From assembly GCA_963779415.1 (NCBI GenBank), contig CAVZYA010000001.1, positions 1,952,001 through 2,016,000 of the forward strand: a stretch of 64,000 bases of DNA, written 5' to 3'. Of the stretch, positions 1 through 64,000 are shown one piece after another. This stretch comes from an uncultured Acidobacteriota bacterium (GTDB lineage Bacteria > Acidobacteriota > Thermoanaerobaculia > UBA5066). A program made the translations under genes and the position numbers. The notes below the pieces were generated by a model. It worked only from the letters and a program-made list of their open reading frames with translations, did not search any database and had not been told where the DNA came from. The number at the start of each line of letters is the position of its first letter. The stretch's first letter is position 1.

Positions 1-2032
1 CGTCGCGGGGACGAGCATCGGCTCCATCATCGCCGGCCTCTATGCCACCGGCCTTTCTCCCGACGAGATGGAGAAGATCCTCAAGGAGACCGACTGGGAC
101 GCCGCCCTCGAGGACGACCCGTCGCGGAAGGAGATCTCGTACCGGCGGAAGGAGGACGACGACCTCTATCTCATCAAGGCCGAGCTCGGGTTCTCGCACG
201 GGAAGATGGTCCTTCCGACGGGCCTCCTCGCGGGAGAGAAGCTGGGCATCCTCCTCCGGAAGTTCACCCTCCCCTTCAGCGAGGTGCGCGACTTCGATGC
301 TTTTCCGATCCCGTACCGCGCCGTGGCGGCCGACCTCGCGACGGGAGACCCTGTCGTCCTCTCGAAGGGAGACATCGCCCGTTGCATGCGGGCGAGCATG
401 GCGATCGCGGGCTTCTTCAGCCCCGTGGAGCTGGACGGGAAGCTCCTGACGGACGGCGGCGCGGCCCGGAACCTCCCGGTCGACGTCGTCCGCGCGATGG
501 GAGCCGACATCGTCATCGCGATCGACATCTCGACCCCGCTCGAGCCGCAAGACAAGCTGACGAATCTCTTCGCGATCACGAACCAGACGATCGGCTTCCT
601 GACGCGCCTGAACGTCCTCCGGTCGATCGAGACGCTCGGGCCCCGCGACGTCCTGATCACGCCGAACCTCGAAGGGATCGGCACGACGAACTTCGACCAG
701 TTCCCCCTCGCGATCCCGCGCGGCACCGAGGCGGCCGAGAAGGCCTCCGACGCCCTCCGGGCCCTTTCCGTCTCCGAGGAGGAGTACGCCCTTTTCCTGA
801 AGAAGCAGCGCTACCCGCACCCGACCCCGAACGTCGACGCCGTGAAGGTCCGTCCGATTCCCGGAGTCGACCCGCGCGTCGTGGAGGCCCGCGTCGACTA
901 CACGAAGAAGGGGCCCGTCGACTGGAACGAGGTCGACCGGACGCTCGGGAACATCTACGAGCTGAACGATTTTTCGACGGTCGACTTCCGGATCATCCCG
1001 GTCGACGGCGTCTCGACGCTCGTCATCGAGCCGCGCCCGAAGGTCCCGGCGCCGACCCGCGTGAGGTTCGGCCTCCTTCTGAACACGGACTTCTCCGGTT
1101 CGAGCGCCTTCGCCCTCCGGGCCAGCGTCAACAAGACGCAGATGAACACCCTCCGCGGCGAATGGAAGACGCAGATCGAAATCGGGCTCTCGGACTACCT
1201 GACGACGCAGTGGTACCAGCCGCTCGACTATGCCGGGCGCTTCTTCGTCATGCCCTCCACCGGGATCCAGCGCCAGCCCTTCAACCTCTTCGTCGACCAG
1301 ACCGCCATCGGCCGCTATCTCGTCGACGACGTCTTCGTCGGATTCCAGGGAGGGATCTCCTTCGGCCCGATCGGCCAGCTCGCCGTCGGCCTCCAGAGGG
1401 ACTGGTACAAGTACAAGGAGAACATCTCGGCCTTCCCGGTTCCCGATTCCACCCAGAACCAGACGGCCTTCGTCGCCGAGCTCAACCTCGACCAGGTCGA
1501 CAGCGTGGCCTTCCCGCGCTCGGGCTGGCTGGCGAACGCACAGTTCATCTCGGCCGGCAGCGCCCTCGGGGGGGACTGGTCGTTCAACAGGCTCAACGCT
1601 CGAGGTGGCTGGGCGAAGAGCCTTTCGGAGTGGACGTTCGTTCTCTCCGCCAACGGCACCACCAAGATCGGCAAGAACAACCTCCCCTTCGTCGAGGCCG
1701 GATTTCTCGGCGGCTTCCTGAACCTGTCCGGCCTTCAGCCGCTCCAGCTCTGGGGAAATTACGCGGCGATTGGCCGGATCGTCGTTTACAAGCGTCTGAT
1801 CAGGCTTCCGTCGCTCGTTGGCTCGGGCGTCTTCGTCGGAGGATCGCTCGAGTCCGGAAACGCCTGGCTGACGTCGAGCGACATCCGCTGGGACAACCTC
1901 CGGTATGCGGGAAGCCTCTTCCTCGGCGCCGACACGTTTCTCGGCCCGCTCTATTTCTCCTACGGCATGGCCGACGGAGGAGACCACAGCTTCTATCTCG
2001 CGCTGGGTCTCCCGCTGGCGGTCTCCAGGTAA
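1..2032 (+). CDS. Patatin-like phospholipase with C-terminal Omp85-type barrel (PlpD-like), 5' end outside window
   Basis: Frame is open from base 2 and reads VAGTSIGS (G-x-S-x-G). DGG motif (LTDGGAARNLPVD), POTRA-like middle region, barrel-like C-terminus (ADTFLGPLYFSYG). Confidence 0.85.
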   Translation, partial: VAGTSIGSIIAGLYATGLSPDEMEKILKETDWDAALEDDPSRKEISYRRKEDDDLYLIKAELGFSHGKMVLPTGLLAGEKLGILLRKFTLPFSEVRDFDAFPIPYRAVAADLATGDPVVLSKGDIARCMRASMAIAGFFSPVELDGKLLTDGGAARNLPVDVVRAMGADIVIAIDISTPLEPQDKLTNLFAITNQTIGFLTRLNVLRSIETLGPRDVLITPNLEGIGTTNFDQFPLAIPRGTEAAEKASDALRALSVSEEEYALFLKKQRYPHPTPNVDAVKVRPIPGVDPRVVEARVDYTKKGPVDWNEVDRTLGNIYELNDFSTVDFRIIPVDGVSTLVIEPRPKVPAPTRVRFGLLLNTDFSGSSAFALRASVNKTQMNTLRGEWKTQIEIGLSDYLTTQWYQPLDYAGRFFVMPSTGIQRQPFNLFVDQTAIGRYLVDDVFVGFQGGISFGPIGQLAVGLQRDWYKYKENISAFPVPDSTQNQTAFVAELNLDQVDSVAFPRSGWLANAQFISAGSALGGDWSFNRLNARGGWAKSLSEWTFVLSANGTTKIGKNNLPFVEAGFLGGFLNLSGLQPLQLWGNYAAIGRIVVYKRLIRLPSLVGSGVFVGGSLESGNAWLTSSDIRWDNLRYAGSLFLGADTFLGPLYFSYGMADGGDHSFYLALGLPLAVSR

Positions 2033-2053
2033 TCCGGCGCTCCCTCGAGCCGG

Positions 2054-3565
2054 CTACTGGCTGCGCAGGCGGCTCTGCCGGATTCCGTAGACGAAGTAGA
2101 GGACGAGGCCGACGAGGAGCCAGAGGCCAAAGCGGATCCAGGTGATCCCCGGCAGCCCCTGCATCAGGAAGAGGCACATCAGGATCCCGAGGACCGGCGT
2201 CACCGGCGAGAACGGGACGCGGAACTTCCGCGGCCTCTCCGGCTCCCTCACCCTCAGGACGAGGATGCCGATCGCGACGAGAATGAAGGCGAAGAGCGTC
2301 CCGATGTTCGTCAGCTGGACGATCTCGTCGATGTTCGCGATGGCGGCGAAGAAAGCGACGAAGACCCCCGTCAGGATCGTCGTGACGTGCGGTGTCCGGT
2401 AGCGCGGATGGATCTTCGAGAACCAGGGGGAAAGGAGGCCGTCGCGCGACATCGCCATCAGGATTCGCGGCTGTCCGAGCTGGAAAACGAGGAGGACCGA
2501 CGTCATCGCGACGACGGCTCCGAAGGCGAGGAGACCCGCCGCCCAGTCCTGGTGGACGAAGGCGAACGCCGCCGCGAGGGGGTCGGCCACGCCGACGAGC
2601 TTCCCGAAGGGGATCATCCCGGTCAGGACGAGCGCGGCGGCGACATAGAGGACCGTGCAGACGCCGAGCGACGCGAGGATGCCGCGCGGCATGTCGCGGC
2701 CCGGGTCTCGGCATTCCTCGGCGGCGGTCGAGACCGCGTCGAATCCGATGTAGGCGAAGAAGATCAGCGACGCTCCGGTCCAGACGCCGTGGAAGCCCCC
2801 CGGAAAAAACGGCCTCCAGTGGGCGGGCTTCACCCAGAAGGCGCCGACGGTGATGAAGAAGAGGAGCGTCGCCAGCTTGAGGACGACGACGACGTTGTTG
2901 AAGCGCGCCGACTCCTTCACGCCGATGACGAGGATCCAGGTGATGAACGCCGTGATGCCGACGGCGAGGAGGTTGAAGACGACGGGGACCCCGCCAATGG
3001 TCGGGTGGGAGAGGTGCGCCTGGTAGGCGAGCGCGGACTCGGGTGACAGTGAGGCCACGCCCGATTCGGCGACGGCCTTCGCGGCGAAGATCGTGGAGCG
3101 ATAGTCGGTCGCGAGCCAGGGCGGAATCTGGAGTCCGAAGCCCGCGACGAGCTGGCGGAAGTAGGCCGCCCACGAGATCGCCACCGCGATGTTTCCGACC
3201 GCGTACTCGAGGATGAGGTCCCAGCCGATGATCCAGGCCACGAGCTCGCCGAGCGTCGCGTAGCTGTATGTGTACGCCGATCCCGCGACCGGGACGAGGC
3301 TCGCGAACTCCGCGTAGCAGAGGGCGCAGAAGCCGCAGGCGACCGCCGTCAGAAGGATCGACACGACGACGCCGGGGCCGGCCGGTGGCTGGCCCGTCCC
3401 GCCGGAGGTGGCGCTTCCGAGCGTCGCGAAGATCCCCGCGCCGATGATGGCGCCGATGCCGAGGGCCGTCAGGTCGACCCAGGTGAGGGTCTTCCGGAGG
3501 CCGTGCTCCTCGTCGCCCCCCTCGGCGATCAGGATGTCCAGCGGCTTTCGCCGGAAGAGCGACAT
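2054..3565 (-). CDS. APC-family amino acid permease
   Basis: GIGAIIGAGIF, CYAEFAS..PVAGSAYTY, FFAYIGFDAVSTAAEE; many TM segments. Confidence 0.92.
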   Translation of the reverse strand: MSLFRRKPLDILIAEGGDEEHGLRKTLTWVDLTALGIGAIIGAGIFATLGSATSGGTGQPPAGPGVVVSILLTAVACGFCALCYAEFASLVPVAGSAYTYSYATLGELVAWIIGWDLILEYAVGNIAVAISWAAYFRQLVAGFGLQIPPWLATDYRSTIFAAKAVAESGVASLSPESALAYQAHLSHPTIGGVPVVFNLLAVGITAFITWILVIGVKESARFNNVVVVLKLATLLFFITVGAFWVKPAHWRPFFPGGFHGVWTGASLIFFAYIGFDAVSTAAEECRDPGRDMPRGILASLGVCTVLYVAAALVLTGMIPFGKLVGVADPLAAAFAFVHQDWAAGLLAFGAVVAMTSVLLVFQLGQPRILMAMSRDGLLSPWFSKIHPRYRTPHVTTILTGVFVAFFAAIANIDEIVQLTNIGTLFAFILVAIGILVLRVREPERPRKFRVPFSPVTPVLGILMCLFLMQGLPGITWIRFGLWLLVGLVLYFVYGIRQSRLRSQ

Positions 3566-3598
3566 GCGGAGCCTCCTCGTCCCGGAACCGGCCGGAGT

Positions 3599-4336
3599 CT
3601 AGCGGCTCGCGCCCGGCATCGCTCTTCCGCCCGGAAGGACCCGATCGAGGACGCCGTCGAGCGAGGAGACGGACTCGATCCCCGCGGGAGCCCGACCCGA
3701 CCGGTCGACGAGAAGCGCTCGGAGCCCGGCCCCGCGGGCGCCGTGATAGTCGTCGTGGAGCGAATCGCCGACGTGCAGGGCCTCGGCATGGTCGACGCCC
3801 GCGAGCCGGACCGCCTCGTCGAAGATGGCGCGCCCCGGCTTGCTCGCTCCGAAGAGCGCCGAGACGAGGATGCCGTCGAAATACGGCGTGAGCCCCAGCT
3901 CCGCGAGGAGGGGGGGAAGGGAGGAATCCCAGTTGCTGACGACGAGGAGCCGGACCCCGCCGGAGCGGAGCGCCGAAAGGACGCCGGGCACCTCCGCGTA
4001 AACGCGCCAGTGGGCGGCACTCCTGAAGTGACGGACGAGGCCCGCAAGCAGGTCGTCCGGGAGAACGCCGCCCCCCGCACGCTCGAAGACCTCGGCCACG
4101 AACCGGCGCCAGAAATGCGATTCGCCCCCGCCGATCGACCACCCCTCCTCGCCGCGCGCACGCCGCGCCGCCACGTCCCGCCAGGTCTCGAGGACGGCTT
4201 CCTCCACGGTCTCCTCCGATGCCGAGACCCCCCAGGCCGCGAAGGTGTCCCGGTAGACCGAGACGACCGGCGGGTCGGCCTCGAGGAGCGTCTGTCCCGC
4301 GTCGAAGAAGACGGCCCGGACCCCGGAACCGTTCAG
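3599..4336 (-). CDS. HAD-superfamily hydrolase (HAD-IA)
   Basis: Motifs FDAGQTL, VVSNWD, SKP, HVGDSLHDD. Start uncertain; placed at the CTG overlapping the upstream stop. Confidence 0.85.
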   Translation of the reverse strand: MNGSGVRAVFFDAGQTLLEADPPVVSVYRDTFAAWGVSASEETVEEAVLETWRDVAARRARGEEGWSIGGGESHFWRRFVAEVFERAGGGVLPDDLLAGLVRHFRSAAHWRVYAEVPGVLSALRSGGVRLLVVSNWDSSLPPLLAELGLTPYFDGILVSALFGASKPGRAIFDEAVRLAGVDHAEALHVGDSLHDDYHGARGAGLRALLVDRSGRAPAGIESVSSLDGVLDRVLPGGRAMPGASR

Positions 4337-5112
4337 GGCATCACCTGCCCGCCGTCGATGACGATCGCCTGACCGGTCACGTTCCGTGCGTCGTCCGAGG
4401 CGAGATAGGCGACGAGGGCGGCGATCTCCTCCGGCGCGAGGACCTCCCCGAGGGGCGCCATCTTCCCGGCCATGGCGAAAGCCTCCTCCTCGTTGACGCC
4501 CGCCTGCTTGCCGAATCCGCGGATCCCGTGACGCCCCATTTCCGTGTCGACCCAGCCGGGGCAGACGGCGTTCACCGTGATCTTCCGCGGCGCCAGCTCC
4601 AGCGCCAATGCCCGCGTCAGGCCGACGACGCCATGCTTCGATGCGCAGTAGGCGCCGTTCAGGGCCACGCCGAACCGTCCCGTGACGGACGAGAGGTTCA
4701 CGATCCGCCCGCCGTCGGCCAGAAACGGGAACGCCGCGCGGCAGACGCGCCACGTCCCCGTCAGGTTTACCTCGAGGAGCCGCGCCCACCCTTCGTCGGA
4801 GCGTGCATCGCCGCCGAGCGGCGTGATTCCCCCGATCCCGGCGTTGTTGACGAGCAGATCGAGTCGGCGGCTCGGTCGGGCGGCGCGCTCGACGCCCGTC
4901 GCCACCGAAGCGGGATCGGTCACGTCGAGAAGGACGGCGATTCCGTCGCCTCCCGCAGCTCTTATCGCGGCCAGGACCTCTTCCCCGTCCTCTTCCCGCC
5001 GGACGCCGGCGGCGACGTGGGCTCCTTCAGTCGCGAGGCGGACCGCGATGGCGAGACCGATCCCGCGCGAGGCGCCGGTGACCAGGGCGTTCTTGCCGGA
5101 GAGAGATTTCAT
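4333..5112 (-). CDS. SDR family NAD(P)-dependent oxidoreductase
   Basis: TGASRGIG, NNAG, YCASK, VNAVCPGWVDT. Confidence 0.92.
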   Translation of the reverse strand: MKSLSGKNALVTGASRGIGLAIAVRLATEGAHVAAGVRREEDGEEVLAAIRAAGGDGIAVLLDVTDPASVATGVERAARPSRRLDLLVNNAGIGGITPLGGDARSDEGWARLLEVNLTGTWRVCRAAFPFLADGGRIVNLSSVTGRFGVALNGAYCASKHGVVGLTRALALELAPRKITVNAVCPGWVDTEMGRHGIRGFGKQAGVNEEEAFAMAGKMAPLGEVLAPEEIAALVAYLASDDARNVTGQAIVIDGGQVMP

Positions 5113-5174
5113 CGTTCCGTCCCTTCGCCGGCGGATTCTATGAGCGCCGGCACCGGGGCCGGTAAGATTTGGCC

Positions 5175-5417
5175 ATGCGCGTCGACATCCTTCTCTTCGC
5201 GTCTCTCAAGGACGAGGTCGGGCCCGCCTTCGCCGTCGAGGTCGGAGAGCCCGCCACCGTCGCCGACCTCCGGCTCGCCCTCGAGGCTGCGCACCCCGCC
5301 TTCGCCCGCTTCGGCCGCCGAGCCATGGTCGCCGTCAACGAGGCCTACGCTCGCGAAGACGATCCCGTCCGGCCGGGAGATGCCGTGGCTCTTCTCCCTC
5401 CCGTGGCGGGCGGCTGA
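5175..5417 (+). CDS. moaD: Molybdopterin synthase sulfur carrier (MoaD/ThiS)
   Basis: 80 aa, LFASLKD, VAVNEAY, C-terminal PPVAGG. Confidence 0.9.
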   Translation: MRVDILLFASLKDEVGPAFAVEVGEPATVADLRLALEAAHPAFARFGRRAMVAVNEAYAREDDPVRPGDAVALLPPVAGG

Positions 5418-5419
5418 GT

Positions 5420-6181
5420 TCAGGCCAGCTTCAGATCCTCGGCCAGGAGCGCGTAGTCGACGGCGCCGCGCGAGGTCGGATCCCATTCGAAGACGGTCTT
5501 CCCGGCGGAGGGAGCCTCCGCGAGGTCGACGTTGATCCGGATCGGGCTCAGGATCCGCGTGAAACGCCCGCGCAGCGTCTCGAGAAGCATCTCGGAGACG
5601 GCGACGCGAAGGTCGTGAAACGTCGGGAGGACCCCCGCGATCTTCAGGGGCCGGCCGCGGTCCTCCCCCTGTTTGCGGGCGAAGACGCTCGTCCGCTCCA
5701 GCGCGGGGAGCGAGAGATAGTCGAGCTTCGCCGGGAGGATCAGCTCGTCAGCCGCCCGTAAGGCGTTCTGGAGGAGAAGCGAGGCAGCCGGCGGAGAATC
5801 GAAGAGGATGACGTCGTAGCCGAAGGTCTTCTCGTCCGAGAGCCGCTTCGCAAGCCGGTTCCTCCTCTTCTCCTTCCCCTTCTCGTGCAGCGTCTCCTCG
5901 GCTTCGAGGAGCCCGTCCCCGGACGTCACGACGTGGAGATTCTCGCGGCCGGAGTCGAGAATAACCTCCTCGAAGGACGCGTCGCCGAGGATCCACGCAT
6001 CGAGCCCCTTCTTCGCGTCGAGACCCAGGGACGTCGCGACGCCCCCCTGCGGGTCGACGTCGACGAGAAGCGTCCGACGGCCGGCTCTCGCGGCCGCGGC
6101 CGCGAGATTCACGGCCGTCGTCGTCTTTCCGACGCCCCCCTTGAGCGCCGTCACGGCGATGACCCGACGTCCCCGCCCCAT
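5420..6181 (-). CDS. ParA/Soj family ATPase
   Basis: Deviant Walker A KGGVGKTT, VDVDPQG, DSPP, LAEAPSAG. Confidence 0.9.
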   Translation of the reverse strand: MGRGRRVIAVTALKGGVGKTTTAVNLAAAAARAGRRTLLVDVDPQGGVATSLGLDAKKGLDAWILGDASFEEVILDSGRENLHVVTSGDGLLEAEETLHEKGKEKRRNRLAKRLSDEKTFGYDVILFDSPPAASLLLQNALRAADELILPAKLDYLSLPALERTSVFARKQGEDRGRPLKIAGVLPTFHDLRVAVSEMLLETLRGRFTRILSPIRINVDLAEAPSAGKTVFEWDPTSRGAVDYALLAEDLKLA

Positions 6182-6218
6182 CGCGACTCCTCCGGCGGAG
6201 CGGTCTTATCATGGATTC

Positions 6219-6653
6219 GTGTCCTTTCTGACGGATCAGCCGATCGATCCCGCGGCGCTCCTCGCTTCGGTACGCCGTTCTTCCGACGGCGGGATCGCCA
6301 TGTTCGTCGGCGTCGTCCGGGATCGAAACGACGGGCGGACCGTGACGCGTCTCGAGTACGAGTCGTACGGGCCGATGGCCGAGAAGGAAATGGCGAAGAT
6401 CGCGGGCGAGCTCGAAGCAGCCCACCCGGAAGCGCGTCTCCTGATGCAGCACCGCGTCGGATCTCTTTCGATCGGGGAAGTGGCGGTCGTCGTCGTCGCG
6501 TCGGCGCCACACCGGGGGGAGGCATTCGCCGCCTGCCGGGACGGAATCGAGCGGATCAAGGCCCGGGTTCCGATCTGGAAACGGGAGCATGGTCCCCTCG
6601 GGGCCGCCTGGGTCGACCCGTGTCAGGCTGCGCCCCCGGACGAAACTGATTGA
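6219..6653 (+). CDS. moaE: Molybdopterin synthase catalytic subunit
   Basis: FVGVVRD, LEYESY, HRVGSL, SAPHR, KARVPIWKRE; GTG start at 6219 inferred. Confidence 0.92.
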   Translation: MSFLTDQPIDPAALLASVRRSSDGGIAMFVGVVRDRNDGRTVTRLEYESYGPMAEKEMAKIAGELEAAHPEARLLMQHRVGSLSIGEVAVVVVASAPHRGEAFAACRDGIERIKARVPIWKREHGPLGAAWVDPCQAAPPDETD

Positions 6654-6678
6654 AAAGTCAGGGACTTCCCTCTATAAT
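6650..6678 (+). promoter_or_regulatory. Near-consensus sigma70 promoter for the VOC-family gene
   Basis: TTGAAA (6650-6655), 17 bp spacer, TATAAT (6673-6678) in a high-GC background. Confidence 0.7.
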
Positions 6679-6746
6679 CCCGCGTTCGGTAGACCCCACC
6701 TCCCCTTCGCCGAAAGGGACGAGATTCCAGGCGAGGAGAAGCGTTT

Positions 6747-7352
6747 ATGTTCTTGGCACTGAGGCGGATCCAGGTTTTCGCCAGCGATTTCCCACGCTCG
6801 CGCCGGTTTTACGGTGAAACGATGGGGCTGCCGGAGACTGCCGGTTTCGAGAATGACTGGGTCGAGTTCGGCCTCGGGCCGATCCTTCTCAAGCTGACGC
6901 CGCTCCGGCCGGGGGAAGTATCGTCCCGCAACCAGGTGGCCGGCGTCTTCTCGACGGCGAACCTCGACGCCACGCTCACGACCCTCAAGGAAAAAGGGGT
7001 GACGGTCACGCGCCCCCCGGCCGACGAGTTCACGGGGCGCTCGGCGGAGATTCTCGACCCCGACGGTTACCGGATCATCGTCTTCCAGCCCTCGGATCTT
7101 CACCCGGACGAGGAGTGGGTCCCGACCTCGAAGGTGGACGAGATGGTCCGCCACAGGCTCGCGGTGCGTCGCCAGCGCGAGAAGTCGAAAGGCTCGCGAA
7201 AGAGCGCTCCGAAAAAGAAGGCGTCGCCGAAAAAACCGGCGCCGAAGAAGCGCGCCAAGAAGAAGGCGGCCCCGAAGAGAGCTGCCCCCAAGAAAAAGGC
7301 CCGCTCTCCGGTCCGAAAGGCGGCGAAGAAAAAGACCGGCAGGAAGCGCTGA
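6747..7352 (+). CDS. VOC/glyoxalase domain protein with Lys/Ala/Pro-rich histone-H1-like tail
   Basis: RRFYGETMGL and ILDPDGYRI VOC motifs; tail of KKAAPK-type repeats. Confidence 0.8.
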   Translation: MFLALRRIQVFASDFPRSRRFYGETMGLPETAGFENDWVEFGLGPILLKLTPLRPGEVSSRNQVAGVFSTANLDATLTTLKEKGVTVTRPPADEFTGRSAEILDPDGYRIIVFQPSDLHPDEEWVPTSKVDEMVRHRLAVRRQREKSKGSRKSAPKKKASPKKPAPKKRAKKKAAPKRAAPKKKARSPVRKAAKKKTGRKR

Positions 7353-7407
7353 GGGTGTTAGCCGGATTCTCCTAGCGACACTTCCAAGGGAACGAAGGAG
7401 AGTCACG

Positions 7408-8520
7408 ATGCCCCTCGAACTTCAGATGAACGCCCGCCAAGAGCAGCCTGCCATCGTACGAGCCCGGTTCCTTCCTCTTTCCTTCGCCGGCGTCGTGGCT
7501 CTCCTTCTCCTTGCCCTCGCCGCGCCGCCGCTCGCCGCGCAGCCATCCCTCGGCCCGACGATGCCGGGTTTCCTGGGGCCTCCGGTCAAGGCTCCCTCCG
7601 TTGAAGGCTTCGTCACGTCGGTCGACGGGAACGTCCTGACCCTTCTCGGAACCGCTCTCCTCCGCGTCGACATTACGGGCGCGACGATCATCTCGGCGGA
7701 TACCGCCGGAGGCACGCCACCTCCGATCGCCCCCGGAGCCTACGTCGTGGCCATCGTGCAGCTTTCCGATCTCCCCCCTTCCATGAGCCTCGTCCCGGCT
7801 CCCTTCAAGGCGAGTTCGGTGTCCGTCCGTCCCGCCACCACGGCCATCCTCGACGGAACAATCGAGGGCGTGGACTCGAACAGCTTCTCCCTTCTCTACC
7901 GGACGGTTCTCGTCGACGAGAACACCGTCTTCTCCGGCTACGGCTCCGGCGGCGCGGTTCATGGCCTCTCCGACCTGAAGACCGGGATGCAGGCGACGGC
8001 GTGGGTCGTCGTGTCGAGCGACGGCCTCCTGGCGAAGAAGGTCGTGGCTTACGGCTCGTTCGTCGTGCCGAAGCCGGTGTCGTTCCGCGGCGTCGTGAAG
8101 TCGATCGCCTCGGACACCTGGAAGATCGACGACAAGACGGTCGGAGTGACCCCGGAGACGAAGGTCATCGGCGCCCCGAACGTCGGCGACACCGTCGACG
8201 TCCTCGCTTACGACACCTCCGGGACCCTGACCGCCCTGATGATCTCGAAGGTCGCTCCGGTTCCGATACCGGTTCCGGGCCGCACGTTCACGTTCGACGG
8301 CACGGTCCAGTGGATGCCGACAACCGGTACGATCGGCCTCTGGAAGATCGGGGACCGGACCGTGATCGTCACCGGCCTCACGACCATCAGCGGGAACCCG
8401 GTCGTGGGGAGCCTCGTGACGGTGACGGGATACGCGACGCCGTCTCCCCTGGCGCCCGGTCAGGCCTTCACCCCTGCCTCGGTCCCGATCGTCGCCACGA
8501 GCATCGTCACGACGTCCTGA
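7408..8520 (+). CDS. Secreted DUF5666-repeat protein
   Basis: Signal peptide followed by four OB-like repeats (EGFVTSVDG, DGTIEGVDS, RGVVKSIAS, DGTVQWM; V..T.I.G...VG..V.V). Start uncertain. Confidence 0.7.
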   Translation: MPLELQMNARQEQPAIVRARFLPLSFAGVVALLLLALAAPPLAAQPSLGPTMPGFLGPPVKAPSVEGFVTSVDGNVLTLLGTALLRVDITGATIISADTAGGTPPPIAPGAYVVAIVQLSDLPPSMSLVPAPFKASSVSVRPATTAILDGTIEGVDSNSFSLLYRTVLVDENTVFSGYGSGGAVHGLSDLKTGMQATAWVVVSSDGLLAKKVVAYGSFVVPKPVSFRGVVKSIASDTWKIDDKTVGVTPETKVIGAPNVGDTVDVLAYDTSGTLTALMISKVAPVPIPVPGRTFTFDGTVQWMPTTGTIGLWKIGDRTVIVTGLTTISGNPVVGSLVTVTGYATPSPLAPGQAFTPASVPIVATSIVTTS

Positions 8521-8607
8521 CGGCCCCCCGGATTTCCGGCTCCTCTCCCGCTCTTCTCGCGCGGACCCTCGCCGGTCCGCGCGAGACGTTTGCGCTAACC
8601 TCGGCGC

Positions 8608-9795
8608 ATGGACACGACGCTCGTCGACTGGTGCGCCTCCGAGGTCGCCTCCCTCCGTGCCGCCGGCACCTACAAGAAGGAACGGATACTCGAAAGTCCG
8701 ACGGGGGCCCGCATCCGCGTCGACGGGCGCGACGTTCTGATGCTCACGTCCAACAACTACCTCGGCTTTGCGAATCACCCCCGCATCGTCGAGGCGGCGC
8801 GGAACGCCGTGAGCCGGTGGGGAAACGGCCTCGGCTCGGTCCGCTTCATCTGCGGGACGCAGCAGCTCCACAAGGAGCTGGAGGCGACGATCTCCCGATT
8901 CTTCGGGACGGACGACACGATCCTCTACATGTCGTGCTGGAACGCGAACGAGGGGCTCTTCCAGCCGCTCCTCCTGGAAGAGGACGCCATCCTGACCGAC
9001 GCCTTGAACCACGCTTCCATCATCGACGGCATCCGGCTCTGCAAGGCGAAGCGCTTCGTCGTCCCGCACGGCGACCTCGCCGCTTTCGAGAAGGCGCTCG
9101 CCGACGCTCAGGGCTGCCGACGGCGCCTTCTGATAACGGACGGCGTCTTCTCGATGGAAGGGGAGACCGGGCCGCTCCGTCAGCTCGCCGACCTCTGCGA
9201 CCGGTACGCCACGACGCTCGTCGTCGACGACTCGCATGCGACCGGAGTCCTCGGGGCGACCGGGCGCGGGACGGCCGAGCACCTCGGCGTCGTGGACCGC
9301 ATTTCGATCCACACCTCGACGCTCGGCAAGGCGATGGGCTCGGCGGCGGGCGGGTTCGTCACCGGCCCGGGTCCCGTCGTCGAGCTCCTCCGCCAGCGCT
9401 CCCGGACGACGCTTTTCTCGAACTCGCTCCCGCCCGCCGTCGCGGGCTCGTCGCTCGAGGCGTTCCGGATGCTGATGGAGGACCCGTCGCCCGTCCGGAA
9501 GCTCCAGGCCAACGCCGCCACCTTCCGGTCGCGGATGAAGGCGGCGGGCTTCACGATCCCCGAGGGAATTCACCCGATCGTCCCCGTCATCGTGGGCGAC
9601 ACCGCAAAGGCGCTCGCCATGTCCGATGCCCTCTTCTCGAGAGGGGTCTACGTCTCGGGGTTCGGCTTCCCGGTCGTCCCCCAGGGGCACGCGCGGCTTC
9701 GATGCCAGATTTCGGCGGTCCACACCGACGTCGATCTCGACGAGGCCGTGGAGGCCTTCAAGGTCGTCGGGCGCGAATTCGGCGTGATCCGTTAG
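8608..9795 (+). CDS. kbl: Glycine C-acetyltransferase (2-amino-3-ketobutyrate CoA ligase), copy 1
   Basis: SNNYLG, SVRFICGT, LNHASIIDG, TDGVFSMEG, DDSHATG, STLGKA (PLP lysine). Confidence 0.9.
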   Translation: MDTTLVDWCASEVASLRAAGTYKKERILESPTGARIRVDGRDVLMLTSNNYLGFANHPRIVEAARNAVSRWGNGLGSVRFICGTQQLHKELEATISRFFGTDDTILYMSCWNANEGLFQPLLLEEDAILTDALNHASIIDGIRLCKAKRFVVPHGDLAAFEKALADAQGCRRRLLITDGVFSMEGETGPLRQLADLCDRYATTLVVDDSHATGVLGATGRGTAEHLGVVDRISIHTSTLGKAMGSAAGGFVTGPGPVVELLRQRSRTTLFSNSLPPAVAGSSLEAFRMLMEDPSPVRKLQANAATFRSRMKAAGFTIPEGIHPIVPVIVGDTAKALAMSDALFSRGVYVSGFGFPVVPQGHARLRCQISAVHTDVDLDEAVEAFKVVGREFGVIR

Positions 9796-9802
9796 CCGGC
9801 GT

Positions 9803-11326
9803 TCAGGGGCCGAGGGCGTCGCGGAGACGCCGGGCGTCGGGATCGCCGGGACCGAGCCGGATCGCCTCGGCCAGGAAGAGCCTGGCTTTCTCCGGGCGTC
9901 CGCGAAGCGCCCACCCCCAGGCGCTCCGGACGAGAAGCCGCGGGAGGAACGGGCTCACGGGTGGAAGCCCGAAGGCGCACCGGACGACGAGCGGCGAGAG
10001 GAACTCTTCCGGGGACGGCGGCTTCGCGCCCTCTTCCGCGCCTGCCGCGAGCCACGGAGCCGGGAGCCGCGCCCCGAGCGCTCCGTGAAAGAAGAGCCAC
10101 GGGTGCCCCCAGAGCGGAGTGAGGGCCGCCACGGACGAGACGCGGTCGGAGCCGGGCCCGGGCCACGCCGATTGGGCCGGGGCCCGGAGGCGCTCCGCGT
10201 AGGAGACGAACTCCCCCGCGGAGACGACGACGCCGGAGACGTTGAGAAGGGCGCCCAGAAGGACGAAGGGGACGACGCGGCGCGCGGATTCGAGAACGGC
10301 CGGAGCCACGAGGAGCGGCAGCACCGGAAGGAGGAGCCGCGGCCCCCATGAGGATCCCCCGTGCCACGCCCACCATCGCGAGACGACGAGAAGATGAATC
10401 GCCGGAACCCCGTAGAGAACGATCCGCGATGCGACCGGGAGCTTTCGCGCCGGAAGGAGCGCCAGGAGCGCGATCGGCGCGAAAAAGAGGATCCCCCGCC
10501 CGGGGAGAAGGGTGAGGCCCAGAAGCCCCTCGAGGAGAGGCGTCGTGAAGGCGAGTGCCTCGCCGCGGTATCCCGCCTCCAGGAGCGATCCCTCCCGGAC
10601 GAGATTGACGGCGCCGGCGAGCGCGAGCGCGGCCACAAGCGCCGCGACGAACCCCGTCGCGAGCCGGCCGCGACGCCCCTCGGGTGCCGGCGTTCGAAGC
10701 GCGCCGAGGAGCCAGACCGGAGCCGTGACCCAGAGGACCGGCTTGAGAAGAAACGCGAGCGAGACGAGGGCTCCCGAAAGGAACCCTTTGCGCCTCCCCG
10801 CCGCGTCCGGTGCGAGGAGAAGCGCCGCGCCGAACGCGAACGCCGCGGCGGCCCACGGCTCGACGAAGGAGTCGGCCGCGTAGGGCCAGAGGAACGTCCC
10901 GGCGACGAGGGCGGGCGCCCACCAGAGCGACGCTCCCGGCCGGAGAGCACGCGCGAGGCGGGCGAAGCCGAGCGCCGCGAGAGCCACGCCCGCCGTCCAC
11001 GTCAGGGAGACCGCGGCGTCGAGACCCCGCCCGCCGATCGCCCCGCGCAACGGCCACGCGGCCGCCACGAACGGAAGCGGCACGAGCGACGGGAAGAGCC
11101 CGTACTTCGAGTGGACGGCCGAGAGTTCCCGCGCGCTCGGTACCGCCTCGCCCGGCTGCGGAATCGTCGCCGCCTCGAAGCGGCCCGTCACGACGAAGCC
11201 GAGCGTCTCGGAGAGGACCCACGATCCGTCGGCCGAGATGACCGCCCGCCCGATGTACGCGGCCGCGAGGAGTGCCGCGAGGGCGGCGAGCGGCGCCGCG
11301 CGCGCCGGCGTCCGGACGCCGGACAC
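9803..11326 (-). CDS. Polytopic membrane protein, probable GT-C fold glycosyltransferase
   Basis: Many TM segments; SKYG, PGRGILFFAP, WHGGSSWGPRLLLP patterns typical of ArnT/PMT-like hypotheticals. GTG start inferred. Confidence 0.55.
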   Translation of the reverse strand: MSGVRTPARAAPLAALAALLAAAYIGRAVISADGSWVLSETLGFVVTGRFEAATIPQPGEAVPSARELSAVHSKYGLFPSLVPLPFVAAAWPLRGAIGGRGLDAAVSLTWTAGVALAALGFARLARALRPGASLWWAPALVAGTFLWPYAADSFVEPWAAAAFAFGAALLLAPDAAGRRKGFLSGALVSLAFLLKPVLWVTAPVWLLGALRTPAPEGRRGRLATGFVAALVAALALAGAVNLVREGSLLEAGYRGEALAFTTPLLEGLLGLTLLPGRGILFFAPIALLALLPARKLPVASRIVLYGVPAIHLLVVSRWWAWHGGSSWGPRLLLPVLPLLVAPAVLESARRVVPFVLLGALLNVSGVVVSAGEFVSYAERLRAPAQSAWPGPGSDRVSSVAALTPLWGHPWLFFHGALGARLPAPWLAAGAEEGAKPPSPEEFLSPLVVRCAFGLPPVSPFLPRLLVRSAWGWALRGRPEKARLFLAEAIRLGPGDPDARRLRDALGP

Positions 11327-11327
11327 C

Positions 11328-11720
11328 CTACGGCGCCAGAGCCACGTGGAAATGGACTTCGACGGAGGGGTACGCGTACCCCTTCGGAAGGGGATCGAAG
11401 GGGGCGGCGGATCGGACCGCCGAGAGCGCCGCGTCGTCCCACGCCTTCGACCCCGATTCCATCGTGACCATCGCCGAGGCGAGCCTTCCGTCCTTCGCGA
11501 TGACGGCCTGGACGACCGTCTTCTTCCCGACAACCGGAAGAGACCAGGGAATCTTCCAGACCTTCGCCACCTTGTCGAAGACCTTCTTCTGGTAGGCCGT
11601 GTCGGTCAGCGTCTTCTGGAAATAGACGTTCAGCGAGGGCTTCCCGGCCGCGAAAAGCGGAGCGGCCGCGGCGACCATGAGGACCGCGAGAACCGCAGCA
11701 ACCGCGAGGGCGCGTCTCAT
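11328..11720 (-). CDS. Secreted TonB/TolA C-terminal domain protein
   Basis: Signal peptide; IAKDGRL..ESGSKAWDDAALSAVRSAAPFDPLP. Confidence 0.8.
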   Translation of the reverse strand: MRRALAVAAVLAVLMVAAAAPLFAAGKPSLNVYFQKTLTDTAYQKKVFDKVAKVWKIPWSLPVVGKKTVVQAVIAKDGRLASAMVTMESGSKAWDDAALSAVRSAAPFDPLPKGYAYPSVEVHFHVALAP

Positions 11721-11785
11721 GGCGCCGAGTCTACGCCCGGCCTCGGGCGCCCGCGTGGAGTGGACTCTTCCGTTAACCTCGCGGA

Positions 11786-13612
11786 ATGCGCCGAATCCTC
11801 ACGACAGCCACGATCGCACTCGCCGCTCTCACCTTTCTTCCGAACGTCTCGCCCGCCGACGAGCCTCGGGTCCCGATCCCGCCCGACCACTACACGAAGG
11901 CCGAGCTGCACGCCTTCCGGTCGATCGCGACGTACGACGAGGTGATCGCGTTCTGCGGGCGTCTCGCGAAGACTTCTCCCTCGCTGAAGCTCGACTTCTA
12001 CGGCACGAGCGGCCAGGGTCGGAGGATGCCGGTCGTCTTCGTCTCGAAGGAGAAGGAGTTCTCGCCGAACGAGCGTGCAAAGAGCGGCAAGCCGTGGGTC
12101 CTTCTTCTCGGCTCCATCCACGGCGGAGAGGTGGACGGCACCGAGGCGATCCTGGAGCTTCTGCGCGACATCGCCCTGACAAACCGCCCGGAGATCCTCG
12201 ACTCGGTCAATCTGATCGCGATCCCCGTCTACAACGTCGACGGCTACGCGCGCGTCTCGCGCTGGAACCGGCCGAATCAGGACGGCCCCGTGGAGGGGAT
12301 GGGCTTCCGGACGAACGCGCAGGGCCTCGATCTGAACCGCGACTTCGTCAAAGCCGACGCGCCGGAGACCCGCGCGCTCCTCGCCCTTGCCGCGGCGTGG
12401 TCTCCCGATCTCTTCGTCGACAACCACGTGACGGACGGCGCCGACTTCCAGGCCACCCTGACCGTCGCGTACGGACACGAGCCCGTGACCCCCGCCCCGC
12501 TCCGCGACTGGCTGAAGACCGTCGTCCCGAAGGCTCTCGCCGGGGTCGAGAGCTGGGGTTACCTGACCTCCCCCTACGTCGAGTTCGCCGATCCGCACGA
12601 CCCGCTCGCCGGGATCGCGCCCGATCCGTTCGGCCCGCGATTCGCGACCGGCTACTTCGGCCTCCGCGGCGTGCCGTCGATCCTCGTCGAGAACCACGCC
12701 ATCAAGCCGTTCGGCGAACGCGTGAAGGCGAACCTCCGCTTCCTCACCGCCCTTCTCGAGTGGACGGGAAGGGACGGAAAGGCGCTCCTCGCGGCACGGG
12801 AGAGGGCGAAGCGCGAGGCACGCCGTGCCGCCGTCGGGTCGAGCGTCGTCATCGAGGCGGCGACCGACCGGGAGAGACCGGAACCCGTCGAGTTCGCCAC
12901 GTACGTCTGGCGCGACGAGGTCTCCCCCGTCACCGGAAAGCCCGTCACGCGGTACGACCGGTCGCAGAAGGTGACGGTGCCTCTTCCCGTCTTCACGCAC
13001 GCGAAGCCCGTGAAGAGCGTTCCGCGCCCTGCCGCGTACCTGATCCCGGCCGGATGGCCGAATCTGGAGGAATGTCTGCGCGCGCACGGGATCCGGACCG
13101 TCACTCTCGAAAAGCCGATGACGCTCGAGGTCGGGACCTACCGCGCGTCGAATCCGCAGCCGGCGCCGCGGACGTTTCAGGGGCGGACGCGGATCGCCGC
13201 CACGATCGACCGGAAGAGCGAGACCCGAGAGATCCCCGCCGGCTCGCTCTACGTCCCGCTCGACGGGGAGCTTTCGCCCCTGATCGTCTGGATGCTCGAG
13301 CCCGAGGGGGGCGAGTCGCTCTTCTCGTGGGGCGAGATGTCGGGGGCGCTCGAACAGAAGGAGTGGATCGACCTCCGGACCCTCGACCCGATCGCCGGGG
13401 AGATGCTGAAGAAGGATCCGAAGCTCCGGGCCGAGTGGGAGGAGAGGCTGAAGGACCCGAAGTTCGCGGAGAACACCCGGGCCCGGATCGAGTTCTTCTA
13501 CCGGCGGACTCCTTACTGGGACGACACGGTCGGGCTCCTCCCGGTCTACCGGCTGGAGAAGCCGCTCCCGGGCCTCACCCCCGCCGCGGCTTCGGCCGGC
13601 GGACGAGAATGA
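11786..13612 (+). CDS. Secreted M14 family zinc carboxypeptidase
   Basis: HGGE, NVDG, DLNRD, VDNH motifs; signal peptide. Confidence 0.88.
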   Translation: MRRILTTATIALAALTFLPNVSPADEPRVPIPPDHYTKAELHAFRSIATYDEVIAFCGRLAKTSPSLKLDFYGTSGQGRRMPVVFVSKEKEFSPNERAKSGKPWVLLLGSIHGGEVDGTEAILELLRDIALTNRPEILDSVNLIAIPVYNVDGYARVSRWNRPNQDGPVEGMGFRTNAQGLDLNRDFVKADAPETRALLALAAAWSPDLFVDNHVTDGADFQATLTVAYGHEPVTPAPLRDWLKTVVPKALAGVESWGYLTSPYVEFADPHDPLAGIAPDPFGPRFATGYFGLRGVPSILVENHAIKPFGERVKANLRFLTALLEWTGRDGKALLAARERAKREARRAAVGSSVVIEAATDRERPEPVEFATYVWRDEVSPVTGKPVTRYDRSQKVTVPLPVFTHAKPVKSVPRPAAYLIPAGWPNLEECLRAHGIRTVTLEKPMTLEVGTYRASNPQPAPRTFQGRTRIAATIDRKSETREIPAGSLYVPLDGELSPLIVWMLEPEGGESLFSWGEMSGALEQKEWIDLRTLDPIAGEMLKKDPKLRAEWEERLKDPKFAENTRARIEFFYRRTPYWDDTVGLLPVYRLEKPLPGLTPAAASAGGRE

Positions 13613-14117
13613 GGCGGGCCGGGCGCCCGGCCCGCTCGCAGGTGGCGCAGAGGCGCGCGCGGCCGAAGGGGCTCCGCCGCGTCCACTCGTGCCCGCAGCC
13701 CGGACAGCGGTAGGCGTACCGCGCGTTCGCCGCGCGAACCGCGTGGAGACGGTCGGTTTCGGGAGCGGCCTTCCGTCTCACGCCGAGCCGGCGGGCCACC
13801 TGCCAGAAGCGGCCCGAGTGCCCTTCCTCCGGGCCCCATCGATCGTGGCAGATGGCGTGCGCGGCTTCGTGCAGAAGCGTCTGGAGGCGGTCCTCCTTCG
13901 ACATGTGGCTCGAGATCCGGATCACATGTGGCGGGCCGTACGTGATCACGCCCCCGGTGGAGCGGCGTGCCGAGAGAACGACGCGCGCCGGCGGCAGGCC
14001 GAACGCCTCCGCGAGGTCGTCGTATTTCCGCTGGAGGGCGCGCTCCTCGGAGCGGAGAAGCTCGTTCGGCACCGGCACCGCGTCGAAAAGCTCGAGTTGA
14101 ACGGCCGGCCCCTTCAT
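13575..14117 (-). CDS. SprT-like zinc metalloprotease with C-terminal zinc ribbon
   Basis: TLLHEAAH, GHSGRFW, YRCPGC...CATC; ATG overlaps upstream stop (ATGA). Confidence 0.85.
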   Translation of the reverse strand: MKGPAVQLELFDAVPVPNELLRSEERALQRKYDDLAEAFGLPPARVVLSARRSTGGVITYGPPHVIRISSHMSKEDRLQTLLHEAAHAICHDRWGPEEGHSGRFWQVARRLGVRRKAAPETDRLHAVRAANARYAYRCPGCGHEWTRRSPFGRARLCATCERAGRPARLILVRRPKPRRG

Positions 14118-14695
14118 CCGAGCAGCTCCTCGCGCCAGGGAGCGAGCGGGCGCGCGAGGACGAAGACGAGAACGAGGGGCGCCGTCCATGCCGCGGCCAC
14201 CTCCATCATCGGAACGACCCCCCCCACGAAGGTGATCGCGAGGCCGAACCGCGAGATCCAGAGGAGACCGTAAGCGAGAGCCCCGGGAACCGCGCTCCCG
14301 GAAGCGAGAGCCAGAAGGCAGAGGGCGAGGCCGAGTCCCGCCTCGACGAGGAACGCGTGCCCGGCGACGACGCCGAGAGGCGCCGAGCCGCGCGGCAGAA
14401 ATTCGAGCCGGAGGTATGCCGGGAGAATCGCCCCCAGGAGAGCCAGGATGGGCGCCGCCGCGCCCACGGCAAGCCGCCTTCCAAACGCTCCGTAGAGCGC
14501 GCCACGGACGACGGCCTCGTAGAGAAGCGCCGCCGCGAGGCAGGCGGGCACGACGAGAAGGAGCGACGGGCCGCGCCCGGAGAGTCCCAGCGTCGCGTAG
14601 TGAAGGAGCCGCGCTACCGGAATGAAGGAGAGCGCGACGAGAAGGAACACCCCGGACGCCGCCGCCGCGAATCCCCGCCCCATTCCGGGTTGCAT
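14114..14695 (-). CDS. Membrane protein, possibly degenerate CPBP/Abi family
   Basis: Hydrophobic; YEAVVRGALY resembles EExxxRG but the other catalytic motifs are not evident. Confidence 0.5.
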   Translation of the reverse strand: MQPGMGRGFAAAASGVFLLVALSFIPVARLLHYATLGLSGRGPSLLLVVPACLAAALLYEAVVRGALYGAFGRRLAVGAAAPILALLGAILPAYLRLEFLPRGSAPLGVVAGHAFLVEAGLGLALCLLALASGSAVPGALAYGLLWISRFGLAITFVGGVVPMMEVAAAWTAPLVLVFVLARPLAPWREELLG

Positions 14696-14771
14696 GGTCG
14701 AATGGTAGCGCAGCCACTGAGCAGATCGCACCGTTGACCCCGGACGCTCCCCGCGAAAGACTCCGCGCGCC

Positions 14772-15704
14772 ATGAGCACGAATCCTCCCCCCCTCCGCGT
14801 CGCCTTCGTCGGCCTCGGCACGATGGGCCAGGGAATGGCCCGAAACCTCGCGAAGGCGGGCTTTCCGCTCGCCCTCGCCAGCCGGACGTTCGCGAAAGCC
14901 GAGGCGCTCGCCGCCGAGCTTTCCGCGGCCGGCCGCGATGTCCGCGCGGCAAGGACGCCCGCCGCCGCGGCGACGGGAGCCGCCGTCGTCGTCTCGTGCG
15001 TCCCCGACGCTCCGGAGGTCGAGTCCGTCCACCTCGGACCGGACGGGACCGCCGCGACCGCCCTCCCGGGAACCGTCGTCATCGACAGCTCCACGATCGC
15101 GGCCGAACGGGCCCGCGGAATCGCCGCACGCCTCGCCGCGAAGGAAGTCTCTTTTCTCGACGCCCCGGTCTCCGGCGGGCAGAAAGGGGCGGCCGAAGGA
15201 ACGCTCACCTTCTTCATCGGTGGCGAGGAAGCCGCGCTCGAGAAGTCCCGCCCGGTGTTCCTCGCAATGGGGAAGCGTCTGACGCACCTCGGGCCCTCCG
15301 GCGCCGGCCAGCTCGGAAAGGCCGTCAACCAGATCATCGTCGCCGGAAATCTCCTCGCGGTTTCCGAAGGGATGGCTTTCGCCGCCCGCGTCGGGCTCCC
15401 CCTTCGGGCCCTTCACGAGGCCCTCACGGCCGGCGCGGCGACTTCGTGGGCGCTCGAGGTCCTCGGGAAGAAGATGATGGACCGCGACTTCGCGCCCGCC
15501 TTCGCCATCAAGCACCAGCAGAAGGACCTCGCGATCGTCCTTGCGAGCGCCCGCGCGAGCGGCGTACCGCTCCCCGGCGTCGCCCTCGTCCACCAGCTCC
15601 TCTCCGCCCTCGAGGCCGAAGGGCGTGCCGAGGACGGCACGCAGGCCCTTCTCACCCTCTACGAGAAGCTCTCGGCCGGCACGGGCGCGAAGGCCAGGGA
15701 ATAG
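14772..15704 (+). CDS. Beta-hydroxyacid dehydrogenase (3-hydroxyisobutyrate/tartronate semialdehyde reductase family)
   Basis: FVGLGTMG, LDAPVSGG, GQLGKAVNQ, KDL. Confidence 0.9.
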   Translation: MSTNPPPLRVAFVGLGTMGQGMARNLAKAGFPLALASRTFAKAEALAAELSAAGRDVRAARTPAAAATGAAVVVSCVPDAPEVESVHLGPDGTAATALPGTVVIDSSTIAAERARGIAARLAAKEVSFLDAPVSGGQKGAAEGTLTFFIGGEEAALEKSRPVFLAMGKRLTHLGPSGAGQLGKAVNQIIVAGNLLAVSEGMAFAARVGLPLRALHEALTAGAATSWALEVLGKKMMDRDFAPAFAIKHQQKDLAIVLASARASGVPLPGVALVHQLLSALEAEGRAEDGTQALLTLYEKLSAGTGAKARE

Positions 15705-15741
15705 AATCCCCGAACCCCGTTTTTGGGGACGGAGGTTTCCG

Positions 15742-16215
15742 ATGAGACGCACTCTCGCCGTTTTGTCTCTCTTCACCGTCGTTCTCCTCGTTGTCGTCGC
15801 GGCGCCGGCCGTCGCCGCCGGGCCGGACGTCCAGAAATTCGAGCGGACGCTTCCCTTCAAGCCGGACTCGCAGAAGATCGGCCTGAAGGTGGGCGACGTC
15901 ACGATCGAGTCGGTCGAGATCAAGAACTGGCCCGACGCCGGCGACTTTGCAAAGGGAGAGAAGGACCCTGGCGACACGAAGACGATGTGGGTCGTCTTCA
16001 CCTACACAAACAGAGGAACCGGCGACTACAAGTGCAAGTACGCCGTCACCGTCCCGGACCCGAAGGGCGGAGAGACGTGGGCGCAGGACGACGCGACACG
16101 CACCCTCGACAAGGGGAAGGTCGACGACACGAACCGGTTCGGCATGAAGATGAAGACGCACCTGTACAAGCAGGCCAAGACGATGAAGCTCACCTTCGAG
16201 GTCTGGAAGAAGTAA
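15742..16215 (+). CDS. Secreted hypothetical protein
   Basis: GGAGG RBS, signal peptide MRRTLAVLSL..., host-like codon use. Confidence 0.75.
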   Translation: MRRTLAVLSLFTVVLLVVVAAPAVAAGPDVQKFERTLPFKPDSQKIGLKVGDVTIESVEIKNWPDAGDFAKGEKDPGDTKTMWVVFTYTNRGTGDYKCKYAVTVPDPKGGETWAQDDATRTLDKGKVDDTNRFGMKMKTHLYKQAKTMKLTFEVWKK

Positions 16216-16221
16216 CCTCGA

Positions 16222-17309
16222 TCAGAGCAGGGCGTTGAAGAGGAATCCGACGATGAGGATTCCAACCGTGACGACCCCGACGAAAACGGCGATCAGCTTC
16301 GGGCGCAGGACCTTGCGGAGGATGATCACCTCCGGCGTCGAGATGCTGATCACCGACATCATGAATGCCAGAACGGTGCCGAGGGCGGCACCTTTCTCCA
16401 GCAGAGCCTGGACGATGGGAATGATGCCTGCGGCGTTGGAGTACATCGGGATGCCGATCAGGACGACCACCGGCACCGCCCACCAGACCTCCTTGCCCAT
16501 GAACGACGCCATGAAATTGGTCGGCACCCACCCGTGGATCGCGGCCCCGACGGCGATGCCGGCGACGACGTAGAGCCAGACTTTCCCGACGATCTCTCGG
16601 AGCGCCTGGAAGCCGAACTCGACCCTGTCCCGCCATCCGAGGACGACGATCGGCGTGTCGCTGCTGCCGGTCCGGACCTGCCGGACCCAGGACTCGAGCT
16701 GATCCTCCATCCCGAGGCGTCCGATCGATCCAGCCGGAGGCCATGGCGATGAGAAGCCCCGTCGTCATGTAGATCATCGCCACCTTCCAGCCGAAGAGCC
16801 CGAACAGGAGGACGAGAGCCACTTCGTTCACCATCGGCGCGGAGATCAGGAAGGAGAAGGTCACGCCGAGCGGCACTCCCGCCGTCACGAATCCGAGGAA
16901 GAGGGGGACCGCCGAGCAGGAGCAGAAGGGCGTGACGACCCCGAGAAGACCCGCCAGCACGATGCCGACGGATTCCCGCGTTCCGGCCAGGATTCGCCGC
17001 GTCCGTTCGGGGGTGAAGAACGAACGAACGATGCCGACGACGAAAACCACGGCGGTCAGAAGAAGCAGGACCTTTGGAACCTCGAAGACGAGGAACTCGA
17101 CCGCGGAGGAAAAGTGAGTCCCGGAGGGAAGACGCAGCAACGAGTAGACGAGCCATTGGGAAATTCGGCCGAGGTTGACGTAGAGCGCGAGCCACGAGGC
17201 CAGCGGCGCCCAGGCCGATCAGCGCCGCGGCCCTGACCGACGGAACTTCCCTCGAGGGGATCGCCGGCGATTCGGCTGCGGCCTGCGACGGCGAGGCTGA
17301 ATCCTTCAC
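16222..17309 (-). CDS. arsP: ArsP-type (DUF318) permease, split by about 2 frameshifts
   Basis: TPFCSCSAVPLF and FLISAPMVNE in one frame, IPMYSNAAG and GAALGTVLAFMM in the next; shifts near 17200 and 16725. Confidence 0.8.
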
Positions 17310-17346
17310 CGAAGCCTTCCTCAGGGCCTTTCCACCGCGAAACCGG

Positions 17347-17601
17347 TCACGACGACACGAGGATCGCCCGGATCTCCTCGGCCTTCGGGATCCGGCCGGA
17401 GACGACGACCTTTCCGTCGACGGCCACGCCCGGCGTCGCCATGAGGCCCAGCGCGACCATCCGCTCCATCGACTCGACCTTGACGACGTCGAACGGCAGT
17501 TGTTCCGTCTCGACGACGTGTGTCACGACGCGGTAGGTCTCCTTGCACCGGTTGCAGCCGGGACCGAGGATTTCGATCTTCTTGCGGAGCGCGTTTTCCA
17601 T
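17347..17601 (-). CDS. Small redox-active disulfide protein (MTH895/thioredoxin-like)
   Basis: ILGPGCNRC, MATPGVAVDGKVVVSGRIP. Confidence 0.88.
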   Translation of the reverse strand: MENALRKKIEILGPGCNRCKETYRVVTHVVETEQLPFDVVKVESMERMVALGLMATPGVAVDGKVVVSGRIPKAEEIRAILVSS

Positions 17602-17625
17602 GACAGCTTCCTTTCTCGGGATTCT

Positions 17626-18330
17626 TCAGACTTCGAAAACGCGGCGAATCTCCGCCGCGCCGATCCAGGCGCCGGCGGCGACGAGGACCCATCCGAACGC
17701 GCGATGAAGCCGGTCGGCCCAGACGGCGGCCCGGCTGCCGGCCCATACGGTGACGAAGCCGGTGACGGTTCCGGCGACGAAGAGGAGAACGACGTGGCCG
17801 ATCGAGTACGAGAGGAGAAGCGTCGTGCCCCAGAGGACCTTCTTCTCGAAGGCGACGAGGGAGAGGATCGCGACGAGGATCGGTGTCGCGCAGGGCGAAG
17901 AAAGCGTTCCCGTGAGCGCGCCGAGGCAGAAGGCGCCCACCAAGCCCCCGGCGCGGAATCTCGAGGGGTCGAAACTCGGCATCGGGATCTTCACGAGACC
18001 GGACAGGTGGAGCCCGAAAGCGATCAGAAGAGCGGAGAGAAGGATCTTCCACCACGTCCCCACGCTTCCGAAAAGCGTCCCCGTCAGGGCTGCGGCCGCG
18101 CCCAGAGCGGTGAAGCAGACGGCCAATCCGGTGACGAACGCCAGGGTCAACGTCAGCGTGCGGCGGCGGCTCGTCGCCGTACCCCCCACCGTCGCGACGA
18201 CGAGCGGAACGGCCGCGAGGACGCAGGGACTCGCCGATGAGATGACGCCTGCCAGGAAGACGAGAAAGAGCATCACGACGGGCGGCGCGTCCGTCGCCGC
18301 GGCCGCCAGCCGGACGAGGGCCGCGTCCAT
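17626..18330 (-). CDS. CcdA/DsbD-type disulfide transfer membrane protein
   Basis: AGVISSASPCVL and SSPCATPIL; six TM segments. Confidence 0.85.
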   Translation of the reverse strand: MDAALVRLAAAATDAPPVVMLFLVFLAGVISSASPCVLAAVPLVVATVGGTATSRRRTLTLTLAFVTGLAVCFTALGAAAALTGTLFGSVGTWWKILLSALLIAFGLHLSGLVKIPMPSFDPSRFRAGGLVGAFCLGALTGTLSSPCATPILVAILSLVAFEKKVLWGTTLLLSYSIGHVVLLFVAGTVTGFVTVWAGSRAAVWADRLHRAFGWVLVAAGAWIGAAEIRRVFEV

Positions 18331-18744
18331 CAGAGAATGCCCTTCTCCTTGAGGACCCGCTCGAATTCCGGCTTCTGGAATAAGCCCATGTGCCGGAAGA
18401 CCTCCTGCCCCTTGGCGTCGAAGATCACCTGTGTCGGCATCACCATGATCCGGTGCTGACGGGCCACCTCCGGGTGCGGATTGGATCCAGAAATTGACGA
18501 CGCGCGCCCGCTTGCCGAGGAGCGCCTGCAGGTCGCGAAGAACCGGCTGCATGCCCATGCAGGGGATGCAGTGTTCGCCGCCGAACTCGACGATCACCGG
18601 GACGCCCGCCTTCAGGGTCGCCTCCAGCTCGGCGGGGCTCAACGCGGGAATGGGCGATGCGGGAGCAGGTGCTGCCGGGGCCGCGACCGCGATGCCAGGG
18701 ACGAGAACGAGAACCATAAGAGCCACCAGAACGCGAGACTTCAT
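18330..18744 (-). CDS. Exported thioredoxin, frameshift near 18480
   Basis: Signal peptide, EFGGEHCIPC; continues in another frame as MPTQVIFDAKGQEVFRHMG...KGIL*. Confidence 0.8.
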
Positions 18745-19151
18745 CGAACCTTTCCTCCTCGATGGTGCGACGTCGACTTCGCCAGCCGGCCTCCGGACGC
18801 CGCGAACTCCTCGACCGGAATCCGCCGCAGCCGGCCGACGAGCTCGGCATCCGCGGCCGCAACCGGGTCGCCGGCAAGGCCCGCCCGGACCACCTGCAGC
18901 CAGCCGGCCACATCGCGGGACGGCGCCAGCCGGTAGGAGACGAACTTGCCGTTCTTCTCCTCGACGAGAAGGCCGGCCCGCTTCAGCTCGCGCAGGTGCT
19001 CGGAGACCGTGGAAGGGGCCGTGCCGAGGACCGCCGTCATCTGGCAGACGCAGAGGGGCCCGCCTGAGAGCATGGCGAGAACGCGCAGGCGTGCCGGATG
19101 GGCGAGAGCCTTGGCGGCGGCGGTGGCGGCGGAGAGTGGTGATTCCGTCAT
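18741..19151 (-). CDS. ArsR/SmtB transcriptional repressor
   Basis: KALAHPARLRVL, LCVCQM, STVSEHLRELKRAGL. Confidence 0.9.
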   Translation of the reverse strand: MTESPLSAATAAAKALAHPARLRVLAMLSGGPLCVCQMTAVLGTAPSTVSEHLRELKRAGLLVEEKNGKFVSYRLAPSRDVAGWLQVVRAGLAGDPVAAADAELVGRLRRIPVEEFAASGGRLAKSTSHHRGGKVR

Positions 19152-19169
19152 TTCGTAACATACCGAAAT
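19150..19169. promoter_or_regulatory. Probable ArsR operator
   Basis: ATTTCG-N8-CGAAAT palindrome overlapping the ArsR start codon. Confidence 0.6.
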
Positions 19170-19208
19170 ATAGATGGCGAGTGACCCCCCGACCATGATT
19201 CGCCTGCA

Positions 19209-19652
19209 TCACCGCCCAGGGCCGTTGAGCGCTCCCTCTTTGCCTTGACTCAACGTCAGCGTCTCGATCCGCTGCTTCAATTCGTCCCGGACGCGCCGAA
19301 ACGCCTCCAGCCGCTCGTCGCCCGTCCCTTCGACCGCGGCAGGATCGGGGAGCGGCCAGTGGAGGCGCTTCGCCTTGCCCAGAAAGACTGGGCAGACTTC
19401 CTCAGCGCAGAGCGTGATCACGGTATCCACCGTCGCGGGATCGATCTCCGCGACGGACTTGGACCGCTGATGAGTGATGTCGATGCCGATCTCGGCGAGC
19501 GCGCGGATGGCGAGCGGGTTCACCCGCGACGGCAGCGACCCGGCGCTCTGGACGTTCACGACGTCGCCGAACCGGGCCTTCGCGAGCCCTTCGGCCATCT
19601 GGCTCCGCGCCGAGTTGGCGACGCAGAGGAAGAGGAGGCCGGGAATCTTCAC
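19209..19652 (-). CDS. arsC: Thioredoxin-coupled arsenate reductase (LMW-PTP fold)
   Basis: C-x5-R loop [13 protein letters not shown], resolving [16 protein letters not shown]; GTG overlaps acr3 stop. Confidence 0.9.
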
Positions 19653-20752
19653 TTTCCGTTCCCTGCCGGGACCGGAACGGCGAGCGGGACGCTCCCCGGG
19701 AACCACGAGCGGGTCCGGTTGCAGAACGCGCAGACGGAGAGCATCACGGGGACCTCCACGAGGACGCCGACGACGGTCGCGAGCGCGGCTCCCGACCCCG
19801 GTCCGTAGAGCGCGATGGCCGTGGCGACCGCCAGCTCGAAGAAGTTGCTCGCCCCGATCAGCGCCCCGGGCGCCGCGATGGAGTGGGGCACCTTCAGGAG
19901 CTTCATCAGGCCGTAGGTCAGGCCGGAGTTGAAGTAGACCTGGATCAGGAGCGGGATCGCGATCAGGACGACGTGGAGCCAGTTGCCGAGGAGGTTGTCG
20001 GCCTGGAAGGCGAAGATCAGGACGAGGGTCGCGAGAAGCGCCATGACGGTGATCGGGTGGAAGAAGCCGAGGAAGCGAGACTCGAACCACTCGATCCCCT
20101 TCGTCCGGATCAGAAGTGTCCGGCTGAGGCTCCCGAGCGCGAGCGGGATGACGATGAAAACGAGAACGCTCAGGAGGAGGACTTTGAAGGGCACCGTCAG
20201 GTTGCTCGCCCCGCTCACCAGGAGGGTCACGATCGGAGCGAAGGCGACGAGCATGATCAGGTCGTTCACGGAGACCTGGACGAGCGTGTAGGCCGGGTCG
20301 CCGTCGGTGAGGTACGACCAGACGAAGACCATCGCCGTGCAGGGAGCCGCCGCGAGGATGATGGCGCCGGCGATGTACTGGTCGGCGAGGCCTGCAGGGA
20401 TGAGGCCCGAGAAGACGTGCTTGAAGAAGAGCCACGCGAGAAAGGCCATCGAGAACGGCTTGACGAGCCAGTTCACGAAAAGTGTCACGAGGAGGCCCTT
20501 CGGCTTCTTCCGGACTCCCGCGAGGCTCGTGAAGTCGATCTTGAGCATCATGGGGTAGACCATCAGCCAGATCAGGACGGCGATGGCCACGTTGATCTGG
20601 CTCCCCTCGCCGAACTCGAGCTTCCGGATCGCGTCGGTCGCTCCTGGCAGAAGCTTGCCGAGGGTGACCCCCACGACCATGCAGAGCCCGACCCAGAGCG
20701 TCAGGTACCTCTCGAAGAAGTTGAGGCGCTTCGGCGCCGCCGGGTTGCTCAC
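19649..20752 (-). CDS. acr3: ACR3 arsenite efflux transporter
   Basis: [37 protein letters not shown]. Confidence 0.95.
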
Positions 20753-21609
20753 GATCCCCTCAGCCCTTCAGCGGCTTCTTCGCCCTCACGAAGGCGCTCA
20801 TGAACTTCCCGTCGGCATCCCGGGCGATCGACGACGTCGAGGCCGGCTTCCTCGAGAAAATCGCGCGCGTCATCAATGCCGTAGATCCGCGTCGGGACGA
20901 TCTCGACGTCCGTGAATCCCGCATCCCGTAGCTTCTTTTCGAACTCCTTCTCCTCGAGCGCCCCGGCGACGCATCCGATCCAGAGCTCGACGCTCTTCCT
21001 GATCGCCGAGGGCATCTCGCCCCGGACGACGACGTCGGAGACGGCGAAGCGTCCGCCCGGCTTCAGGACGCGGAACGCCTCGCGAAGCGACCGGTCCTTG
21101 TCGGCGGAGAGGTTGATGACGCAGTTGGAGATGATGACGTCGACCGAGCCGTCGGGGAGGGGGATCGCCTCCAGCTCGCCCTTGAGAAACTCGACGTTCG
21201 TGGCACCAGCCTCCGCAGCGTTCCTCCGGGCCAGATCGAGCATCTCGTCGGTCATGTCGAGGCCATAGACCTTTCCCGAAGGTCCGACCCGTTTTGCGGA
21301 GAGCAGCACGTCGATGCCGCCCCCCGAGCCGAGGTCGAGGACCGTTTCCCCCGGGCCGAGCGTCGCGAGAGCCGTCGGGTTGCCGCAGCCGAGCGACGCG
21401 CTCACCGCGGCCGTCGGGAGAAGCGCGCGTTTCTCGTCGGCCCCGTAGAGGTTCGAGGTGATCGGGTCGCGGGCCGCAGAGGCTCCCCCCACCGCTTCCC
21501 CCGCAGCAACTCGTCCCGCCGCAGCAGCCCGCTTTCCCCAGCCGCGACGCGCCTGGCCGCCTCGCCGTACTTCTCCTTTACGATCTCCTTGATGTCCGTC
21601 TTCGGTCAT
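20749..21609 (-). CDS. arsM: Arsenite methyltransferase, several compensating frameshifts at the ends
   Basis: [34 protein letters not shown]; alternative frames give [22 protein letters not shown] and [13 protein letters not shown]. Confidence 0.88.
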
Positions 21610-21661
21610 GACGCCCTCCGATACCTTTCTAGAAATACCGATTTATCGTCGAAAAGAAATC

Positions 21662-22003
21662 TCACTCGCAGCACTTCGCGCCGCAAACGGATTCCGCCTT
21701 CGCGGCGGCGGCGCGAAGGAACACTCCGACGGCCGAGAGAGCCTCGTGGTTCAGCGAGTAGTGGATCCACCGCCCGTCCCGCCGGTCCGTGACGAGTCCG
21801 GCGTCCTTGAGGGCTTTCAGATGGAAGGAAAGGCGCGACTGCCCCGCGTCGAGCGCCTCCGCGAGGTAGCAGACGCACTGCTCGCCCGTGAGGAGCTTCG
21901 CGACGATCCTCAGCCGCGTCTCGTCGGAGAGGGCGTGGAAGAGCCGGGCCAGCCGCCCCAGCTCCTCGTCGCTCCCCAGCCGCTTCGTCACGGGGGATGT
22001 CAC
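21662..22003 (-). CDS. arsR: ArsR arsenic-responsive repressor
   Basis: FHALSDETRLRI, EQCVC, LSFHLKALKDAGL, C-terminal C..KCC. Confidence 0.9.
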   Translation of the reverse strand: MTSPVTKRLGSDEELGRLARLFHALSDETRLRIVAKLLTGEQCVCYLAEALDAGQSRLSFHLKALKDAGLVTDRRDGRWIHYSLNHEALSAVGVFLRAAAAKAESVCGAKCCE

Positions 22004-22008
22004 GTCAT

Positions 22009-22043
22009 ACAGATCAATATATCTAGATTTATTGATCTGTCAA
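22009..22043 (-). promoter_or_regulatory. ars operon promoter and 32-bp palindromic operator
   Basis: ACAGATCAATA-T-ATCTAGAT-T-TATTGATCTGT (22009-22040); minus strand TTGACA-N16-TATATT overlaps it. Confidence 0.8.
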
Positions 22044-22061
22044 GGGGCGCGCCCCGGATCG

Positions 22062-22790
22062 TCAGCGGCCGTCGAGACGATCCGCGAGCGCGAGGAGGAG
22101 CCTGCCGCCGTCGCCCGAGTACGCGCTCCCGTGCATGCAGGCGAGGGTCGTCGGGGCCAGCGCCGCGAACCGCTCGAGAGTGCTCCGCGTCGACGGGGTA
22201 TGCGCGTAGTAGTCCATCCCCTTCCGCATCGCCTCGCTCGGCGCAAGGACGTCGGCCGAGGTCAGGGCCGTGGCGCCGTCGCCCGGCTGAGTGAAGAGGT
22301 CGCCGCACAGGAACGTGCGCGTCGACTCCTCCATCAGGAAGCCGTTCTCCCAGGCGTGGGGAACGTGCGGCGCGTCGAGCCAGGTCACGCGATGGCGTCC
22401 GAGCACGAGCGTCTCGCCGTCGGCGAGCGCGCGCGGCGGCCGGTCCGCGAGGTCCGAGACGGAGACCATGGCGGCCACGCGGCTGCAGAGCGGGACGGCC
22501 CGCGGCGCGACCGCCAGCCAGTCGTTCAGCGACCCGCACTCGTCGGACTCCACGTGGCCGAAGCCGATGTACCGGAGCGACTCCGGCGGAAGCACGCGCT
22601 CAACGGCCTCCCGTACCGCCGGGAACAGCCGGCGTGGCCCCGTGTGAAAGAGAAGCGGTTCGTCGTCCACCACGAGGATCTGGTTGAAGGAGAACCCCCC
22701 CGGGATGACAGACACGGGTGTCGAGATGCGGTAGATGCCGTCGGCGATCTCGTCGACACGGGCGGCGGTATCGGCCCCTTTCGTGGTCAT
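22062..22790 (-). CDS. Stand-alone MBL-fold di-iron domain (flavodiiron/ODP-like)
   Basis: HVESDE, PHVPHAWE, CGDLF, CMHG; no flavodoxin domain. Confidence 0.8.
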   Translation of the reverse strand: MTTKGADTAARVDEIADGIYRISTPVSVIPGGFSFNQILVVDDEPLLFHTGPRRLFPAVREAVERVLPPESLRYIGFGHVESDECGSLNDWLAVAPRAVPLCSRVAAMVSVSDLADRPPRALADGETLVLGRHRVTWLDAPHVPHAWENGFLMEESTRTFLCGDLFTQPGDGATALTSADVLAPSEAMRKGMDYYAHTPSTRSTLERFAALAPTTLACMHGSAYSGDGGRLLLALADRLDGR

Positions 22791-22809
22791 GGTCGCGGTC
22801 CCCCTTAAT

Positions 22810-22843
22810 GAGACACGATCTTAGACCAGGTCTGATCTGTCTC
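22810..22843. promoter_or_regulatory. Imperfect inverted repeat (operator-like) upstream of MBL gene
   Basis: GAGACA.GATC..AGACC-A-GGTCT-GATC-TGTCTC. Confidence 0.45.
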
Positions 22844-22870
22844 GAAAATCTCGCGGGAAGATCGCAAGCC

Positions 22871-23446
22871 TCAGATCGCGCCGTTGTCCGGAAAGAGGAG
22901 CTCCTGCGGCTTGAGAAGCGGGAGGAGCGTCCCGACGACGATCTCGGCCCACCGCGGCCGCGCGGCCGGATCGAGGGCGACGTGCGGCACGTTCCACTCG
23001 CGAAGGGTCGACGCGATGAGCGCGTCGATGTCGTGCTGGAAGGCGAGGTCCGTGTCCCTCACGCCGTCGAAGCGGGGGTCGCCGAGGACCGGCACGCGGA
23101 AGAGGACGTCGTACGTCGCCGTCCAGGCCCGGACGAGGTGCTCGAGGACCTCGACGTGCGGCTCTCCGGCCGCCGCGCGCTTCAGGTAGCAGAAATTGTC
23201 GAGGACCGACCGGTCGCAGCAGACGACGTCGGCTTTCGCGGCGGCCTCGAGCTCCCACGCGATCTGCGTGTGGAGGATCCAGGCCTGCGCCTTGACCGTC
23301 GTTTCGCGATTGATCGGGAGGGGGCACTCGCGGGCGACCTCCCGGACCAGCTCGACCGAGAGGTCGCGCTTCTTGAGGCCCGCCGCGAGGTCGTAGCAGA
23401 GGGTGGTCTTCCCGACTCCGTGCGTTCCGATGAAGGCGACTTTCAT
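22871..23446 (-). CDS. P-loop NTPase, NadR/AAA_28 kinase-like
   Basis: GTHGVGKTT, EVAR, CDRSVLD, DGVR. Confidence 0.8.
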   Translation of the reverse strand: MKVAFIGTHGVGKTTLCYDLAAGLKKRDLSVELVREVARECPLPINRETTVKAQAWILHTQIAWELEAAAKADVVCCDRSVLDNFCYLKRAAAGEPHVEVLEHLVRAWTATYDVLFRVPVLGDPRFDGVRDTDLAFQHDIDALIASTLREWNVPHVALDPAARPRWAEIVVGTLLPLLKPQELLFPDNGAI

Positions 23447-23495
23447 CCCGGGGGGCGGAGGATACCAGTCGCTCCGCCCCCGGAAACCGCCGGTC

Positions 23496-24110
23496 CTACT
23501 TGCCGGACGTCATCTCGACGTTTACGACGAGCTGGGGCAGCCCTCCCGAGAAGCTCGAGAGGTCGAACTGGTCGCCCTTGAAGGAGGCCTGGATCGCGCC
23601 GTAGATCTTCCCGTCCCCCTTTCCCTGGGAGTCGACCGTAAAGAGGACGATGCCGATCGGATAGTTGGTCGACGCAGTCTGCTTGTACGCCCCCGCGAAG
23701 GAGATCGGCCGGCTCGAGACAAGAGCGACCTGCCGGCCGCCGTCCGGAAGCGCCTTCGACCGGATGACGGCGATCGGGTAGCCGAGGGAGGGTCCGATCC
23801 GGACCCAACCTTTCTGGTTCGTGTCGCTCCATGAGTACATCGTGTTGACGAGCTCCGTCTGCCCCTTATCCCTCAGGATCGCCTTGAGATCGGCGACCTC
23901 GGCGTCGGTGCTGAGCGCCGTGGCCTGGGCTTGGAGCATGACCGTCTGCGGTCCGGCCGACCCCATCGCGGAGATGACGCCGGTGAACTTCAGGGGGAGC
24001 GCCATCTGGTCCGCGGAAACCTTCGGCGCGGTCGAAGCGGATGGTGACCCCGAGCAGCCGGAGATCGCGGCTACAAGGAGAAAAGCGGGGACGAACGATT
24101 TCTTCGACAT
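23496..24110 (-). CDS. Hypothetical lipoprotein
   Basis: MSKKSFVPAFLLVAAISGC lipobox; GAGG RBS. Confidence 0.7.
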   Translation of the reverse strand: MSKKSFVPAFLLVAAISGCSGSPSASTAPKVSADQMALPLKFTGVISAMGSAGPQTVMLQAQATALSTDAEVADLKAILRDKGQTELVNTMYSWSDTNQKGWVRIGPSLGYPIAVIRSKALPDGGRQVALVSSRPISFAGAYKQTASTNYPIGIVLFTVDSQGKGDGKIYGAIQASFKGDQFDLSSFSGGLPQLVVNVEMTSGK

Positions 24111-24130
24111 GATGGCCTCTCTTTCCGTCC

Positions 24131-26467
24131 TCAGAATGGTGGTCTTCTTATCACGAGAACCGTCGTGTCGTCGGACGGCGGCCCCTCTCCCACGTGCCGC
24201 CGCCAGTCCGCGAACAAGGCCTCCACGATCGCTTCGGCGGGCCGCCGCCAGAGGCCGATCCCCTCGAGCACCGCCCGCGGGCGCTCGTAGCCGTACGGCG
24301 CGTCGAAGCGGTCCGGCCCCTCGAAGAGGCCGTCGGAGGCGAGGACGAGGATTCCGCCGGGGGCGAGCGTCAGCGGGACGTCGGCATACGTCCTCTCGGG
24401 CCCCTGTCCGAGCGGGAGGCCCGGAGCCGGAACCTCGGTCGCGCGCCCCTCCTGGACGTGGAGCGGGTACGGGTGGCCCGCGTTCGAGAGGAGCGCCTCT
24501 CCGCTCTTCGGATCGAGGCGAAGGAGGGCGAGAGACGTGAAGAGCCGCTCCGAGCGCCCCATCCGGAGGACGCGGTCCACCTCGCCGAGCACCGCCGACG
24601 GAGTCCGGTCCGCCTTGACGAGGCTGCCGAGCGCCGCCATGACCATCGCCTGCTGGATACCGCACGAGTAGCCGTGTCCGGACACGTCTCCGGCGGCGAT
24701 CCAGAGCCGCCCGTCTTCGTCCGGGAGAAAGTGGTAGAGGTCGCCCCCCGCCTCCGTTGCCAGCTCCGTTCGGACCGCGATCTCGAGCCCCGCGACCTCG
24801 GGGGGCTTTTCCGGAAGGAGAGCGAGCTGCATCCGGGAAAGAAGGTCCATCTCGTATTTCACCCGCCGCTCGCTCTCGAGCCGCCTCACGTATTCGGGCG
24901 CCTCGACGCGGGCGTCGTCTTCCTGCACCGGCCGGCGGAGGCCGACGAGGCCGAGCGCGACCAGAGCCACGAGGAGGAGGAGCGAGAGCCCCCCCGCGAG
25001 CAGCTGGTCGGGAAAGACGCGAATCGAGGCCGAGGCGTCGCGGAAGAGCGAGGCCGAAAGCGCGGCCACGAGGAGCGAGGCGAGCCCGAAGCGGTCGAAG
25101 ACGAAGAGGAAGACCGCCGCGATGGCGAGCGAAAGCGCAAGCGCCGCTCCCCACGGGTGAAGCGGTATCCCGTTCGAGAGGTAGAAGGCGAAGAGGATCG
25201 CCGCCGCCGACCCCGCCCACCGGCGCGGAAGGACGAATCGGAAGAGGGCCACGAGGAGGACGAAGAACCCCGTGTCGAACGCCGCCTCCCAGAACGGGTT
25301 CTTCATCCCGACCCAGAGCGGGAAGGGGAAGGAGGGCGCGGTCGGATACGCGCCGCCACGCGCCGAGAGAGCGGCGACGGTGAACCCGATCAGCGAGATT
25401 CCGAAGACAGCGGCGCCGGCGCCGATCCCGACGAGAAGGGAGCGCCCTCCGCGGGGGCCCAGCCTTCCCGCGGCGAAGGCATCGAGGCTCGTCGAGAAGC
25501 CGGGGACCGTGTCGCGGAGGAGCGACTCCCCGACGGCGAAGAGGGCGACGAGAAAGAGGATCCCCGCTGCGAAGGTCAGGACGAGAGGAACGACCGTCCA
25601 GGCGCCCCCGGACGTGGCCTCACCGCCGAGGCCGCCGACGAACATCGAGAGGGCGGCCGCGGCCCCAAGGACGAGGCCGATCCGAAAGCTCAGACGCCGC
25701 CTCGCGAGAAGAACGCCGAAGAGAACGAGCGTCACGAGGACGATGAGGACGAGCGGCGCCGCCTTCCAGAGGCCACGTGTCACCCGCTCGGCCGAGAGCA
25801 AGGCGCGCAGCGCGTCGGGATCGGCCAGCTCCCGCGAAACCTGGTACAGGACTCCCGCCGGCACGACCGTCACGAGCACCGAGGGGGCCTCCCCGGGCCG
25901 TGGTACGAGATGGCGCACGGTCACGGCCGTGTTGCTCACGGCCCAGGTCGACTCCCTGTCCCGCGCCGGCCGGCCTCCGGCGACCCAGTCGCCGATCTTC
26001 GCCACGAAGGCCTCGCGGGCCTTCTTCGTGGCGTCGTCCGGCGCGACGAACTGGAACATCGAGCCGCCCGGAAGCCACGAGACCCGGAGCGGAGAGCCGT
26101 CCGGGGCGAGCCAGGCGTCCAGAGGCCCGGCGCCGCCGGCGGGGACCTCGAGCGTTCCCGAGACGCGCCAGACGGCCGCTCCGCCCGACCCCGCGAGCCA
26201 GGCGCCCGCCCCGTTCCCGAGCCGGCTGTAGGCTCGTTCCCACGTCTTTCCCGGATCGGGACGCGCGGAGAGCGAGGTCCTCGCGTGTGTCAGAGTTCCA
26301 CCCCGCGATTCGAGCTCCGCCCCGACGCGCGCGGCGAACCCCGCATCCTCCGCGGGGCGCGTGCGCCACTCGGGGAGGATGGCGACGGCCGCGGCGAGAC
26401 CCACCACGAGGGCCATCCCTCCGGCGGCGAGCGGTCCGAGGGGAAGCCGCGTCGGCGTGGGGCTCAT
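24131..26467 (-). CDS. Membrane-anchored PP2C/SpoIIE protein phosphatase
   Basis: GGDLY, GDVSGHG, NAGHP, SDGLFE, DDTT; multi-TM N-terminal part. Confidence 0.88.
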   Translation of the reverse strand: MSPTPTRLPLGPLAAGGMALVVGLAAAVAILPEWRTRPAEDAGFAARVGAELESRGGTLTHARTSLSARPDPGKTWERAYSRLGNGAGAWLAGSGGAAVWRVSGTLEVPAGGAGPLDAWLAPDGSPLRVSWLPGGSMFQFVAPDDATKKAREAFVAKIGDWVAGGRPARDRESTWAVSNTAVTVRHLVPRPGEAPSVLVTVVPAGVLYQVSRELADPDALRALLSAERVTRGLWKAAPLVLIVLVTLVLFGVLLARRRLSFRIGLVLGAAAALSMFVGGLGGEATSGGAWTVVPLVLTFAAGILFLVALFAVGESLLRDTVPGFSTSLDAFAAGRLGPRGGRSLLVGIGAGAAVFGISLIGFTVAALSARGGAYPTAPSFPFPLWVGMKNPFWEAAFDTGFFVLLVALFRFVLPRRWAGSAAAILFAFYLSNGIPLHPWGAALALSLAIAAVFLFVFDRFGLASLLVAALSASLFRDASASIRVFPDQLLAGGLSLLLLVALVALGLVGLRRPVQEDDARVEAPEYVRRLESERRVKYEMDLLSRMQLALLPEKPPEVAGLEIAVRTELATEAGGDLYHFLPDEDGRLWIAAGDVSGHGYSCGIQQAMVMAALGSLVKADRTPSAVLGEVDRVLRMGRSERLFTSLALLRLDPKSGEALLSNAGHPYPLHVQEGRATEVPAPGLPLGQGPERTYADVPLTLAPGGILVLASDGLFEGPDRFDAPYGYERPRAVLEGIGLWRRPAEAIVEALFADWRRHVGEGPPSDDTTVLVIRRPPF

Positions 26468-26492
26468 CCGTCTCACGATACGCGAAGGGGCC

Positions 26493-27713
26493 TTACCGGG
26501 TTTTCGTCCTCCCCGCGCCCGGGTGAGATGGAATCTCGACGACGACCTCGGCGCCGGCGCCGGCCTCGAGGGTGAGCGGATAGGCGAGCAGTCCCGACGC
26601 GAGGCCGGAGGGATCTTCCGCGTCGTGCTCGGGAGGGACCCGTCCCGCTTCGAGATACGTCGTGACGTCTCCCGCCGCAAACGCCGCGGCGTTGAACGAG
26701 GCCGGCGGCCGTTGCGGAACGAGGGCGGGCGCGCCGTTCACGAGGAGCTGCCGGCCGTCCCAGCCGAGCGTCCGGATCGACGCGACCCGCCACGCCGCCC
26801 CGGCGGCATCCGTTACCGGTCTTGCGAGGAGCGGACGGACCGCGAGGGCGAGCGTGGCGACGAGCTTTTCCGCCGTCCGGTTCCGGAGGCGGTAGCGAAC
26901 GAGGATCCGGGACGCGCCGGGGGCTCCCTCGCAAACCGCGGTCACGTCGAGACCGACCTCCCGGGACGTCCAGGTCACCTTCGGAACCGGGCTCGTCTCT
27001 CCTTCCCTCGACGTCTCCGCCTTCACGTCCGCCCACGTCAGGAGACGGCCGCCGACCCGGACGAAGGGCTCGAGGAGGAAGAGCCCGTTCCCCGGTTGCA
27101 GGGCCCCGTCGGACGAGAGGAACGCGACGTCCCGGTCCCCTCCCGTGCCTGCTTGCACCCACGAGGACGGCTCGCCCCGGACGCCTCGCGGAAAGAGCCC
27201 GCGTCGCGCGTCGTTCGCCATGACGCCGTAGAGCGCCTCGGCCGATCCCGCGACCTCGGCCGGAAGGAGATCGACCTCCCGGATCCCGTAGGCGGGACCG
27301 TCCCCTTCCATGAGACGGAGCCTGAGATAGCGCCCGCCGGTACCGGGGAGACGGATCCAGCTCTTCTCGCCCGCGACGCCGTAGAGGCGGCGGAGAGTCC
27401 GCCATTCCGCTCCGTCGTCCGACGCCTCCACGATGAGAAAACCCGCGCCGAGCCCCGGCTCCCACGTCACGGCGAGGCCGCCGACCTTCCGCCCGGCGCC
27501 GAGGTCGATCCGGAACTCCTGCTCGCCGGAGCCTTCGCTCTGCCATGAGGTTTCGCGGTGGCCGTCCATCGCCGCCCCGGGCGGGTGTCCGGAGGCCGAC
27601 GACGACGCGCCCGGCTTCGGCGGCTCCTCCGCGGCGGCGCGAAGCGGACCCGGGAGCGCGACTCCGAGGAAGAGAGCGACGAGGAGGAGGAATCGCCCGG
27701 AGGAGTCAGCCAC
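26493..27713 (-). CDS. Secreted discoidin (F5/8 type C) domain protein
   Basis: Signal peptide; AAMDGHRETSWQS, IDLG, SDDGAEWR, RYLRL, GIREV. Confidence 0.75.
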   Translation of the reverse strand: MADSSGRFLLLVALFLGVALPGPLRAAAEEPPKPGASSSASGHPPGAAMDGHRETSWQSEGSGEQEFRIDLGAGRKVGGLAVTWEPGLGAGFLIVEASDDGAEWRTLRRLYGVAGEKSWIRLPGTGGRYLRLRLMEGDGPAYGIREVDLLPAEVAGSAEALYGVMANDARRGLFPRGVRGEPSSWVQAGTGGDRDVAFLSSDGALQPGNGLFLLEPFVRVGGRLLTWADVKAETSREGETSPVPKVTWTSREVGLDVTAVCEGAPGASRILVRYRLRNRTAEKLVATLALAVRPLLARPVTDAAGAAWRVASIRTLGWDGRQLLVNGAPALVPQRPPASFNAAAFAAGDVTTYLEAGRVPPEHDAEDPSGLASGLLAYPLTLEAGAGAEVVVEIPSHPGAGRTKTR

Positions 27714-28677
27714 GCCCGGCCGTGGGGGCCGCCACGAGGCCGGCCGTCATCTCCAGCATCCGGTCGATGGCGCGCTTGGCCCGGAGCCGGATCCCTTCCT
27801 CGACGTCGACTTCCGGGCCGAGATCCCTGAGGCAAAGGTAGAGCTTCTCGAGGGTGTTGAGCTTCATGTGCGGGCAGGTGTTGCAGGAGCAGCTCTCGTC
27901 CGGGGGGGCCGGGATCAGCTCCTTTTCCGGCGCAGCCTTCTTCATCTGGTGGAGGATCCCCTCCTCCGTCGCCACGATGAAGCTTCGCTTCGGCGAGGCC
28001 GCCACGTGCTTGAGGAGGCCCGAGGTCGAAGCGACGACGTGGGCGTGCCGGAGGACGGCTTCCTCGCACTCCGGATGGGCGATCAGCTCGGCGTCGGGAT
28101 GGCGCGCCATCAGCTCGAGAAGCTTCTTCTCCGAGAAGGTCTCGTGGACGACGCAGGTCCCCGGCCAGACGACGAAACGCCGGTTCAGCCTCTTCTCGAC
28201 CCACGCCGCGAGATTCCGGTCAGGGGCGAAGACGACCGGATCCGGGATCTGCCGGAGGATGTGCTCGGCGGACGAGGAGGTGACGATGACGTCCGAGAGC
28301 GCCTTCACCCCGGCGGAGCAGTTGATGTACGTCGCGACGGTGTGGCCGGGATAGCGTTTCAGCCATTCGGCGAAGAGCGGCGCCGGGCATCCGTCGGCGA
28401 GTGAGCAGCCGGCCGCGAGGTCGGGGACGACGACCTTCTTCTCCGGCGTCAGGATCTTCGCCGTCTCGGCCATGAAATGGACGCCGCAGAAGGCGATGAC
28501 GTTCTCCTTCGCCTCCCGCCCGCGGCGGGCCAGCTCAAGCGAGTCGCCGACGAAGTCGGCCAGGTCCTGGATCTCCGACTCCTGGTAGTAATGAGCGAGG
28601 ATGAGGGCTCCCCGCTCCTTCGCGAGCTTCCGGATCTCGCCCGCGAGGTCGGGCGGTGTCCCTCTCATGAAATCCAT
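27706..28677 (-). CDS. nadA: Quinolinate synthase
   Basis: ILAHYYQ, FCGVHFMAE, AGCSLA, YINCS, CVVH, AHPEC, CPHMK. Confidence 0.96.
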   Translation of the reverse strand: MDFMRGTPPDLAGEIRKLAKERGALILAHYYQESEIQDLADFVGDSLELARRGREAKENVIAFCGVHFMAETAKILTPEKKVVVPDLAAGCSLADGCPAPLFAEWLKRYPGHTVATYINCSAGVKALSDVIVTSSSAEHILRQIPDPVVFAPDRNLAAWVEKRLNRRFVVWPGTCVVHETFSEKKLLELMARHPDAELIAHPECEEAVLRHAHVVASTSGLLKHVAASPKRSFIVATEEGILHQMKKAAPEKELIPAPPDESCSCNTCPHMKLNTLEKLYLCLRDLGPEVDVEEGIRLRAKRAIDRMLEMTAGLVAAPTAGRG

Positions 28678-28753
28678 CTTAGCGCCCGGGGGAAGCCCGT
28701 CTCCCGTTTGCTAGACTTTCGCGCGGCCCGGCGAACGGGCCGGTTTCTTCGGA

Positions 28754-29791
28754 GTGAAGATGAGCGCTCAAGCCCCCGCCATATCGGCCTCGGCCGTCTC
28801 GCCATGGATCACGAGCCGGCGCTGGGACCTCTCCTGGCTCACCCTTTCGAGCCTTCTCGTGGCGGTCCCGCTCCTCGTGCACTCTTATTGGAGCGTGGGG
28901 GCGACGGGCGTCGACCTCCTCGTGACCCTGATGATCGGCGGCCCGCACATGTATGCCACCTTCCTCCGGACCGTCTTCGAGCCCCGCTTCCGGAACCTCC
29001 ACCCCGCCCTCGTCTGGACCCCGGTCTTCCTCGTGCCGGTCTTCGTGGTCTCGGGGGCGATCTTCGCCTTCACGGGGCTCCTGACGTTCTTCTTCACGGT
29101 CGCCTCGCTTCACGTCTGCGACCAGGCGGCCTACATCGGCTACCTCTACCGCGACAAGGGGGGCAGGGCGAAGCCGTGGGAGCGCCTCCTCGACTTCTCG
29201 GTCATCGCCGCCTCCCTCTATGCGGTCGCGATGTACCGGCACGTCGCCGGCACCTTCGTCATCGGCACCCGGACGCTCTGGTTCCCGCCGTTCCTCAAGC
29301 ACGCGTGGTTCGCCGACGCCTTCGCCGTCGGCGCGGCGGCGCTCATCGCCGCGTGGGCCGTGAAGAGCTGGAACCAGTGGCGGCGCGGCGAGCTCCGCTG
29401 GCCTTACCTCGTCTTCATGGGGCTCACGATGGGGATTGCGGCGATCATCACGCGGATCGGCGAGCTCTCCGTCGCCTTCCAGGGCTTCAACGCCTGGCAC
29501 TCGTTCCAGTACCTCGGCCTGACCTTCCTGCTCCTCACCCGCGCCGGGTCGATGGGGCAGGTGACGCTCGGCTTCGTGAAGCAGATGGCGGAGCCGGGGA
29601 AGTTCTACCGCTTCTACGGCTGGAACATCCTCTGGACGCTCGGCGCATCGGTCCTCATCGGCATCCTCGTCTACCTGATGGGGCTTCCGATCGAGCAGTG
29701 CTATTACGCGGTCGTCCTTTCGTTCCTCCTGACCCACTACTGCCACGACGCGGTCCTCTTCACTCTGGGGACGAAGCCCTCCGCGACGTGA
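28754..29791 (+). CDS. Uncharacterised polytopic membrane protein with conserved-looking His motifs
   Basis: About 9 TM segments; GPHMYAT, LHVCDQ, WHSFQY, THYCHD. Confidence 0.65.
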   Translation: MKMSAQAPAISASAVSPWITSRRWDLSWLTLSSLLVAVPLLVHSYWSVGATGVDLLVTLMIGGPHMYATFLRTVFEPRFRNLHPALVWTPVFLVPVFVVSGAIFAFTGLLTFFFTVASLHVCDQAAYIGYLYRDKGGRAKPWERLLDFSVIAASLYAVAMYRHVAGTFVIGTRTLWFPPFLKHAWFADAFAVGAAALIAAWAVKSWNQWRRGELRWPYLVFMGLTMGIAAIITRIGELSVAFQGFNAWHSFQYLGLTFLLLTRAGSMGQVTLGFVKQMAEPGKFYRFYGWNILWTLGASVLIGILVYLMGLPIEQCYYAVVLSFLLTHYCHDAVLFTLGTKPSAT

Positions 29792-30654
29792 CGCGTCCCG
29801 CCGCTTCCTCCCGGATCCTTACGGCCGCCCTCGTGGCGGCCGTCGCGTTCCCGATCTTTTCCGCACACGCCTCCGCGGCGGCGAAGAAGAAGAAAAAGAA
29901 GACTCCGGCGCCGACGGCCGTCCCGCGCCCCGACGATCCCAACCAGGTCGCGATCGAGACCGCCGACGGCGTCTCCCTCGCGGCCTCGTGGCGTCCCGTC
30001 CCGGACCGCCCTGGGGCGCCGGCCGTCCTCCTCCTGCACGACTTCTCCCGCGAGAGGCGCGACTGGGAGGCTCTCGCCCCGGAGTTCACGTCACGGGGCC
30101 TCGCGACGCTCGCGATCGACCTCCGGGCCCACGGCGAGTCGACGAAGAAGAACGGCAAGCCGCTCTCGATCTCGCCGCGCCAGATGTCCGACCCGGCCGG
30201 CTTCCCCCGCGACGTCGAGGCCGCGTGCCGGTGGCTCCGGGAGCGGGCGCCGAAGGTCGGCGCCGTCGGGCTCTCTCTCGGCGGGAGCCTCGCCGTTCTC
30301 GCCTCGGCCGGAGGGCTCGTCGACGCCGCCGTCGTCGTCTCGACGAACGCCGACCGGGTCGCCGCCCTCGCCGGCGGCCGCCCCACGGCGGCGCGCGACG
30401 TTCTCTTCATCGCCTCGGAGCGGGCCCCGCAGCGGGCCGAGTCGGCAAACGCTCTCTACGCCGCCGCTGCCGGGCCGAAGCTGCTCCTCCTCGTCCCCGG
30501 CGCCGCGCACAATCTCGTCCTCTTCAGCGAGCATCCCGAAGCGCAGGCCGCGATGTTCGACTGGCTCGTCTCGCACCTCGGCGCGACGCCTCTCCCGACG
30601 ATGAGCGCGCCGACGCCCGTCCCCTCCCCCGTCCCCCCGCCGGCCACGAAGTAA
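29788..30654 (+). CDS. Exported alpha/beta hydrolase
   Basis: LLLHD, IDLRAHGES, GLSLGG nucleophile elbow, GAAH; GTG overlaps upstream stop. Confidence 0.82.
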   Translation: MTRPAASSRILTAALVAAVAFPIFSAHASAAAKKKKKKTPAPTAVPRPDDPNQVAIETADGVSLAASWRPVPDRPGAPAVLLLHDFSRERRDWEALAPEFTSRGLATLAIDLRAHGESTKKNGKPLSISPRQMSDPAGFPRDVEAACRWLRERAPKVGAVGLSLGGSLAVLASAGGLVDAAVVVSTNADRVAALAGGRPTAARDVLFIASERAPQRAESANALYAAAAGPKLLLLVPGAAHNLVLFSEHPEAQAAMFDWLVSHLGATPLPTMSAPTPVPSPVPPPATK

Positions 30655-30670
30655 TAAGCTCGGGCCCGCC

Positions 30671-31375
30671 ATGAAGACCGTCGTCTTCGACATCGAGACG
30701 GTGTCGTTCCCGTGGCTCGACCTCGATCCGATGCTGCGCGAAAAGCTGACGCGAAATGCCGAGGATCACGAGGACTTTCTCCGAAGGAAGAAAGGGGGCG
30801 CGCTTTCGCCCTACATGGGGAAGGTCGTCGTGATCGGGATGCTGAACCCGGAGACGAAGAAGGGAATCGTCTGGTACGAGTCGGAGGGAGAGCGGATCTC
30901 CCGTCCTTCCGATGACGATCTCTTCGAATACGTCGGGGGCGACGAGCGAACGATGCTGGAGGAATTCTGGAGGACCCTGACGCGGTACGACCGCGTCGTG
31001 ACGTTCAACGGGCGGCGATTCGACGGCCCGTTCCTTTCCGTCCGGAGCGCGGTCCACGGCCTGAAGGCCTCGCGGAACCTCGCCGGCTACCGCTACTCCG
31101 TCGAGGACCACCTCGACCTTCTCGAAGCGCTCACCTTCTTCGGCACGACGAGCTGGGACCAGACGCCGACGCTTCATGCCGCCTGCGTGGCGTTCGGCAT
31201 CCCGTCTCCGAAGACCGCGGAAGTCCACGGTTACATGGTCGACGACTTCTACCGGCAGGGGCGGATCCGGGAGATCGCCGACTACTGCCGGCGCGACGTC
31301 GAGGCGACGGCCGAGCTCTTCCGCCGCCTCGATCCGACGCTTCTGCCGCTCTTCCGGAGGCCGAACGACCGATAG
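30671..31375 (+). CDS. PolB-type 3'-5' exonuclease (DEDDy, RNase H-like)
   Basis: FDIET, TFNGRRFDGPFL, HLDL, YCRRDV. Confidence 0.88.
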   Translation: MKTVVFDIETVSFPWLDLDPMLREKLTRNAEDHEDFLRRKKGGALSPYMGKVVVIGMLNPETKKGIVWYESEGERISRPSDDDLFEYVGGDERTMLEEFWRTLTRYDRVVTFNGRRFDGPFLSVRSAVHGLKASRNLAGYRYSVEDHLDLLEALTFFGTTSWDQTPTLHAACVAFGIPSPKTAEVHGYMVDDFYRQGRIREIADYCRRDVEATAELFRRLDPTLLPLFRRPNDR

Positions 31376-31385
31376 CGGTGCTGCT

Positions 31386-31697
31386 TCACCCCTTCGACGA
31401 TCGGGGGCGGCGAAACGCGAGGTTGATCGCCCCCGCGATCGCCGCGAGCGGCAGGCCGACGACGATCGGCTTGTTCAGCGCCCAGGCCGCCGCGACGTTC
31501 CCGTGGAGGAGCTGGTGCATCGCCCGGAGGCTCCCGCAGCCGGGGCACGACCGGCCGAAGATCGTCTTGAACAGGCAGGGGGGATAGAAGCCGTGAGTCG
31601 CCGGATCGAAGAAGTAGAGAACGACGCCGCTGGCGAGGAAGAGGAGAAGAAAGGACAACCGCCGGACGGCGGGTGTCACGCCGACGCAGGCGCGCAC
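31386..31697 (-). CDS. DUF2752 membrane protein
   Basis: PPCLFKTIFGRSCPGCGSLRAMHQLLHG...AWALN; start uncertain. Confidence 0.8.
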   Translation of the reverse strand: MRACVGVTPAVRRLSFLLLFLASGVVLYFFDPATHGFYPPCLFKTIFGRSCPGCGSLRAMHQLLHGNVAAAWALNKPIVVGLPLAAIAGAINLAFRRPRSSKG

Positions 31698-31796
31698 TGT
31701 CTGAGCGAAGCGAGTTCGCGCGCCCAGGAGGCGTGATACCCGCCGTCCAGCCCCCGACGCCCGCGCGCACTGCCCCCGCTACGCGAGTTTGCGGGC
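31664..31796. repeat. Nested stem-loop with tandem REP-like units
   Basis: 19-bp inverted repeat 31664-31682/31730-31748 (one G-T pair); unit CCGACGC-nn-GCGCGCACTG-N10-GCGAGTT at 31681 and 31754. Confidence 0.65.
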
Positions 31797-31833
31797 GAAG
31801 GAGGAGGGATGCCGGCCGCCCGATCCCCTCCCC

Positions 31834-33882
31834 CTACATCATCGCCACGGGCGGAGCGGGCTCGTCGGCCGCGCCGGCCTTCGAGAGCGGGACGAGGATC
31901 AGGTAGAGCGCGAGGATCGCGAAGACGGGGATCGCGAGCCAGCCGGCCACGCCGGCGAAGGCCACGATCTCGGGGAACTTCCCGGCAAAGAAGACGACGG
32001 CCGCCACGCCGAGGCCCATGAGCGCCTCTCCGGCGATGAAGCCCGACGCGACGAGGACTCCCGCGTTCTCCACCCGCGCCTTCTGTGCCGCGTTGTAGCC
32101 GCGCCTCGCCACCGCCCTCTCCACGGCGCCGCGGATCAGGCCGCCGATGAAGATCGCGAACGTGGTCTCGAGAGGAAGGTACATGCCGACCGCGAAGAGC
32201 ATCGGGCTCTTCACCCGCACCATGATGAGCGCGAGCCCCATGGCGATCCCGACGACCACGAGAGGCCAGGCCATTTCCCCGCCGACGATTCCCTGCGAGA
32301 GGGCCGCCATGAGCCCCGCCTGCGGCGCGGGGAGGTTCTTTCCGCCGAAGCCCCCGACCAGCGGGTTCGCCTTCAGGTCGGAGACGTGCAGGATGTAGAG
32401 CGGGAAGAACATCACCGCTCCGGCGACCACGACGCCGATCAGATCCCCGACCTGCATCTTCCACGGCGTGCCGCCGAGGATGTGCCCGACCTTGAGGTCC
32501 TGCAGCATCTCGCCCGCGACCGCCGACGAGACGCAGACGACCGCCGCGACGCCGAGCACGGCCGCGACCCCCTGCGCGCCCTTGACCCCGATGATGACCA
32601 TCGTGAGGGCCGCGACGATCGTCGTCGCGAGCGTGAGGCCCGAGATCGGGTTGTTCGACGAGCCGATCAGCCCGACGAGGTTCCCCGAGACCGCCGCGAA
32701 GAAGAAGCCCGTCACGAGCATGACGAGGGCGGCGAGGAACGCGCCGCCGATGACGCCGGTAAAGTAGAAGTAGAGGCCGATCATCAGGAGGAAAACCAGC
32801 GCGATGCCCGAGAGGACCGTCTTGAAGCTCAGGTCGCGTTCGGTCCGCTGCGTCGACTGCGAGGCCGCCGCCGACTTCTGGACGTCCTGCACGCCGCGTT
32901 TGATCCCGATCGCGAGGTTCTTCCGCATCCGGAAGAGCGTGTAGCAGGCGCCGACGAGCATCCCGCCGACGGCGATCGGCTTGACGATGTAACGATAGAG
33001 GTCCGAGGTCAGGAGGGCCCACGCCCGCGCCTGGTCGCCGGCGGCGCCCGCGAGGTACGAATCGATGCGCGAGGGCCCCAGGAAGAAGATGAGAAGGGGA
33101 ACGAAGAGGCCCCAGGAGAGCACCCCTCCGGCGAAGTTCAGCGCGCCGAGCTCGGGACCGATGATGTAACCGACGCCGATGTAGGCAGGTGTCGCGGCGG
33201 GCGCCGAAAGCGTCGTCACGCCGCCGGCGGCGATCGTCTTCGCGTCCTTCGTCATGCCAAGGCGGACGAAGCTCTCCTTCCACTTCCCGACCGACATCTG
33301 GAAGTCGTTCGACGAGTGAAAGACCGCGAGCGCGTCGAGGAGCTTGATCAGCGCGCCGATGCCCATCGCCTTGAAGAGCTGCAGGGCCGCGTCGGCGCCG
33401 CGCTGGCCGGCCTTGTGGATCTCGGATGCGGCGACGGACTCGGGGAAGGGCAGCGACGCGTCCTCGACCATCACGCGGCGGAGGATCGTCACGAACAGGA
33501 TTCCGAGGATGCCGCCCACGATCATCAGAGCCGTGGCCGTCACGTACTCCGGGAGCTGGAAGCCCTTGAACTGCCACATGTTCAGGATCACGAACGCCGG
33601 GATCGTGAAGATCGCCCCGGCCGCCACCGACTCGCCGATGGAGCCGACGGTCCGGGCGAAGTTCTCCTCCAGGAGCGACCCCTTCATGACCCTCAGCACG
33701 GCCATGCCGATCACGGCCGCCGGGTAGGTCGCGGCGATCGTCATGCCGGCCTTCAGGCCCAGGTAGGCGTTGGCCGCGCCGAGGATCACGCACATCACGA
33801 GCCCGAGGAAGAGCGCCCGCGCGGTGAACTCCCTCATCGTCGACTCGGCCGGGACGAACGGCTTGAACTCCTTGTCGCTCAT
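31834..33882 (-). CDS. OPT family oligopeptide transporter
   Basis: AANAYLGLKAGMT, FPESVA, SSNNPISG, LQDLKVGH, PAPQA. Confidence 0.92.
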   Translation of the reverse strand: MSDKEFKPFVPAESTMREFTARALFLGLVMCVILGAANAYLGLKAGMTIAATYPAAVIGMAVLRVMKGSLLEENFARTVGSIGESVAAGAIFTIPAFVILNMWQFKGFQLPEYVTATALMIVGGILGILFVTILRRVMVEDASLPFPESVAASEIHKAGQRGADAALQLFKAMGIGALIKLLDALAVFHSSNDFQMSVGKWKESFVRLGMTKDAKTIAAGGVTTLSAPAATPAYIGVGYIIGPELGALNFAGGVLSWGLFVPLLIFFLGPSRIDSYLAGAAGDQARAWALLTSDLYRYIVKPIAVGGMLVGACYTLFRMRKNLAIGIKRGVQDVQKSAAASQSTQRTERDLSFKTVLSGIALVFLLMIGLYFYFTGVIGGAFLAALVMLVTGFFFAAVSGNLVGLIGSSNNPISGLTLATTIVAALTMVIIGVKGAQGVAAVLGVAAVVCVSSAVAGEMLQDLKVGHILGGTPWKMQVGDLIGVVVAGAVMFFPLYILHVSDLKANPLVGGFGGKNLPAPQAGLMAALSQGIVGGEMAWPLVVVGIAMGLALIMVRVKSPMLFAVGMYLPLETTFAIFIGGLIRGAVERAVARRGYNAAQKARVENAGVLVASGFIAGEALMGLGVAAVVFFAGKFPEIVAFAGVAGWLAIPVFAILALYLILVPLSKAGAADEPAPPVAMM

Positions 33883-34101
33883 GTACGGACTCAACCTCCC
33901 GCGGGACGCACGCGCCGGTCGCGGCCGGCGGCCCGCGATTCGTTCGTTCGGATGCGGGCGGGAGTCTGACATTCCTTCCGTCCGGCTGTCTAACGCGCCG
34001 AAGAGGGGTCTATACTTCCTCGAAGAAAGCCCCGGATCCCAAGGCTCCCGGCATCGCCCGAGGGCGGAGGTTCGGGTGCCGACCCTTCCAGGAGGCTACA
34101 G

Positions 34102-34512
34102 ATGAACCGCACCGTCGTCGTTCTCGCGGACGATCTCTTCTGGAAAACGAAGATCGACCACGCGGCGAAATCCGCGCAGTCGCCCACCGTCTTCATTTCC
34201 GACCCCGCTGCCCTCGTGAAGGAAGCCGGGGCCGGGAAGACGGCCCTCGTCCTCGTCGACCTCGCCCTCAGGCCCGAGCCCTTTTCCGCCATCGCGGCGC
34301 TGAAGAAGAGCGCGAAGACGAAGGGGATTCACGTCGTGGGCTGGTACGAGCACGTCCGGAAGGACCTGGAGAAGAAGGGGACGGAGGCCGGCTGCAACCA
34401 GCTGATGCCGCGCTCCACCTTTTCGCAGAACCTCGCCGACCTGATCATGACCTACGCTCTCCCGGGCGGCGTGCGGGCGGAAGAAGAAGAGAAGGAACTT
34501 CCCGAGGAATGA
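34102..34512 (+). CDS. Atypical single-domain response regulator receiver
   Basis: VVLADD and VLVDL acidic pocket; the conserved Thr and Lys appear replaced (YEH, PRS). Confidence 0.65.
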   Translation: MNRTVVVLADDLFWKTKIDHAAKSAQSPTVFISDPAALVKEAGAGKTALVLVDLALRPEPFSAIAALKKSAKTKGIHVVGWYEHVRKDLEKKGTEAGCNQLMPRSTFSQNLADLIMTYALPGGVRAEEEEKELPEE

Positions 34513-34607
34513 GGGGACCAGGGACCACGGGGGATTTCTTCTAAAGGTAATCGGGCTCCAGGAACGCCGGGGCGCTCGTCGCAGCGCTCCGATTCAAGTG
34601 AGGGCGC

Positions 34608-35678
34608 ATGAGCCGAGCCACCCGCCGACGTTTTCTACTCACGACCGCCGCCGCCTCTGCCGCCGCTCTCGTCTCTTCACCTTTCGAAGAATCCTCGGCC
34701 GGCGCGCAAGCGCCGGCTCCCTCCCAGCCCCCCTCCCCCTCCGCGGATCCCGGCTACGTCCTCGTCACGTCCGCCAACGGCTTCGAGGCCGCGAAGGCCG
34801 CGCGGCAGGCGCTGATCCAGGGGTACGACCCGCTCGACGCTGCCATCGCCGGCGTCAACATCCCCGAGCTGGATCCGAACGACATGACCGTCGGCTACGG
34901 CGGCATCCCGAACGAAGAGGGGGTCGTCCAGCTCGACGCCTGCGTCATGGACGGCCGCACCATGCGCGCCGGAGCCGTCGGGGCGCTGGAGGGGGTCAAG
35001 ACCGCGTCGAAGGTCGCGAAGCTCGTCATGGACCGGACCGACCGCGTCTTCCTCGTCGGCGCGGGGGCGCGGAAGTTCGCCACGGCCCACGGCTTTCCGG
35101 TCGAGGACCTCCTGACCGAGAAGACCCGGAAGATCTGGCTCTACTGGAAGGAGCGCCTCTCGGACAGCGACGACTGGATCGAGTCGGCGAAGGAAGCGGA
35201 AGACCCCGCCATCCAGGAGTTCATCAGAAAGTACGGCAACGCCGATTTCCGCCCGCAGGGGACCATCCACATGTCCGTCCGCTCGGCGAAGGGGGACCTC
35301 GTCGGCGTCACCACCACCTGCGGCCTCTTCTTCAAGATCCCCGGCCGCGTCGGCGACTCCGCCGTCGTCGGCGCCGGCATCTACAGCGAGAACGGCGTCG
35401 GAAGCGCCGGGTCGACAGGGCGCGGCGAGGCCAACCTCGTCACCTGCGGCTCCCACACCGTCGTCGAGTTCCTGCGGCAGGGGAAGAGCCCGGAAGAGGC
35501 CTGCCTCCTCGCCCTGAAGCGGATCGACGAAAAGACCCACCGGGTCCCCCGCCACCGCGACGCGCAGGGCCGTCCCAGGTTCCAGGTCAACTTCTACTGC
35601 GTCGACGCCAAGGGCCGCACCGCCGGCGCCGGCATCTGGAGCGGCGCAAGTACGTCGTCGGCGACAACGAGGGCGTGA
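34608..35678 (+). CDS. Tat-exported Ntn-hydrolase, asparaginase-2 / N4-(beta-N-acetylglucosaminyl)-L-asparaginase family
   Basis: TRRRFL Tat motif, VGYGG.PN, LDACVMDG, GTI, PGRVGDS, TGRGE; C-terminus probably frameshifted (true end ~35716). Confidence 0.88.
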   Translation: MSRATRRRFLLTTAAASAAALVSSPFEESSAGAQAPAPSQPPSPSADPGYVLVTSANGFEAAKAARQALIQGYDPLDAAIAGVNIPELDPNDMTVGYGGIPNEEGVVQLDACVMDGRTMRAGAVGALEGVKTASKVAKLVMDRTDRVFLVGAGARKFATAHGFPVEDLLTEKTRKIWLYWKERLSDSDDWIESAKEAEDPAIQEFIRKYGNADFRPQGTIHMSVRSAKGDLVGVTTTCGLFFKIPGRVGDSAVVGAGIYSENGVGSAGSTGRGEANLVTCGSHTVVEFLRQGKSPEEACLLALKRIDEKTHRVPRHRDAQGRPRFQVNFYCVDAKGRTAGAGIWSGASTSSATTRA

Positions 35679-35750
35679 GGATGCGTGGAGTCGGCGTGGC
35701 TGTACAAGAGATCCTAATCGCCTCAATCGCATCGTGAGGATGGTCTCCCG

Positions 35751-37235
35751 ATGAAAGAGCTCCTCGATCTCGTCTACAAGAAGCGATCCGACTGGAATGA
35801 TGACGTTCGCCTGGCGTTTGATACGGCTCTCAGGGTCCGATTCCCTCGAGTTCAGGACCTGACAAAGAGAAGTAGCGACGAGAAGCGCTTTCAGCTTCGG
35901 CTAAACGCTTCAACCCAGGACGACTCTGTGCCGTACGCGGCACTCATTCCCCCTGGCCAAGAGCTGAGTGGTCCATACGGCGGAATGAGCTTCGTGATTT
36001 TTCCGGCAGATGAGGATGGAGACCCTGCACTGATCAGCATGGTCGTCGGAACAAACGGGCTTGCACCCGACGAGGCCGTCCTCGGCAGGCCCGGGCATGG
36101 AAGAAAGTGCACGGCGATCGCGAGCTGGCTCAACGCATCCAAGAAAGGGACTTTCGCTTGGGCGAAGCGTGACCCCGTTCGTATTGACTTAGAACTCCCG
36201 AGCACTGTGCGGCAAGAGCTGGCCGCGTGGGAGAAGGCATGCAGCCGATACGGGCGGGTCATCTATGCGGTCTTCGCTCCGCCGCGAAAGCGATCGCCGA
36301 AGAGCGACGAAGCGGCTCTTCAGGCACTTGGCGCATTCGTGGATCTGTTCTTCGCCGAACGCGGCATCGACCCGAAGGCCGCCGCCCTTGAAGAGTCACA
36401 GAGTATTCGCCGCGAATACCTGACCCATGTCTTACCTGCTGTAACTGACACGGAGGTTCGGGAACTTCTTGAAACGCGCCGCTTCGTTGTCATCGAAGGC
36501 CCGCCGGGAACCGGCAAGACCGAGATGGCAAGGCGCCTACTAAGAGATGCCTATAGAAGCCACGGGAATGAGATCCAGTTTCACCCCGGCACCACCTATG
36601 AATCGTTCATCGGCGGCCTCTCCCCGCGGGAGGGAGGAGGAATGGGCTTCACCTTCGCGCCGACAGCGGGGCATCTCATTCGAGCAGCCGTCGAGGCGAA
36701 GAAGAACCCAAAGAAGTCATACCTCCTCGTCATTGACGAGATCAACCGTGCGGACTTGGGGAAGATTCTCGGCGAAGCGATCTATCTCTTCGAGCCCAAA
36801 CATCCAGATCGGCGAGTGCGGCTGCCTTATGAGTTCCCGGAGATCGGGAGCGACTTCCTTCTTCCAGAAAACGTTCACGTCCTGGGGACGATGAATAGTG
36901 CTGATCGGAGCATTGCGATTCTGGATGTCGCGATTCGCCGAAGATTCGCATTTGTTCAACTCTGGCCACAACTTGAAGTCGTTCAGAGGCTCTCCGGTGA
37001 ACGACTGCAGAGGGCATTCGAGCAGCTGCAGGGGATCTTCATCGAACACGCCTCGGCGGACGCACTGCCGCTGATGCCCGGCCACGCCTATTTTCTTGGG
37101 ACAGACGATCAGGCGAATTCGCGATTGAGCACCGAAGTGCGTCCGCTCTTGGAGGAGTACCTCGCGCAGGGATATGTCGCCGGCTTCGCGGACGAGATCC
37201 GCGCGTACATCGATCTCATCGCACAGCGATACTGA
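35751..37235 (+). CDS. mcrB: McrB-like AAA+ GTPase of a type IV restriction system
   Basis: GPPGTGKT, IQFHP..TYE.FI, IDEINR, GTMNSAD (NxxD), AIRRRF; lower GC3 than flanks. Confidence 0.88.
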   Translation: MKELLDLVYKKRSDWNDDVRLAFDTALRVRFPRVQDLTKRSSDEKRFQLRLNASTQDDSVPYAALIPPGQELSGPYGGMSFVIFPADEDGDPALISMVVGTNGLAPDEAVLGRPGHGRKCTAIASWLNASKKGTFAWAKRDPVRIDLELPSTVRQELAAWEKACSRYGRVIYAVFAPPRKRSPKSDEAALQALGAFVDLFFAERGIDPKAAALEESQSIRREYLTHVLPAVTDTEVRELLETRRFVVIEGPPGTGKTEMARRLLRDAYRSHGNEIQFHPGTTYESFIGGLSPREGGGMGFTFAPTAGHLIRAAVEAKKNPKKSYLLVIDEINRADLGKILGEAIYLFEPKHPDRRVRLPYEFPEIGSDFLLPENVHVLGTMNSADRSIAILDVAIRRRFAFVQLWPQLEVVQRLSGERLQRAFEQLQGIFIEHASADALPLMPGHAYFLGTDDQANSRLSTEVRPLLEEYLAQGYVAGFADEIRAYIDLIAQRY

Positions 37236-37237
37236 GA

Positions 37238-38689
37238 ATGGCAAGGAGGGGTCGTCCATTACTGACGAGTCCAGCCGTCCGCTCGGTCGGCGGCGGAGCT
37301 CGGTCCGTCATGGACTCGACCCTCTCTTTCATTCCGGCAGAGGACTGGCTCGGTAGCGAGGGAAGCGACCGCGCCGCATCGGCCGAACGACGCGCAGAGG
37401 CGCTCGTCCAAACGAATATCGGACTCCTGCGTGACTTCGGGGTCTCTGCCTCGGTCGCGCGCCGACGCGGTGAGCCGGGCCTGGCTCTGCAGACTTCGAG
37501 CCGCGTAGGAGCTCTTCCCCTCCTATCTCCAGTCACCGGCCGCCCTGACCTCGGGCTCGTGATCGAGCCGCGCTTCCGATGGGCTTCGGTGGGCGAGATG
37601 CTCGCCGGCATGGGATTCCGGGTTGTCCCCGACCTGCTGCCTCTTCCCGAACTACCACAATCGGAACGTCGGATTCCGCCGTGGGTTCTTTCAAGCATCG
37701 TTCTCGCACGACTTCAGCGGCTCCTGCAGACTCTCACCCGCCGTTTCGAGATCGTGACCGCCGACCGACGTGCGCCTCAAGGGGCAGTCCAGTGGAATAC
37801 CTACCTATCCCGTCGACTTCCACACGGGCTGGCACTCGATGTTCCGTGCCGGCTTCCAGACCTCCGGCATGACGAGGAGCTTCGATCCGCTATGCGGTGG
37901 GTCATAGCCAGTCATCGGGCGTCGCTGCTCGGCCAGAACGCGGCTGGTGTCGTTGTTCGTGAACTCATCGCCCTCTGCGACGAACTGCTCTCGCGACTCG
38001 GGAACGCGATCCCTCGCGTTCCGAGCGCCAGCTTTCGCGGTCGAGTGCGCCGCCAGCCTCTCTCGAGTCGAATCTTCCGAGAGGGAATTCAAGCCATTGA
38101 GTGGACCGCGGACGAACGCGGCCTCGCGGGTCTCTCCGACCTTTCCGGCCTTCCGTGGCGATTGGACATGGAGGTCTTCTTCGAGGCTTGGGTTGAGACG
38201 GTGGCTGAATCTGCCGCCCGTCGGACGGGAGCCACGCTGGAGGTGGGACGACGAGAGCAGACACGAATCCCGATTGACTGGAATCCACCTTCATTAGGCT
38301 CACAGCGCTCTCTGGTTCCAGACGTCGTGCTCAAGCGAGAGGATGTAGTAGTAGTCCTCGATGCGAAGTACAAACGCCACGCGGAGCAGATCGAACATCT
38401 GGGCTGGCATGACGTCGACCCAACCATTCGGGATGAACATCGGAACGACGTCCTACAAGCTCTTGCCTATTCCACACTGTTCGACGCGCCTCGCGTCGTC
38501 GCTTGTCTGGCGTATCCCGCAGCGCCGTCGACATGGGAGGAACTCAGGCGTCGGGACCGTGTTCTCTCCCGTGCTCACGTACGGACGGGAAGTCGGCGAA
38601 TTGAGCTCGCGCTACTGGCGGTGCCGCTTTCTGGCCGAGCAGGGCCTCCCGGAGAGATTCTCGAAGAGCTTGTCCGTAGGGCAGCGTAG
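37238..38689 (+). CDS. mcrC: McrC-like PD-(D/E)xK endonuclease
   Basis: DMEVFFEAWV, LVPDVV, VLDAKYK, DVLQALAY; 2 bp after mcrB. Confidence 0.85.
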   Translation: MARRGRPLLTSPAVRSVGGGARSVMDSTLSFIPAEDWLGSEGSDRAASAERRAEALVQTNIGLLRDFGVSASVARRRGEPGLALQTSSRVGALPLLSPVTGRPDLGLVIEPRFRWASVGEMLAGMGFRVVPDLLPLPELPQSERRIPPWVLSSIVLARLQRLLQTLTRRFEIVTADRRAPQGAVQWNTYLSRRLPHGLALDVPCRLPDLRHDEELRSAMRWVIASHRASLLGQNAAGVVVRELIALCDELLSRLGNAIPRVPSASFRGRVRRQPLSSRIFREGIQAIEWTADERGLAGLSDLSGLPWRLDMEVFFEAWVETVAESAARRTGATLEVGRREQTRIPIDWNPPSLGSQRSLVPDVVLKREDVVVVLDAKYKRHAEQIEHLGWHDVDPTIRDEHRNDVLQALAYSTLFDAPRVVACLAYPAAPSTWEELRRRDRVLSRAHVRTGSRRIELALLAVPLSGRAGPPGEILEELVRRAA

Positions 38690-38873
38690 CCCGCGTTCGG
38701 CGCAACGCCCGCTCTCTTTACAGAAGACCTACCGCTTCAATTCGCCCATCACTCCCACCGCCGTCGCCACCGGTCGCTCGAGGCCGGGGAAGCGGTCGTG
38801 GATGGGGACGTTGAGGACGCGGAGGCCGATGGAGAGGAGGCGGGCGACGAGAGTGGCTCCGGCCCAAACGGAA

Positions 38874-38918
38874 TTGACCACGTCAACGGAAACCTGTACG
38901 TTGTTCCTGTACAGGAGG
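38874..38918 (+). promoter_or_regulatory. yefM-yoeB promoter/operator
   Basis: TTGACC-N17-TACGTT; TGTACG (38895) and TGTACA (38908) match the YefM TGTACA operator core; AGGAGG RBS. Confidence 0.7.
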
Positions 38919-38923
38919 CGATT

Positions 38924-39208
38924 GTGCGATCCGAAACGACCTACACACATGCTAGGGCGAACCTGGCCGCCCTTTGCGATGCGGTGGCCTCCAGCCGGGA
39001 GGCCGTCGTCATCCACCGGCGCGGCGCCGAGGACGTGGCTCTTGTCTCGGCGGCGGAGCTGCGGAGCCTGATGGAGACGGCGCACCTTCTCCGTTCGCCC
39101 CGAAACGCCGCGCGCCTGCTGACGGCTCTCGCCCGGGCCCGTGGTCGGAGGCGTCGTCCTTCGTCCGTAGCGAAGCTCCGGAAGGAGCTGGGGCTTGACG
39201 TCGGCTGA
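38924..39208 (+). CDS. yefM: YefM/Phd antitoxin
   Basis: TTYTHARANLA, VIHRRG, SLMETAHLLRSPRNAARL; GTG after AGGAGG. Confidence 0.9.
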   Translation: MRSETTYTHARANLAALCDAVASSREAVVIHRRGAEDVALVSAAELRSLMETAHLLRSPRNAARLLTALARARGRRRRPSSVAKLRKELGLDVG

Positions 39209-39479
39209 CGAAAGCTCGCGGCGGCGCGCCGCGGTTTTCCATCCCGAGTTCCGCGAGGATCTCCGGTTCTGGGTCGAGAACGACCGGAAGGTCGCCCTGC
39301 GGGCGCTGTCCCTCGTCGAGGCCATCCTCCGGGATCCCTTTGCGGGAATCGGAAAGTCCGAGCCCCTGAAGCATCTCGCGGCGGGGGCGTGGTCCCGGCG
39401 ACTGACGGAAGAGCACCGGATCGTCTACCTCGTCCAGTACGACCGGATCGACTTCCTGCAGGCGCGCTACCACTACTGA
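39195..39479 (+). CDS. yoeB: Txe/YoeB ribosome-dependent mRNase toxin
   Basis: DPFAGIGKSEPLKH, WSRRLTEEHRIVY, QARYHY. Confidence 0.92.
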   Translation: MTSADESSRRRAAVFHPEFREDLRFWVENDRKVALRALSLVEAILRDPFAGIGKSEPLKHLAAGAWSRRLTEEHRIVYLVQYDRIDFLQARYHY

Positions 39480-39492
39480 GAGGCCGGCGACC

Positions 39493-39921
39493 TCAGCGAC
39501 GGCGTCGCCGCGGAGGGATCAGCGAGGCGAGTTCGTCGGACCCATCCCAGCTCCCGGCGATGCCCGCGAGCCCGGCTTTTTCGGCCACACTCCGCCGCAC
39601 CGCGGCTCGAGTGCGCTCGACCGCTGCGGCTTTCAGCGGTGGACTCGTCGCACGTTTCGACGGATGGGCTACCGTGAGCCGCCCGCGCCGCGCCATGCGA
39701 ATGGGTCTGTCACGCCAGGAATCCCGCTCCCGGTCCACGAACTTCTGAGGGTCGACACCTCGCCAGATCTCCTTGCCGAGACCGGCCAAGTCCGTCACGG
39801 TGTACTTCTTCCGCTTCCTCGTTTCGACGAGGACTTGCAGCTTCATCAGCAGTCGGCGCTGAGACTTCAGATCCAGCTTCTCGACGTTCTTCAGGACCTG
39901 TGCGAAGCCTGGCTTCGCCGT
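39493..39921 (-). pseudogene. Antitoxin-like remnants without a toxin
   Basis: Frame reads (ACG)AKPGFAQVLKNVEKLD...DLAGLGKEIWRGVDPQKFVDRERDSW, then GLAGIAGSWDGSDEL; ACG sits 7 nt after GAAGG. Confidence 0.45.
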
Positions 39922-39983
39922 GGGAATGCCTTCGAGTTCCCTTCATTCTCATGATAGCGCCGTGAAAGAACGGTTTCGCCAGG

Positions 39984-40568
39984 CTATTTCTTCCGCAACT
40001 CCATCAGCACCTGCTTCGCCACGGCCTTGAGCGTGTCGAAGACGCCGATGCCGAGCGGGGCGGTCGCCTCGAAGGTCGGCTCCCCCTTGAAGTTGAGGGC
40101 CCGGTAGAGCGTGTCGACCGGCAGGGCCGTCGGCAGGTCCCGCTTGTTGAGCTGGAGAACGTAGGGGATGGTCTGCAGGTCGAAGCCGTGCTCGACGAGG
40201 TTCTTGTCGAGGTTCCCGAGCGACTCGATGTTCGCGTCCATCCGCGCTTCCTGCGAGTCGGCCACGAAGACGACGCCGTCGACCCCCTTGAGGATCAGCT
40301 TGCGGCTCGCGTCGTAGAAGACCTGCCCGGGGACGGTGTAGAGGTGGAAGCGGGTCTTGAAGCCACGTACCGTCCCGAGGTCGAGCGGCAGGAAGTCGAA
40401 GAAGAGCGTCCGGTCCGTCTCCGTCGCGAGCGAGATCAGCTTCCCCTTGGCGGCGGGGTTCGTCCGGTCGTAGATGTACTGCAGGTTCGTCGTCTTCCCG
40501 CAAAGGCCCGGACCGTAGTAGACGATCTTGCAGTTGATCTCGCGGGCGGCGTAATTGATGAAGGTCAT
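39984..40568 (-). CDS. mglA: MglA small GTPase
   Basis: [36 protein letters not shown]. Confidence 0.96.
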
Positions 40569-41063
40569 CTAGTCCTTGAAGAGGTTGTCGATGTCCTCGT
40601 CGGTGATCTCGGCGAAGGGGGAGTCGAACCCCGCCAGGCGCCGGCTCTTTTCCGCATCCACTTTCTGCTGGATCACTTCGAAGATCCGCTCCAGCTCGCC
40701 GTTCGCCTTCCGGACGCGGAGACGGACGAGTCCGAGCGAGGAGCGCTCGTCGAAGATGACGACCAGGATGACCCGCTGTCCCACGACGGAGATGTAGACG
40801 TTGTCGCGCTCCCCCTCGTGGAAGAGGACCGGGAACTCCCGCTCGCCGATCAGGCGGGCGAGCCCGTCCGTGGCGGCGACGTTCCCCGCCGTCAGCGAGG
40901 CGAGGGAGGTCGTGTCGAGCGACTCCATGTCCCCCTGGGCCGCGATCTGCTGCCCGTTCTTGTCGACGATGAAGACGACCTTCGCCTGGGCATCCGCCTT
41001 CAGACGCGAGATCACGTCCTTGATGTGGCGGAACTCCTCGTCGAACAGGATGAAATCCGACAT
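40569..41063 (-). CDS. mglB: MglB roadblock/LC7 GAP
   Basis: VDKNGQ, SLASLTAGNVAA, LGLVRLR, ITDEDIDNLF. Confidence 0.95.
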   Translation of the reverse strand: MSDFILFDEEFRHIKDVISRLKADAQAKVVFIVDKNGQQIAAQGDMESLDTTSLASLTAGNVAATDGLARLIGEREFPVLFHEGERDNVYISVVGQRVILVVIFDERSSLGLVRLRVRKANGELERIFEVIQQKVDAEKSRRLAGFDSPFAEITDEDIDNLFKD

Positions 41064-41118
41064 GGGATGAAAGCACGCCAAGTCTAGCAGGGGGGGCCGC
41101 CGCCGGCCCGGGGAGGCG

Positions 41119-41718
41119 TCACAGCTCGCGCCGGTTCGTCACGGCCCGGGAGAGCGAGACCTCGTCGGCGAACTCGAGGGCCGCCCCGACCGGGAGGCCG
41201 AGGGCGAGGCGGGTCACCTTCACGCCGAGCGGCCGGAGACGCCGGGCGAGATAGAGGGCCGTCGACTCCCCCTCCACGTTCGGGTTCGTGGCGAGGAGGA
41301 CCTCCTCGAGCTTCGGATCGCTTTCGGAGACGCGCCGGAGGAGGTCCTCCACGTGGAGGTCCTCCGGTCCGATGCCGCGGAGCGGCGCGAGCGCCCCGCC
41401 GAGGACGTGGTACCGCCCCCGGAACTCGCGCGTCCGCTCCAGCCCCTCCACGTCGGCCGCCTCCTCGACGACCGCGAGGAGAAGCGGGTCGCGCGACGGA
41501 TCGGTGCAGAGGCCGCAGGGGTCCTCCTCCGTCAACCCGTGGCAGACGGAGCAGGAACGGATCCTCGCACGCGCCTCGGCGAGGGCGGCCGCGAGCGCCG
41601 ACGACTCCTCCTCGGGGACCGCGAGGAGGTGATGGGCGATCCGCCGGGCGCTCTTCGGGCCAATTCCCGGGAGCCGCTCGAGGGCCGCGAGGAGCCGTTC
41701 GAGGGCGGGGAGCCGCAT
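41119..41718 (-). CDS. recR: Recombination mediator RecR
   Basis: LPGIGPKSA, C4 zinc finger, YHVLGG, ATNPNVEGE. Confidence 0.96.
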   Translation of the reverse strand: MRLPALERLLAALERLPGIGPKSARRIAHHLLAVPEEESSALAAALAEARARIRSCSVCHGLTEEDPCGLCTDPSRDPLLLAVVEEAADVEGLERTREFRGRYHVLGGALAPLRGIGPEDLHVEDLLRRVSESDPKLEEVLLATNPNVEGESTALYLARRLRPLGVKVTRLALGLPVGAALEFADEVSLSRAVTNRREL

Positions 41719-41721
41719 CCG

Positions 41722-43596
41722 TCAGCCGTCGCGGCGGTCGTCGCGCTTGACGTCGACGATCTCGCCGCCGAAGAGGTCGATCACCTTCTTCATCTTCTCG
41801 TCCTGCGCCGCCCGCTTGCGCAGGTTCTCGCGCTCGAGCGCGGCCGGGTCCGCCGCGGCGGCCGCCGCCGTCAGGTCTCCGGCCGGAGGCATCGCCCCTT
41901 CGACGGAGACATCGGCGCGGCGTCCGAGGAGGGCGAAGGCGGCCTCCTCGAGCACCTTCCGGACGGAGGGCTCGGTGAGGCGCTTCTCGATCTCGGGGCT
42001 CGGCGGATCGAGGACGATCCGGACGCTCTTCCCCTCGATCGAGATCGACGTGTCCTCGAGGACGGCGCCCAGCGTCGCGTGGCGCTTCTCCACCTCGGCC
42101 CGGTACGCCCCGCCCGGGTCGGGCGTGTCGAGGGGCTCGGGCTCGATCTCGAGCGGCGTCAATCCGACGAAGCGGGGGGCCGGGGGGTCTTCTGCTTTCG
42201 GAAGAGACGAAGAGCGCGACGGGGTGCGCCGGGGCGTTTCATGCAACGCGGGCGCGACGGGGGAAGGACCTCCGGGGGTTTTCTTGGAAGGGGAAGAGGG
42301 GGGAGGAGCAGGGGCGCCGTTCGAGCGCACCGTGCCTCCGCCGTCTATCCCGCTCTCTTTCTCTTTCTCTCTGCCCCTCGAAGATATCCCCGACGTCTCC
42401 CCCACCCCACTGTAGGTCGAAGCGCTCTCTTGAGCCGAAAGAGATCCCTCGATCGGAGTCTTCCCCGAGAGAATCTCCTCGATCGGCACGAGGCGCGGAA
42501 GCTCGGCCAGCTTGAGGAGGAGAACCTCGAGGGCGAGCGCCGGCAGGTCGGTCCGCCTGAGGAGCGAGTCCGCGTCTATCAGGAGCGAGAGCATCCGGAG
42601 AAGCGTCTGGTAGGGCGCCGACTTCGAAAAGGCCGAGAGCCGCGAGGCCGCGTCCTCCGAGAGGCCGGCCGGCGGTTCCGCGTTCGGGTCGACGGCGCGG
42701 CGGACGGCGCCGCGGACGAGGGAAGTCAGGTCGCGGAGGGTCGCGCGCGGGTCGGCGCCCGCCGCTTCGATGGTCGCGCATCCCCGGAGAACCGCCCTGC
42801 GGTCCCCTTCGAGGAGCGCCGCGACGAGAGAGACGAGCGTCGAGCGGTCCGGCGCGCCGAGGAGGGCATCGACGTCGGCCGCGGTGACCGGCCCTCCGGC
42901 ACGCGCGGCCGCCTGGTCGAAGAGGGAGAGCGCGTCGCGAAGGCTCCCGGTCGCCGCGGCGGCGAGGGCGGCGAGGGCGGCAGGCTCGGGGACCGGGATC
43001 TTCTCCCGGCGCGCCACCTCGGCCAGGCGCGCGGCGACCTCTTCGTCCGAAAGGCGCCGGAAGTCGAAGCGCTGGCAGCGCGAGAGGATCGTGGCGGGGA
43101 TCTTGTGCCTCTCGGTCGTCGCGAGGATGAAGACCGCGTGCGCCGGGGGCTCCTCCAGCGTCTTGAGGAGCGCCTGGAAGGCCGCCGCCGAGATGGCGTG
43201 GACCTCGTCGATGATGAAGACCTTCCGGCGGTCGCGGACGGGGGCGAAGGCGACCACCTCGATCAGGTCTCGGGCCTGGTCCACCTTGCCGTGCGTCGCC
43301 CCGTCGATCTCGAGGGCGTCGATCGAGCGCCCTTCGAGGATCTCCGTGCAGGAGACGCAGGTGCCGCAGGGGGTCGGCGTCGGGTGGTCGGACGACGAGC
43401 AGTTGATCGCCGCCGCGAGCAGGCGCGCCGTCGTCGTCTTCCCGACGCCGCGCGGGCCGGAAAAGAGATAGGCGTGGGCGAGGTGGTCCTGCGAGACGGC
43501 GTTCGTCAGGGCGCGGACGATCTCCTCCTGCCCGACGACGTCCGCGAACGACCGCGGCCGCCATTTCCGCGCCAGCGGCACGAAGGACTCCCCCAT
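41722..43596 (-). CDS. dnaX: DNA polymerase III subunit gamma/tau
   Basis: ARKWRP, GPRGVGKTT, IIDEVH, LLKTLEEPP, SRCQ. Confidence 0.96.
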   Translation of the reverse strand: MGESFVPLARKWRPRSFADVVGQEEIVRALTNAVSQDHLAHAYLFSGPRGVGKTTTARLLAAAINCSSSDHPTPTPCGTCVSCTEILEGRSIDALEIDGATHGKVDQARDLIEVVAFAPVRDRRKVFIIDEVHAISAAAFQALLKTLEEPPAHAVFILATTERHKIPATILSRCQRFDFRRLSDEEVAARLAEVARREKIPVPEPAALAALAAAATGSLRDALSLFDQAAARAGGPVTAADVDALLGAPDRSTLVSLVAALLEGDRRAVLRGCATIEAAGADPRATLRDLTSLVRGAVRRAVDPNAEPPAGLSEDAASRLSAFSKSAPYQTLLRMLSLLIDADSLLRRTDLPALALEVLLLKLAELPRLVPIEEILSGKTPIEGSLSAQESASTYSGVGETSGISSRGREKEKESGIDGGGTVRSNGAPAPPPSSPSKKTPGGPSPVAPALHETPRRTPSRSSSLPKAEDPPAPRFVGLTPLEIEPEPLDTPDPGGAYRAEVEKRHATLGAVLEDTSISIEGKSVRIVLDPPSPEIEKRLTEPSVRKVLEEAAFALLGRRADVSVEGAMPPAGDLTAAAAAADPAALERENLRKRAAQDEKMKKVIDLFGGEIVDVKRDDRRDG

Positions 43597-43624
43597 TCCC
43601 CGACTCTACTAGAGAATTCCGCCG

Positions 43625-44405
43625 ATGAAGGCGGCGTGCCTCGCGCTTCTCCTCGCCGCGCCGGCCGCCGCGCAGTCGCCGTTCCTGACGGACGACGCGT
43701 CCGTCGCGCCTCGCGGCGGAATCCACATCGAGATCACGAACCGGTTCGACTCCCTCTCGCCGCACGACCTCCCGGCCACGAGCCAGTACACGGGGATCGT
43801 CGACTTCAAATGGGGGGCCCTCTCCCGTGTCGAGATCGGCTTCGACTTCCCGCTCCTCTGCGATCCACGGAAACGACCCCGGCCTGCCGCAGACGGTCAC
43901 GGGCCTCGGCGACCTCGACTTCTCGACCAAGGGGGTGCTGGTGCCCGAGACGGAGGGGCGCTGGTGGCCGCAGATCGCGTTCACCGTCGCCCTCGAGCTG
44001 CCGACCGGGAACCCCGACAACGGTCTCGGGTCGGGGGTGACCGACTTCGGCTTCAACCTGATCACCTCGAAAGAGGTCCTCGACGGGACCACCGTCTGCG
44101 CGAACTTCGGATTCACGTTGACGGGAAACACCCTCACCGGCGTCGAAGGGCTCCGACCCGGCCGCGGCGGGATCTTCACGGGAGGGCTCCTGCTGAAGAG
44201 GAGCGTCTCGAAGCGTCTCCAGCTCGGGCTGGAGGTGTGGGGCTCGGCGACGCAGGTGACCGTGGCCTACGGCTCGGAGCTTCGCGTCCAGGCGGGAGGT
44301 TCGTGGGCGCTCTCGGAAAGCGTCTCGCTGATTTTCTCGATTGCCGTCGGATGGCAGGCCAGCCCGCGTCTCGGGGGCTCGATCGGCGTCACGGCCGACT
44401 TCTAG
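43625..44405 (+). CDS. Outer-membrane beta-barrel (MetA-pathway/transporter-like), frameshift near 43855
   Basis: Signal peptide, PFLTDDA, GLGDLD, LPTG..GLGSG; terminal Phe. Confidence 0.65.
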
Positions 44406-44435
44406 AGTCCTCGAGGCGAATGCCGCCGGCGCCGC

Positions 44436-44546
44436 CCGATGAGTCCGGGCGCTCCCGCGGCGCACGGCCTGGCCTCCTTAGTGCTGCTTCCTTCCGGATC
44501 TGACACGGTTCGGAGAGGGACGTCGCGCGGGACCCGGACTCATCGG
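44436..44546 (-). ncRNA. ffs: SRP RNA (4.5S)
   Basis: Minus strand has GTCAGATCCGGAAGGAAGCAGC (domain IV); perfect 14-bp terminal stem; lies upstream of dnaX. Confidence 0.92.
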
Positions 44547-44647
44547 ACGGCCCCGGGGCGGCGCAGTCTACACCTGCCCGCCGGCACCCGTCGCCTTGCC
44601 GCCGCGCCTCTTGCTGCAAAGCCCCCGGAGGGCTAAAACCCTTGTGC

Positions 44648-46802
44648 GTGTCCGACGGGCCACTTCGCGTTTTCTTCCTCTGGCATTTCCACCAGCCGTG
44701 GTACGCCGACTTCGCCGGCGGCCCGACCCACCTGCCGTGGGTCCGCCTCCATGCCCTGAAGGACTATGCGGACCTGCCGCTCCTTCTCTCGGAGGAGCCC
44801 CGCGTGCCGCACGCCTGCAACCTCGTCCCCTCGCTTCTCGACCAGATCGAGATCCTCTCGCGGGGAGGGAGCGACTCGTTTCTCGACGTGGCACGGACGC
44901 CGGCCTCCGAATGGGACGGCGAGACCGTCGCGTTCGCCCTGAACAACCTCTTCTCCGCGCACCCGCGGATGGTCGAGGCTTACCCCCGCTACGTCGAACT
45001 GAAGGCGCGTCTCATGAGGGGCGGCGCCCCGCTCGCGGCGAGCGGCCTTGCGCGCTCGTTTTCGCGGCAGGACCTGACGGACCTCGTCGTCCTCTTCCAT
45101 CTCGCCTGGTCGGGGCACGCGCTGAGGTCCGAGCCGCTCCTCGTGAAGCTGAAGAAGCACGGGCATGGCTTCTCCGAAGAGGAGAAGAACGCCCTTCTCG
45201 ACCGGCAGAAGGAGTTCCTCTCGGACGTCATCCCTGCCTGGAGACGAGCCGCGGCGTCGGGAACGATCGAGCTGACGACGAGCCCGTACCACCATCCGAT
45301 CCTCCCGCTTCTCATCGACACGTACTCGGCGCGGGAGGCGGTACCGGACCTCCCCCTCCCGCATGCCCGTTTCGCCCGTCCGGAGGACGCCCGGGCGCAG
45401 CTCGAGATGGGGATCTCCTGCTTCGAGCGGCACTTCGGCTTCCGCCCCGGAGGGATGTGGCCTCCGGAGGGCTCCATCTCCACGGCCGCCCTTGCGCTGA
45501 TGGCCGAGGCGGGGGTCACGTGGGCCGCGTCCGACGAAGAGGTCCTCCTCCGGTCGCTCGGCAAGAGCACGCATCTCTTCGGCGAGGGGGACAAGGCGCG
45601 CACCGTCTTCCGGCCGTGGCGCCTCGCCCACGGCGCCTCGCCCGTCCTCTTCTTCCGGGACCGGACGCTGTCGGACCGGATCGGCTTCTCCTACGCCACG
45701 TGGGATCCGGTCCTGGCCGCCGACGACTTCGTCGCGCGCCTTCAACGCATACGCACGGCGGCCGCCGGCGAGGACCTCGTCGTCCCGGTCATCCTCGACG
45801 GCGAGAACGCGTGGGAGACCTATCCGGAGAACGGGGCGCTCTTCCTCCGCGCCCTCGCGCGTTCGCTCGCCGCGGCGGACGGAATCACCGTCGTCAAGCC
45901 GTCGGACGTCGTGAAAGTCGACCGAGCCCCGAACGCTCCGCGAACCTCGTCGCGGGCTCATGGGTGGACGGGGATTTCCGGACCTGGATCGGCGCCCCGG
46001 CGAAGAACCGGGCGTGGGACCTCCTCGAACGCGTCCGCGAGACGCTTGCCGAAGGCGTCGCCGGCGCGCCCGCCCTCTCGCCGCCGGAGATCCTGCGCGG
46101 CGGTGCCCCCGGTCCCGCCGTGGCGAAGGCCGCCCTCTTCGCCGCCGAGGCGTCGGACTGGTTCTGGTGGTTCGGGGACGACCACACGTCGGCGCACGAC
46201 GCCGTCTTCGACGCGCTTTTCCGCGCGCACCTCGTCACGGCCTGCCGGGCGCTCGGCCGCCCCGTGCCGCCGGAGCTGGAGCAGCCGGTGGAGCGACGGC
46301 TCGCCGCTCCCGCCGTCGTCTCCACCTCGCCCATCTCCCCGCACATCGATGGGCAAGCTCCCGACTTCTTCGAGTGGCTGGGCGCCGGACACCACGCCGC
46401 GAGGCCCCGGGGAACGATGGAGCGCGGGATCGGTCCCCTGAAGGAGATTCTCTTCGGCGGCGACGCTTCGGGCGAGCGCGTCTTCTTCTGTCTGCATCCG
46501 TCCGCGCCCCCGGCCGACGCCTCGCTCGCGGGCAAGCGCGTCCGGATCGTCTTCGCGGCACTGGACGGCGAGGCCCCCGCGGCGCACGAGATCGCCCTCG
46601 TCCCGGGACATTCGGAGCAGGCAGGCGGCGAGCTGGGCCTCGCGCGCGTGGCCGAGATCGCCCTGCCGAGGCCCGGCACCGCGCGGGCGCTCCGTGGCGT
46701 TCCGACTCTTCCTCCTCGACGGCGAGGGACGCGAGCTGGAGGCGATTCCCGGAAAAGGACTACATCCGCTTCGAGACGGCCCGCGTCGACTGGAGCGCGT
46801 GA
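44648..46802 (+). CDS. Glycoside hydrolase family 57 (amylopullulanase-like), frameshifted
   Basis: WHFHQP, PYHHPILPL, WPPEG, ILDGENAWE; then GSWVDGDFRTWIG and EASDWFWW in another frame; shifts near 45935, 46690, 46755. Confidence 0.85.
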
Positions 46803-49678
46803 GCGCTCGCGGCGCTCCGTCTCCCCCGCTCCACGCGCTCCCGCTCGCGGAGGCGCTCGCGCAGATCGTCGGCGCCGGGCGTCTCCGCTCGCGCCCGATC
46901 GACCGGATCGCCTGGGCGTCCGACGCCAGCTTCTATCTGCTCGTGCCGGAGGCTGTCGTCCACGCGGGGAGCGTTGGAGAAGTGCAGGCCCTCTTCGCCC
47001 TCTCGCGCGACCGGAAAATCCCTCTCGTCTTCCGCGGCGCCGGGACGAGCCTCTCGGGGCAGTCGATCACGGACGGGATCCTCGTCGAGGTCGCCCGCGG
47101 CTTTCGCGGCCTCTCGGTGGAGGAATCCGGCCGGCGGATCCGCCTTCAGCCCGGCGTCATCGGCGCGCACGCGAACCGGGCTCTCGCCCCTCACGGCCGG
47201 AAGATCGGCCCCGACCCCGCCTCGATCGCCACCTGCACGGTCGGGGGGATCGTCGCGAACAACGCGAGCGGCATGTGCTGCGGTGTCGTCGAAAACGCGT
47301 ATCACACGGTCGCGTCGCTCACCTTCGTCCTCCCCTCCGGGACCGTCGTCGACACGGCGCGCCCGGACGCGGACGACCTTCTCCGCGACCGGGAGCCGGC
47401 GCTCTGGCAGGGGCTTCTCGACCTGAAGGCGCGGGTCGAGGGGGACGAACCGCTCGCCGCGCGGATCCGCGAAAAGTACCGGACGAAGAACACGACCGGC
47501 TACTCGCTGAACGCCCTGCTCGACTTCGCGCGCCCCGTCGACATCTTCCGGAACCTCCTCGTCGGGTCGGAAGGGACGCTCGCCTTCGTGGCCGAGGTGG
47601 TCCTGAACACCGTCCCCGATTTTCCGTCGAAGGCGACGGGGCTCCTCCTCTTCCCGAACCTCCATGCGGCCTGCGCGGCGATCGTCCCGCTCAAGGACGC
47701 CGGGGCGAAGGCGCTCGAGGTGATGGACCGGGCGGCGCTCCGGTCGGTCGAGAAGCTCGCCGGCGTGCCCGAGGTCCTGGCGACCCTTCCGGACGGGGCC
47801 GCCGCGCTCCTTGCCGAGTTCCAGGCCGAAGCGGGGACGGATCCCGCCACTCTCGCCGAGGCGGCTCGCCGCGGCGCGGAGGGGCTCGCGCTCCTCCACC
47901 CCGCGCGCTTCACGCGGGACGCCGCGGAGCAGGCGCGCCTCTGGGAGGTCCGGAAAGGGATGTTCCCGTCCGTCGGCGCCGTCCGGAAGAGCGGGACGAC
48001 GGTGATCATCGAGGACGTCGCCTTCCCGGTCGCGTGCCTCGCCGACGCCGCCGTCGACCTCACGTCCCTCTTCCGCAGGCACGGCTACGACGACGCGATC
48101 ATCTTCGGCCACGCGCGGGACGGGAACCTCCACTTCGTCCTTTCGCAGTCGTTCCGGGACCGGGGGGCCGTCGACCAGTACGCGCGGTTCATGGACGACG
48201 TCGTCTCGCTCGTCGTCGCCCGGTACGACGGCGCGCTGAAGGCGGAGCACGGGACGGGGCGGAACATGGCCCCCTTCGTCGAGACGGAGTGGGGGCGCGA
48301 GGCGTACGAGGTCATGAAGCGCCTGAAGGAGCTGGCCGATCCGGACGGCCTCCTGAATCCCGGCGTCCTCCTGAACGCCGACCGGCGGGCGCACCTCTCG
48401 AACCTGAAGCCCCTCCCCGCCGTGGAGCCGGAGGTCGACCGCTGCATCGAGTGCGGTTTCTGCGAGCCGCTCTGTCCCAGCCGCGACCTGACGCTTTCGC
48501 CCCGGCAGCGGATCGTCGTCCGACGCGCGATCCGGCGGCTGGAGGCGTCCCGGGACGACCGGAGCCTCCTCGCCGCCCTCGAGAGCGACTTTCCTTACGA
48601 CGCCCTCGACACCTGCGCCGCGGACGGCCTCTGCGCGACCGCCTGCCCGGTGGCGATCGACACCGGCCAGCTCACGAAGCGCTTCCGGGCGGCCCGCCGC
48701 TCGGCGTTCTCGCGGCGGCTCGCGGCCTTCGTCGCCGCGCATTTCTCCCGCGCGGAGCCGCTCCTTCGGACGGCTCTCCGTGCCGGCCATCTCGGCGAGG
48801 CGCTGCTCGGGGCCCGCACGGTGACGGCGATCGCGAGAGGGCTCCGGGCGATCGCCGGCGAGGAGGTTCCCCTCTGGAGCGCCGGGATGCCGCGCGCGGC
48901 GAAGACGTCGCGGCCGAAGACCGCCGCCGCCGGAGCCGGCGCCGTCTACTTCCCGGCCTGCATCTCGCGGACGATGGGAGCGCTTCCCGGCGAGCCCGAC
49001 GAGATGTCTCTCCAGGAAGCCATGGTCGCCCTCGCCGGTCGGGCCGGCCTCCCCGTCTTCATCCCCGACGACGTCGACGGGATCTGTTGCGGCGTCCCCT
49101 TCTCGTCGAAGGGATACGAAGAGGGGCACGCGATCGCGGCGAACCGGGCCATCGAGCGCTTCTGGCGCTGGTCCGACGGCGGCCGTCTCCCGCTCGTCGT
49201 CGACACGAGCCCCTGCACCCACGGCCTGCTCCACGCGCGCGAGTCGCTGACGGAGGAGAATCGTCGGAAGCTCGACGCCCTCCGGATCCTCGACGCCGTC
49301 GAGTTCGTCCACGACCTGCTTCTCCCGAGGCTGACGGTGACGCGGAAGGAACCCTCCGCCGTCCTCCACCCCGTCTGCTCGGTGACGAAGATGGGCCTCG
49401 GCAAGAAGCTCGGAACGGTTGCCGCCTTCTGCGCGGAGCGCGTCGTCGTCCCCCCGTCGGCCGGCTGCTGCGGCTTCGCGGGGGACCGCGGCCTGCTCTT
49501 CCCGGAGCTGACGGAATCGGCAACGCGAGCGGAGGCCGCCGAGGTGTGCGCCGCCGGCGCCGCCGGCCACTGGTCCTCCAGCCGCACCTGCGAGATCGGC
49601 ATGACCCGCGCCACCGGCGCCGTCTACCGCTCCTTCGTCTTCCTCGTCGAGAAAGCCACCAGGCCGCCGGTGGCGTAG
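46799..49678 (+). CDS. FAD-binding / Fe-S oxidoreductase (Dld-II-type D-lactate dehydrogenase)
   Basis: FRGAGTSLSGQ, GSEGTL, GHARDGNLH, KAEHGTG, CIECGFC, CCG domains. Confidence 0.88.
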   Translation: MSARGAPSPPLHALPLAEALAQIVGAGRLRSRPIDRIAWASDASFYLLVPEAVVHAGSVGEVQALFALSRDRKIPLVFRGAGTSLSGQSITDGILVEVARGFRGLSVEESGRRIRLQPGVIGAHANRALAPHGRKIGPDPASIATCTVGGIVANNASGMCCGVVENAYHTVASLTFVLPSGTVVDTARPDADDLLRDREPALWQGLLDLKARVEGDEPLAARIREKYRTKNTTGYSLNALLDFARPVDIFRNLLVGSEGTLAFVAEVVLNTVPDFPSKATGLLLFPNLHAACAAIVPLKDAGAKALEVMDRAALRSVEKLAGVPEVLATLPDGAAALLAEFQAEAGTDPATLAEAARRGAEGLALLHPARFTRDAAEQARLWEVRKGMFPSVGAVRKSGTTVIIEDVAFPVACLADAAVDLTSLFRRHGYDDAIIFGHARDGNLHFVLSQSFRDRGAVDQYARFMDDVVSLVVARYDGALKAEHGTGRNMAPFVETEWGREAYEVMKRLKELADPDGLLNPGVLLNADRRAHLSNLKPLPAVEPEVDRCIECGFCEPLCPSRDLTLSPRQRIVVRRAIRRLEASRDDRSLLAALESDFPYDALDTCAADGLCATACPVAIDTGQLTKRFRAARRSAFSRRLAAFVAAHFSRAEPLLRTALRAGHLGEALLGARTVTAIARGLRAIAGEEVPLWSAGMPRAAKTSRPKTAAAGAGAVYFPACISRTMGALPGEPDEMSLQEAMVALAGRAGLPVFIPDDVDGICCGVPFSSKGYEEGHAIAANRAIERFWRWSDGGRLPLVVDTSPCTHGLLHARESLTEENRRKLDALRILDAVEFVHDLLLPRLTVTRKEPSAVLHPVCSVTKMGLGKKLGTVAAFCAERVVVPPSAGCCGFAGDRGLLFPELTESATRAEAAEVCAAGAAGHWSSSRTCEIGMTRATGAVYRSFVFLVEKATRPPVA

Positions 49679-49703
49679 AATTTAAAAATGAGACCTGACC
49701 CCG
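49679..49703 (-). repeat. REP-like GGGGTCAGGT element, left copy
   Basis: Reverse complement reads CGGGGTCAGGTCTCATTTTTAAATT. Confidence 0.5.
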
Positions 49704-51073
49704 TTCTCTGGGCGCTTCTCCTTACGCTCGCCGCGCCGGAGACGCCCGAGCGGAGGCATGTTGTGGAGCGCGTTCGGTGTCTCAAAAGGCCGGCGGTTTC
49801 TTACGCGCTCTATCTGCCGTCTCACTATCCGGACGATCGGAGAATCCCGATCCTCATCCTTCTCGACGCGCGGGGGCGCGCGCTCGTGCCGCTCTCCCTC
49901 TTCATGCCGGCCGCGGAGGAGCGGGGCTGGGCACTCGCGAGCTCCTGGGACTCCCGGAGCGACGAGGACGCCAAGCCGACGCTCGAGGCCATACAGGCGA
50001 TCCGCCGCGACGCCCTGGAACGCTTCCACGTCGACGAGCGGAGGGTTTACCTCGCCGGCTTCTCGGGAACGGCTCGCCTGGCGATCTTTGTCGGGTTGAC
50101 CTCGGCTCGGCCGCCAGCCGGTGTGATCGCTTGCGGAGCTGGCTTCGAGAGGGATGTTCCCCCGAAACGGGAGATGCCGTTCGTCTGGTTCGGAACCTCC
50201 GGGACCCGTGACTTCAACCACGACGAGATGCTGGAGAGCGCAGCACGGCTCGAGGCGCTCGGTGCACCCCGTCGTCTCGTCGTTTTCGACGGCGCCCACC
50301 AGTGGCCGCCCCTCCCGGTGGCTACCGACGCCCTCACCTGGATGGACCTTCAGGCGATCCGCCGCGGCCTCGCTCCGCCGGACGAGCCGCTCATCGCCCG
50401 GCGGGCCGCCGCCGGGTCGGCCGCAGCCCGGCGTGAGGAGGCTGCCGGGAAACCTCTCGCGGCCTACCGCGAGTGGCGCTCTCTGGTTCGGGACCTTTCG
50501 GGACTTGCCGACGTCCGCCCGTTCGAGAAGGCGGCCGCGTTCCTCGAGGGCTCCTGGGAGCTTCGCCAGCAGGAGGGCCTCGAGCGCAAGGCGCTCGATG
50601 AGGGCCGGCGGACGCTGTCGCTCTGGGCCCGGACGCTTCGCCGGGCCCTGAACGCTTCACCCCCCTGGAGCGTCGAGAAGCTCGTCGCGGAGCTGGGCGT
50701 CGCCCGGCTCCGAAAGACGGCCGCCTCGGTGGGGGACCCCGAACAGTCGGAGGCTGCGGATCGCCTCCTCTCCGCCCTCCGGGTCCGGACCTCGTTCTAC
50801 CTTCCGGCGGAGCTTCGGGCCGCCGGCGATCTCCGGGGCGTGGCGCTCGCTCTCGGCGTGGCCGACGCCGTCCGACCCGGGGATCCCGAGGTCCTGTACG
50901 ACCTCGCGTGCGCTCGGGCCCTCTCCGGCGAGGACGCGGCCGCACTCGAGGCGCTCCGGAGGGCCGTGGCCGCCGGATTCTGCGACCGCCGCCGGCTCGA
51001 GACCGAGCCGGACCTGGCCCGGATGCACGGGGACCCCGGCTTCGAAGGGCTTCTCGAAGCCGCCCCGCGCTGA
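49688..51073 (+). CDS. Alpha/beta-hydrolase (esterase-like) with C-terminal TPR
   Basis: YALYLP, YLAGFSG, DFN, FDGAHQW, YDLACARAL..ALEAL..AV..GF. Confidence 0.75.
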   Translation: MRPDPVLWALLLTLAAPETPERRHVVERVRCLKRPAVSYALYLPSHYPDDRRIPILILLDARGRALVPLSLFMPAAEERGWALASSWDSRSDEDAKPTLEAIQAIRRDALERFHVDERRVYLAGFSGTARLAIFVGLTSARPPAGVIACGAGFERDVPPKREMPFVWFGTSGTRDFNHDEMLESAARLEALGAPRRLVVFDGAHQWPPLPVATDALTWMDLQAIRRGLAPPDEPLIARRAAAGSAAARREEAAGKPLAAYREWRSLVRDLSGLADVRPFEKAAAFLEGSWELRQQEGLERKALDEGRRTLSLWARTLRRALNASPPWSVEKLVAELGVARLRKTAASVGDPEQSEAADRLLSALRVRTSFYLPAELRAAGDLRGVALALGVADAVRPGDPEVLYDLACARALSGEDAAALEALRRAVAAGFCDRRRLETEPDLARMHGDPGFEGLLEAAPR

Positions 51074-51137
51074 GCGATAACGGCGATAACGGGGTCGGAC
51101 GATAGCGGGGTCAGGTACCTATTTTATATTATAGGAC
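51074..51137 (+). repeat. REP-like GGGGTCAGGT element, right copy, with short tandem duplications
   Basis: GCGATAACG twice, AACGGGGTCGG, then CGGGGTCAGGTACCTATTTTATATTATAGG. Confidence 0.5.
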
Positions 51138-51142
51138 GTCCG

Positions 51143-52520
51143 TCAGCCGACGTTACCCGGGACCTTCGGCAGATGCGTCATCGCCTCCTCCACGGCGTGG
51201 TCCGGGTACTCGTAGTCCTCGAGAAGGCCGTGGTGGTAGCTCTGGTAGGCCGTCATGTCGAAATGGCCGTGGCCGGAGAGGTTGAAGGCGATGACCTTCT
51301 TCTCGCCCGTCTTCCTGCAGACGAGCGCCTCGTCGATCGCCGCGCGGATGGCGTGCGCCGACTCGGGGGCCGGGATGATCCCCTCGGCCTTCGAGAAGCG
51401 GACGGCCGCCTCGAACGTCTCGAGCTGCCGGGCCGAGCGGGCCTCGATGTCGCCGTTGGCGAGGAGGGCGCTCACCATGGGGGACATCCCGTGATAGCGC
51501 AGCCCGCCCGCGTGGATGCCGGGCGGCATGAACGTGTGCCCGAGCGTGTACATCTTCACGATCGGGGCCATCGCCGCGGTGTCGCCGTAGTCGAACGTGT
51601 AGCGTCCCTTCGTCAGCGTCGGGCAGGATGCGGGCTCCACCGCCATGATCCGCGTCTTCTTCCCTTCGGTCAGGTTCCTGTGGAGGAACGGGAAGGCGAA
51701 GCCCGCGAAGTTCGATCCGCCGCCGGCGCACGCGATGACGACGTCGGGGTACTCGCCCGCCATCTCCATCTGCTCGAGCGCCTCGAGGCCGATGACCGTC
51801 TGGTGCATCATGACGTGCCCCAGCACCGACCCGAGGCTGTATTTCTTCTTCCCGCCGCTCGTCGCGGCGGCCTCGACCGCCTCGGAGATCGCGATCCCGA
51901 GCGAGCCCTGCGAGTCCGGGTCCTCTTCGAGGACCTGCTTTCCGAAATGGGTGCTCTCGGTCGGGCTGGCGAAGACCTGCGCTCCGAAGTTCTCCATGAT
52001 GATCCGGCGGTACGGCTTCTGGTGGTACGAGACCTTCACCATGAAGACCTCGAGGTCGAGGCCGAAGAAGTTGCAGGCCATCGCGAGCGCCGACCCCCAC
52101 TGGCCCGCCCCCGTCTCGGTCGTCGAGCGCCTTCGTCCCCGCCTCCTTGTTGTAGAAGGCCTGCGCCACCGCGGTGTTCGGCTTGTGCGACCCGACGGGG
52201 CTGGCGCCCTCGTTCTTGTAGTAGATGTGCGCGGGCGTATCGAGGGCCTTCTCGAGGCGGAGCGCGCGGCACATCGGCGTCGGGCGCCAGAGACGGTAGA
52301 TCTCCCTGACGGGCTCCGGGATCTCGATCCAGCGCTCGGTCGCGACCTCCTGCATGACGATGTTCATCGGGAAGAGGACGCCGAGGAAGTCGGGCGTCAC
52401 CGGCTGGAGCGTGCCCGGGTGAAGAACGGGAGTCGGCGGGACCGGCATGTCCGCATTGACGTTGTACCAGGCCTTCGGGATGCGGGTCTCGTCCAGGAGG
52501 AATCTCATCTTGTCGCTCAT
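51143..52520 (-). CDS. trpB2: TrpB2 (tryptophan synthase beta-like), frameshift near 52125
   Basis: IPKAWYN, WRPTP, GSHKPNTA, ETGAGQWG (shifted frame), GGGSNF, HAGGLRYHG, FNLSGHG. Confidence 0.92.
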
Positions 52521-52636
52521 CGGTTCTCCTTCCGACCGGCTGCCGGTGACCGTGCATTCTCCGACGGCGGCGGCCGCCGCGCCAGCCCCAGGGGCGGCGT
52601 GAGACCGGGAGGGCGAGCGTAGAATTCCGCCGCACC

Positions 52637-53674
52637 ATGAGCGAGCTGCGACACGATCCCCTGAACCGGCGATGGGTCATCGTCTCGACCGACCGGGCGG
52701 CGCGCCCGGGAGACTTCGAGCTCGTTCACGAGGTGCGGGTCGGAAAGGACTCCTGCCCTTTCTGCGAGGGAAGCGAGACCGAGACGCCGCACGAGATCTA
52801 CGCCCTCCGCGACCACGGCACCCCGGGCGACGGGCGCGGGTGGAGCGTCCGTGTCGTTCCGAACCGCTATCCCGCTCTCGCAATCGAGGGGCAGCCCGAC
52901 CGCCGGGCGGCCGGGCCCTACGACCGGATGCACGGCATCGGGGCGCACGAGGTCGTCATCGAGTCGCCGGACCACCATCTCGACCTCGCGAACCAGCCTC
53001 TCTCACATCTCGCGCGGATCAGCTCGGTCTGGAGGTCGCGCATCGTCGACCTGATGAGGGACACGCGCTTCAAGTACGTCCTCCTCTTCAAGAACCACGG
53101 CTCCGCCGCCGGAGCGACGCTCGAGCATCCGCACTCGCAGATCATCGCGATGCCGGTGACGCCACGCGCGATCGCGATGGAGCTGGAGTCGAGCCGGCAG
53201 CACCACCAGCTCAAGGAGCGGTGCCTCATCTGCGATCTGATCGACTTCGGGATCCAGGACGCCTCGCGCGTCATCTTCGTCCACGAGCACTTCGTCGCCC
53301 TCTGCCCCTACGCGTCGCGCTTCCCGTTCGAGATCTTCCTCGCGCCACGGCGCCATCTCCACGACTTCGGGCTGATGCCCGACGATCTCCTCCCCGCCTT
53401 CGCGTCCGCCCTCTCCGAGGCGCTCCGGCGCCTGAAGACGCTCCTCCGGAACCCCGCCTACAACTTCGTTCTCCACACGGCACCGAACGTCCACGCCGAG
53501 CCGAAGCGGACGGGGCACTTCTTCTCCCTCCAGTGGGACTGGCACTGGCACATCGAGATCCTCCCCCGCCTGACGCGGACGGCCGGCTTCGAATGGGGGA
53601 CGGAGTTCCACATCAACCCGACCGCCCCCGAGGAGGCCGCACGCGCGCTGCGCGACGTCGAGCTTCCGGGATGA
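52637..53674 (+). CDS. galT: GalT-family nucleotidyltransferase
   Basis: CPFC, VPNRYP, GAHEVVIESP, FKNHG, HPHSQ, AGFEWGT. Confidence 0.9.
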   Translation: MSELRHDPLNRRWVIVSTDRAARPGDFELVHEVRVGKDSCPFCEGSETETPHEIYALRDHGTPGDGRGWSVRVVPNRYPALAIEGQPDRRAAGPYDRMHGIGAHEVVIESPDHHLDLANQPLSHLARISSVWRSRIVDLMRDTRFKYVLLFKNHGSAAGATLEHPHSQIIAMPVTPRAIAMELESSRQHHQLKERCLICDLIDFGIQDASRVIFVHEHFVALCPYASRFPFEIFLAPRRHLHDFGLMPDDLLPAFASALSEALRRLKTLLRNPAYNFVLHTAPNVHAEPKRTGHFFSLQWDWHWHIEILPRLTRTAGFEWGTEFHINPTAPEEAARALRDVELPG

Positions 53675-54072
53675 TCCGTCGCCTCGTCCTCCTTCTGGCC
53701 GCCCTCGCCGTGGCCGCCTGCCACGACACGACGACACCGGTCGAGCCGACTTCGGCGCCCCTCCCCTCGCTCGGCTTTTCGGTCGTCCCGGCGGCCGCAG
53801 GAGACCAGCCGGGGACGCTGACGCTCGAGGGACATTTCTGCCCCTGCTTCGGCGGCTCCGTCGCCGTCACGATCAACGAGACGCCGACCGGAACTCTCGG
53901 CTGCGGGGAGACGAAGGTCTTCCCCGCCGGCTCCCTCCCGCTCCGCCTCCAGATGACGGCGCCGGGGATCCATCCGTTCGACGGGGCGGTCGGAATCCTC
54001 GACATCGGGGGTCCTCCACCGGAGCTGACCGGTGTGCGCCTCGGCATCTGGTGCGCGACGCCGTCCGGATGA
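53671..54072 (+). CDS. Hypothetical lipoprotein
   Basis: MIRRLVLLLAALAVAAC lipobox; ATGA overlap with galT. Confidence 0.65.
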   Translation: MIRRLVLLLAALAVAACHDTTTPVEPTSAPLPSLGFSVVPAAAGDQPGTLTLEGHFCPCFGGSVAVTINETPTGTLGCGETKVFPAGSLPLRLQMTAPGIHPFDGAVGILDIGGPPPELTGVRLGIWCATPSG

Positions 54073-54093
54073 GCGATCCCCTTCTTCAGTCGA

Positions 54094-54183
54094 TGGCGGT
54101 GAGGGTGGGATTCGAACCCACGGTAACCTCTCGGCTACACCGGTTTTCGAGACCGGCCTGATCAACCACTCCAGCACCTCACC
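54094..54183 (-). tRNA. tRNA-Ser(CGA)
   Basis: Acceptor GGTGAGG/CCTCACC-GCCA, anticodon arm CCGGT-CTCGAAA-ACCGG, long variable arm, GGTTCGAATCC. Confidence 0.96.
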
Positions 54184-54205
54184 GCGAGCGGCCCAAAGGG
54201 CGCGA

Positions 54206-54234
54206 AGTATAAGCGAGGGGTCACGGACGATCAA
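54206..54234 (-). promoter_or_regulatory. sigma70 promoter of tRNA-Ser(CGA)
   Basis: TTGATC-N17-TATACT on minus strand. Confidence 0.7.
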
Positions 54235-54692
54235 TCAGTGACTTACGGGGAGTGAGCCGGATGAACGGGGAGGCGAAAGCCGCAATGGAAGCGGGGTTCC
54301 TCGCGATGCCGGATAGACGCCGCGAAACGTGGAGACCGGCCTCGTGAACGAGCCCTGAACGGAAGATCCGGCGTTCTGTTAGGTCCCGGCCAGCATCGCT
54401 GGAGGGAACCCGCGGCGGCCCCGTTGACCTTTCGCCTGCCCCCCGTTTCCCTCAGTCCCCGGCCTATGCCGACTGCTACGACCCCACGCCCGCAGCTTAT
54501 CTCCTCGTGGATCGATTGCCCGGAGCACGTCATCTCGGGCGCTCATTTCATCTCGTCGATCACCTTCAGTCATTCGGACGCCAGGCGCTCTTGCAGCCCT
54601 AAGAAAACCCGAGGCGCCACTCTTACCCTTTCCATCTCAATATCTTACGAAACTCGGTGGCACCGCATTCTCCCGCATCAAGAGGCCATCAC

Positions 54693-54738
54693 TTGACACC
54701 GTAGCTGCATTCCTACATTCTCAAGGTATGAATGCAGC
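54693..54738 (+). promoter_or_regulatory. Promoter and palindromic operator of the HTH gene
   Basis: TTGACA at 54693; GCTGCATTC-C-TAC...GTA-T-GAATGCAGC inverted repeat (54704-54738) covering the -10 region and ATG. Confidence 0.6.
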
Positions 54739-55414
54739 GCCAGAGCCACTTCCGGCGAGGAACATTGACGTAGGAACCGTATCTTCGGCACTCGATGAAG
54801 CGACCCTCGTGGTCGCCATACAAGACGCAGAACGGAGGATCTCCGACGGAGAAGCCAAGCGTCTTGAGCTCGACCGCTCCATTTCGGCGGCTAGGGAGGA
54901 GAAGCGTCTCCTGGAGCGTCTCTTGGAGATTCGAAGAAAGGGTGCCGTAGAAACCGATCCGATCGCCGAGGGAAATCCCGCGGGAGATCCCCTCAAGTCC
55001 GAGCGCGCTGCTCACCCAGCTGTAGATTCAGTTGTCGCGGAGCTTGAGTCTGCGGGACGACCCATCCACATCTCTGAACTCGTGCGGCTCCTGAAGACGT
55101 GCGACGTCGAAATTCCCGGCGCCGGTACCCAGGCGAACCTCATTAGTCATCTTCGCCGAGACCCGCGCTTGATGCGTTCCTCACGAGGAATGTATGGCCT
55201 AACGAGTTGGGGATTATCCTTCTTTCACAGTACTTCAAGACGTATTCCCTCAGTTCCCCGTGAGTACTGCTGTAGTCGTGGATTGCCTTTCGAAGAGATT
55301 GCATCCGATCTCAGGGTCGGAACGCTAGAAGGCACCCGAGTCAGCCGGGAGTGCTTCGTCTTCGATTCAAAGTCACCGCGATTGCACCGACGGCCGCTAC
55401 AGGTATCCGCGTGA
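54728..55414 (+). CDS. Coiled-coil plus winged-helix (HARE-HTH-like) protein; C-terminal tail probably spurious
   Basis: LESAGRPIHISEL...LISHLRRDPRLMRSSRGMYGLTSW; sequence after ~55215 looks like a deletion junction. Confidence 0.6.
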   Translation: MNAAPEPLPARNIDVGTVSSALDEATLVVAIQDAERRISDGEAKRLELDRSISAAREEKRLLERLLEIRRKGAVETDPIAEGNPAGDPLKSERAAHPAVDSVVAELESAGRPIHISELVRLLKTCDVEIPGAGTQANLISHLRRDPRLMRSSRGMYGLTSWGLSFFHSTSRRIPSVPREYCCSRGLPFEEIASDLRVGTLEGTRVSRECFVFDSKSPRLHRRPLQVSA

Positions 55415-56112
55415 CTCTTGGAGAGATCGTCGCCGACTCGGCGGTCGAGGTGCTTTCGTCATTGCGGACAAGTATCGTGGCGTCAAGTCGCTCTGCTTTG
55501 AACGCGACCGTTACTCTGCACACTGTGGTACAAAGGAAAGACGGTCCGGCTGCTCGCTCCGCTTTCAATGATAGGAAGACCGACTGACGTTGCGCTCGTC
55601 TGCACGACGAAAGGATCAGTCTCCCGAAGACCGCGACTTTGAGACCGGAGTTGGAGTTGGGGGTTTCGATAGCGGAGTTCCGGGTAGGAGCTGCCGAGCG
55701 ATACGAGACGCGCCGTTCTTGGGCCAGCGCTTCTGGTCAGACCGTGAAGACTGAGCTTCGAACGGTCCCGGAAGAAGGACAACCGCTGAAGATCAAGATA
55801 GAGGATATTGATCTAGTCAACCAGCGGTACCGTCTTCACAACGGTCTCCTCGAGATCGCCGCAAGGCACAGGTCTCTTAGTCGGTACCTTGGTAGAAAGG
55901 AAGAGAATTTTCCCGGTCAGGATGATGAGCGATTCGGGTGCTGATAGCCGAGATCGTCGCCGACGCTGTATGTGCGGACATCGTGAGCCGAAACGTCGAT
56001 GAGCATCCAGAGAACTACAAGACGCCGACTGGGACCGCTACTACGCGGAGTACAGTGAATACATGACGAAGTTCCTTCCCATCGCTCACCGGATCCAAGT
56101 ACCCGGAGCGTG
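55340..56112 (+). pseudogene. Fragmented C-terminal remnant of a larger unknown gene
   Basis: Protein-like pieces in shifting frames: LKIKIEDIDL..IAARHRSLSRYLG, VLIAEIVADAVC, WDRYYAEYSEYMTKFLPIAHRIQ. Confidence 0.5.
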
Positions 56113-56436
56113 ATCGGTACGAGTAGTGGCGTCGCTGGATTCAGACCTCCATTCGTGCTTGACCAGCCTTCCAAGCGGCGAGGAGAACTGGGCGGTCTAT
56201 GGTGGGCCGCGTATCACCTGCGGAATACCGAAAGGAAGTACCCTTCCGCACGGGTCTCGCCTTCGAAGAACGAGCCGCCGTCATGGCGGAGGCGTGGCTC
56301 GGCGCGATGGACGCAGAACCATGATCGTTCTCAGCTGTCTTTTGGCTGGAGGCCGAAAGCGTGCAGGAGTGGAATGCGTCCCGCCCGGGACCTGCGAACG
56401 TTCGATTGAGGGGAGGTAAGGCGAGAGGAAAAAAGG

Positions 56437-56526
56437 TGGCGGACAGGGTGGGATTCGAACCCACGGTAACCTTTCGGCTACACACGGCTTCCAACCGTGC
56501 TCCTTAAACCACTCGGACACCTGTCC
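56437..56526 (-). tRNA. tRNA-Ser(GGA)
   Basis: Acceptor GGACAGG/CCTGTCC-GCCA, anticodon arm CACGG-TTGGAAG-CCGTG, long variable arm. Confidence 0.96.
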
Positions 56527-56615
56527 GCGCGGCCGGAAGCCCGCGTACCTTGCCCCGAACGGCCGCCGGGGTCAAGCCGAAACGGCCGAAAAGTGCCCGC
56601 GTCTCTCCCGACGTG

Positions 56616-57368
56616 TCAGGCCCGCCCGAAGACGCGGGCGAGGAAGGAGACCAGCTGGGCGAGGAGGTTCGTCTCCGGAAGTCCGGGAGAGGGGAGGACC
56701 GTGGAATGGTCGGCCGACCGCCGCCTCGACTCCAGCGCCGCCACCTCCTCGCGGAGATCTTCCCGCTCGCGCATCCTCATCTTTTCGAAGCCGCCGCTCT
56801 CGAGGAACTCCACGACGGCCGTCAGCTCGCCCCGGTCGAGGAAGACGCCGTCCTTCCGGCAGACGTCGAGGATGACGCCCGACGCCGCGCCGTAGTTCCG
56901 CCGCGTCATCAGTCCGGCGCACGACGGGCATTTCCGGTAGTGGAATCGCGCGGGGCTCTTCTCGGCCTCGAGCGGCTGCTCCCCTTCCACGGCCCGCGCC
57001 GTCGCGCGCGCGTCGGCCCCCTCCACGACCCTCTCGAAGACCTCGTTCGACAGGAAAAGGCCTCCGCAGCGGGCGCATTCGGCGTAGGCGAGAACGCCGG
57101 TCGTCCGGGCGACGAGCGGGACGCGGCAGTCGGGGCACGGCTTTCCCGCCGCCGAGATGGAGAGAACCTCGCGGGGAAGGTCGGCGCCACAGCGGCTGCA
57201 CTTCTCGGCGTCGCGGGGGTTCAGGGTGAAGCACGCGGCGCATCGCCTCGTCGCCAGAAGCGAGCCGCAGAACGGGCAGGAACGGTCGACCTCCGGGACG
57301 GGTGCGCCGCAGGAGGGGCAGCGAAGCGTCGGGGCGGTCGGGGGGTCGAACGACGCCGTCTCGTTCAC
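56616..57368 (-). CDS. Multi zinc-ribbon protein (double zinc ribbon + zf-TFIIB-like)
   Basis: Seven CxxC pairs plus CRKD; CGGLFL and GVFLDRGEL motifs. Confidence 0.8.
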   Translation of the reverse strand: MNETASFDPPTAPTLRCPSCGAPVPEVDRSCPFCGSLLATRRCAACFTLNPRDAEKCSRCGADLPREVLSISAAGKPCPDCRVPLVARTTGVLAYAECARCGGLFLSNEVFERVVEGADARATARAVEGEQPLEAEKSPARFHYRKCPSCAGLMTRRNYGAASGVILDVCRKDGVFLDRGELTAVVEFLESGGFEKMRMREREDLREEVAALESRRRSADHSTVLPSPGLPETNLLAQLVSFLARVFGRA

Positions 57369-57850
57369 GGCCGGCGGCTGTTCCCGCCACCGACCGGGGA
57401 CGGGAATTTCCGCTCCAGGCGGGGCGCGAGGATGAGGACGAGGAGGATGAGGACCGTCGCGGCGACGATCATGGTCCACGACCCCGCCACCGCGAGGACG
57501 CCCAGCGCCGCCGTCGCCCAGATCGCGGCCGCGGAGGTCAGTCCGTGGACGCTTCGCGCCGATTCCGTGTCTCGGAAGATCTCCCCGGCGCCGAGGAAGC
57601 CGACACCCGTCGCGACTCCCTGGATCACGCGGGAAAGCGCGTCGCTCGAGTGCGGGGCCGCTAGGTGCGCCGGGATCGCCACGAAGAGAGCCGCGCCGAG
57701 GGCGACGAGAGCGTGTGTTCCCATCCCGGCCGGCTTCCCCGCACGGTGGCGGTTCCAGCCGATCGCCGCCCCGGCCAGCGTCGCGAAGACGACCCGGGCG
57801 AGGACCTCGATTTCGGCCCGGCTCGGCACGAGACGAAGGACGTCATCCAC
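57365..57850 (-). CDS. MgtC/SapB family membrane protein
   Basis: AIGWNR..KPAGMGTHALV, GVGFLGAG, GLTSAAAIW. Confidence 0.88.
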   Translation of the reverse strand: MDDVLRLVPSRAEIEVLARVVFATLAGAAIGWNRHRAGKPAGMGTHALVALGAALFVAIPAHLAAPHSSDALSRVIQGVATGVGFLGAGEIFRDTESARSVHGLTSAAAIWATAALGVLAVAGSWTMIVAATVLILLVLILAPRLERKFPSPVGGGNSRRP

Positions 57851-57891
57851 GGCGGGCACCTCTTTCCGGAGCAGGATCGGTTCGTCCCAGT

Positions 57892-58374
57892 TTACCTGTC
57901 CGGACGAGGGCGGGCGGCAGCCCTCTTCTCGCGGAAGAACTCCTTCAGGATCTCCCCGCACTCTCCGGCGAGGACGCCGGCCGTCACATGAAGGCGGTGG
58001 TTCAGCCGCGGGTCGCGGCAGAGGTCCCCGAGCGACCCGGCGAAGCCGGCCTTCGGGTCGGCCGCCCCGTAGACGAGCCGCGGGAGGCGCGAGAGGACGA
58101 TCGCCCCGGCGCACATGGCGCACGGCTCGAGCGTCACGTAGAGCGTGCAGCCGTCGAGGCGCCACGAGCCGACCTTCTTCGCCGCCCGGCGGATCGCGAT
58201 CACCTCGGCGTGCGCCGTCGGGTCGCCGTCCGCCTCGCGCCGGTTCCGCGCCCGCGCGATCAGAGCGCCGTCCCGGACGACGACCGCCCCCACGGGAACG
58301 TCGCGATGAGCGGGGGCCCGCCGCGCCGTCCTCAGCGCCTCCTTCATCCACCGTTCGTCACGGTCCGCTGTCAC
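57892..58374 (-). CDS. tadA: tRNA adenosine(34) deaminase
   Basis: VPVGAV, DPTAHAE, TLEPCAMC, DPKAG. Confidence 0.93.
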   Translation of the reverse strand: MTADRDERWMKEALRTARRAPAHRDVPVGAVVVRDGALIARARNRREADGDPTAHAEVIAIRRAAKKVGSWRLDGCTLYVTLEPCAMCAGAIVLSRLPRLVYGAADPKAGFAGSLGDLCRDPRLNHRLHVTAGVLAGECGEILKEFFREKRAAARPRPDR

Positions 58375-58384
58375 CGTCGTGAGC

Positions 58385-59539
58385 TTACGGGATCGGCGGG
58401 AGGGGGCTCTCCTCGCGTCCGCCCGACAACCTCGTCTCGGGTCCGGCCGGCTCTCCCCGCGGGACGAGGACGACCGACGCCGCCATGACGACCGCCGTCA
58501 CGGCCGCGCCCGGCACGAGGCCGAGCTCTTCGCGCGCGGGGCGCGTCACGAGCGCGGTGAGCGGGAATCCGCAGTCGAGAACGACGCGGACGAGCGGTCC
58601 CTCCGCGAGGACGGCGGTGACGTGCCCCGGAAGGTGGTTGCGCTCGGTCCCGTGCGACGGGGGGACGCCACGCTCGAGGAGGACGTCCTCGGCACGGAGA
58701 CAGGCGAAGACCTCGCCCCGGACGCCGACGCGGTCGGCCGCGGCGAGACGCCGGTCGCCGATCGCGACCGTGACGACGCCGTCGCTCTCGGCGATGACGT
58801 GCCCCGGGAGGACGCTCTCGATTCCCGTGACGCGCGCCACGTCCACGTCCGAGGGGCGGCTGAAGACCTCGTCGACGGGACCGACCTGTCGGACCGAGCC
58901 GTCGAGAACGACGGCCACGCGGTCCCCGAGGAGAAGCGCCTCGGCCCGGTCGTGGGTCACGACGACGGACGGCACGTCGAGCGCGGCGAGGAACGCCCGA
59001 AGTCCGCTCCGGAGCGCCTCGCGCGCCGGGGTGTCGAGGGCCGAGAGCGGCTCGTCGAGGAGGAGGAGCCGCGGCCTCGGCGCGAGCGTGCGAGCGAGGG
59101 CGATCCGCTGTCTCTCTCCTCCCGACAGCTCAGACGGATAGCGTTCCGCGAGGGCCCTCATCCCGACGAGGGTGAGGACCTCGTCCGTCCGTCCGGTCCG
59201 CTCCTCGCGCGGAGAGTCCGAGAGGCCGTACGCGACGTTCTTCCGGACGGTCAGGTGCGGGAAGAGGGCATAGTCCTGGAAGAGGACGCCGACGCGCCGC
59301 TCCTGCGGCGGACAAAAGAGGCCCTTCCCCGCGTCGAACCATGTCTCCTCGCCGAAGCGGATCACCCCGGCATCGGGGCGGTCGAGGCCGGCGAGGCACC
59401 GGAGAATCGTCGTCTTTCCCGCGCCCGACGGTCCGAAGAGGACCGTCACGTCGGCGCGCGCCAGGGGAAGGACGAGATCGGCCCGGATGGAAGGCCCTCC
59501 TGGGTAGCGCCGCTCGAAACGGGCCGAGAGGTCGCTCAT
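58385..59539 (-). CDS. modC: Molybdate ABC transporter ATPase with TOBE domain
   Basis: GPSGAGKT, LSGGERQR, LLDEP, VTHD, C-terminal TOBE. Confidence 0.92.
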   Translation of the reverse strand: MSDLSARFERRYPGGPSIRADLVLPLARADVTVLFGPSGAGKTTILRCLAGLDRPDAGVIRFGEETWFDAGKGLFCPPQERRVGVLFQDYALFPHLTVRKNVAYGLSDSPREERTGRTDEVLTLVGMRALAERYPSELSGGERQRIALARTLAPRPRLLLLDEPLSALDTPAREALRSGLRAFLAALDVPSVVVTHDRAEALLLGDRVAVVLDGSVRQVGPVDEVFSRPSDVDVARVTGIESVLPGHVIAESDGVVTVAIGDRRLAAADRVGVRGEVFACLRAEDVLLERGVPPSHGTERNHLPGHVTAVLAEGPLVRVVLDCGFPLTALVTRPAREELGLVPGAAVTAVVMAASVVLVPRGEPAGPETRLSGGREESPLPPIP

Positions 59540-60216
59540 TCGGAAGGCCAGAGGGCTCCTGCCCGGCGCCTCAGGCCGTAGGTCACGGCGAGGACGACGA
59601 ACGAGAAGCCGAGAAGGAGAAGCGACGTCGCGCCGGCGCTGGCGTAGTCGAGCGCCTGAACGTCGTCGTAGATCGAGATCGAGGCCGTCCGCGTCACCCC
59701 CGGGAGATTCCCGCCCACCATCAGGACGACGCCGAACTCCCCCATCGTGTGGGCGAAGCTGAGAACGAGGCCCGTCACGATCCCCGGCAGCGACAGCGGG
59801 ATGATGACGCGACGGAAGGTCCCGAGCCTCGAGACGCCGAGGCTGAAGGAGGCCTCGAGGAGCCGGCGCGGAACGCGGGCGAAGGCCGCCGCGAAGGGCT
59901 GAACGGCGAAGGGAAGGCTGTAGAGAACCGACGCGACGAGGAGGCCGGCGAAGGTGAACGGCAGCCGGGAACCCGTGAGGCCCTCGACGAGACGGCCGAG
60001 CGGACTCCTCGGGCCCGTCGCGACGAGGAAGTAGAAGCCGAGGACCGTCGGCGGAAGGACGAGCGGCAGGGCGACGACCGCCTCGACGAGGAACTTCCAG
60101 CGGCGCGTCGAGAACGCCACCCAATAGGCGACGGGCAGGCCGACGAGGAGAAGCACGAGCGTCGTCGCCGCCGAGAGGCGCACCGAGAGGGCGACGGCCG
60201 TCCAGTCGAGGCTCAA
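59536..60216 (-). CDS. modB: Molybdate ABC transporter permease
   Basis: LPLVLPPTVLGFY, YSLPFAVQP, FAHTMGEFG. Confidence 0.93.
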   Translation of the reverse strand: MSLDWTAVALSVRLSAATTLVLLLVGLPVAYWVAFSTRRWKFLVEAVVALPLVLPPTVLGFYFLVATGPRSPLGRLVEGLTGSRLPFTFAGLLVASVLYSLPFAVQPFAAAFARVPRRLLEASFSLGVSRLGTFRRVIIPLSLPGIVTGLVLSFAHTMGEFGVVLMVGGNLPGVTRTASISIYDDVQALDYASAGATSLLLLGFSFVVLAVTYGLRRRAGALWPSE

Positions 60217-61013
60217 GGCGCCGGCGGGACGAACCCGAACCTCGCGAGAACGGCCCGCCCCTCGGGACCGATCAGGAATCCCCGGAAGGCCGAGGCGGCC
60301 GAAACCTCCTTCGACCCCTTCAGAACGACGCCGGCCTGGCGCATCGCCGGGTACGAGGAGATCGGAATCTCGACCCACCGTCCCTTCGCCGCCATTCCCG
60401 GAGCGAGGGCGAGCGAGATCGCCACGAGGCCGGCGTCGGCGGCGCCCGACTCGACGAACTGCGCCGCCTGCGCGACGTTCTCGCCGAAGACGAGCCTCTC
60501 CTTCACCGATTCGAAGAGGCCGAGCGACCGGAGCGCCGCCTCCGCCGCGCGGCCGTAGGGCGCGTGGCGGGGGTTCGCGATCGCGATCTTCTTCACCACC
60601 GGATCGGCGAGGGCGGAGGCGCCCAGCCCCTCGATGTCGATCATCGACTCCCGCCGGACCCAGACGACGAGGCGTCCGACCCCGTAGACGAATTCCGAGT
60701 CCGGATCGGCGAGGCCCGCCTTCACGAGCTTCGCCGGGTATTCCACGTCGGCCGAGAGAAAGAGATCGAACGGCGCTCCGTTCGAGATCTGCGCGAAGAA
60801 GTTCCCGGACGAGCCGAATGTCACCTTCACCTCGACATCAGGGCGGCTCTTCCGGAACTCCGGGAGGGCGGTCTCGAGGGCGAATTTCAGGTCCGCGGCC
60901 GCGGCGACGGAGATCTCGGCGGCGGCCGCCGTCCGCGCGCAGACGAGCGCCGCGGCGACGATGGCGCCCCCGTGCGCCCACGCCCCGCCCTTTCCACTCA
61001 CGCCCGCGTTCAA
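60213..61013 (-). CDS. modA: Molybdate-binding periplasmic protein
   Basis: VAAAADL, FGSSG, QISNGAPFD, ANPRHAPYG, GENVAQ. Confidence 0.93.
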   Translation of the reverse strand: MNAGVSGKGGAWAHGGAIVAAALVCARTAAAAEISVAAAADLKFALETALPEFRKSRPDVEVKVTFGSSGNFFAQISNGAPFDLFLSADVEYPAKLVKAGLADPDSEFVYGVGRLVVWVRRESMIDIEGLGASALADPVVKKIAIANPRHAPYGRAAEAALRSLGLFESVKERLVFGENVAQAAQFVESGAADAGLVAISLALAPGMAAKGRWVEIPISSYPAMRQAGVVLKGSKEVSAASAFRGFLIGPEGRAVLARFGFVPPAP

Positions 61014-61198
61014 TCCCTTTCTTCAAGTATAAGGGGCGGCGCGTCCTTCCCGCCGCCGCCCGGCCGATTGTCCATCTGGGCTCTTCTCCCCATTGATTCC
61101 GCCGCGCTTCGGCGCCTACGTTGTCTCCGGGCGGAAGGCCGCCTTCTCGAAACGCGTACGTCTTCTTACCGGAGGCCCCACCCCCGCAGGCGGTTGCC

Positions 61199-61573
61199 AT
61201 GATTCTCGGGATCGGGACCGACCTCTTGGACGTCTCGCGGATGGAGCAAGAGCTCCTGAAGGAGAGCGCCGGGCTCAAGGAAGAGGTCTTCACCCCCTCC
61301 GAGATCGCCTACTGCGACGGGAAGCGGTACCCCGCGCGCCATTTCGCCGCGCGCTTCGCGGCAAAGGAGGCTCTCGTCAAGGCGCTCCCCGCCCCGGGCG
61401 TCCTCCCCCTCCTCCGGGACGTCGAGGTGGAGAGGACGCAGACGGGCGCGCCACGTCTCATCCTTCACGGCGAGCTTCGGAATGCCGCCTGGCGGCTCGG
61501 CGTGAAGAAGATCCTCGTCTCCCTCTCCCACACCGGCGGTCTCGCCACGGCGAGCGTCGTCCTCGAGGGGTGA
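61199..61573 (+). CDS. acpS: Holo-ACP synthase (AcpS-type PPTase)
   Basis: GIGTD, FTPSE, AARFAAKEA, SLSHT. Confidence 0.93.
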   Translation: MILGIGTDLLDVSRMEQELLKESAGLKEEVFTPSEIAYCDGKRYPARHFAARFAAKEALVKALPAPGVLPLLRDVEVERTQTGAPRLILHGELRNAAWRLGVKKILVSLSHTGGLATASVVLEG

Positions 61574-61576
61574 GTC

Positions 61577-63310
61577 ATGTACGTTACGGAAGCTCTCGAA
61601 GAGACCCACCTCGCAAACATCGGCTCCTACGAGGAGCGGCTCCGGAACTTCGACTGGAAGATCGCCGAGCGCGAGATGGGTCTCGCTCCGGGCGATCCCG
61701 CCAATCTCGGATGGAACCTTTCGGACCGGATCTGCCGGCTGGGCCTCGGCCGCAAGCCGGCGCTCCTCTGGGAAGGCTCGGACGGGGCGGAGCGGACCTA
61801 CACCTTCGACGACCTCCGCTCTCTCTCGAACGCCGTCGCCTCGTTCTTCGGGCGCCTCGGGCTCCTCCCGGGCGAGCGCGTCTGTCTCTTCATGGACCGG
61901 GTGCCGGAGCTCTACATCGGGTTCGTCGGCCTCCTGAAGCTCGGGACCGTCGTCCAGCCGCTCTTCTCCGCCTTCGGGGAGGAGTCGCTCCTCACCCGCC
62001 TCGCCGACGCGGGGACCGCCGCGATCGTGACGCAGAGGAAGCACCTCCCGAAGATCCGGAGGATCCGCGAGAAGGTCCGCCACCTTCGCCACGTCGTCGT
62101 CGTCGACGCGGCCGGCCTCGCGCTCCGCGAGGGCGAAACGGCCTTCGACCTCGACGCGGAACCCCATCCTCCGGGGTTTCCGGTCTTTCCGGCCACCCAC
62201 GAGACGCCGTCGCTCCTCCACTACACCTCGGGGACGACCGGCCCGCCGAAGGGGGCGCAGCACGTCCACGGCTCGCTCCTTTCCCAGTACCTGACGACGA
62301 AGTGGGTCCTCGACCTGAAGGAGAAGGACGTCTACTGGTGCAATGCCGACCCGGGGTGGGTGACCGGGACCTCATACGGGATCATCGGCCCCTGGTCGAA
62401 CGGCACGACTCAGGCCGTCCTCGACTCGGGCTTCTCGGCGAGAGGCTGGTACGACTTCATCGCGAGGCGGCGGATCACCGTCTGGTACTCGGCGCCGACG
62501 GCCATCCGCCTCCTGATGCGCGAGGGGACCGCAGCCGCGAAGGCGCACGACCTCTCGTCCCTGCGCCACCTCGCGAGCGTCGGCGAGCCGCTGAACCCGG
62601 AAGCCGTCCACTGGTCCCGCGAGGCGTTCGGCCTTCCCTTCCACGACACCTACTGGCAGACGGAGACCGGCTGCATCGTCATTTCCAACTACCCCGGGAT
62701 GCCGATCAGGGCGGGATCGATGGGAAGGCCGTTTCCCGGCATCACGGCGACGATCCTCGACCCGAAGAGCTGCGTGCCGGTCGCTGAAACGGGGCGCGTC
62801 GGCCTGATCGGCCTCAAGCCCGGGTGGCCTTCGATGATCCGCGGCTACTGGCAGAACCCGGACGGCTACGCCCGGAAGTTCGGGAACGGCTGGTACCTGA
62901 CCGGCGACCGGGCGACGCGCGACGCCGACGGCTACTTCTGGTTCGTGGGCCGCGACGACGACGTCATCAACACGGGGGGACACCTCGTCGGGCCGTTCGA
63001 GGTCGAGTCGGCGCTCCTCGAGCATCCCGCCGTCGCCGAATCGGCCGCCGTCGCCAAGCCGGATCCCGTCAACATGGAGGTCGTCAAGGCTTTCGTCACG
63101 CTCAAGAAGGGCTTTGCGCCGGGCCCGGAGCTGGAGCTCGAGATCATGAACTTCGTCCGGAAACGGCTCTCCCCCATCGCCATGCCGCAGGAGATCGCCT
63201 TCGTCGAGACCCTCCCGCGGACCCGAAGCGGAAAGATCCTGCGCCGGGTTCTCCGCGCGCCGGAATGGGGCGAGCCGGTGGGCGACCTGTCGACCCTGAT
63301 GGAGGACTGA
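61577..63310 (+). CDS. acsA: Acetate--CoA ligase-like adenylating enzyme
   Basis: YTSGTTGPPKG, ADPGWVTG, VGEPLNP, DTYWQTETG, TGD, PRTRSGKI. Confidence 0.88.
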   Translation: MYVTEALEETHLANIGSYEERLRNFDWKIAEREMGLAPGDPANLGWNLSDRICRLGLGRKPALLWEGSDGAERTYTFDDLRSLSNAVASFFGRLGLLPGERVCLFMDRVPELYIGFVGLLKLGTVVQPLFSAFGEESLLTRLADAGTAAIVTQRKHLPKIRRIREKVRHLRHVVVVDAAGLALREGETAFDLDAEPHPPGFPVFPATHETPSLLHYTSGTTGPPKGAQHVHGSLLSQYLTTKWVLDLKEKDVYWCNADPGWVTGTSYGIIGPWSNGTTQAVLDSGFSARGWYDFIARRRITVWYSAPTAIRLLMREGTAAAKAHDLSSLRHLASVGEPLNPEAVHWSREAFGLPFHDTYWQTETGCIVISNYPGMPIRAGSMGRPFPGITATILDPKSCVPVAETGRVGLIGLKPGWPSMIRGYWQNPDGYARKFGNGWYLTGDRATRDADGYFWFVGRDDDVINTGGHLVGPFEVESALLEHPAVAESAAVAKPDPVNMEVVKAFVTLKKGFAPGPELELEIMNFVRKRLSPIAMPQEIAFVETLPRTRSGKILRRVLRAPEWGEPVGDLSTLMED

Positions 63311-63312
63311 AG

Positions 63313-63576
63313 ATGGACGACCTGAGGAAAACGATCCTCGACTACGTTCGCCGCGAGTACATCGAGGAGGGGGACGACCGGCCGCTCGACTTCAAGACGC
63401 CGCTCATCACGGGAGGGATCGTCGACTCCTTCTCGATGGTCTCCCTCAAGCGCTTCCTCGAGACGAAATACGCCATCCGGATCCCGGACGCCGACGCGAG
63501 CCCCGAGGCATTCGACTCCGTCGAGAAGATCGCGAAGCTCGTCGAACGCTTCGCAGTCATGACGGCGAAGGCCTGA
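63313..63576 (+). CDS. Stand-alone acyl carrier protein (DltC-like signature)
   Basis: 87 aa acidic protein; PLITGGIVDSFSM with phosphopantetheinylation Ser; FDSVEKI. Confidence 0.88.
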   Translation: MDDLRKTILDYVRREYIEEGDDRPLDFKTPLITGGIVDSFSMVSLKRFLETKYAIRIPDADASPEAFDSVEKIAKLVERFAVMTAKA

Positions 63577-63578
63577 CC

Positions 63579-64000
63579 ATGAGCGAAAGCCTCACCCTCT
63601 CCGTCCGCGACGTCCTCCGCGCCGAGCTGGCCCTCCTCCGGGAGTCGGGGCTCTACAAGGAGGAGCGGGTCATCCACGCCCCGCAGGGGGCCGACATCGA
63701 GGTGGAGTTCCCGGCGGGGGCCGCCCCCCGGAAGGTCCTGAACCTCTGCGCGAACAACTACCTCGGCCTCTCGTCCCATCCGCAGGTCCTCGCGGCGGCG
63801 CACGCCGGCCTCGACCGTCGCGGGTACGGGATGTCGTCGGTCCGGTTCATCTGCGGGACGCAGGACATTCACCGCGAGCTGGAGAAGCGCCTCTCGGAGT
63901 TCCTCGGGACCGAGGAGACGATCCTCTTCTCCTCCTGCCTCGACGCCAACGCGGCGATCTTCGAGGCGATCCTCTCCGACAAGGACGTGATGATCGCCGA
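63579..64000 (+). CDS. kbl: Glycine C-acetyltransferase-like PLP enzyme, copy 2 (runs off window; not in ORF track)
   Basis: Own translation: MSESLTLSVRD...GLYKEER...LCANNYLGLSSHP...GMSSVRFICGTQDIHRELE...SCLDANA. Confidence 0.88.
   Translation, partial: MSESLTLSVRDVLRAELALLRESGLYKEERVIHAPQGADIEVEFPAGAAPRKVLNLCANNYLGLSSHPQVLAAAHAGLDRRGYGMSSVRFICGTQDIHRELEKRLSEFLGTEETILFSSCLDANAAIFEAILSDKDVMIA

Follow-up and report, generated by a model that had tools for sequence, protein, structure and literature searches.

Kbl is the textbook enzyme of CoA-dependent amino-acid catabolism, and its relative BioF is known to accept pimeloyl-ACP. In SxtA and PigH, AONS-like domains condense a carrier-bound short acyl group with an amino acid, within fused multidomain enzymes that belong to large biosynthetic clusters. 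As described in PMC9386255, AasR loads AcpR only, SPT prefers acyl-AcpR to acyl-CoA, and the genes co-occur (CC_1165, CC_1163, and CC_1162 in Caulobacter); according to the same account, AasR-AcpR-SPT serves sphingolipid synthesis in Alpha-, Beta-, and Gammaproteobacteria. The initial annotation of the locus reported here knew of no characterised pathway with its layout. Full-text literature searches turned up no publication on these genes as a set. That statement calls for one proviso, since AasR-AcpR-SPT, in the form given in PMC9386255, shares the logic of the layout, with a long-chain acyl group and serine. The present locus is best read, by analogy, as a short-chain counterpart of that system, in which a carrier-tethered acetyl group would be condensed with glycine. 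The chance that a protein carrier takes the place of coenzyme A in a glycine C-acetyltransferase reaction carried out by the module was put at about even.

The window was a 64,000-nt stretch of an uncultured Acidobacteriota bacterium (GCA_963779415.1, CAVZYA010000001.1:1,952,001-2,016,000, forward strand). Four genes lay on the + strand where the initial annotation had placed them, with intergenic gaps of 3, 2, and 2 bases. In order, they encoded an AcpS-type 4'-phosphopantetheinyl transferase (61199-61573, 124 aa; TIGR00516, Pfam PF01648), an AcsA-type adenylate-forming ligase that is a module-specific paralogue (61577-63310, 577 aa; NF003313/PRK04319), a small acidic carrier protein (63313-63576, 87 aa; GIVDS at residues 35-39, weak NCBIfam ACP matches), and the Kbl paralogue Kbl2, a Kbl-family alpha-oxoamine synthase (63579-64832, leaving the window at 64000; L004:3580-4833; 417 aa; Kbl equivalogs). 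The stand-alone kbl annotated at 8608 was also present. This gene, Kbl1 (8608-9795, + strand), is the ordinary Kbl of the lineage, lies outside the module and was used for comparison; it passed the Kbl equivalogs with 522 and 534 bits and was 43% identical to Kbl2.

The last gene of the operon, past the window, encoded a conserved 101-aa protein and was followed by convergent cupin and GT2 genes; the Tdh or SDR gene that had been predicted downstream was absent. The 101-aa protein matched no Pfam or NCBIfam family. Its AlphaFold2 model had a mean pLDDT of 81, and a Foldseek search of that model against the PDB gave nothing at E ≤ 0.001, the top rows being dsRBD-like with E > 1; its Atlas neighbours carried no names. 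An Rfam search of the module surroundings in 11 loci (140 kb) revealed no riboswitch or leader RNA near the module, and the sole match was an SRP RNA in locus L093. Scanning the operon for promoters and terminators was uninformative, with 0 promoter-like sites and one terminator-like site on the wrong strand.

A carrier profile search yielded at least 480 carrier loci in species genomes that were confirmed by tblastn, and the neighbourhood counts refer to the best 80 of these. The carrier was followed by a Kbl2-type gene in 77 of the 80, at no more than 200 bp in 73; the ligase lay upstream of the carrier in 70 (at no more than 200 bp in 65), and the 101-aa gene was found downstream in 31. Six of the 80 had a full 6 kb upstream without a ligase, which was counted against the carrier reading. 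When neighbour families were compared in 81 loci, no further gene family recurred in more than 9, and no linked enzyme for further conversion of the unstable product was seen; the latter was likewise counted against the carrier reading. Five genes, including that of the 101-aa protein, stood in identical order in 12/12 related loci, and the flanks varied. The module was present in 46 of 401 Acidobacteriota genomes, a patchy, accessory distribution, and most of its hosts were uncultured lineages from soil, sediment, and reactors, in Acidobacteriota, Gemmatimonadota, Ignavibacteriota, Zixibacteria, and others. Module proteins were 65-90% identical across phyla. The module is a conserved accessory unit with a horizontally patchy distribution. 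On the cluster conservation that the initial annotation proposed to check, the four genes form a functional unit and are kept together both in related loci and across phyla.

Comparison of 41 relatives, 13 with and 28 without the module, showed that the module has its own additional PPTase, ligase, and Kbl (Kbl2), distinct from the housekeeping genes. Two AcpS hits were obtained in 11/13 module genomes and 0/28 others; ligase hits above 700 bits in 13/13 and 0/28, the top score elsewhere being 547 bits; and the Kbl2 type, at 79-100% identity, in 13/13 and 0/28. The Kbl1 type (43-48% identity to Kbl2) occurred in 36 of the 41. Gain and loss affect all four genes jointly. The conserved synteny and the extra-paralogue counts ruled out that housekeeping genes had merely come to lie side by side by chance.

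The module AcpS scored 71.4 bits against TIGR00516 (cut-off 59.8), with an E of 1.9e-17 for Pfam ACPS. Because the same genome holds a second AcpS-type gene elsewhere (C1:1168741-1169103) with a better score (87 bits), the dedicated PPTase inferred in the initial annotation is now supported. The acpS gene adjoins the carrier in the module and was found upstream in 49 of the best 80 carrier loci.

The presumed phosphopantetheine site of the carrier is Ser39 in GGIVDSFSMVSL. GGIVDSFSMVSLK, with the Asp-Ser attachment motif expected where helix II begins, was invariant in 38 carrier sequences from many phyla, as were residues 34-46; these sequences were 82-88 aa long with a median net charge of -5, and the carrier was 65-84% identical across phyla. 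The description of the carrier as DltC-like held only as a faint resemblance, since the DltC model gave 21 bits and Pfam PP-binding (PF00550) gave no match at E ≤ 1. The lack of a Pfam PP-binding match was counted against the carrier reading. The PF00550 scan of the genome also missed the carrier; some Atlas neighbours of the carrier carry PP-binding. Its top NCBIfam match was an ornithine-lipid ACP model, at 62 bits (cut-off 130). The label of that model reads 'ACP for OlsHI', and nothing was transferable from the OlsH paper, in whose account OlsH itself requires neither ACP nor CoA. A tblastn search of the plasmid collection with the carrier gave no match at E ≤ 1e-8.

The ligase scored 719 bits against NF003313/PRK04319 acetate--CoA ligase, slightly below the cut-off of 729. 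Among solved chains, the 572-aa acetyl-CoA synthetase 9g79_B was nearest, with 539 bits, and such nearness to a true acetyl-CoA synthetase was counted against the carrier reading. Residues V262, T263, V335, and W360 aligned with V310, T311, V386, and W414 of the S. enterica enzyme and were conserved in 53-54 of 55 aligned orthologues, so all four matched Acs; K553, which we take to be the A10 catalytic Lys, was invariant (55/55). The roles of the pocket residues and of this Lys are likewise assumed from Acs. The ligase thus retains an acetate-sized pocket, including the pocket-closing Trp (53/55), and the small-pocket Trp noted earlier in DTYWQTETG (residues 357-365) is W360.

Two further features were specific to the module ligase. 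A conserved basic stretch occupied residues 154-162, where 9g79_B has TTPELLERIP. In the A8 loop, the ligase lacked the conserved Arg (R526 in S. enterica) and had Leu470 in 54/55 orthologues, where the solved chains 9g79_B, 8rpk_A, and 2p2f_A have Arg. According to the portion of PMC10455477 that treats this residue, the A8-loop Arg of Acs holds the thioester-forming state, and its loss leaves an enzyme that cannot be saturated with CoA. However, R528, which corresponds to the CoA 3'-phosphate-binding Arg, was conserved in 54/55 ligases, and CoA may therefore still be used by the ligase. The conservation of R528, together with the lack of any ligase feature showing that CoA use has been lost, was counted against the carrier reading.

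It is fairly unlikely that the ligase and Kbl2 work as plain CoA-dependent isoenzymes, the ligase making acetyl-CoA from acetate and Kbl2 interconverting acetyl-CoA plus glycine with 2-amino-3-oxobutanoate, with the carrier and AcpS serving some other role such as regulation or another acyl transfer. The conserved CoA 3'-phosphate Arg would fit such isoenzymes, as would the PRK04319 cut-off being reached by 7 of the 13 module orthologues in relatives (731-747 bits). In the own genome, the module ligase was the best Acs-like gene, which speaks in the same direction; the next Acs-like matches were all at or below 321 bits, so the ligase could double as the acetate activator of the cell, a possibility counted against the carrier reading. 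Other Acs-type genes (490-547 bits) were nevertheless present in many module genomes, and the joint gain and loss of all four genes is not what separate isoenzymes would lead one to expect.

Kbl2 exceeded the cut-offs of both Kbl equivalogs, NF005394 (583.2 bits vs 460) and TIGR01822 (578.4 vs 493). This also suits CoA-dependent isoenzymes, and the possibility that Kbl2 simply uses acetyl-CoA was counted against the carrier reading. K251, H145, D217, H220, and S192 (Kbl2 numbering) were invariant in 45 aligned sequences; from the Kbl family, we take K251 to be the PLP-binding Lys and the others to be the His, Asp, and Ser residues that this fold conserves. Kbl2 formed its own clade (37/37) on a long stem, and a 13-residue C-terminal tail was present in 37/37 Kbl2 sequences and 0/8 other copies. 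Beside the PLP-stacking His, Kbl2 has LVHAS vs the canonical LNHAS, and it also differs at GGC(V/I)SG. These module-only changes, occurring in both Kbl2 and the ligase, argue against ordinary isoenzymes.

The family scores also bear on the known long-chain or dicarboxylate systems, either SPT-like ones that would make a sphingoid or aminolipid base, or biotin synthesis from a pimeloyl-carrier by BioF. Kbl2 fell below the cut-offs of SPT (236-335 vs 500-670 bits) and BioF (363 vs 426), and ALAS was also under. With the Trp closing the pocket in 53/55 ligases, and with most of the 41 relatives, whether or not they carry the module, listed as having a BioF-like paralogue of their own (34-39% identity to Kbl2), a system of this kind is highly improbable, even though BioF accepts a pimeloyl-carrier. 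In favour of such a system, the ligase, carrier, and alpha-oxoamine synthase are laid out as in AasR-AcpR-SPT, outlined in PMC9386255.

It is unlikely, at slightly lower probability than ordinary isoenzymes, that a carrier-dependent condensation takes a C2-C3 acid other than acetate (propionate, glycolate), or an amino acid other than glycine, and yields a specialised alpha-aminoketone, e.g., a building block for a cofactor or the precursor of a pyrazine-type signal. The pocket residues bound the size of the acid only, and the LVHAS and GGC(V/I)SG differences of Kbl2, the patchy presence in 46/401 Acidobacteriota genomes and the 101-aa partner conserved in 31/80 loci would all be compatible with other substrates. 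However, all four pocket residues are as in Acs, including the Val whose change presumably favours propionate; the solved Kbl chains matched Kbl2 (7bxp, 466 bits; 1fc4, 455 bits) about as closely as orthologues usually do; and the very high cross-phylum conservation is unusual in specialised metabolism.

Folding of the Kbl2 dimer with the carrier gave a complex score of 0.44, with 0.02 for the best control, a verdict of weak support. Of 80 solved complexes, 58 attained the pass mark, as did 2 of 110 mismatches, and scores of 0.60 or lower comprised only 7 of those 80 solved complexes plus both passing mismatches; the position of the Kbl2-carrier score in this weak band was counted against the carrier reading. 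The runs shared at least 92% of contacts, and the partner pLDDT was at least 80. The result tells against CoA-dependent isoenzymes, as does the carrier being the tightest-linked partner of Kbl2 (within 200 bp in 73/80 loci). The acetyl/glycine condensation on the carrier that was proposed in the initial annotation is the most economical reading, and the fold lends it weak support.

What did not survive was the threonine bypass. Both thrC (242 bits, cut-off 167) and thrB (192 bits, cut-off 168) were present, although their absence had been proposed as a check; since both were found, the module does not replace threonine biosynthesis, and a bypass of that pathway was ruled out. The genome itself had no Tdh-like gene over the cut-off, and a Zn-type Tdh-like gene was found in 0/25 genomes of the host's family, including all 13 with the module. 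In sister families, the Kbl1 type adjoins a Tdh-like gene.

These data also bear on the opposite, catabolic and energy-conserving direction, in which Kbl2 would cleave threonine-derived 2-amino-3-oxobutanoate onto the holo-carrier, and the reversed ligase would convert acetyl-S-carrier, AMP, and PPi to acetate and ATP. This direction is favoured by the fact that cleavage is the usual course of the Kbl reaction, and by the reversibility of AMP-forming Acs. Locus L070 (Zixibacteria-labelled) carried genes for a Tdh-like protein, AcpS, ligase, carrier, Kbl2, and a canonical Kbl in that order, locus L117 had a true Tdh (578 bits, cut-off 380) near the second Kbl, and many module-bearing lineages are labelled as anaerobic groups. 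However, a Tdh-like gene lay within 6 kb of the module in only 2 of the best 80 loci, the family lacks the Zn-type gene as stated above, an ordinary Kbl is already there, and there is no apparent reason for a carrier to replace CoA. Cleavage was therefore considered rather improbable, marginally more so than the use of other substrates.

For the condensation of acetate with glycine on the carrier, three steps are proposed. The module AcpS would turn the 87-aa apo-carrier into its holo form at Ser39. The AcsA paralogue would adenylate acetate, perhaps propionate too, and pass the acyl group to the phosphopantetheine thiol of the carrier. The Kbl paralogue, with glycine on PLP, would then react with acetyl-S-carrier to give 2-amino-3-oxobutanoate and the holo-carrier. 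We infer that the ligase loads the carrier, that Kbl2 uses it, that the reaction runs in this direction, and that the amino acid is glycine. Cleavage of ATP to AMP and PPi would keep a private acetyl-carrier pool charged, and condensation would therefore be pushed forward whatever the cellular acetyl-CoA/CoA ratio. The product may give rise to aminoacetone and derivatives or be reduced to threonine by an unlinked enzyme. In its widest form, the proposal is a widespread, unrecognised carrier-dependent glycine C-acetyltransferase module in at least 480 species of many phyla, which would form a C-C bond to turn acetate and glycine into 2-amino-3-oxobutanoate in an ATP-driven, CoA-independent manner, with the acetyl-carrier pool as a thermodynamic pump, and feed aminoacetone/aminopropanol-type blocks, a signal, or conditional threonine formation; this form is tentative and has a clearly less than even chance of being right.

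If the reading is true, a Kbl with a carrier, ligase, and PPTase of its own would bring a two-carbon unit, in apparent core metabolism, within the reach of carrier-protein biochemistry. In five genomes, Kbl2 pairs were more similar than canonical Kbl pairs in 10/10 pairs; this tighter constraint than on the ordinary Kbl of the same genome, together with the 65-90% identity across phyla, implies an important function. The module consists of four small soluble proteins and is directly testable in vitro, and it may offer biocatalysis an alpha-oxoamine synthase system free of acyl-CoA.

Among known systems, DltA-DltC and other stand-alone pairs resemble the module in that an ANL-superfamily ligase adjoins a DS-motif carrier some 80 aa long; unlike DltA-DltC, the carrier reaches only 21 bits for DltC, the ligase is Acs-type and not amino-acid adenylating, and membrane transfer proteins are not linked. 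Short-form AcsA (PRK04319; 9g79_B) shares with the module ligase the length class, a match of 539 bits, and the pocket and catalytic Lys, but the ligase is module-specific, has Leu for the A8-loop Arg (54/55) and the basic stretch 154-162, and its proposed acceptor is the carrier. As in Tdh-Kbl threonine degradation (EC 2.3.1.29), Kbl2 is over the Kbl cut-offs and its PLP-site residues are invariant; it differs in being extra beside Kbl1, carrying the 13-residue tail, and being carrier-linked, with Tdh near 2/80 loci. With SxtA and PigH, the module in its proposed version would share the joining of a carrier-bound short acyl group to an amino acid by an AONS-like enzyme, but the module is a free-standing set of four genes with no further tailoring genes. 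Like AasR-AcpR-SPT, the module joins genes for a ligase, a carrier, and an alpha-oxoamine synthase. Unlike that system, its ligase is acetate-type with a Trp-closed pocket, its synthase is Kbl-type and not SPT, the product from glycine is likely a C4 amino-keto acid and not a lipid base, the AcpS gene lies inside the cluster, and the hosts belong to other phyla.

The genome that holds the window (4.36 Mb, about 70% G+C; the window corresponds to G000:C1:1952001-2016000) carried the four-gene set on the plus strand at the positions claimed in the initial annotation. The set consisted of acpS (61199-61573), the gene of a 577-aa ligase (61577-63310), the gene of an 87-aa carrier (63313-63576) and the gene of the 417-aa Kbl paralogue Kbl2, which runs past the window end (window-equivalent 63579-64832); the intergenic gaps were 3, 2 and 2 bases. 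The two quoted motifs were confirmed at ligase residues 357-365 (DTYWQTETG) and carrier residues 35-39 (GIVDS). Family scans bore out the gene names: AcpS was over its cut-off (TIGR00516, 71.4 bits against 59.8), the ligase was slightly below that of PRK04319 acetate--CoA ligase (719 bits against 729), and the carrier gave weak ACP matches, the best of NCBIfam type reaching 62 bits against a cut-off of 130 and DltC 21 bits, with no hit in the Pfam scan.

In 20 kb of the same contig covering the region beyond the window (L004), a 101-aa ORF began twenty bases past the Kbl2 end (window-equivalent 64852-65157; L004:4853-5158), followed by a convergent cupin or sugar-isomerase-like gene and a GT2 glycosyltransferase gene; the Tdh or SDR gene predicted to lie downstream was absent. 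Upstream, a molybdate ABC transporter operon (58385-61013, minus strand) was divergent from acpS. Its modA matched TIGR01256 with 195 bits and was next to the module in members of the same genus only; the permease and the ATPase were named by eye only. A 160-aa ORF with HAE...PCxxC deaminase motifs (57892-58374, minus strand) resembles the gene of the tRNA adenosine deaminase TadA, as judged by eye. The G+C content of 54500-56499 was 0.56-0.60 against about 0.70 in the surroundings, and this stretch may represent RNA genes or foreign DNA.

Among solved chains, the 572-aa acetyl-CoA synthetase 9g79_B was nearest to the ligase (539 bits); S. enterica Acs, a long-form enzyme, scored about 330 bits. 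Residues were counted in 55 aligned sequences of 540-640 aa, one of them an unrelated paralogue, from a 70-member cluster whose other 15 members (truncated, fragmented or over-extended ORFs) were dropped for length. Ligase V262, T263, V335 and W360 aligned with S. enterica V310, T311, V386 and W414, which we take to be the acetate pocket of Acs, and were kept in 53-54 of the 55 sequences; the catalytic Lys553 was invariant. The ligase sequence argues for a C2, or at most a C3, acid as the substrate. Leu was found in 54 of the 55 module ligases at the position where 9g79_B, 8rpk_A and 2p2f_A have Arg (S. enterica R526). According to PMC10455477, the equivalent Arg of Acs interacts with the phosphate of the adenylate and makes the thioester-forming state more stable. 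R528, the counterpart of the Arg that binds the CoA 3'-phosphate, was kept in 54 of the 55, and a basic stretch at residues 154-162 was conserved. The ligase sequence is compatible with either CoA or the carrier as acceptor and does not decide between them. One rival explanation of the module is that the ligase and Kbl2 are plain CoA-dependent isoenzymes to which the carrier is unrelated.

Residues 34-46 of the carrier (GGIVDSFSMVSLK) were invariant in 38 sequences from many phyla, and the median net charge of these carriers was -5. The 101-aa protein was encoded downstream of Kbl2 in all 12 close relatives compared, and neither Pfam nor NCBIfam assigned it to a family. AlphaFold2 modelled it (pLDDT 81) as two helices followed by a beta-hairpin and one more helix; a fold comparison with the PDB gave no match at E<=0.001. 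A G-x-x-P was conserved at the C-terminus.

Kbl2 exceeded the cut-offs of two Kbl equivalogs (583 against 460 and 578 against 493 bits) and stayed below those of BioF, SPT and ALAS; long-chain or biotin chemistry, a further rival explanation, is disfavoured. The stand-alone copy Kbl1, previously noted in the window, was confirmed at 8608-9795 and was 43% identical to Kbl2. Kbl1, 37 Kbl2 (taken from 61 eligible, spanning taxa) and seven second copies found at the loci of these Kbl2 were aligned, 45 sequences in all. Residues of the PLP site were invariant throughout. A 13-residue C-terminal tail (consensus GKxKxEIIxxYG) was present in 37/37 Kbl2 and in 0/8 other copies, and LVHAS and GGC(V/I)SG in Kbl2 replaced LNHAS and GG(F/Y)(T/V)T. 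The FastTree phylogeny of these sequences placed the 37 Kbl2 in one clade, whose stem measured 0.42 substitutions per site (local support 0.757). Among five genomes holding both types, Kbl2 pairs were 76-84% identical and canonical Kbl pairs 61-74%, Kbl2 being higher in 10 of 10 pairs, which is in line with tighter constraint or a later spread.

Complex folding of two Kbl2 copies with the carrier scored 0.44 against 0.02 for the best of three controls, using custom alignments and a two-copy set-up unlike those of the calibration, and gave weak support for the pairing. At least 92% of contacts were shared between the runs, and the partner pLDDT was at least 80. In the calibration, 58 of 80 solved complexes came up to the fold mark, as did 2 of 110 mismatched pairs; both passing mismatches scored at most 0.60, as did only seven of the 80 solved complexes.

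A carrier orthologue (E<=1e-35) was found in 13 of 41 related genomes, the own genome included, and all 13 belonged to the window's family (13 of its 25 genomes). The genes were conserved together: acpS, ligase, carrier, Kbl2 and the 101-aa gene had the same order in 12/12 related loci (12 of the 13 were fetched), with varying flanks. The module genomes also carried extra paralogues. Two AcpS hits were found in 11 of the 13, against 0/28 of the others (23 with one hit, five with none); the two module genomes with a single hit, the module copy in both cases, were assemblies of 470 and 640 contigs. A PRK04319 match of 709-747 bits lay at the module locus in 13/13, against 0/28 (best 547 bits), and the Kbl2 type (79-100% identity) occurred in 13/13, against 0/28; without the unpublished non-module genomes G025 and G030, the 0/28 counts become 0/26. 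Other Acs types (490-547 bits) were also present in several module genomes. The Kbl1 type (43-48% identity) occurred in 36 of the 41 genomes, and a BioF-like type (34-39% identity) was listed for most of them, with no count per genome.

The own genome held a second AcpS-type PPTase at C1:1168741-1169103 (positions 1498-1872 of the fetched locus L030), probably the housekeeping enzyme. Because it scored higher on AcpS models (87 bits, against 71 for the copy in the operon), the description of the latter as a dedicated PPTase is supported. A response-regulator-like ORF followed the second gene. At C2:963007-966775, a 1210-aa open frame contained a PPTase-family match, and 3.5 kb from it a PP-binding match fell in a 744-aa frame; the region is possibly a locus for a PKS, an NRPS or a fatty-acid megasynthase.

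When 185,579 species, each represented by a single genome, were scanned with the carrier alignment, at least 598 stretches matched, at least 480 of them confirmed by tblastn. The best 80 of these loci were labelled as several Acidobacteriota classes, Gemmatimonadota, Aminicenantes, Ignavibacteriota, Calditrichota, Fibrobacterota, Zixibacteria, Latescibacterota, Eisenbacteria, Polyangia, Chrysiogenales, Planctomycetota and a few others; single labels may be wrong, since all 80 were from metagenome-assembled genomes. Kbl2 (>=60% identity) lay downstream of the carrier in 77 of the best 80 loci (within 200 bp in 73), the ligase (>=60% identity) upstream in 70 (within 200 bp in 65), acpS upstream in 49 and the 101-aa gene downstream in 31. 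The three loci lacking Kbl2 were at a contig edge (two) or fragmented (one); of the ten lacking the ligase, four lay at a locus start and six had no ligase across the full 6 kb. Two loci, L061 and L100, had both the ligase and Kbl2 split into several shifted tblastn pieces, reflecting either decayed copies or assembly indel errors. Clustering of the ORFs of 81 loci revealed no further family in more than nine; therefore, the module is self-contained. In an even sample of Acidobacteriota, the carrier occurred in 46 of 401 genomes and 32 of 231 genera, always as a single copy, and a plasmid collection gave no match to it. The analysis shows what the module parts are, that they are linked and inherited together, and which features set them apart.

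thrC and thrB, whose absence the initial annotation had raised, were both over their cut-offs in the own genome, and no Tdh was. A Tdh-like gene of the Zn type (311-340 bits, below the cut-off of 380) was present in 15 of 16 genomes of two sister families (13/14 without G025 and G030), 13 of these 15 having it within about 1.5 kb of the gene of Kbl1 type, and in 0/25 genomes of the window's family, with or without the module. Kbl1 was still kept in the latter family despite this. The fetched 6 kb contained a Tdh-like gene at two of the best 80 loci. At L070, a locus labelled Zixibacteria, genes for a Tdh-like protein, AcpS, ligase, carrier, Kbl2 and a canonical Kbl (632-652 bits) followed one another in one direction (2675-9034); it was the only locus seen with both classical threonine-degradation genes flanking the module. 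Thus, the module belongs to the same area of metabolism as Tdh-Kbl but is independent of a linked Tdh of the Zn type.

By analogy, the best-supported reading is that the module is a short-chain analogue of AasR-AcpR-SPT, the ligase, carrier and alpha-oxoamine synthase system of sphingolipid synthesis. AcpS would convert the carrier to its holo form, the AcsA paralogue would load it to acetyl-S-carrier, and Kbl2 would condense acetyl-S-carrier with glycine to 2-amino-3-oxobutanoate. We infer that the ligase and Kbl2 steps both depend on the carrier and that glycine is the partner; other small substrates are a rival to this assignment. The synthetic direction is favoured over its rival, the reverse, ATP-yielding direction, because the ligase consumes ATP. 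A full-text literature search found no description of an acpS/ligase/carrier/Kbl gene set. In AasR-AcpR-SPT, according to PMC9386255, only its own carrier is acylated by the ligase, and the synthase prefers the acyl-carrier. Systems built on a ligase, a carrier and an alpha-oxoamine synthase are already known; what would be new is such a system for acetate with a synthase of Kbl type, encoded in a widespread module of four genes that includes an AcpS of its own.
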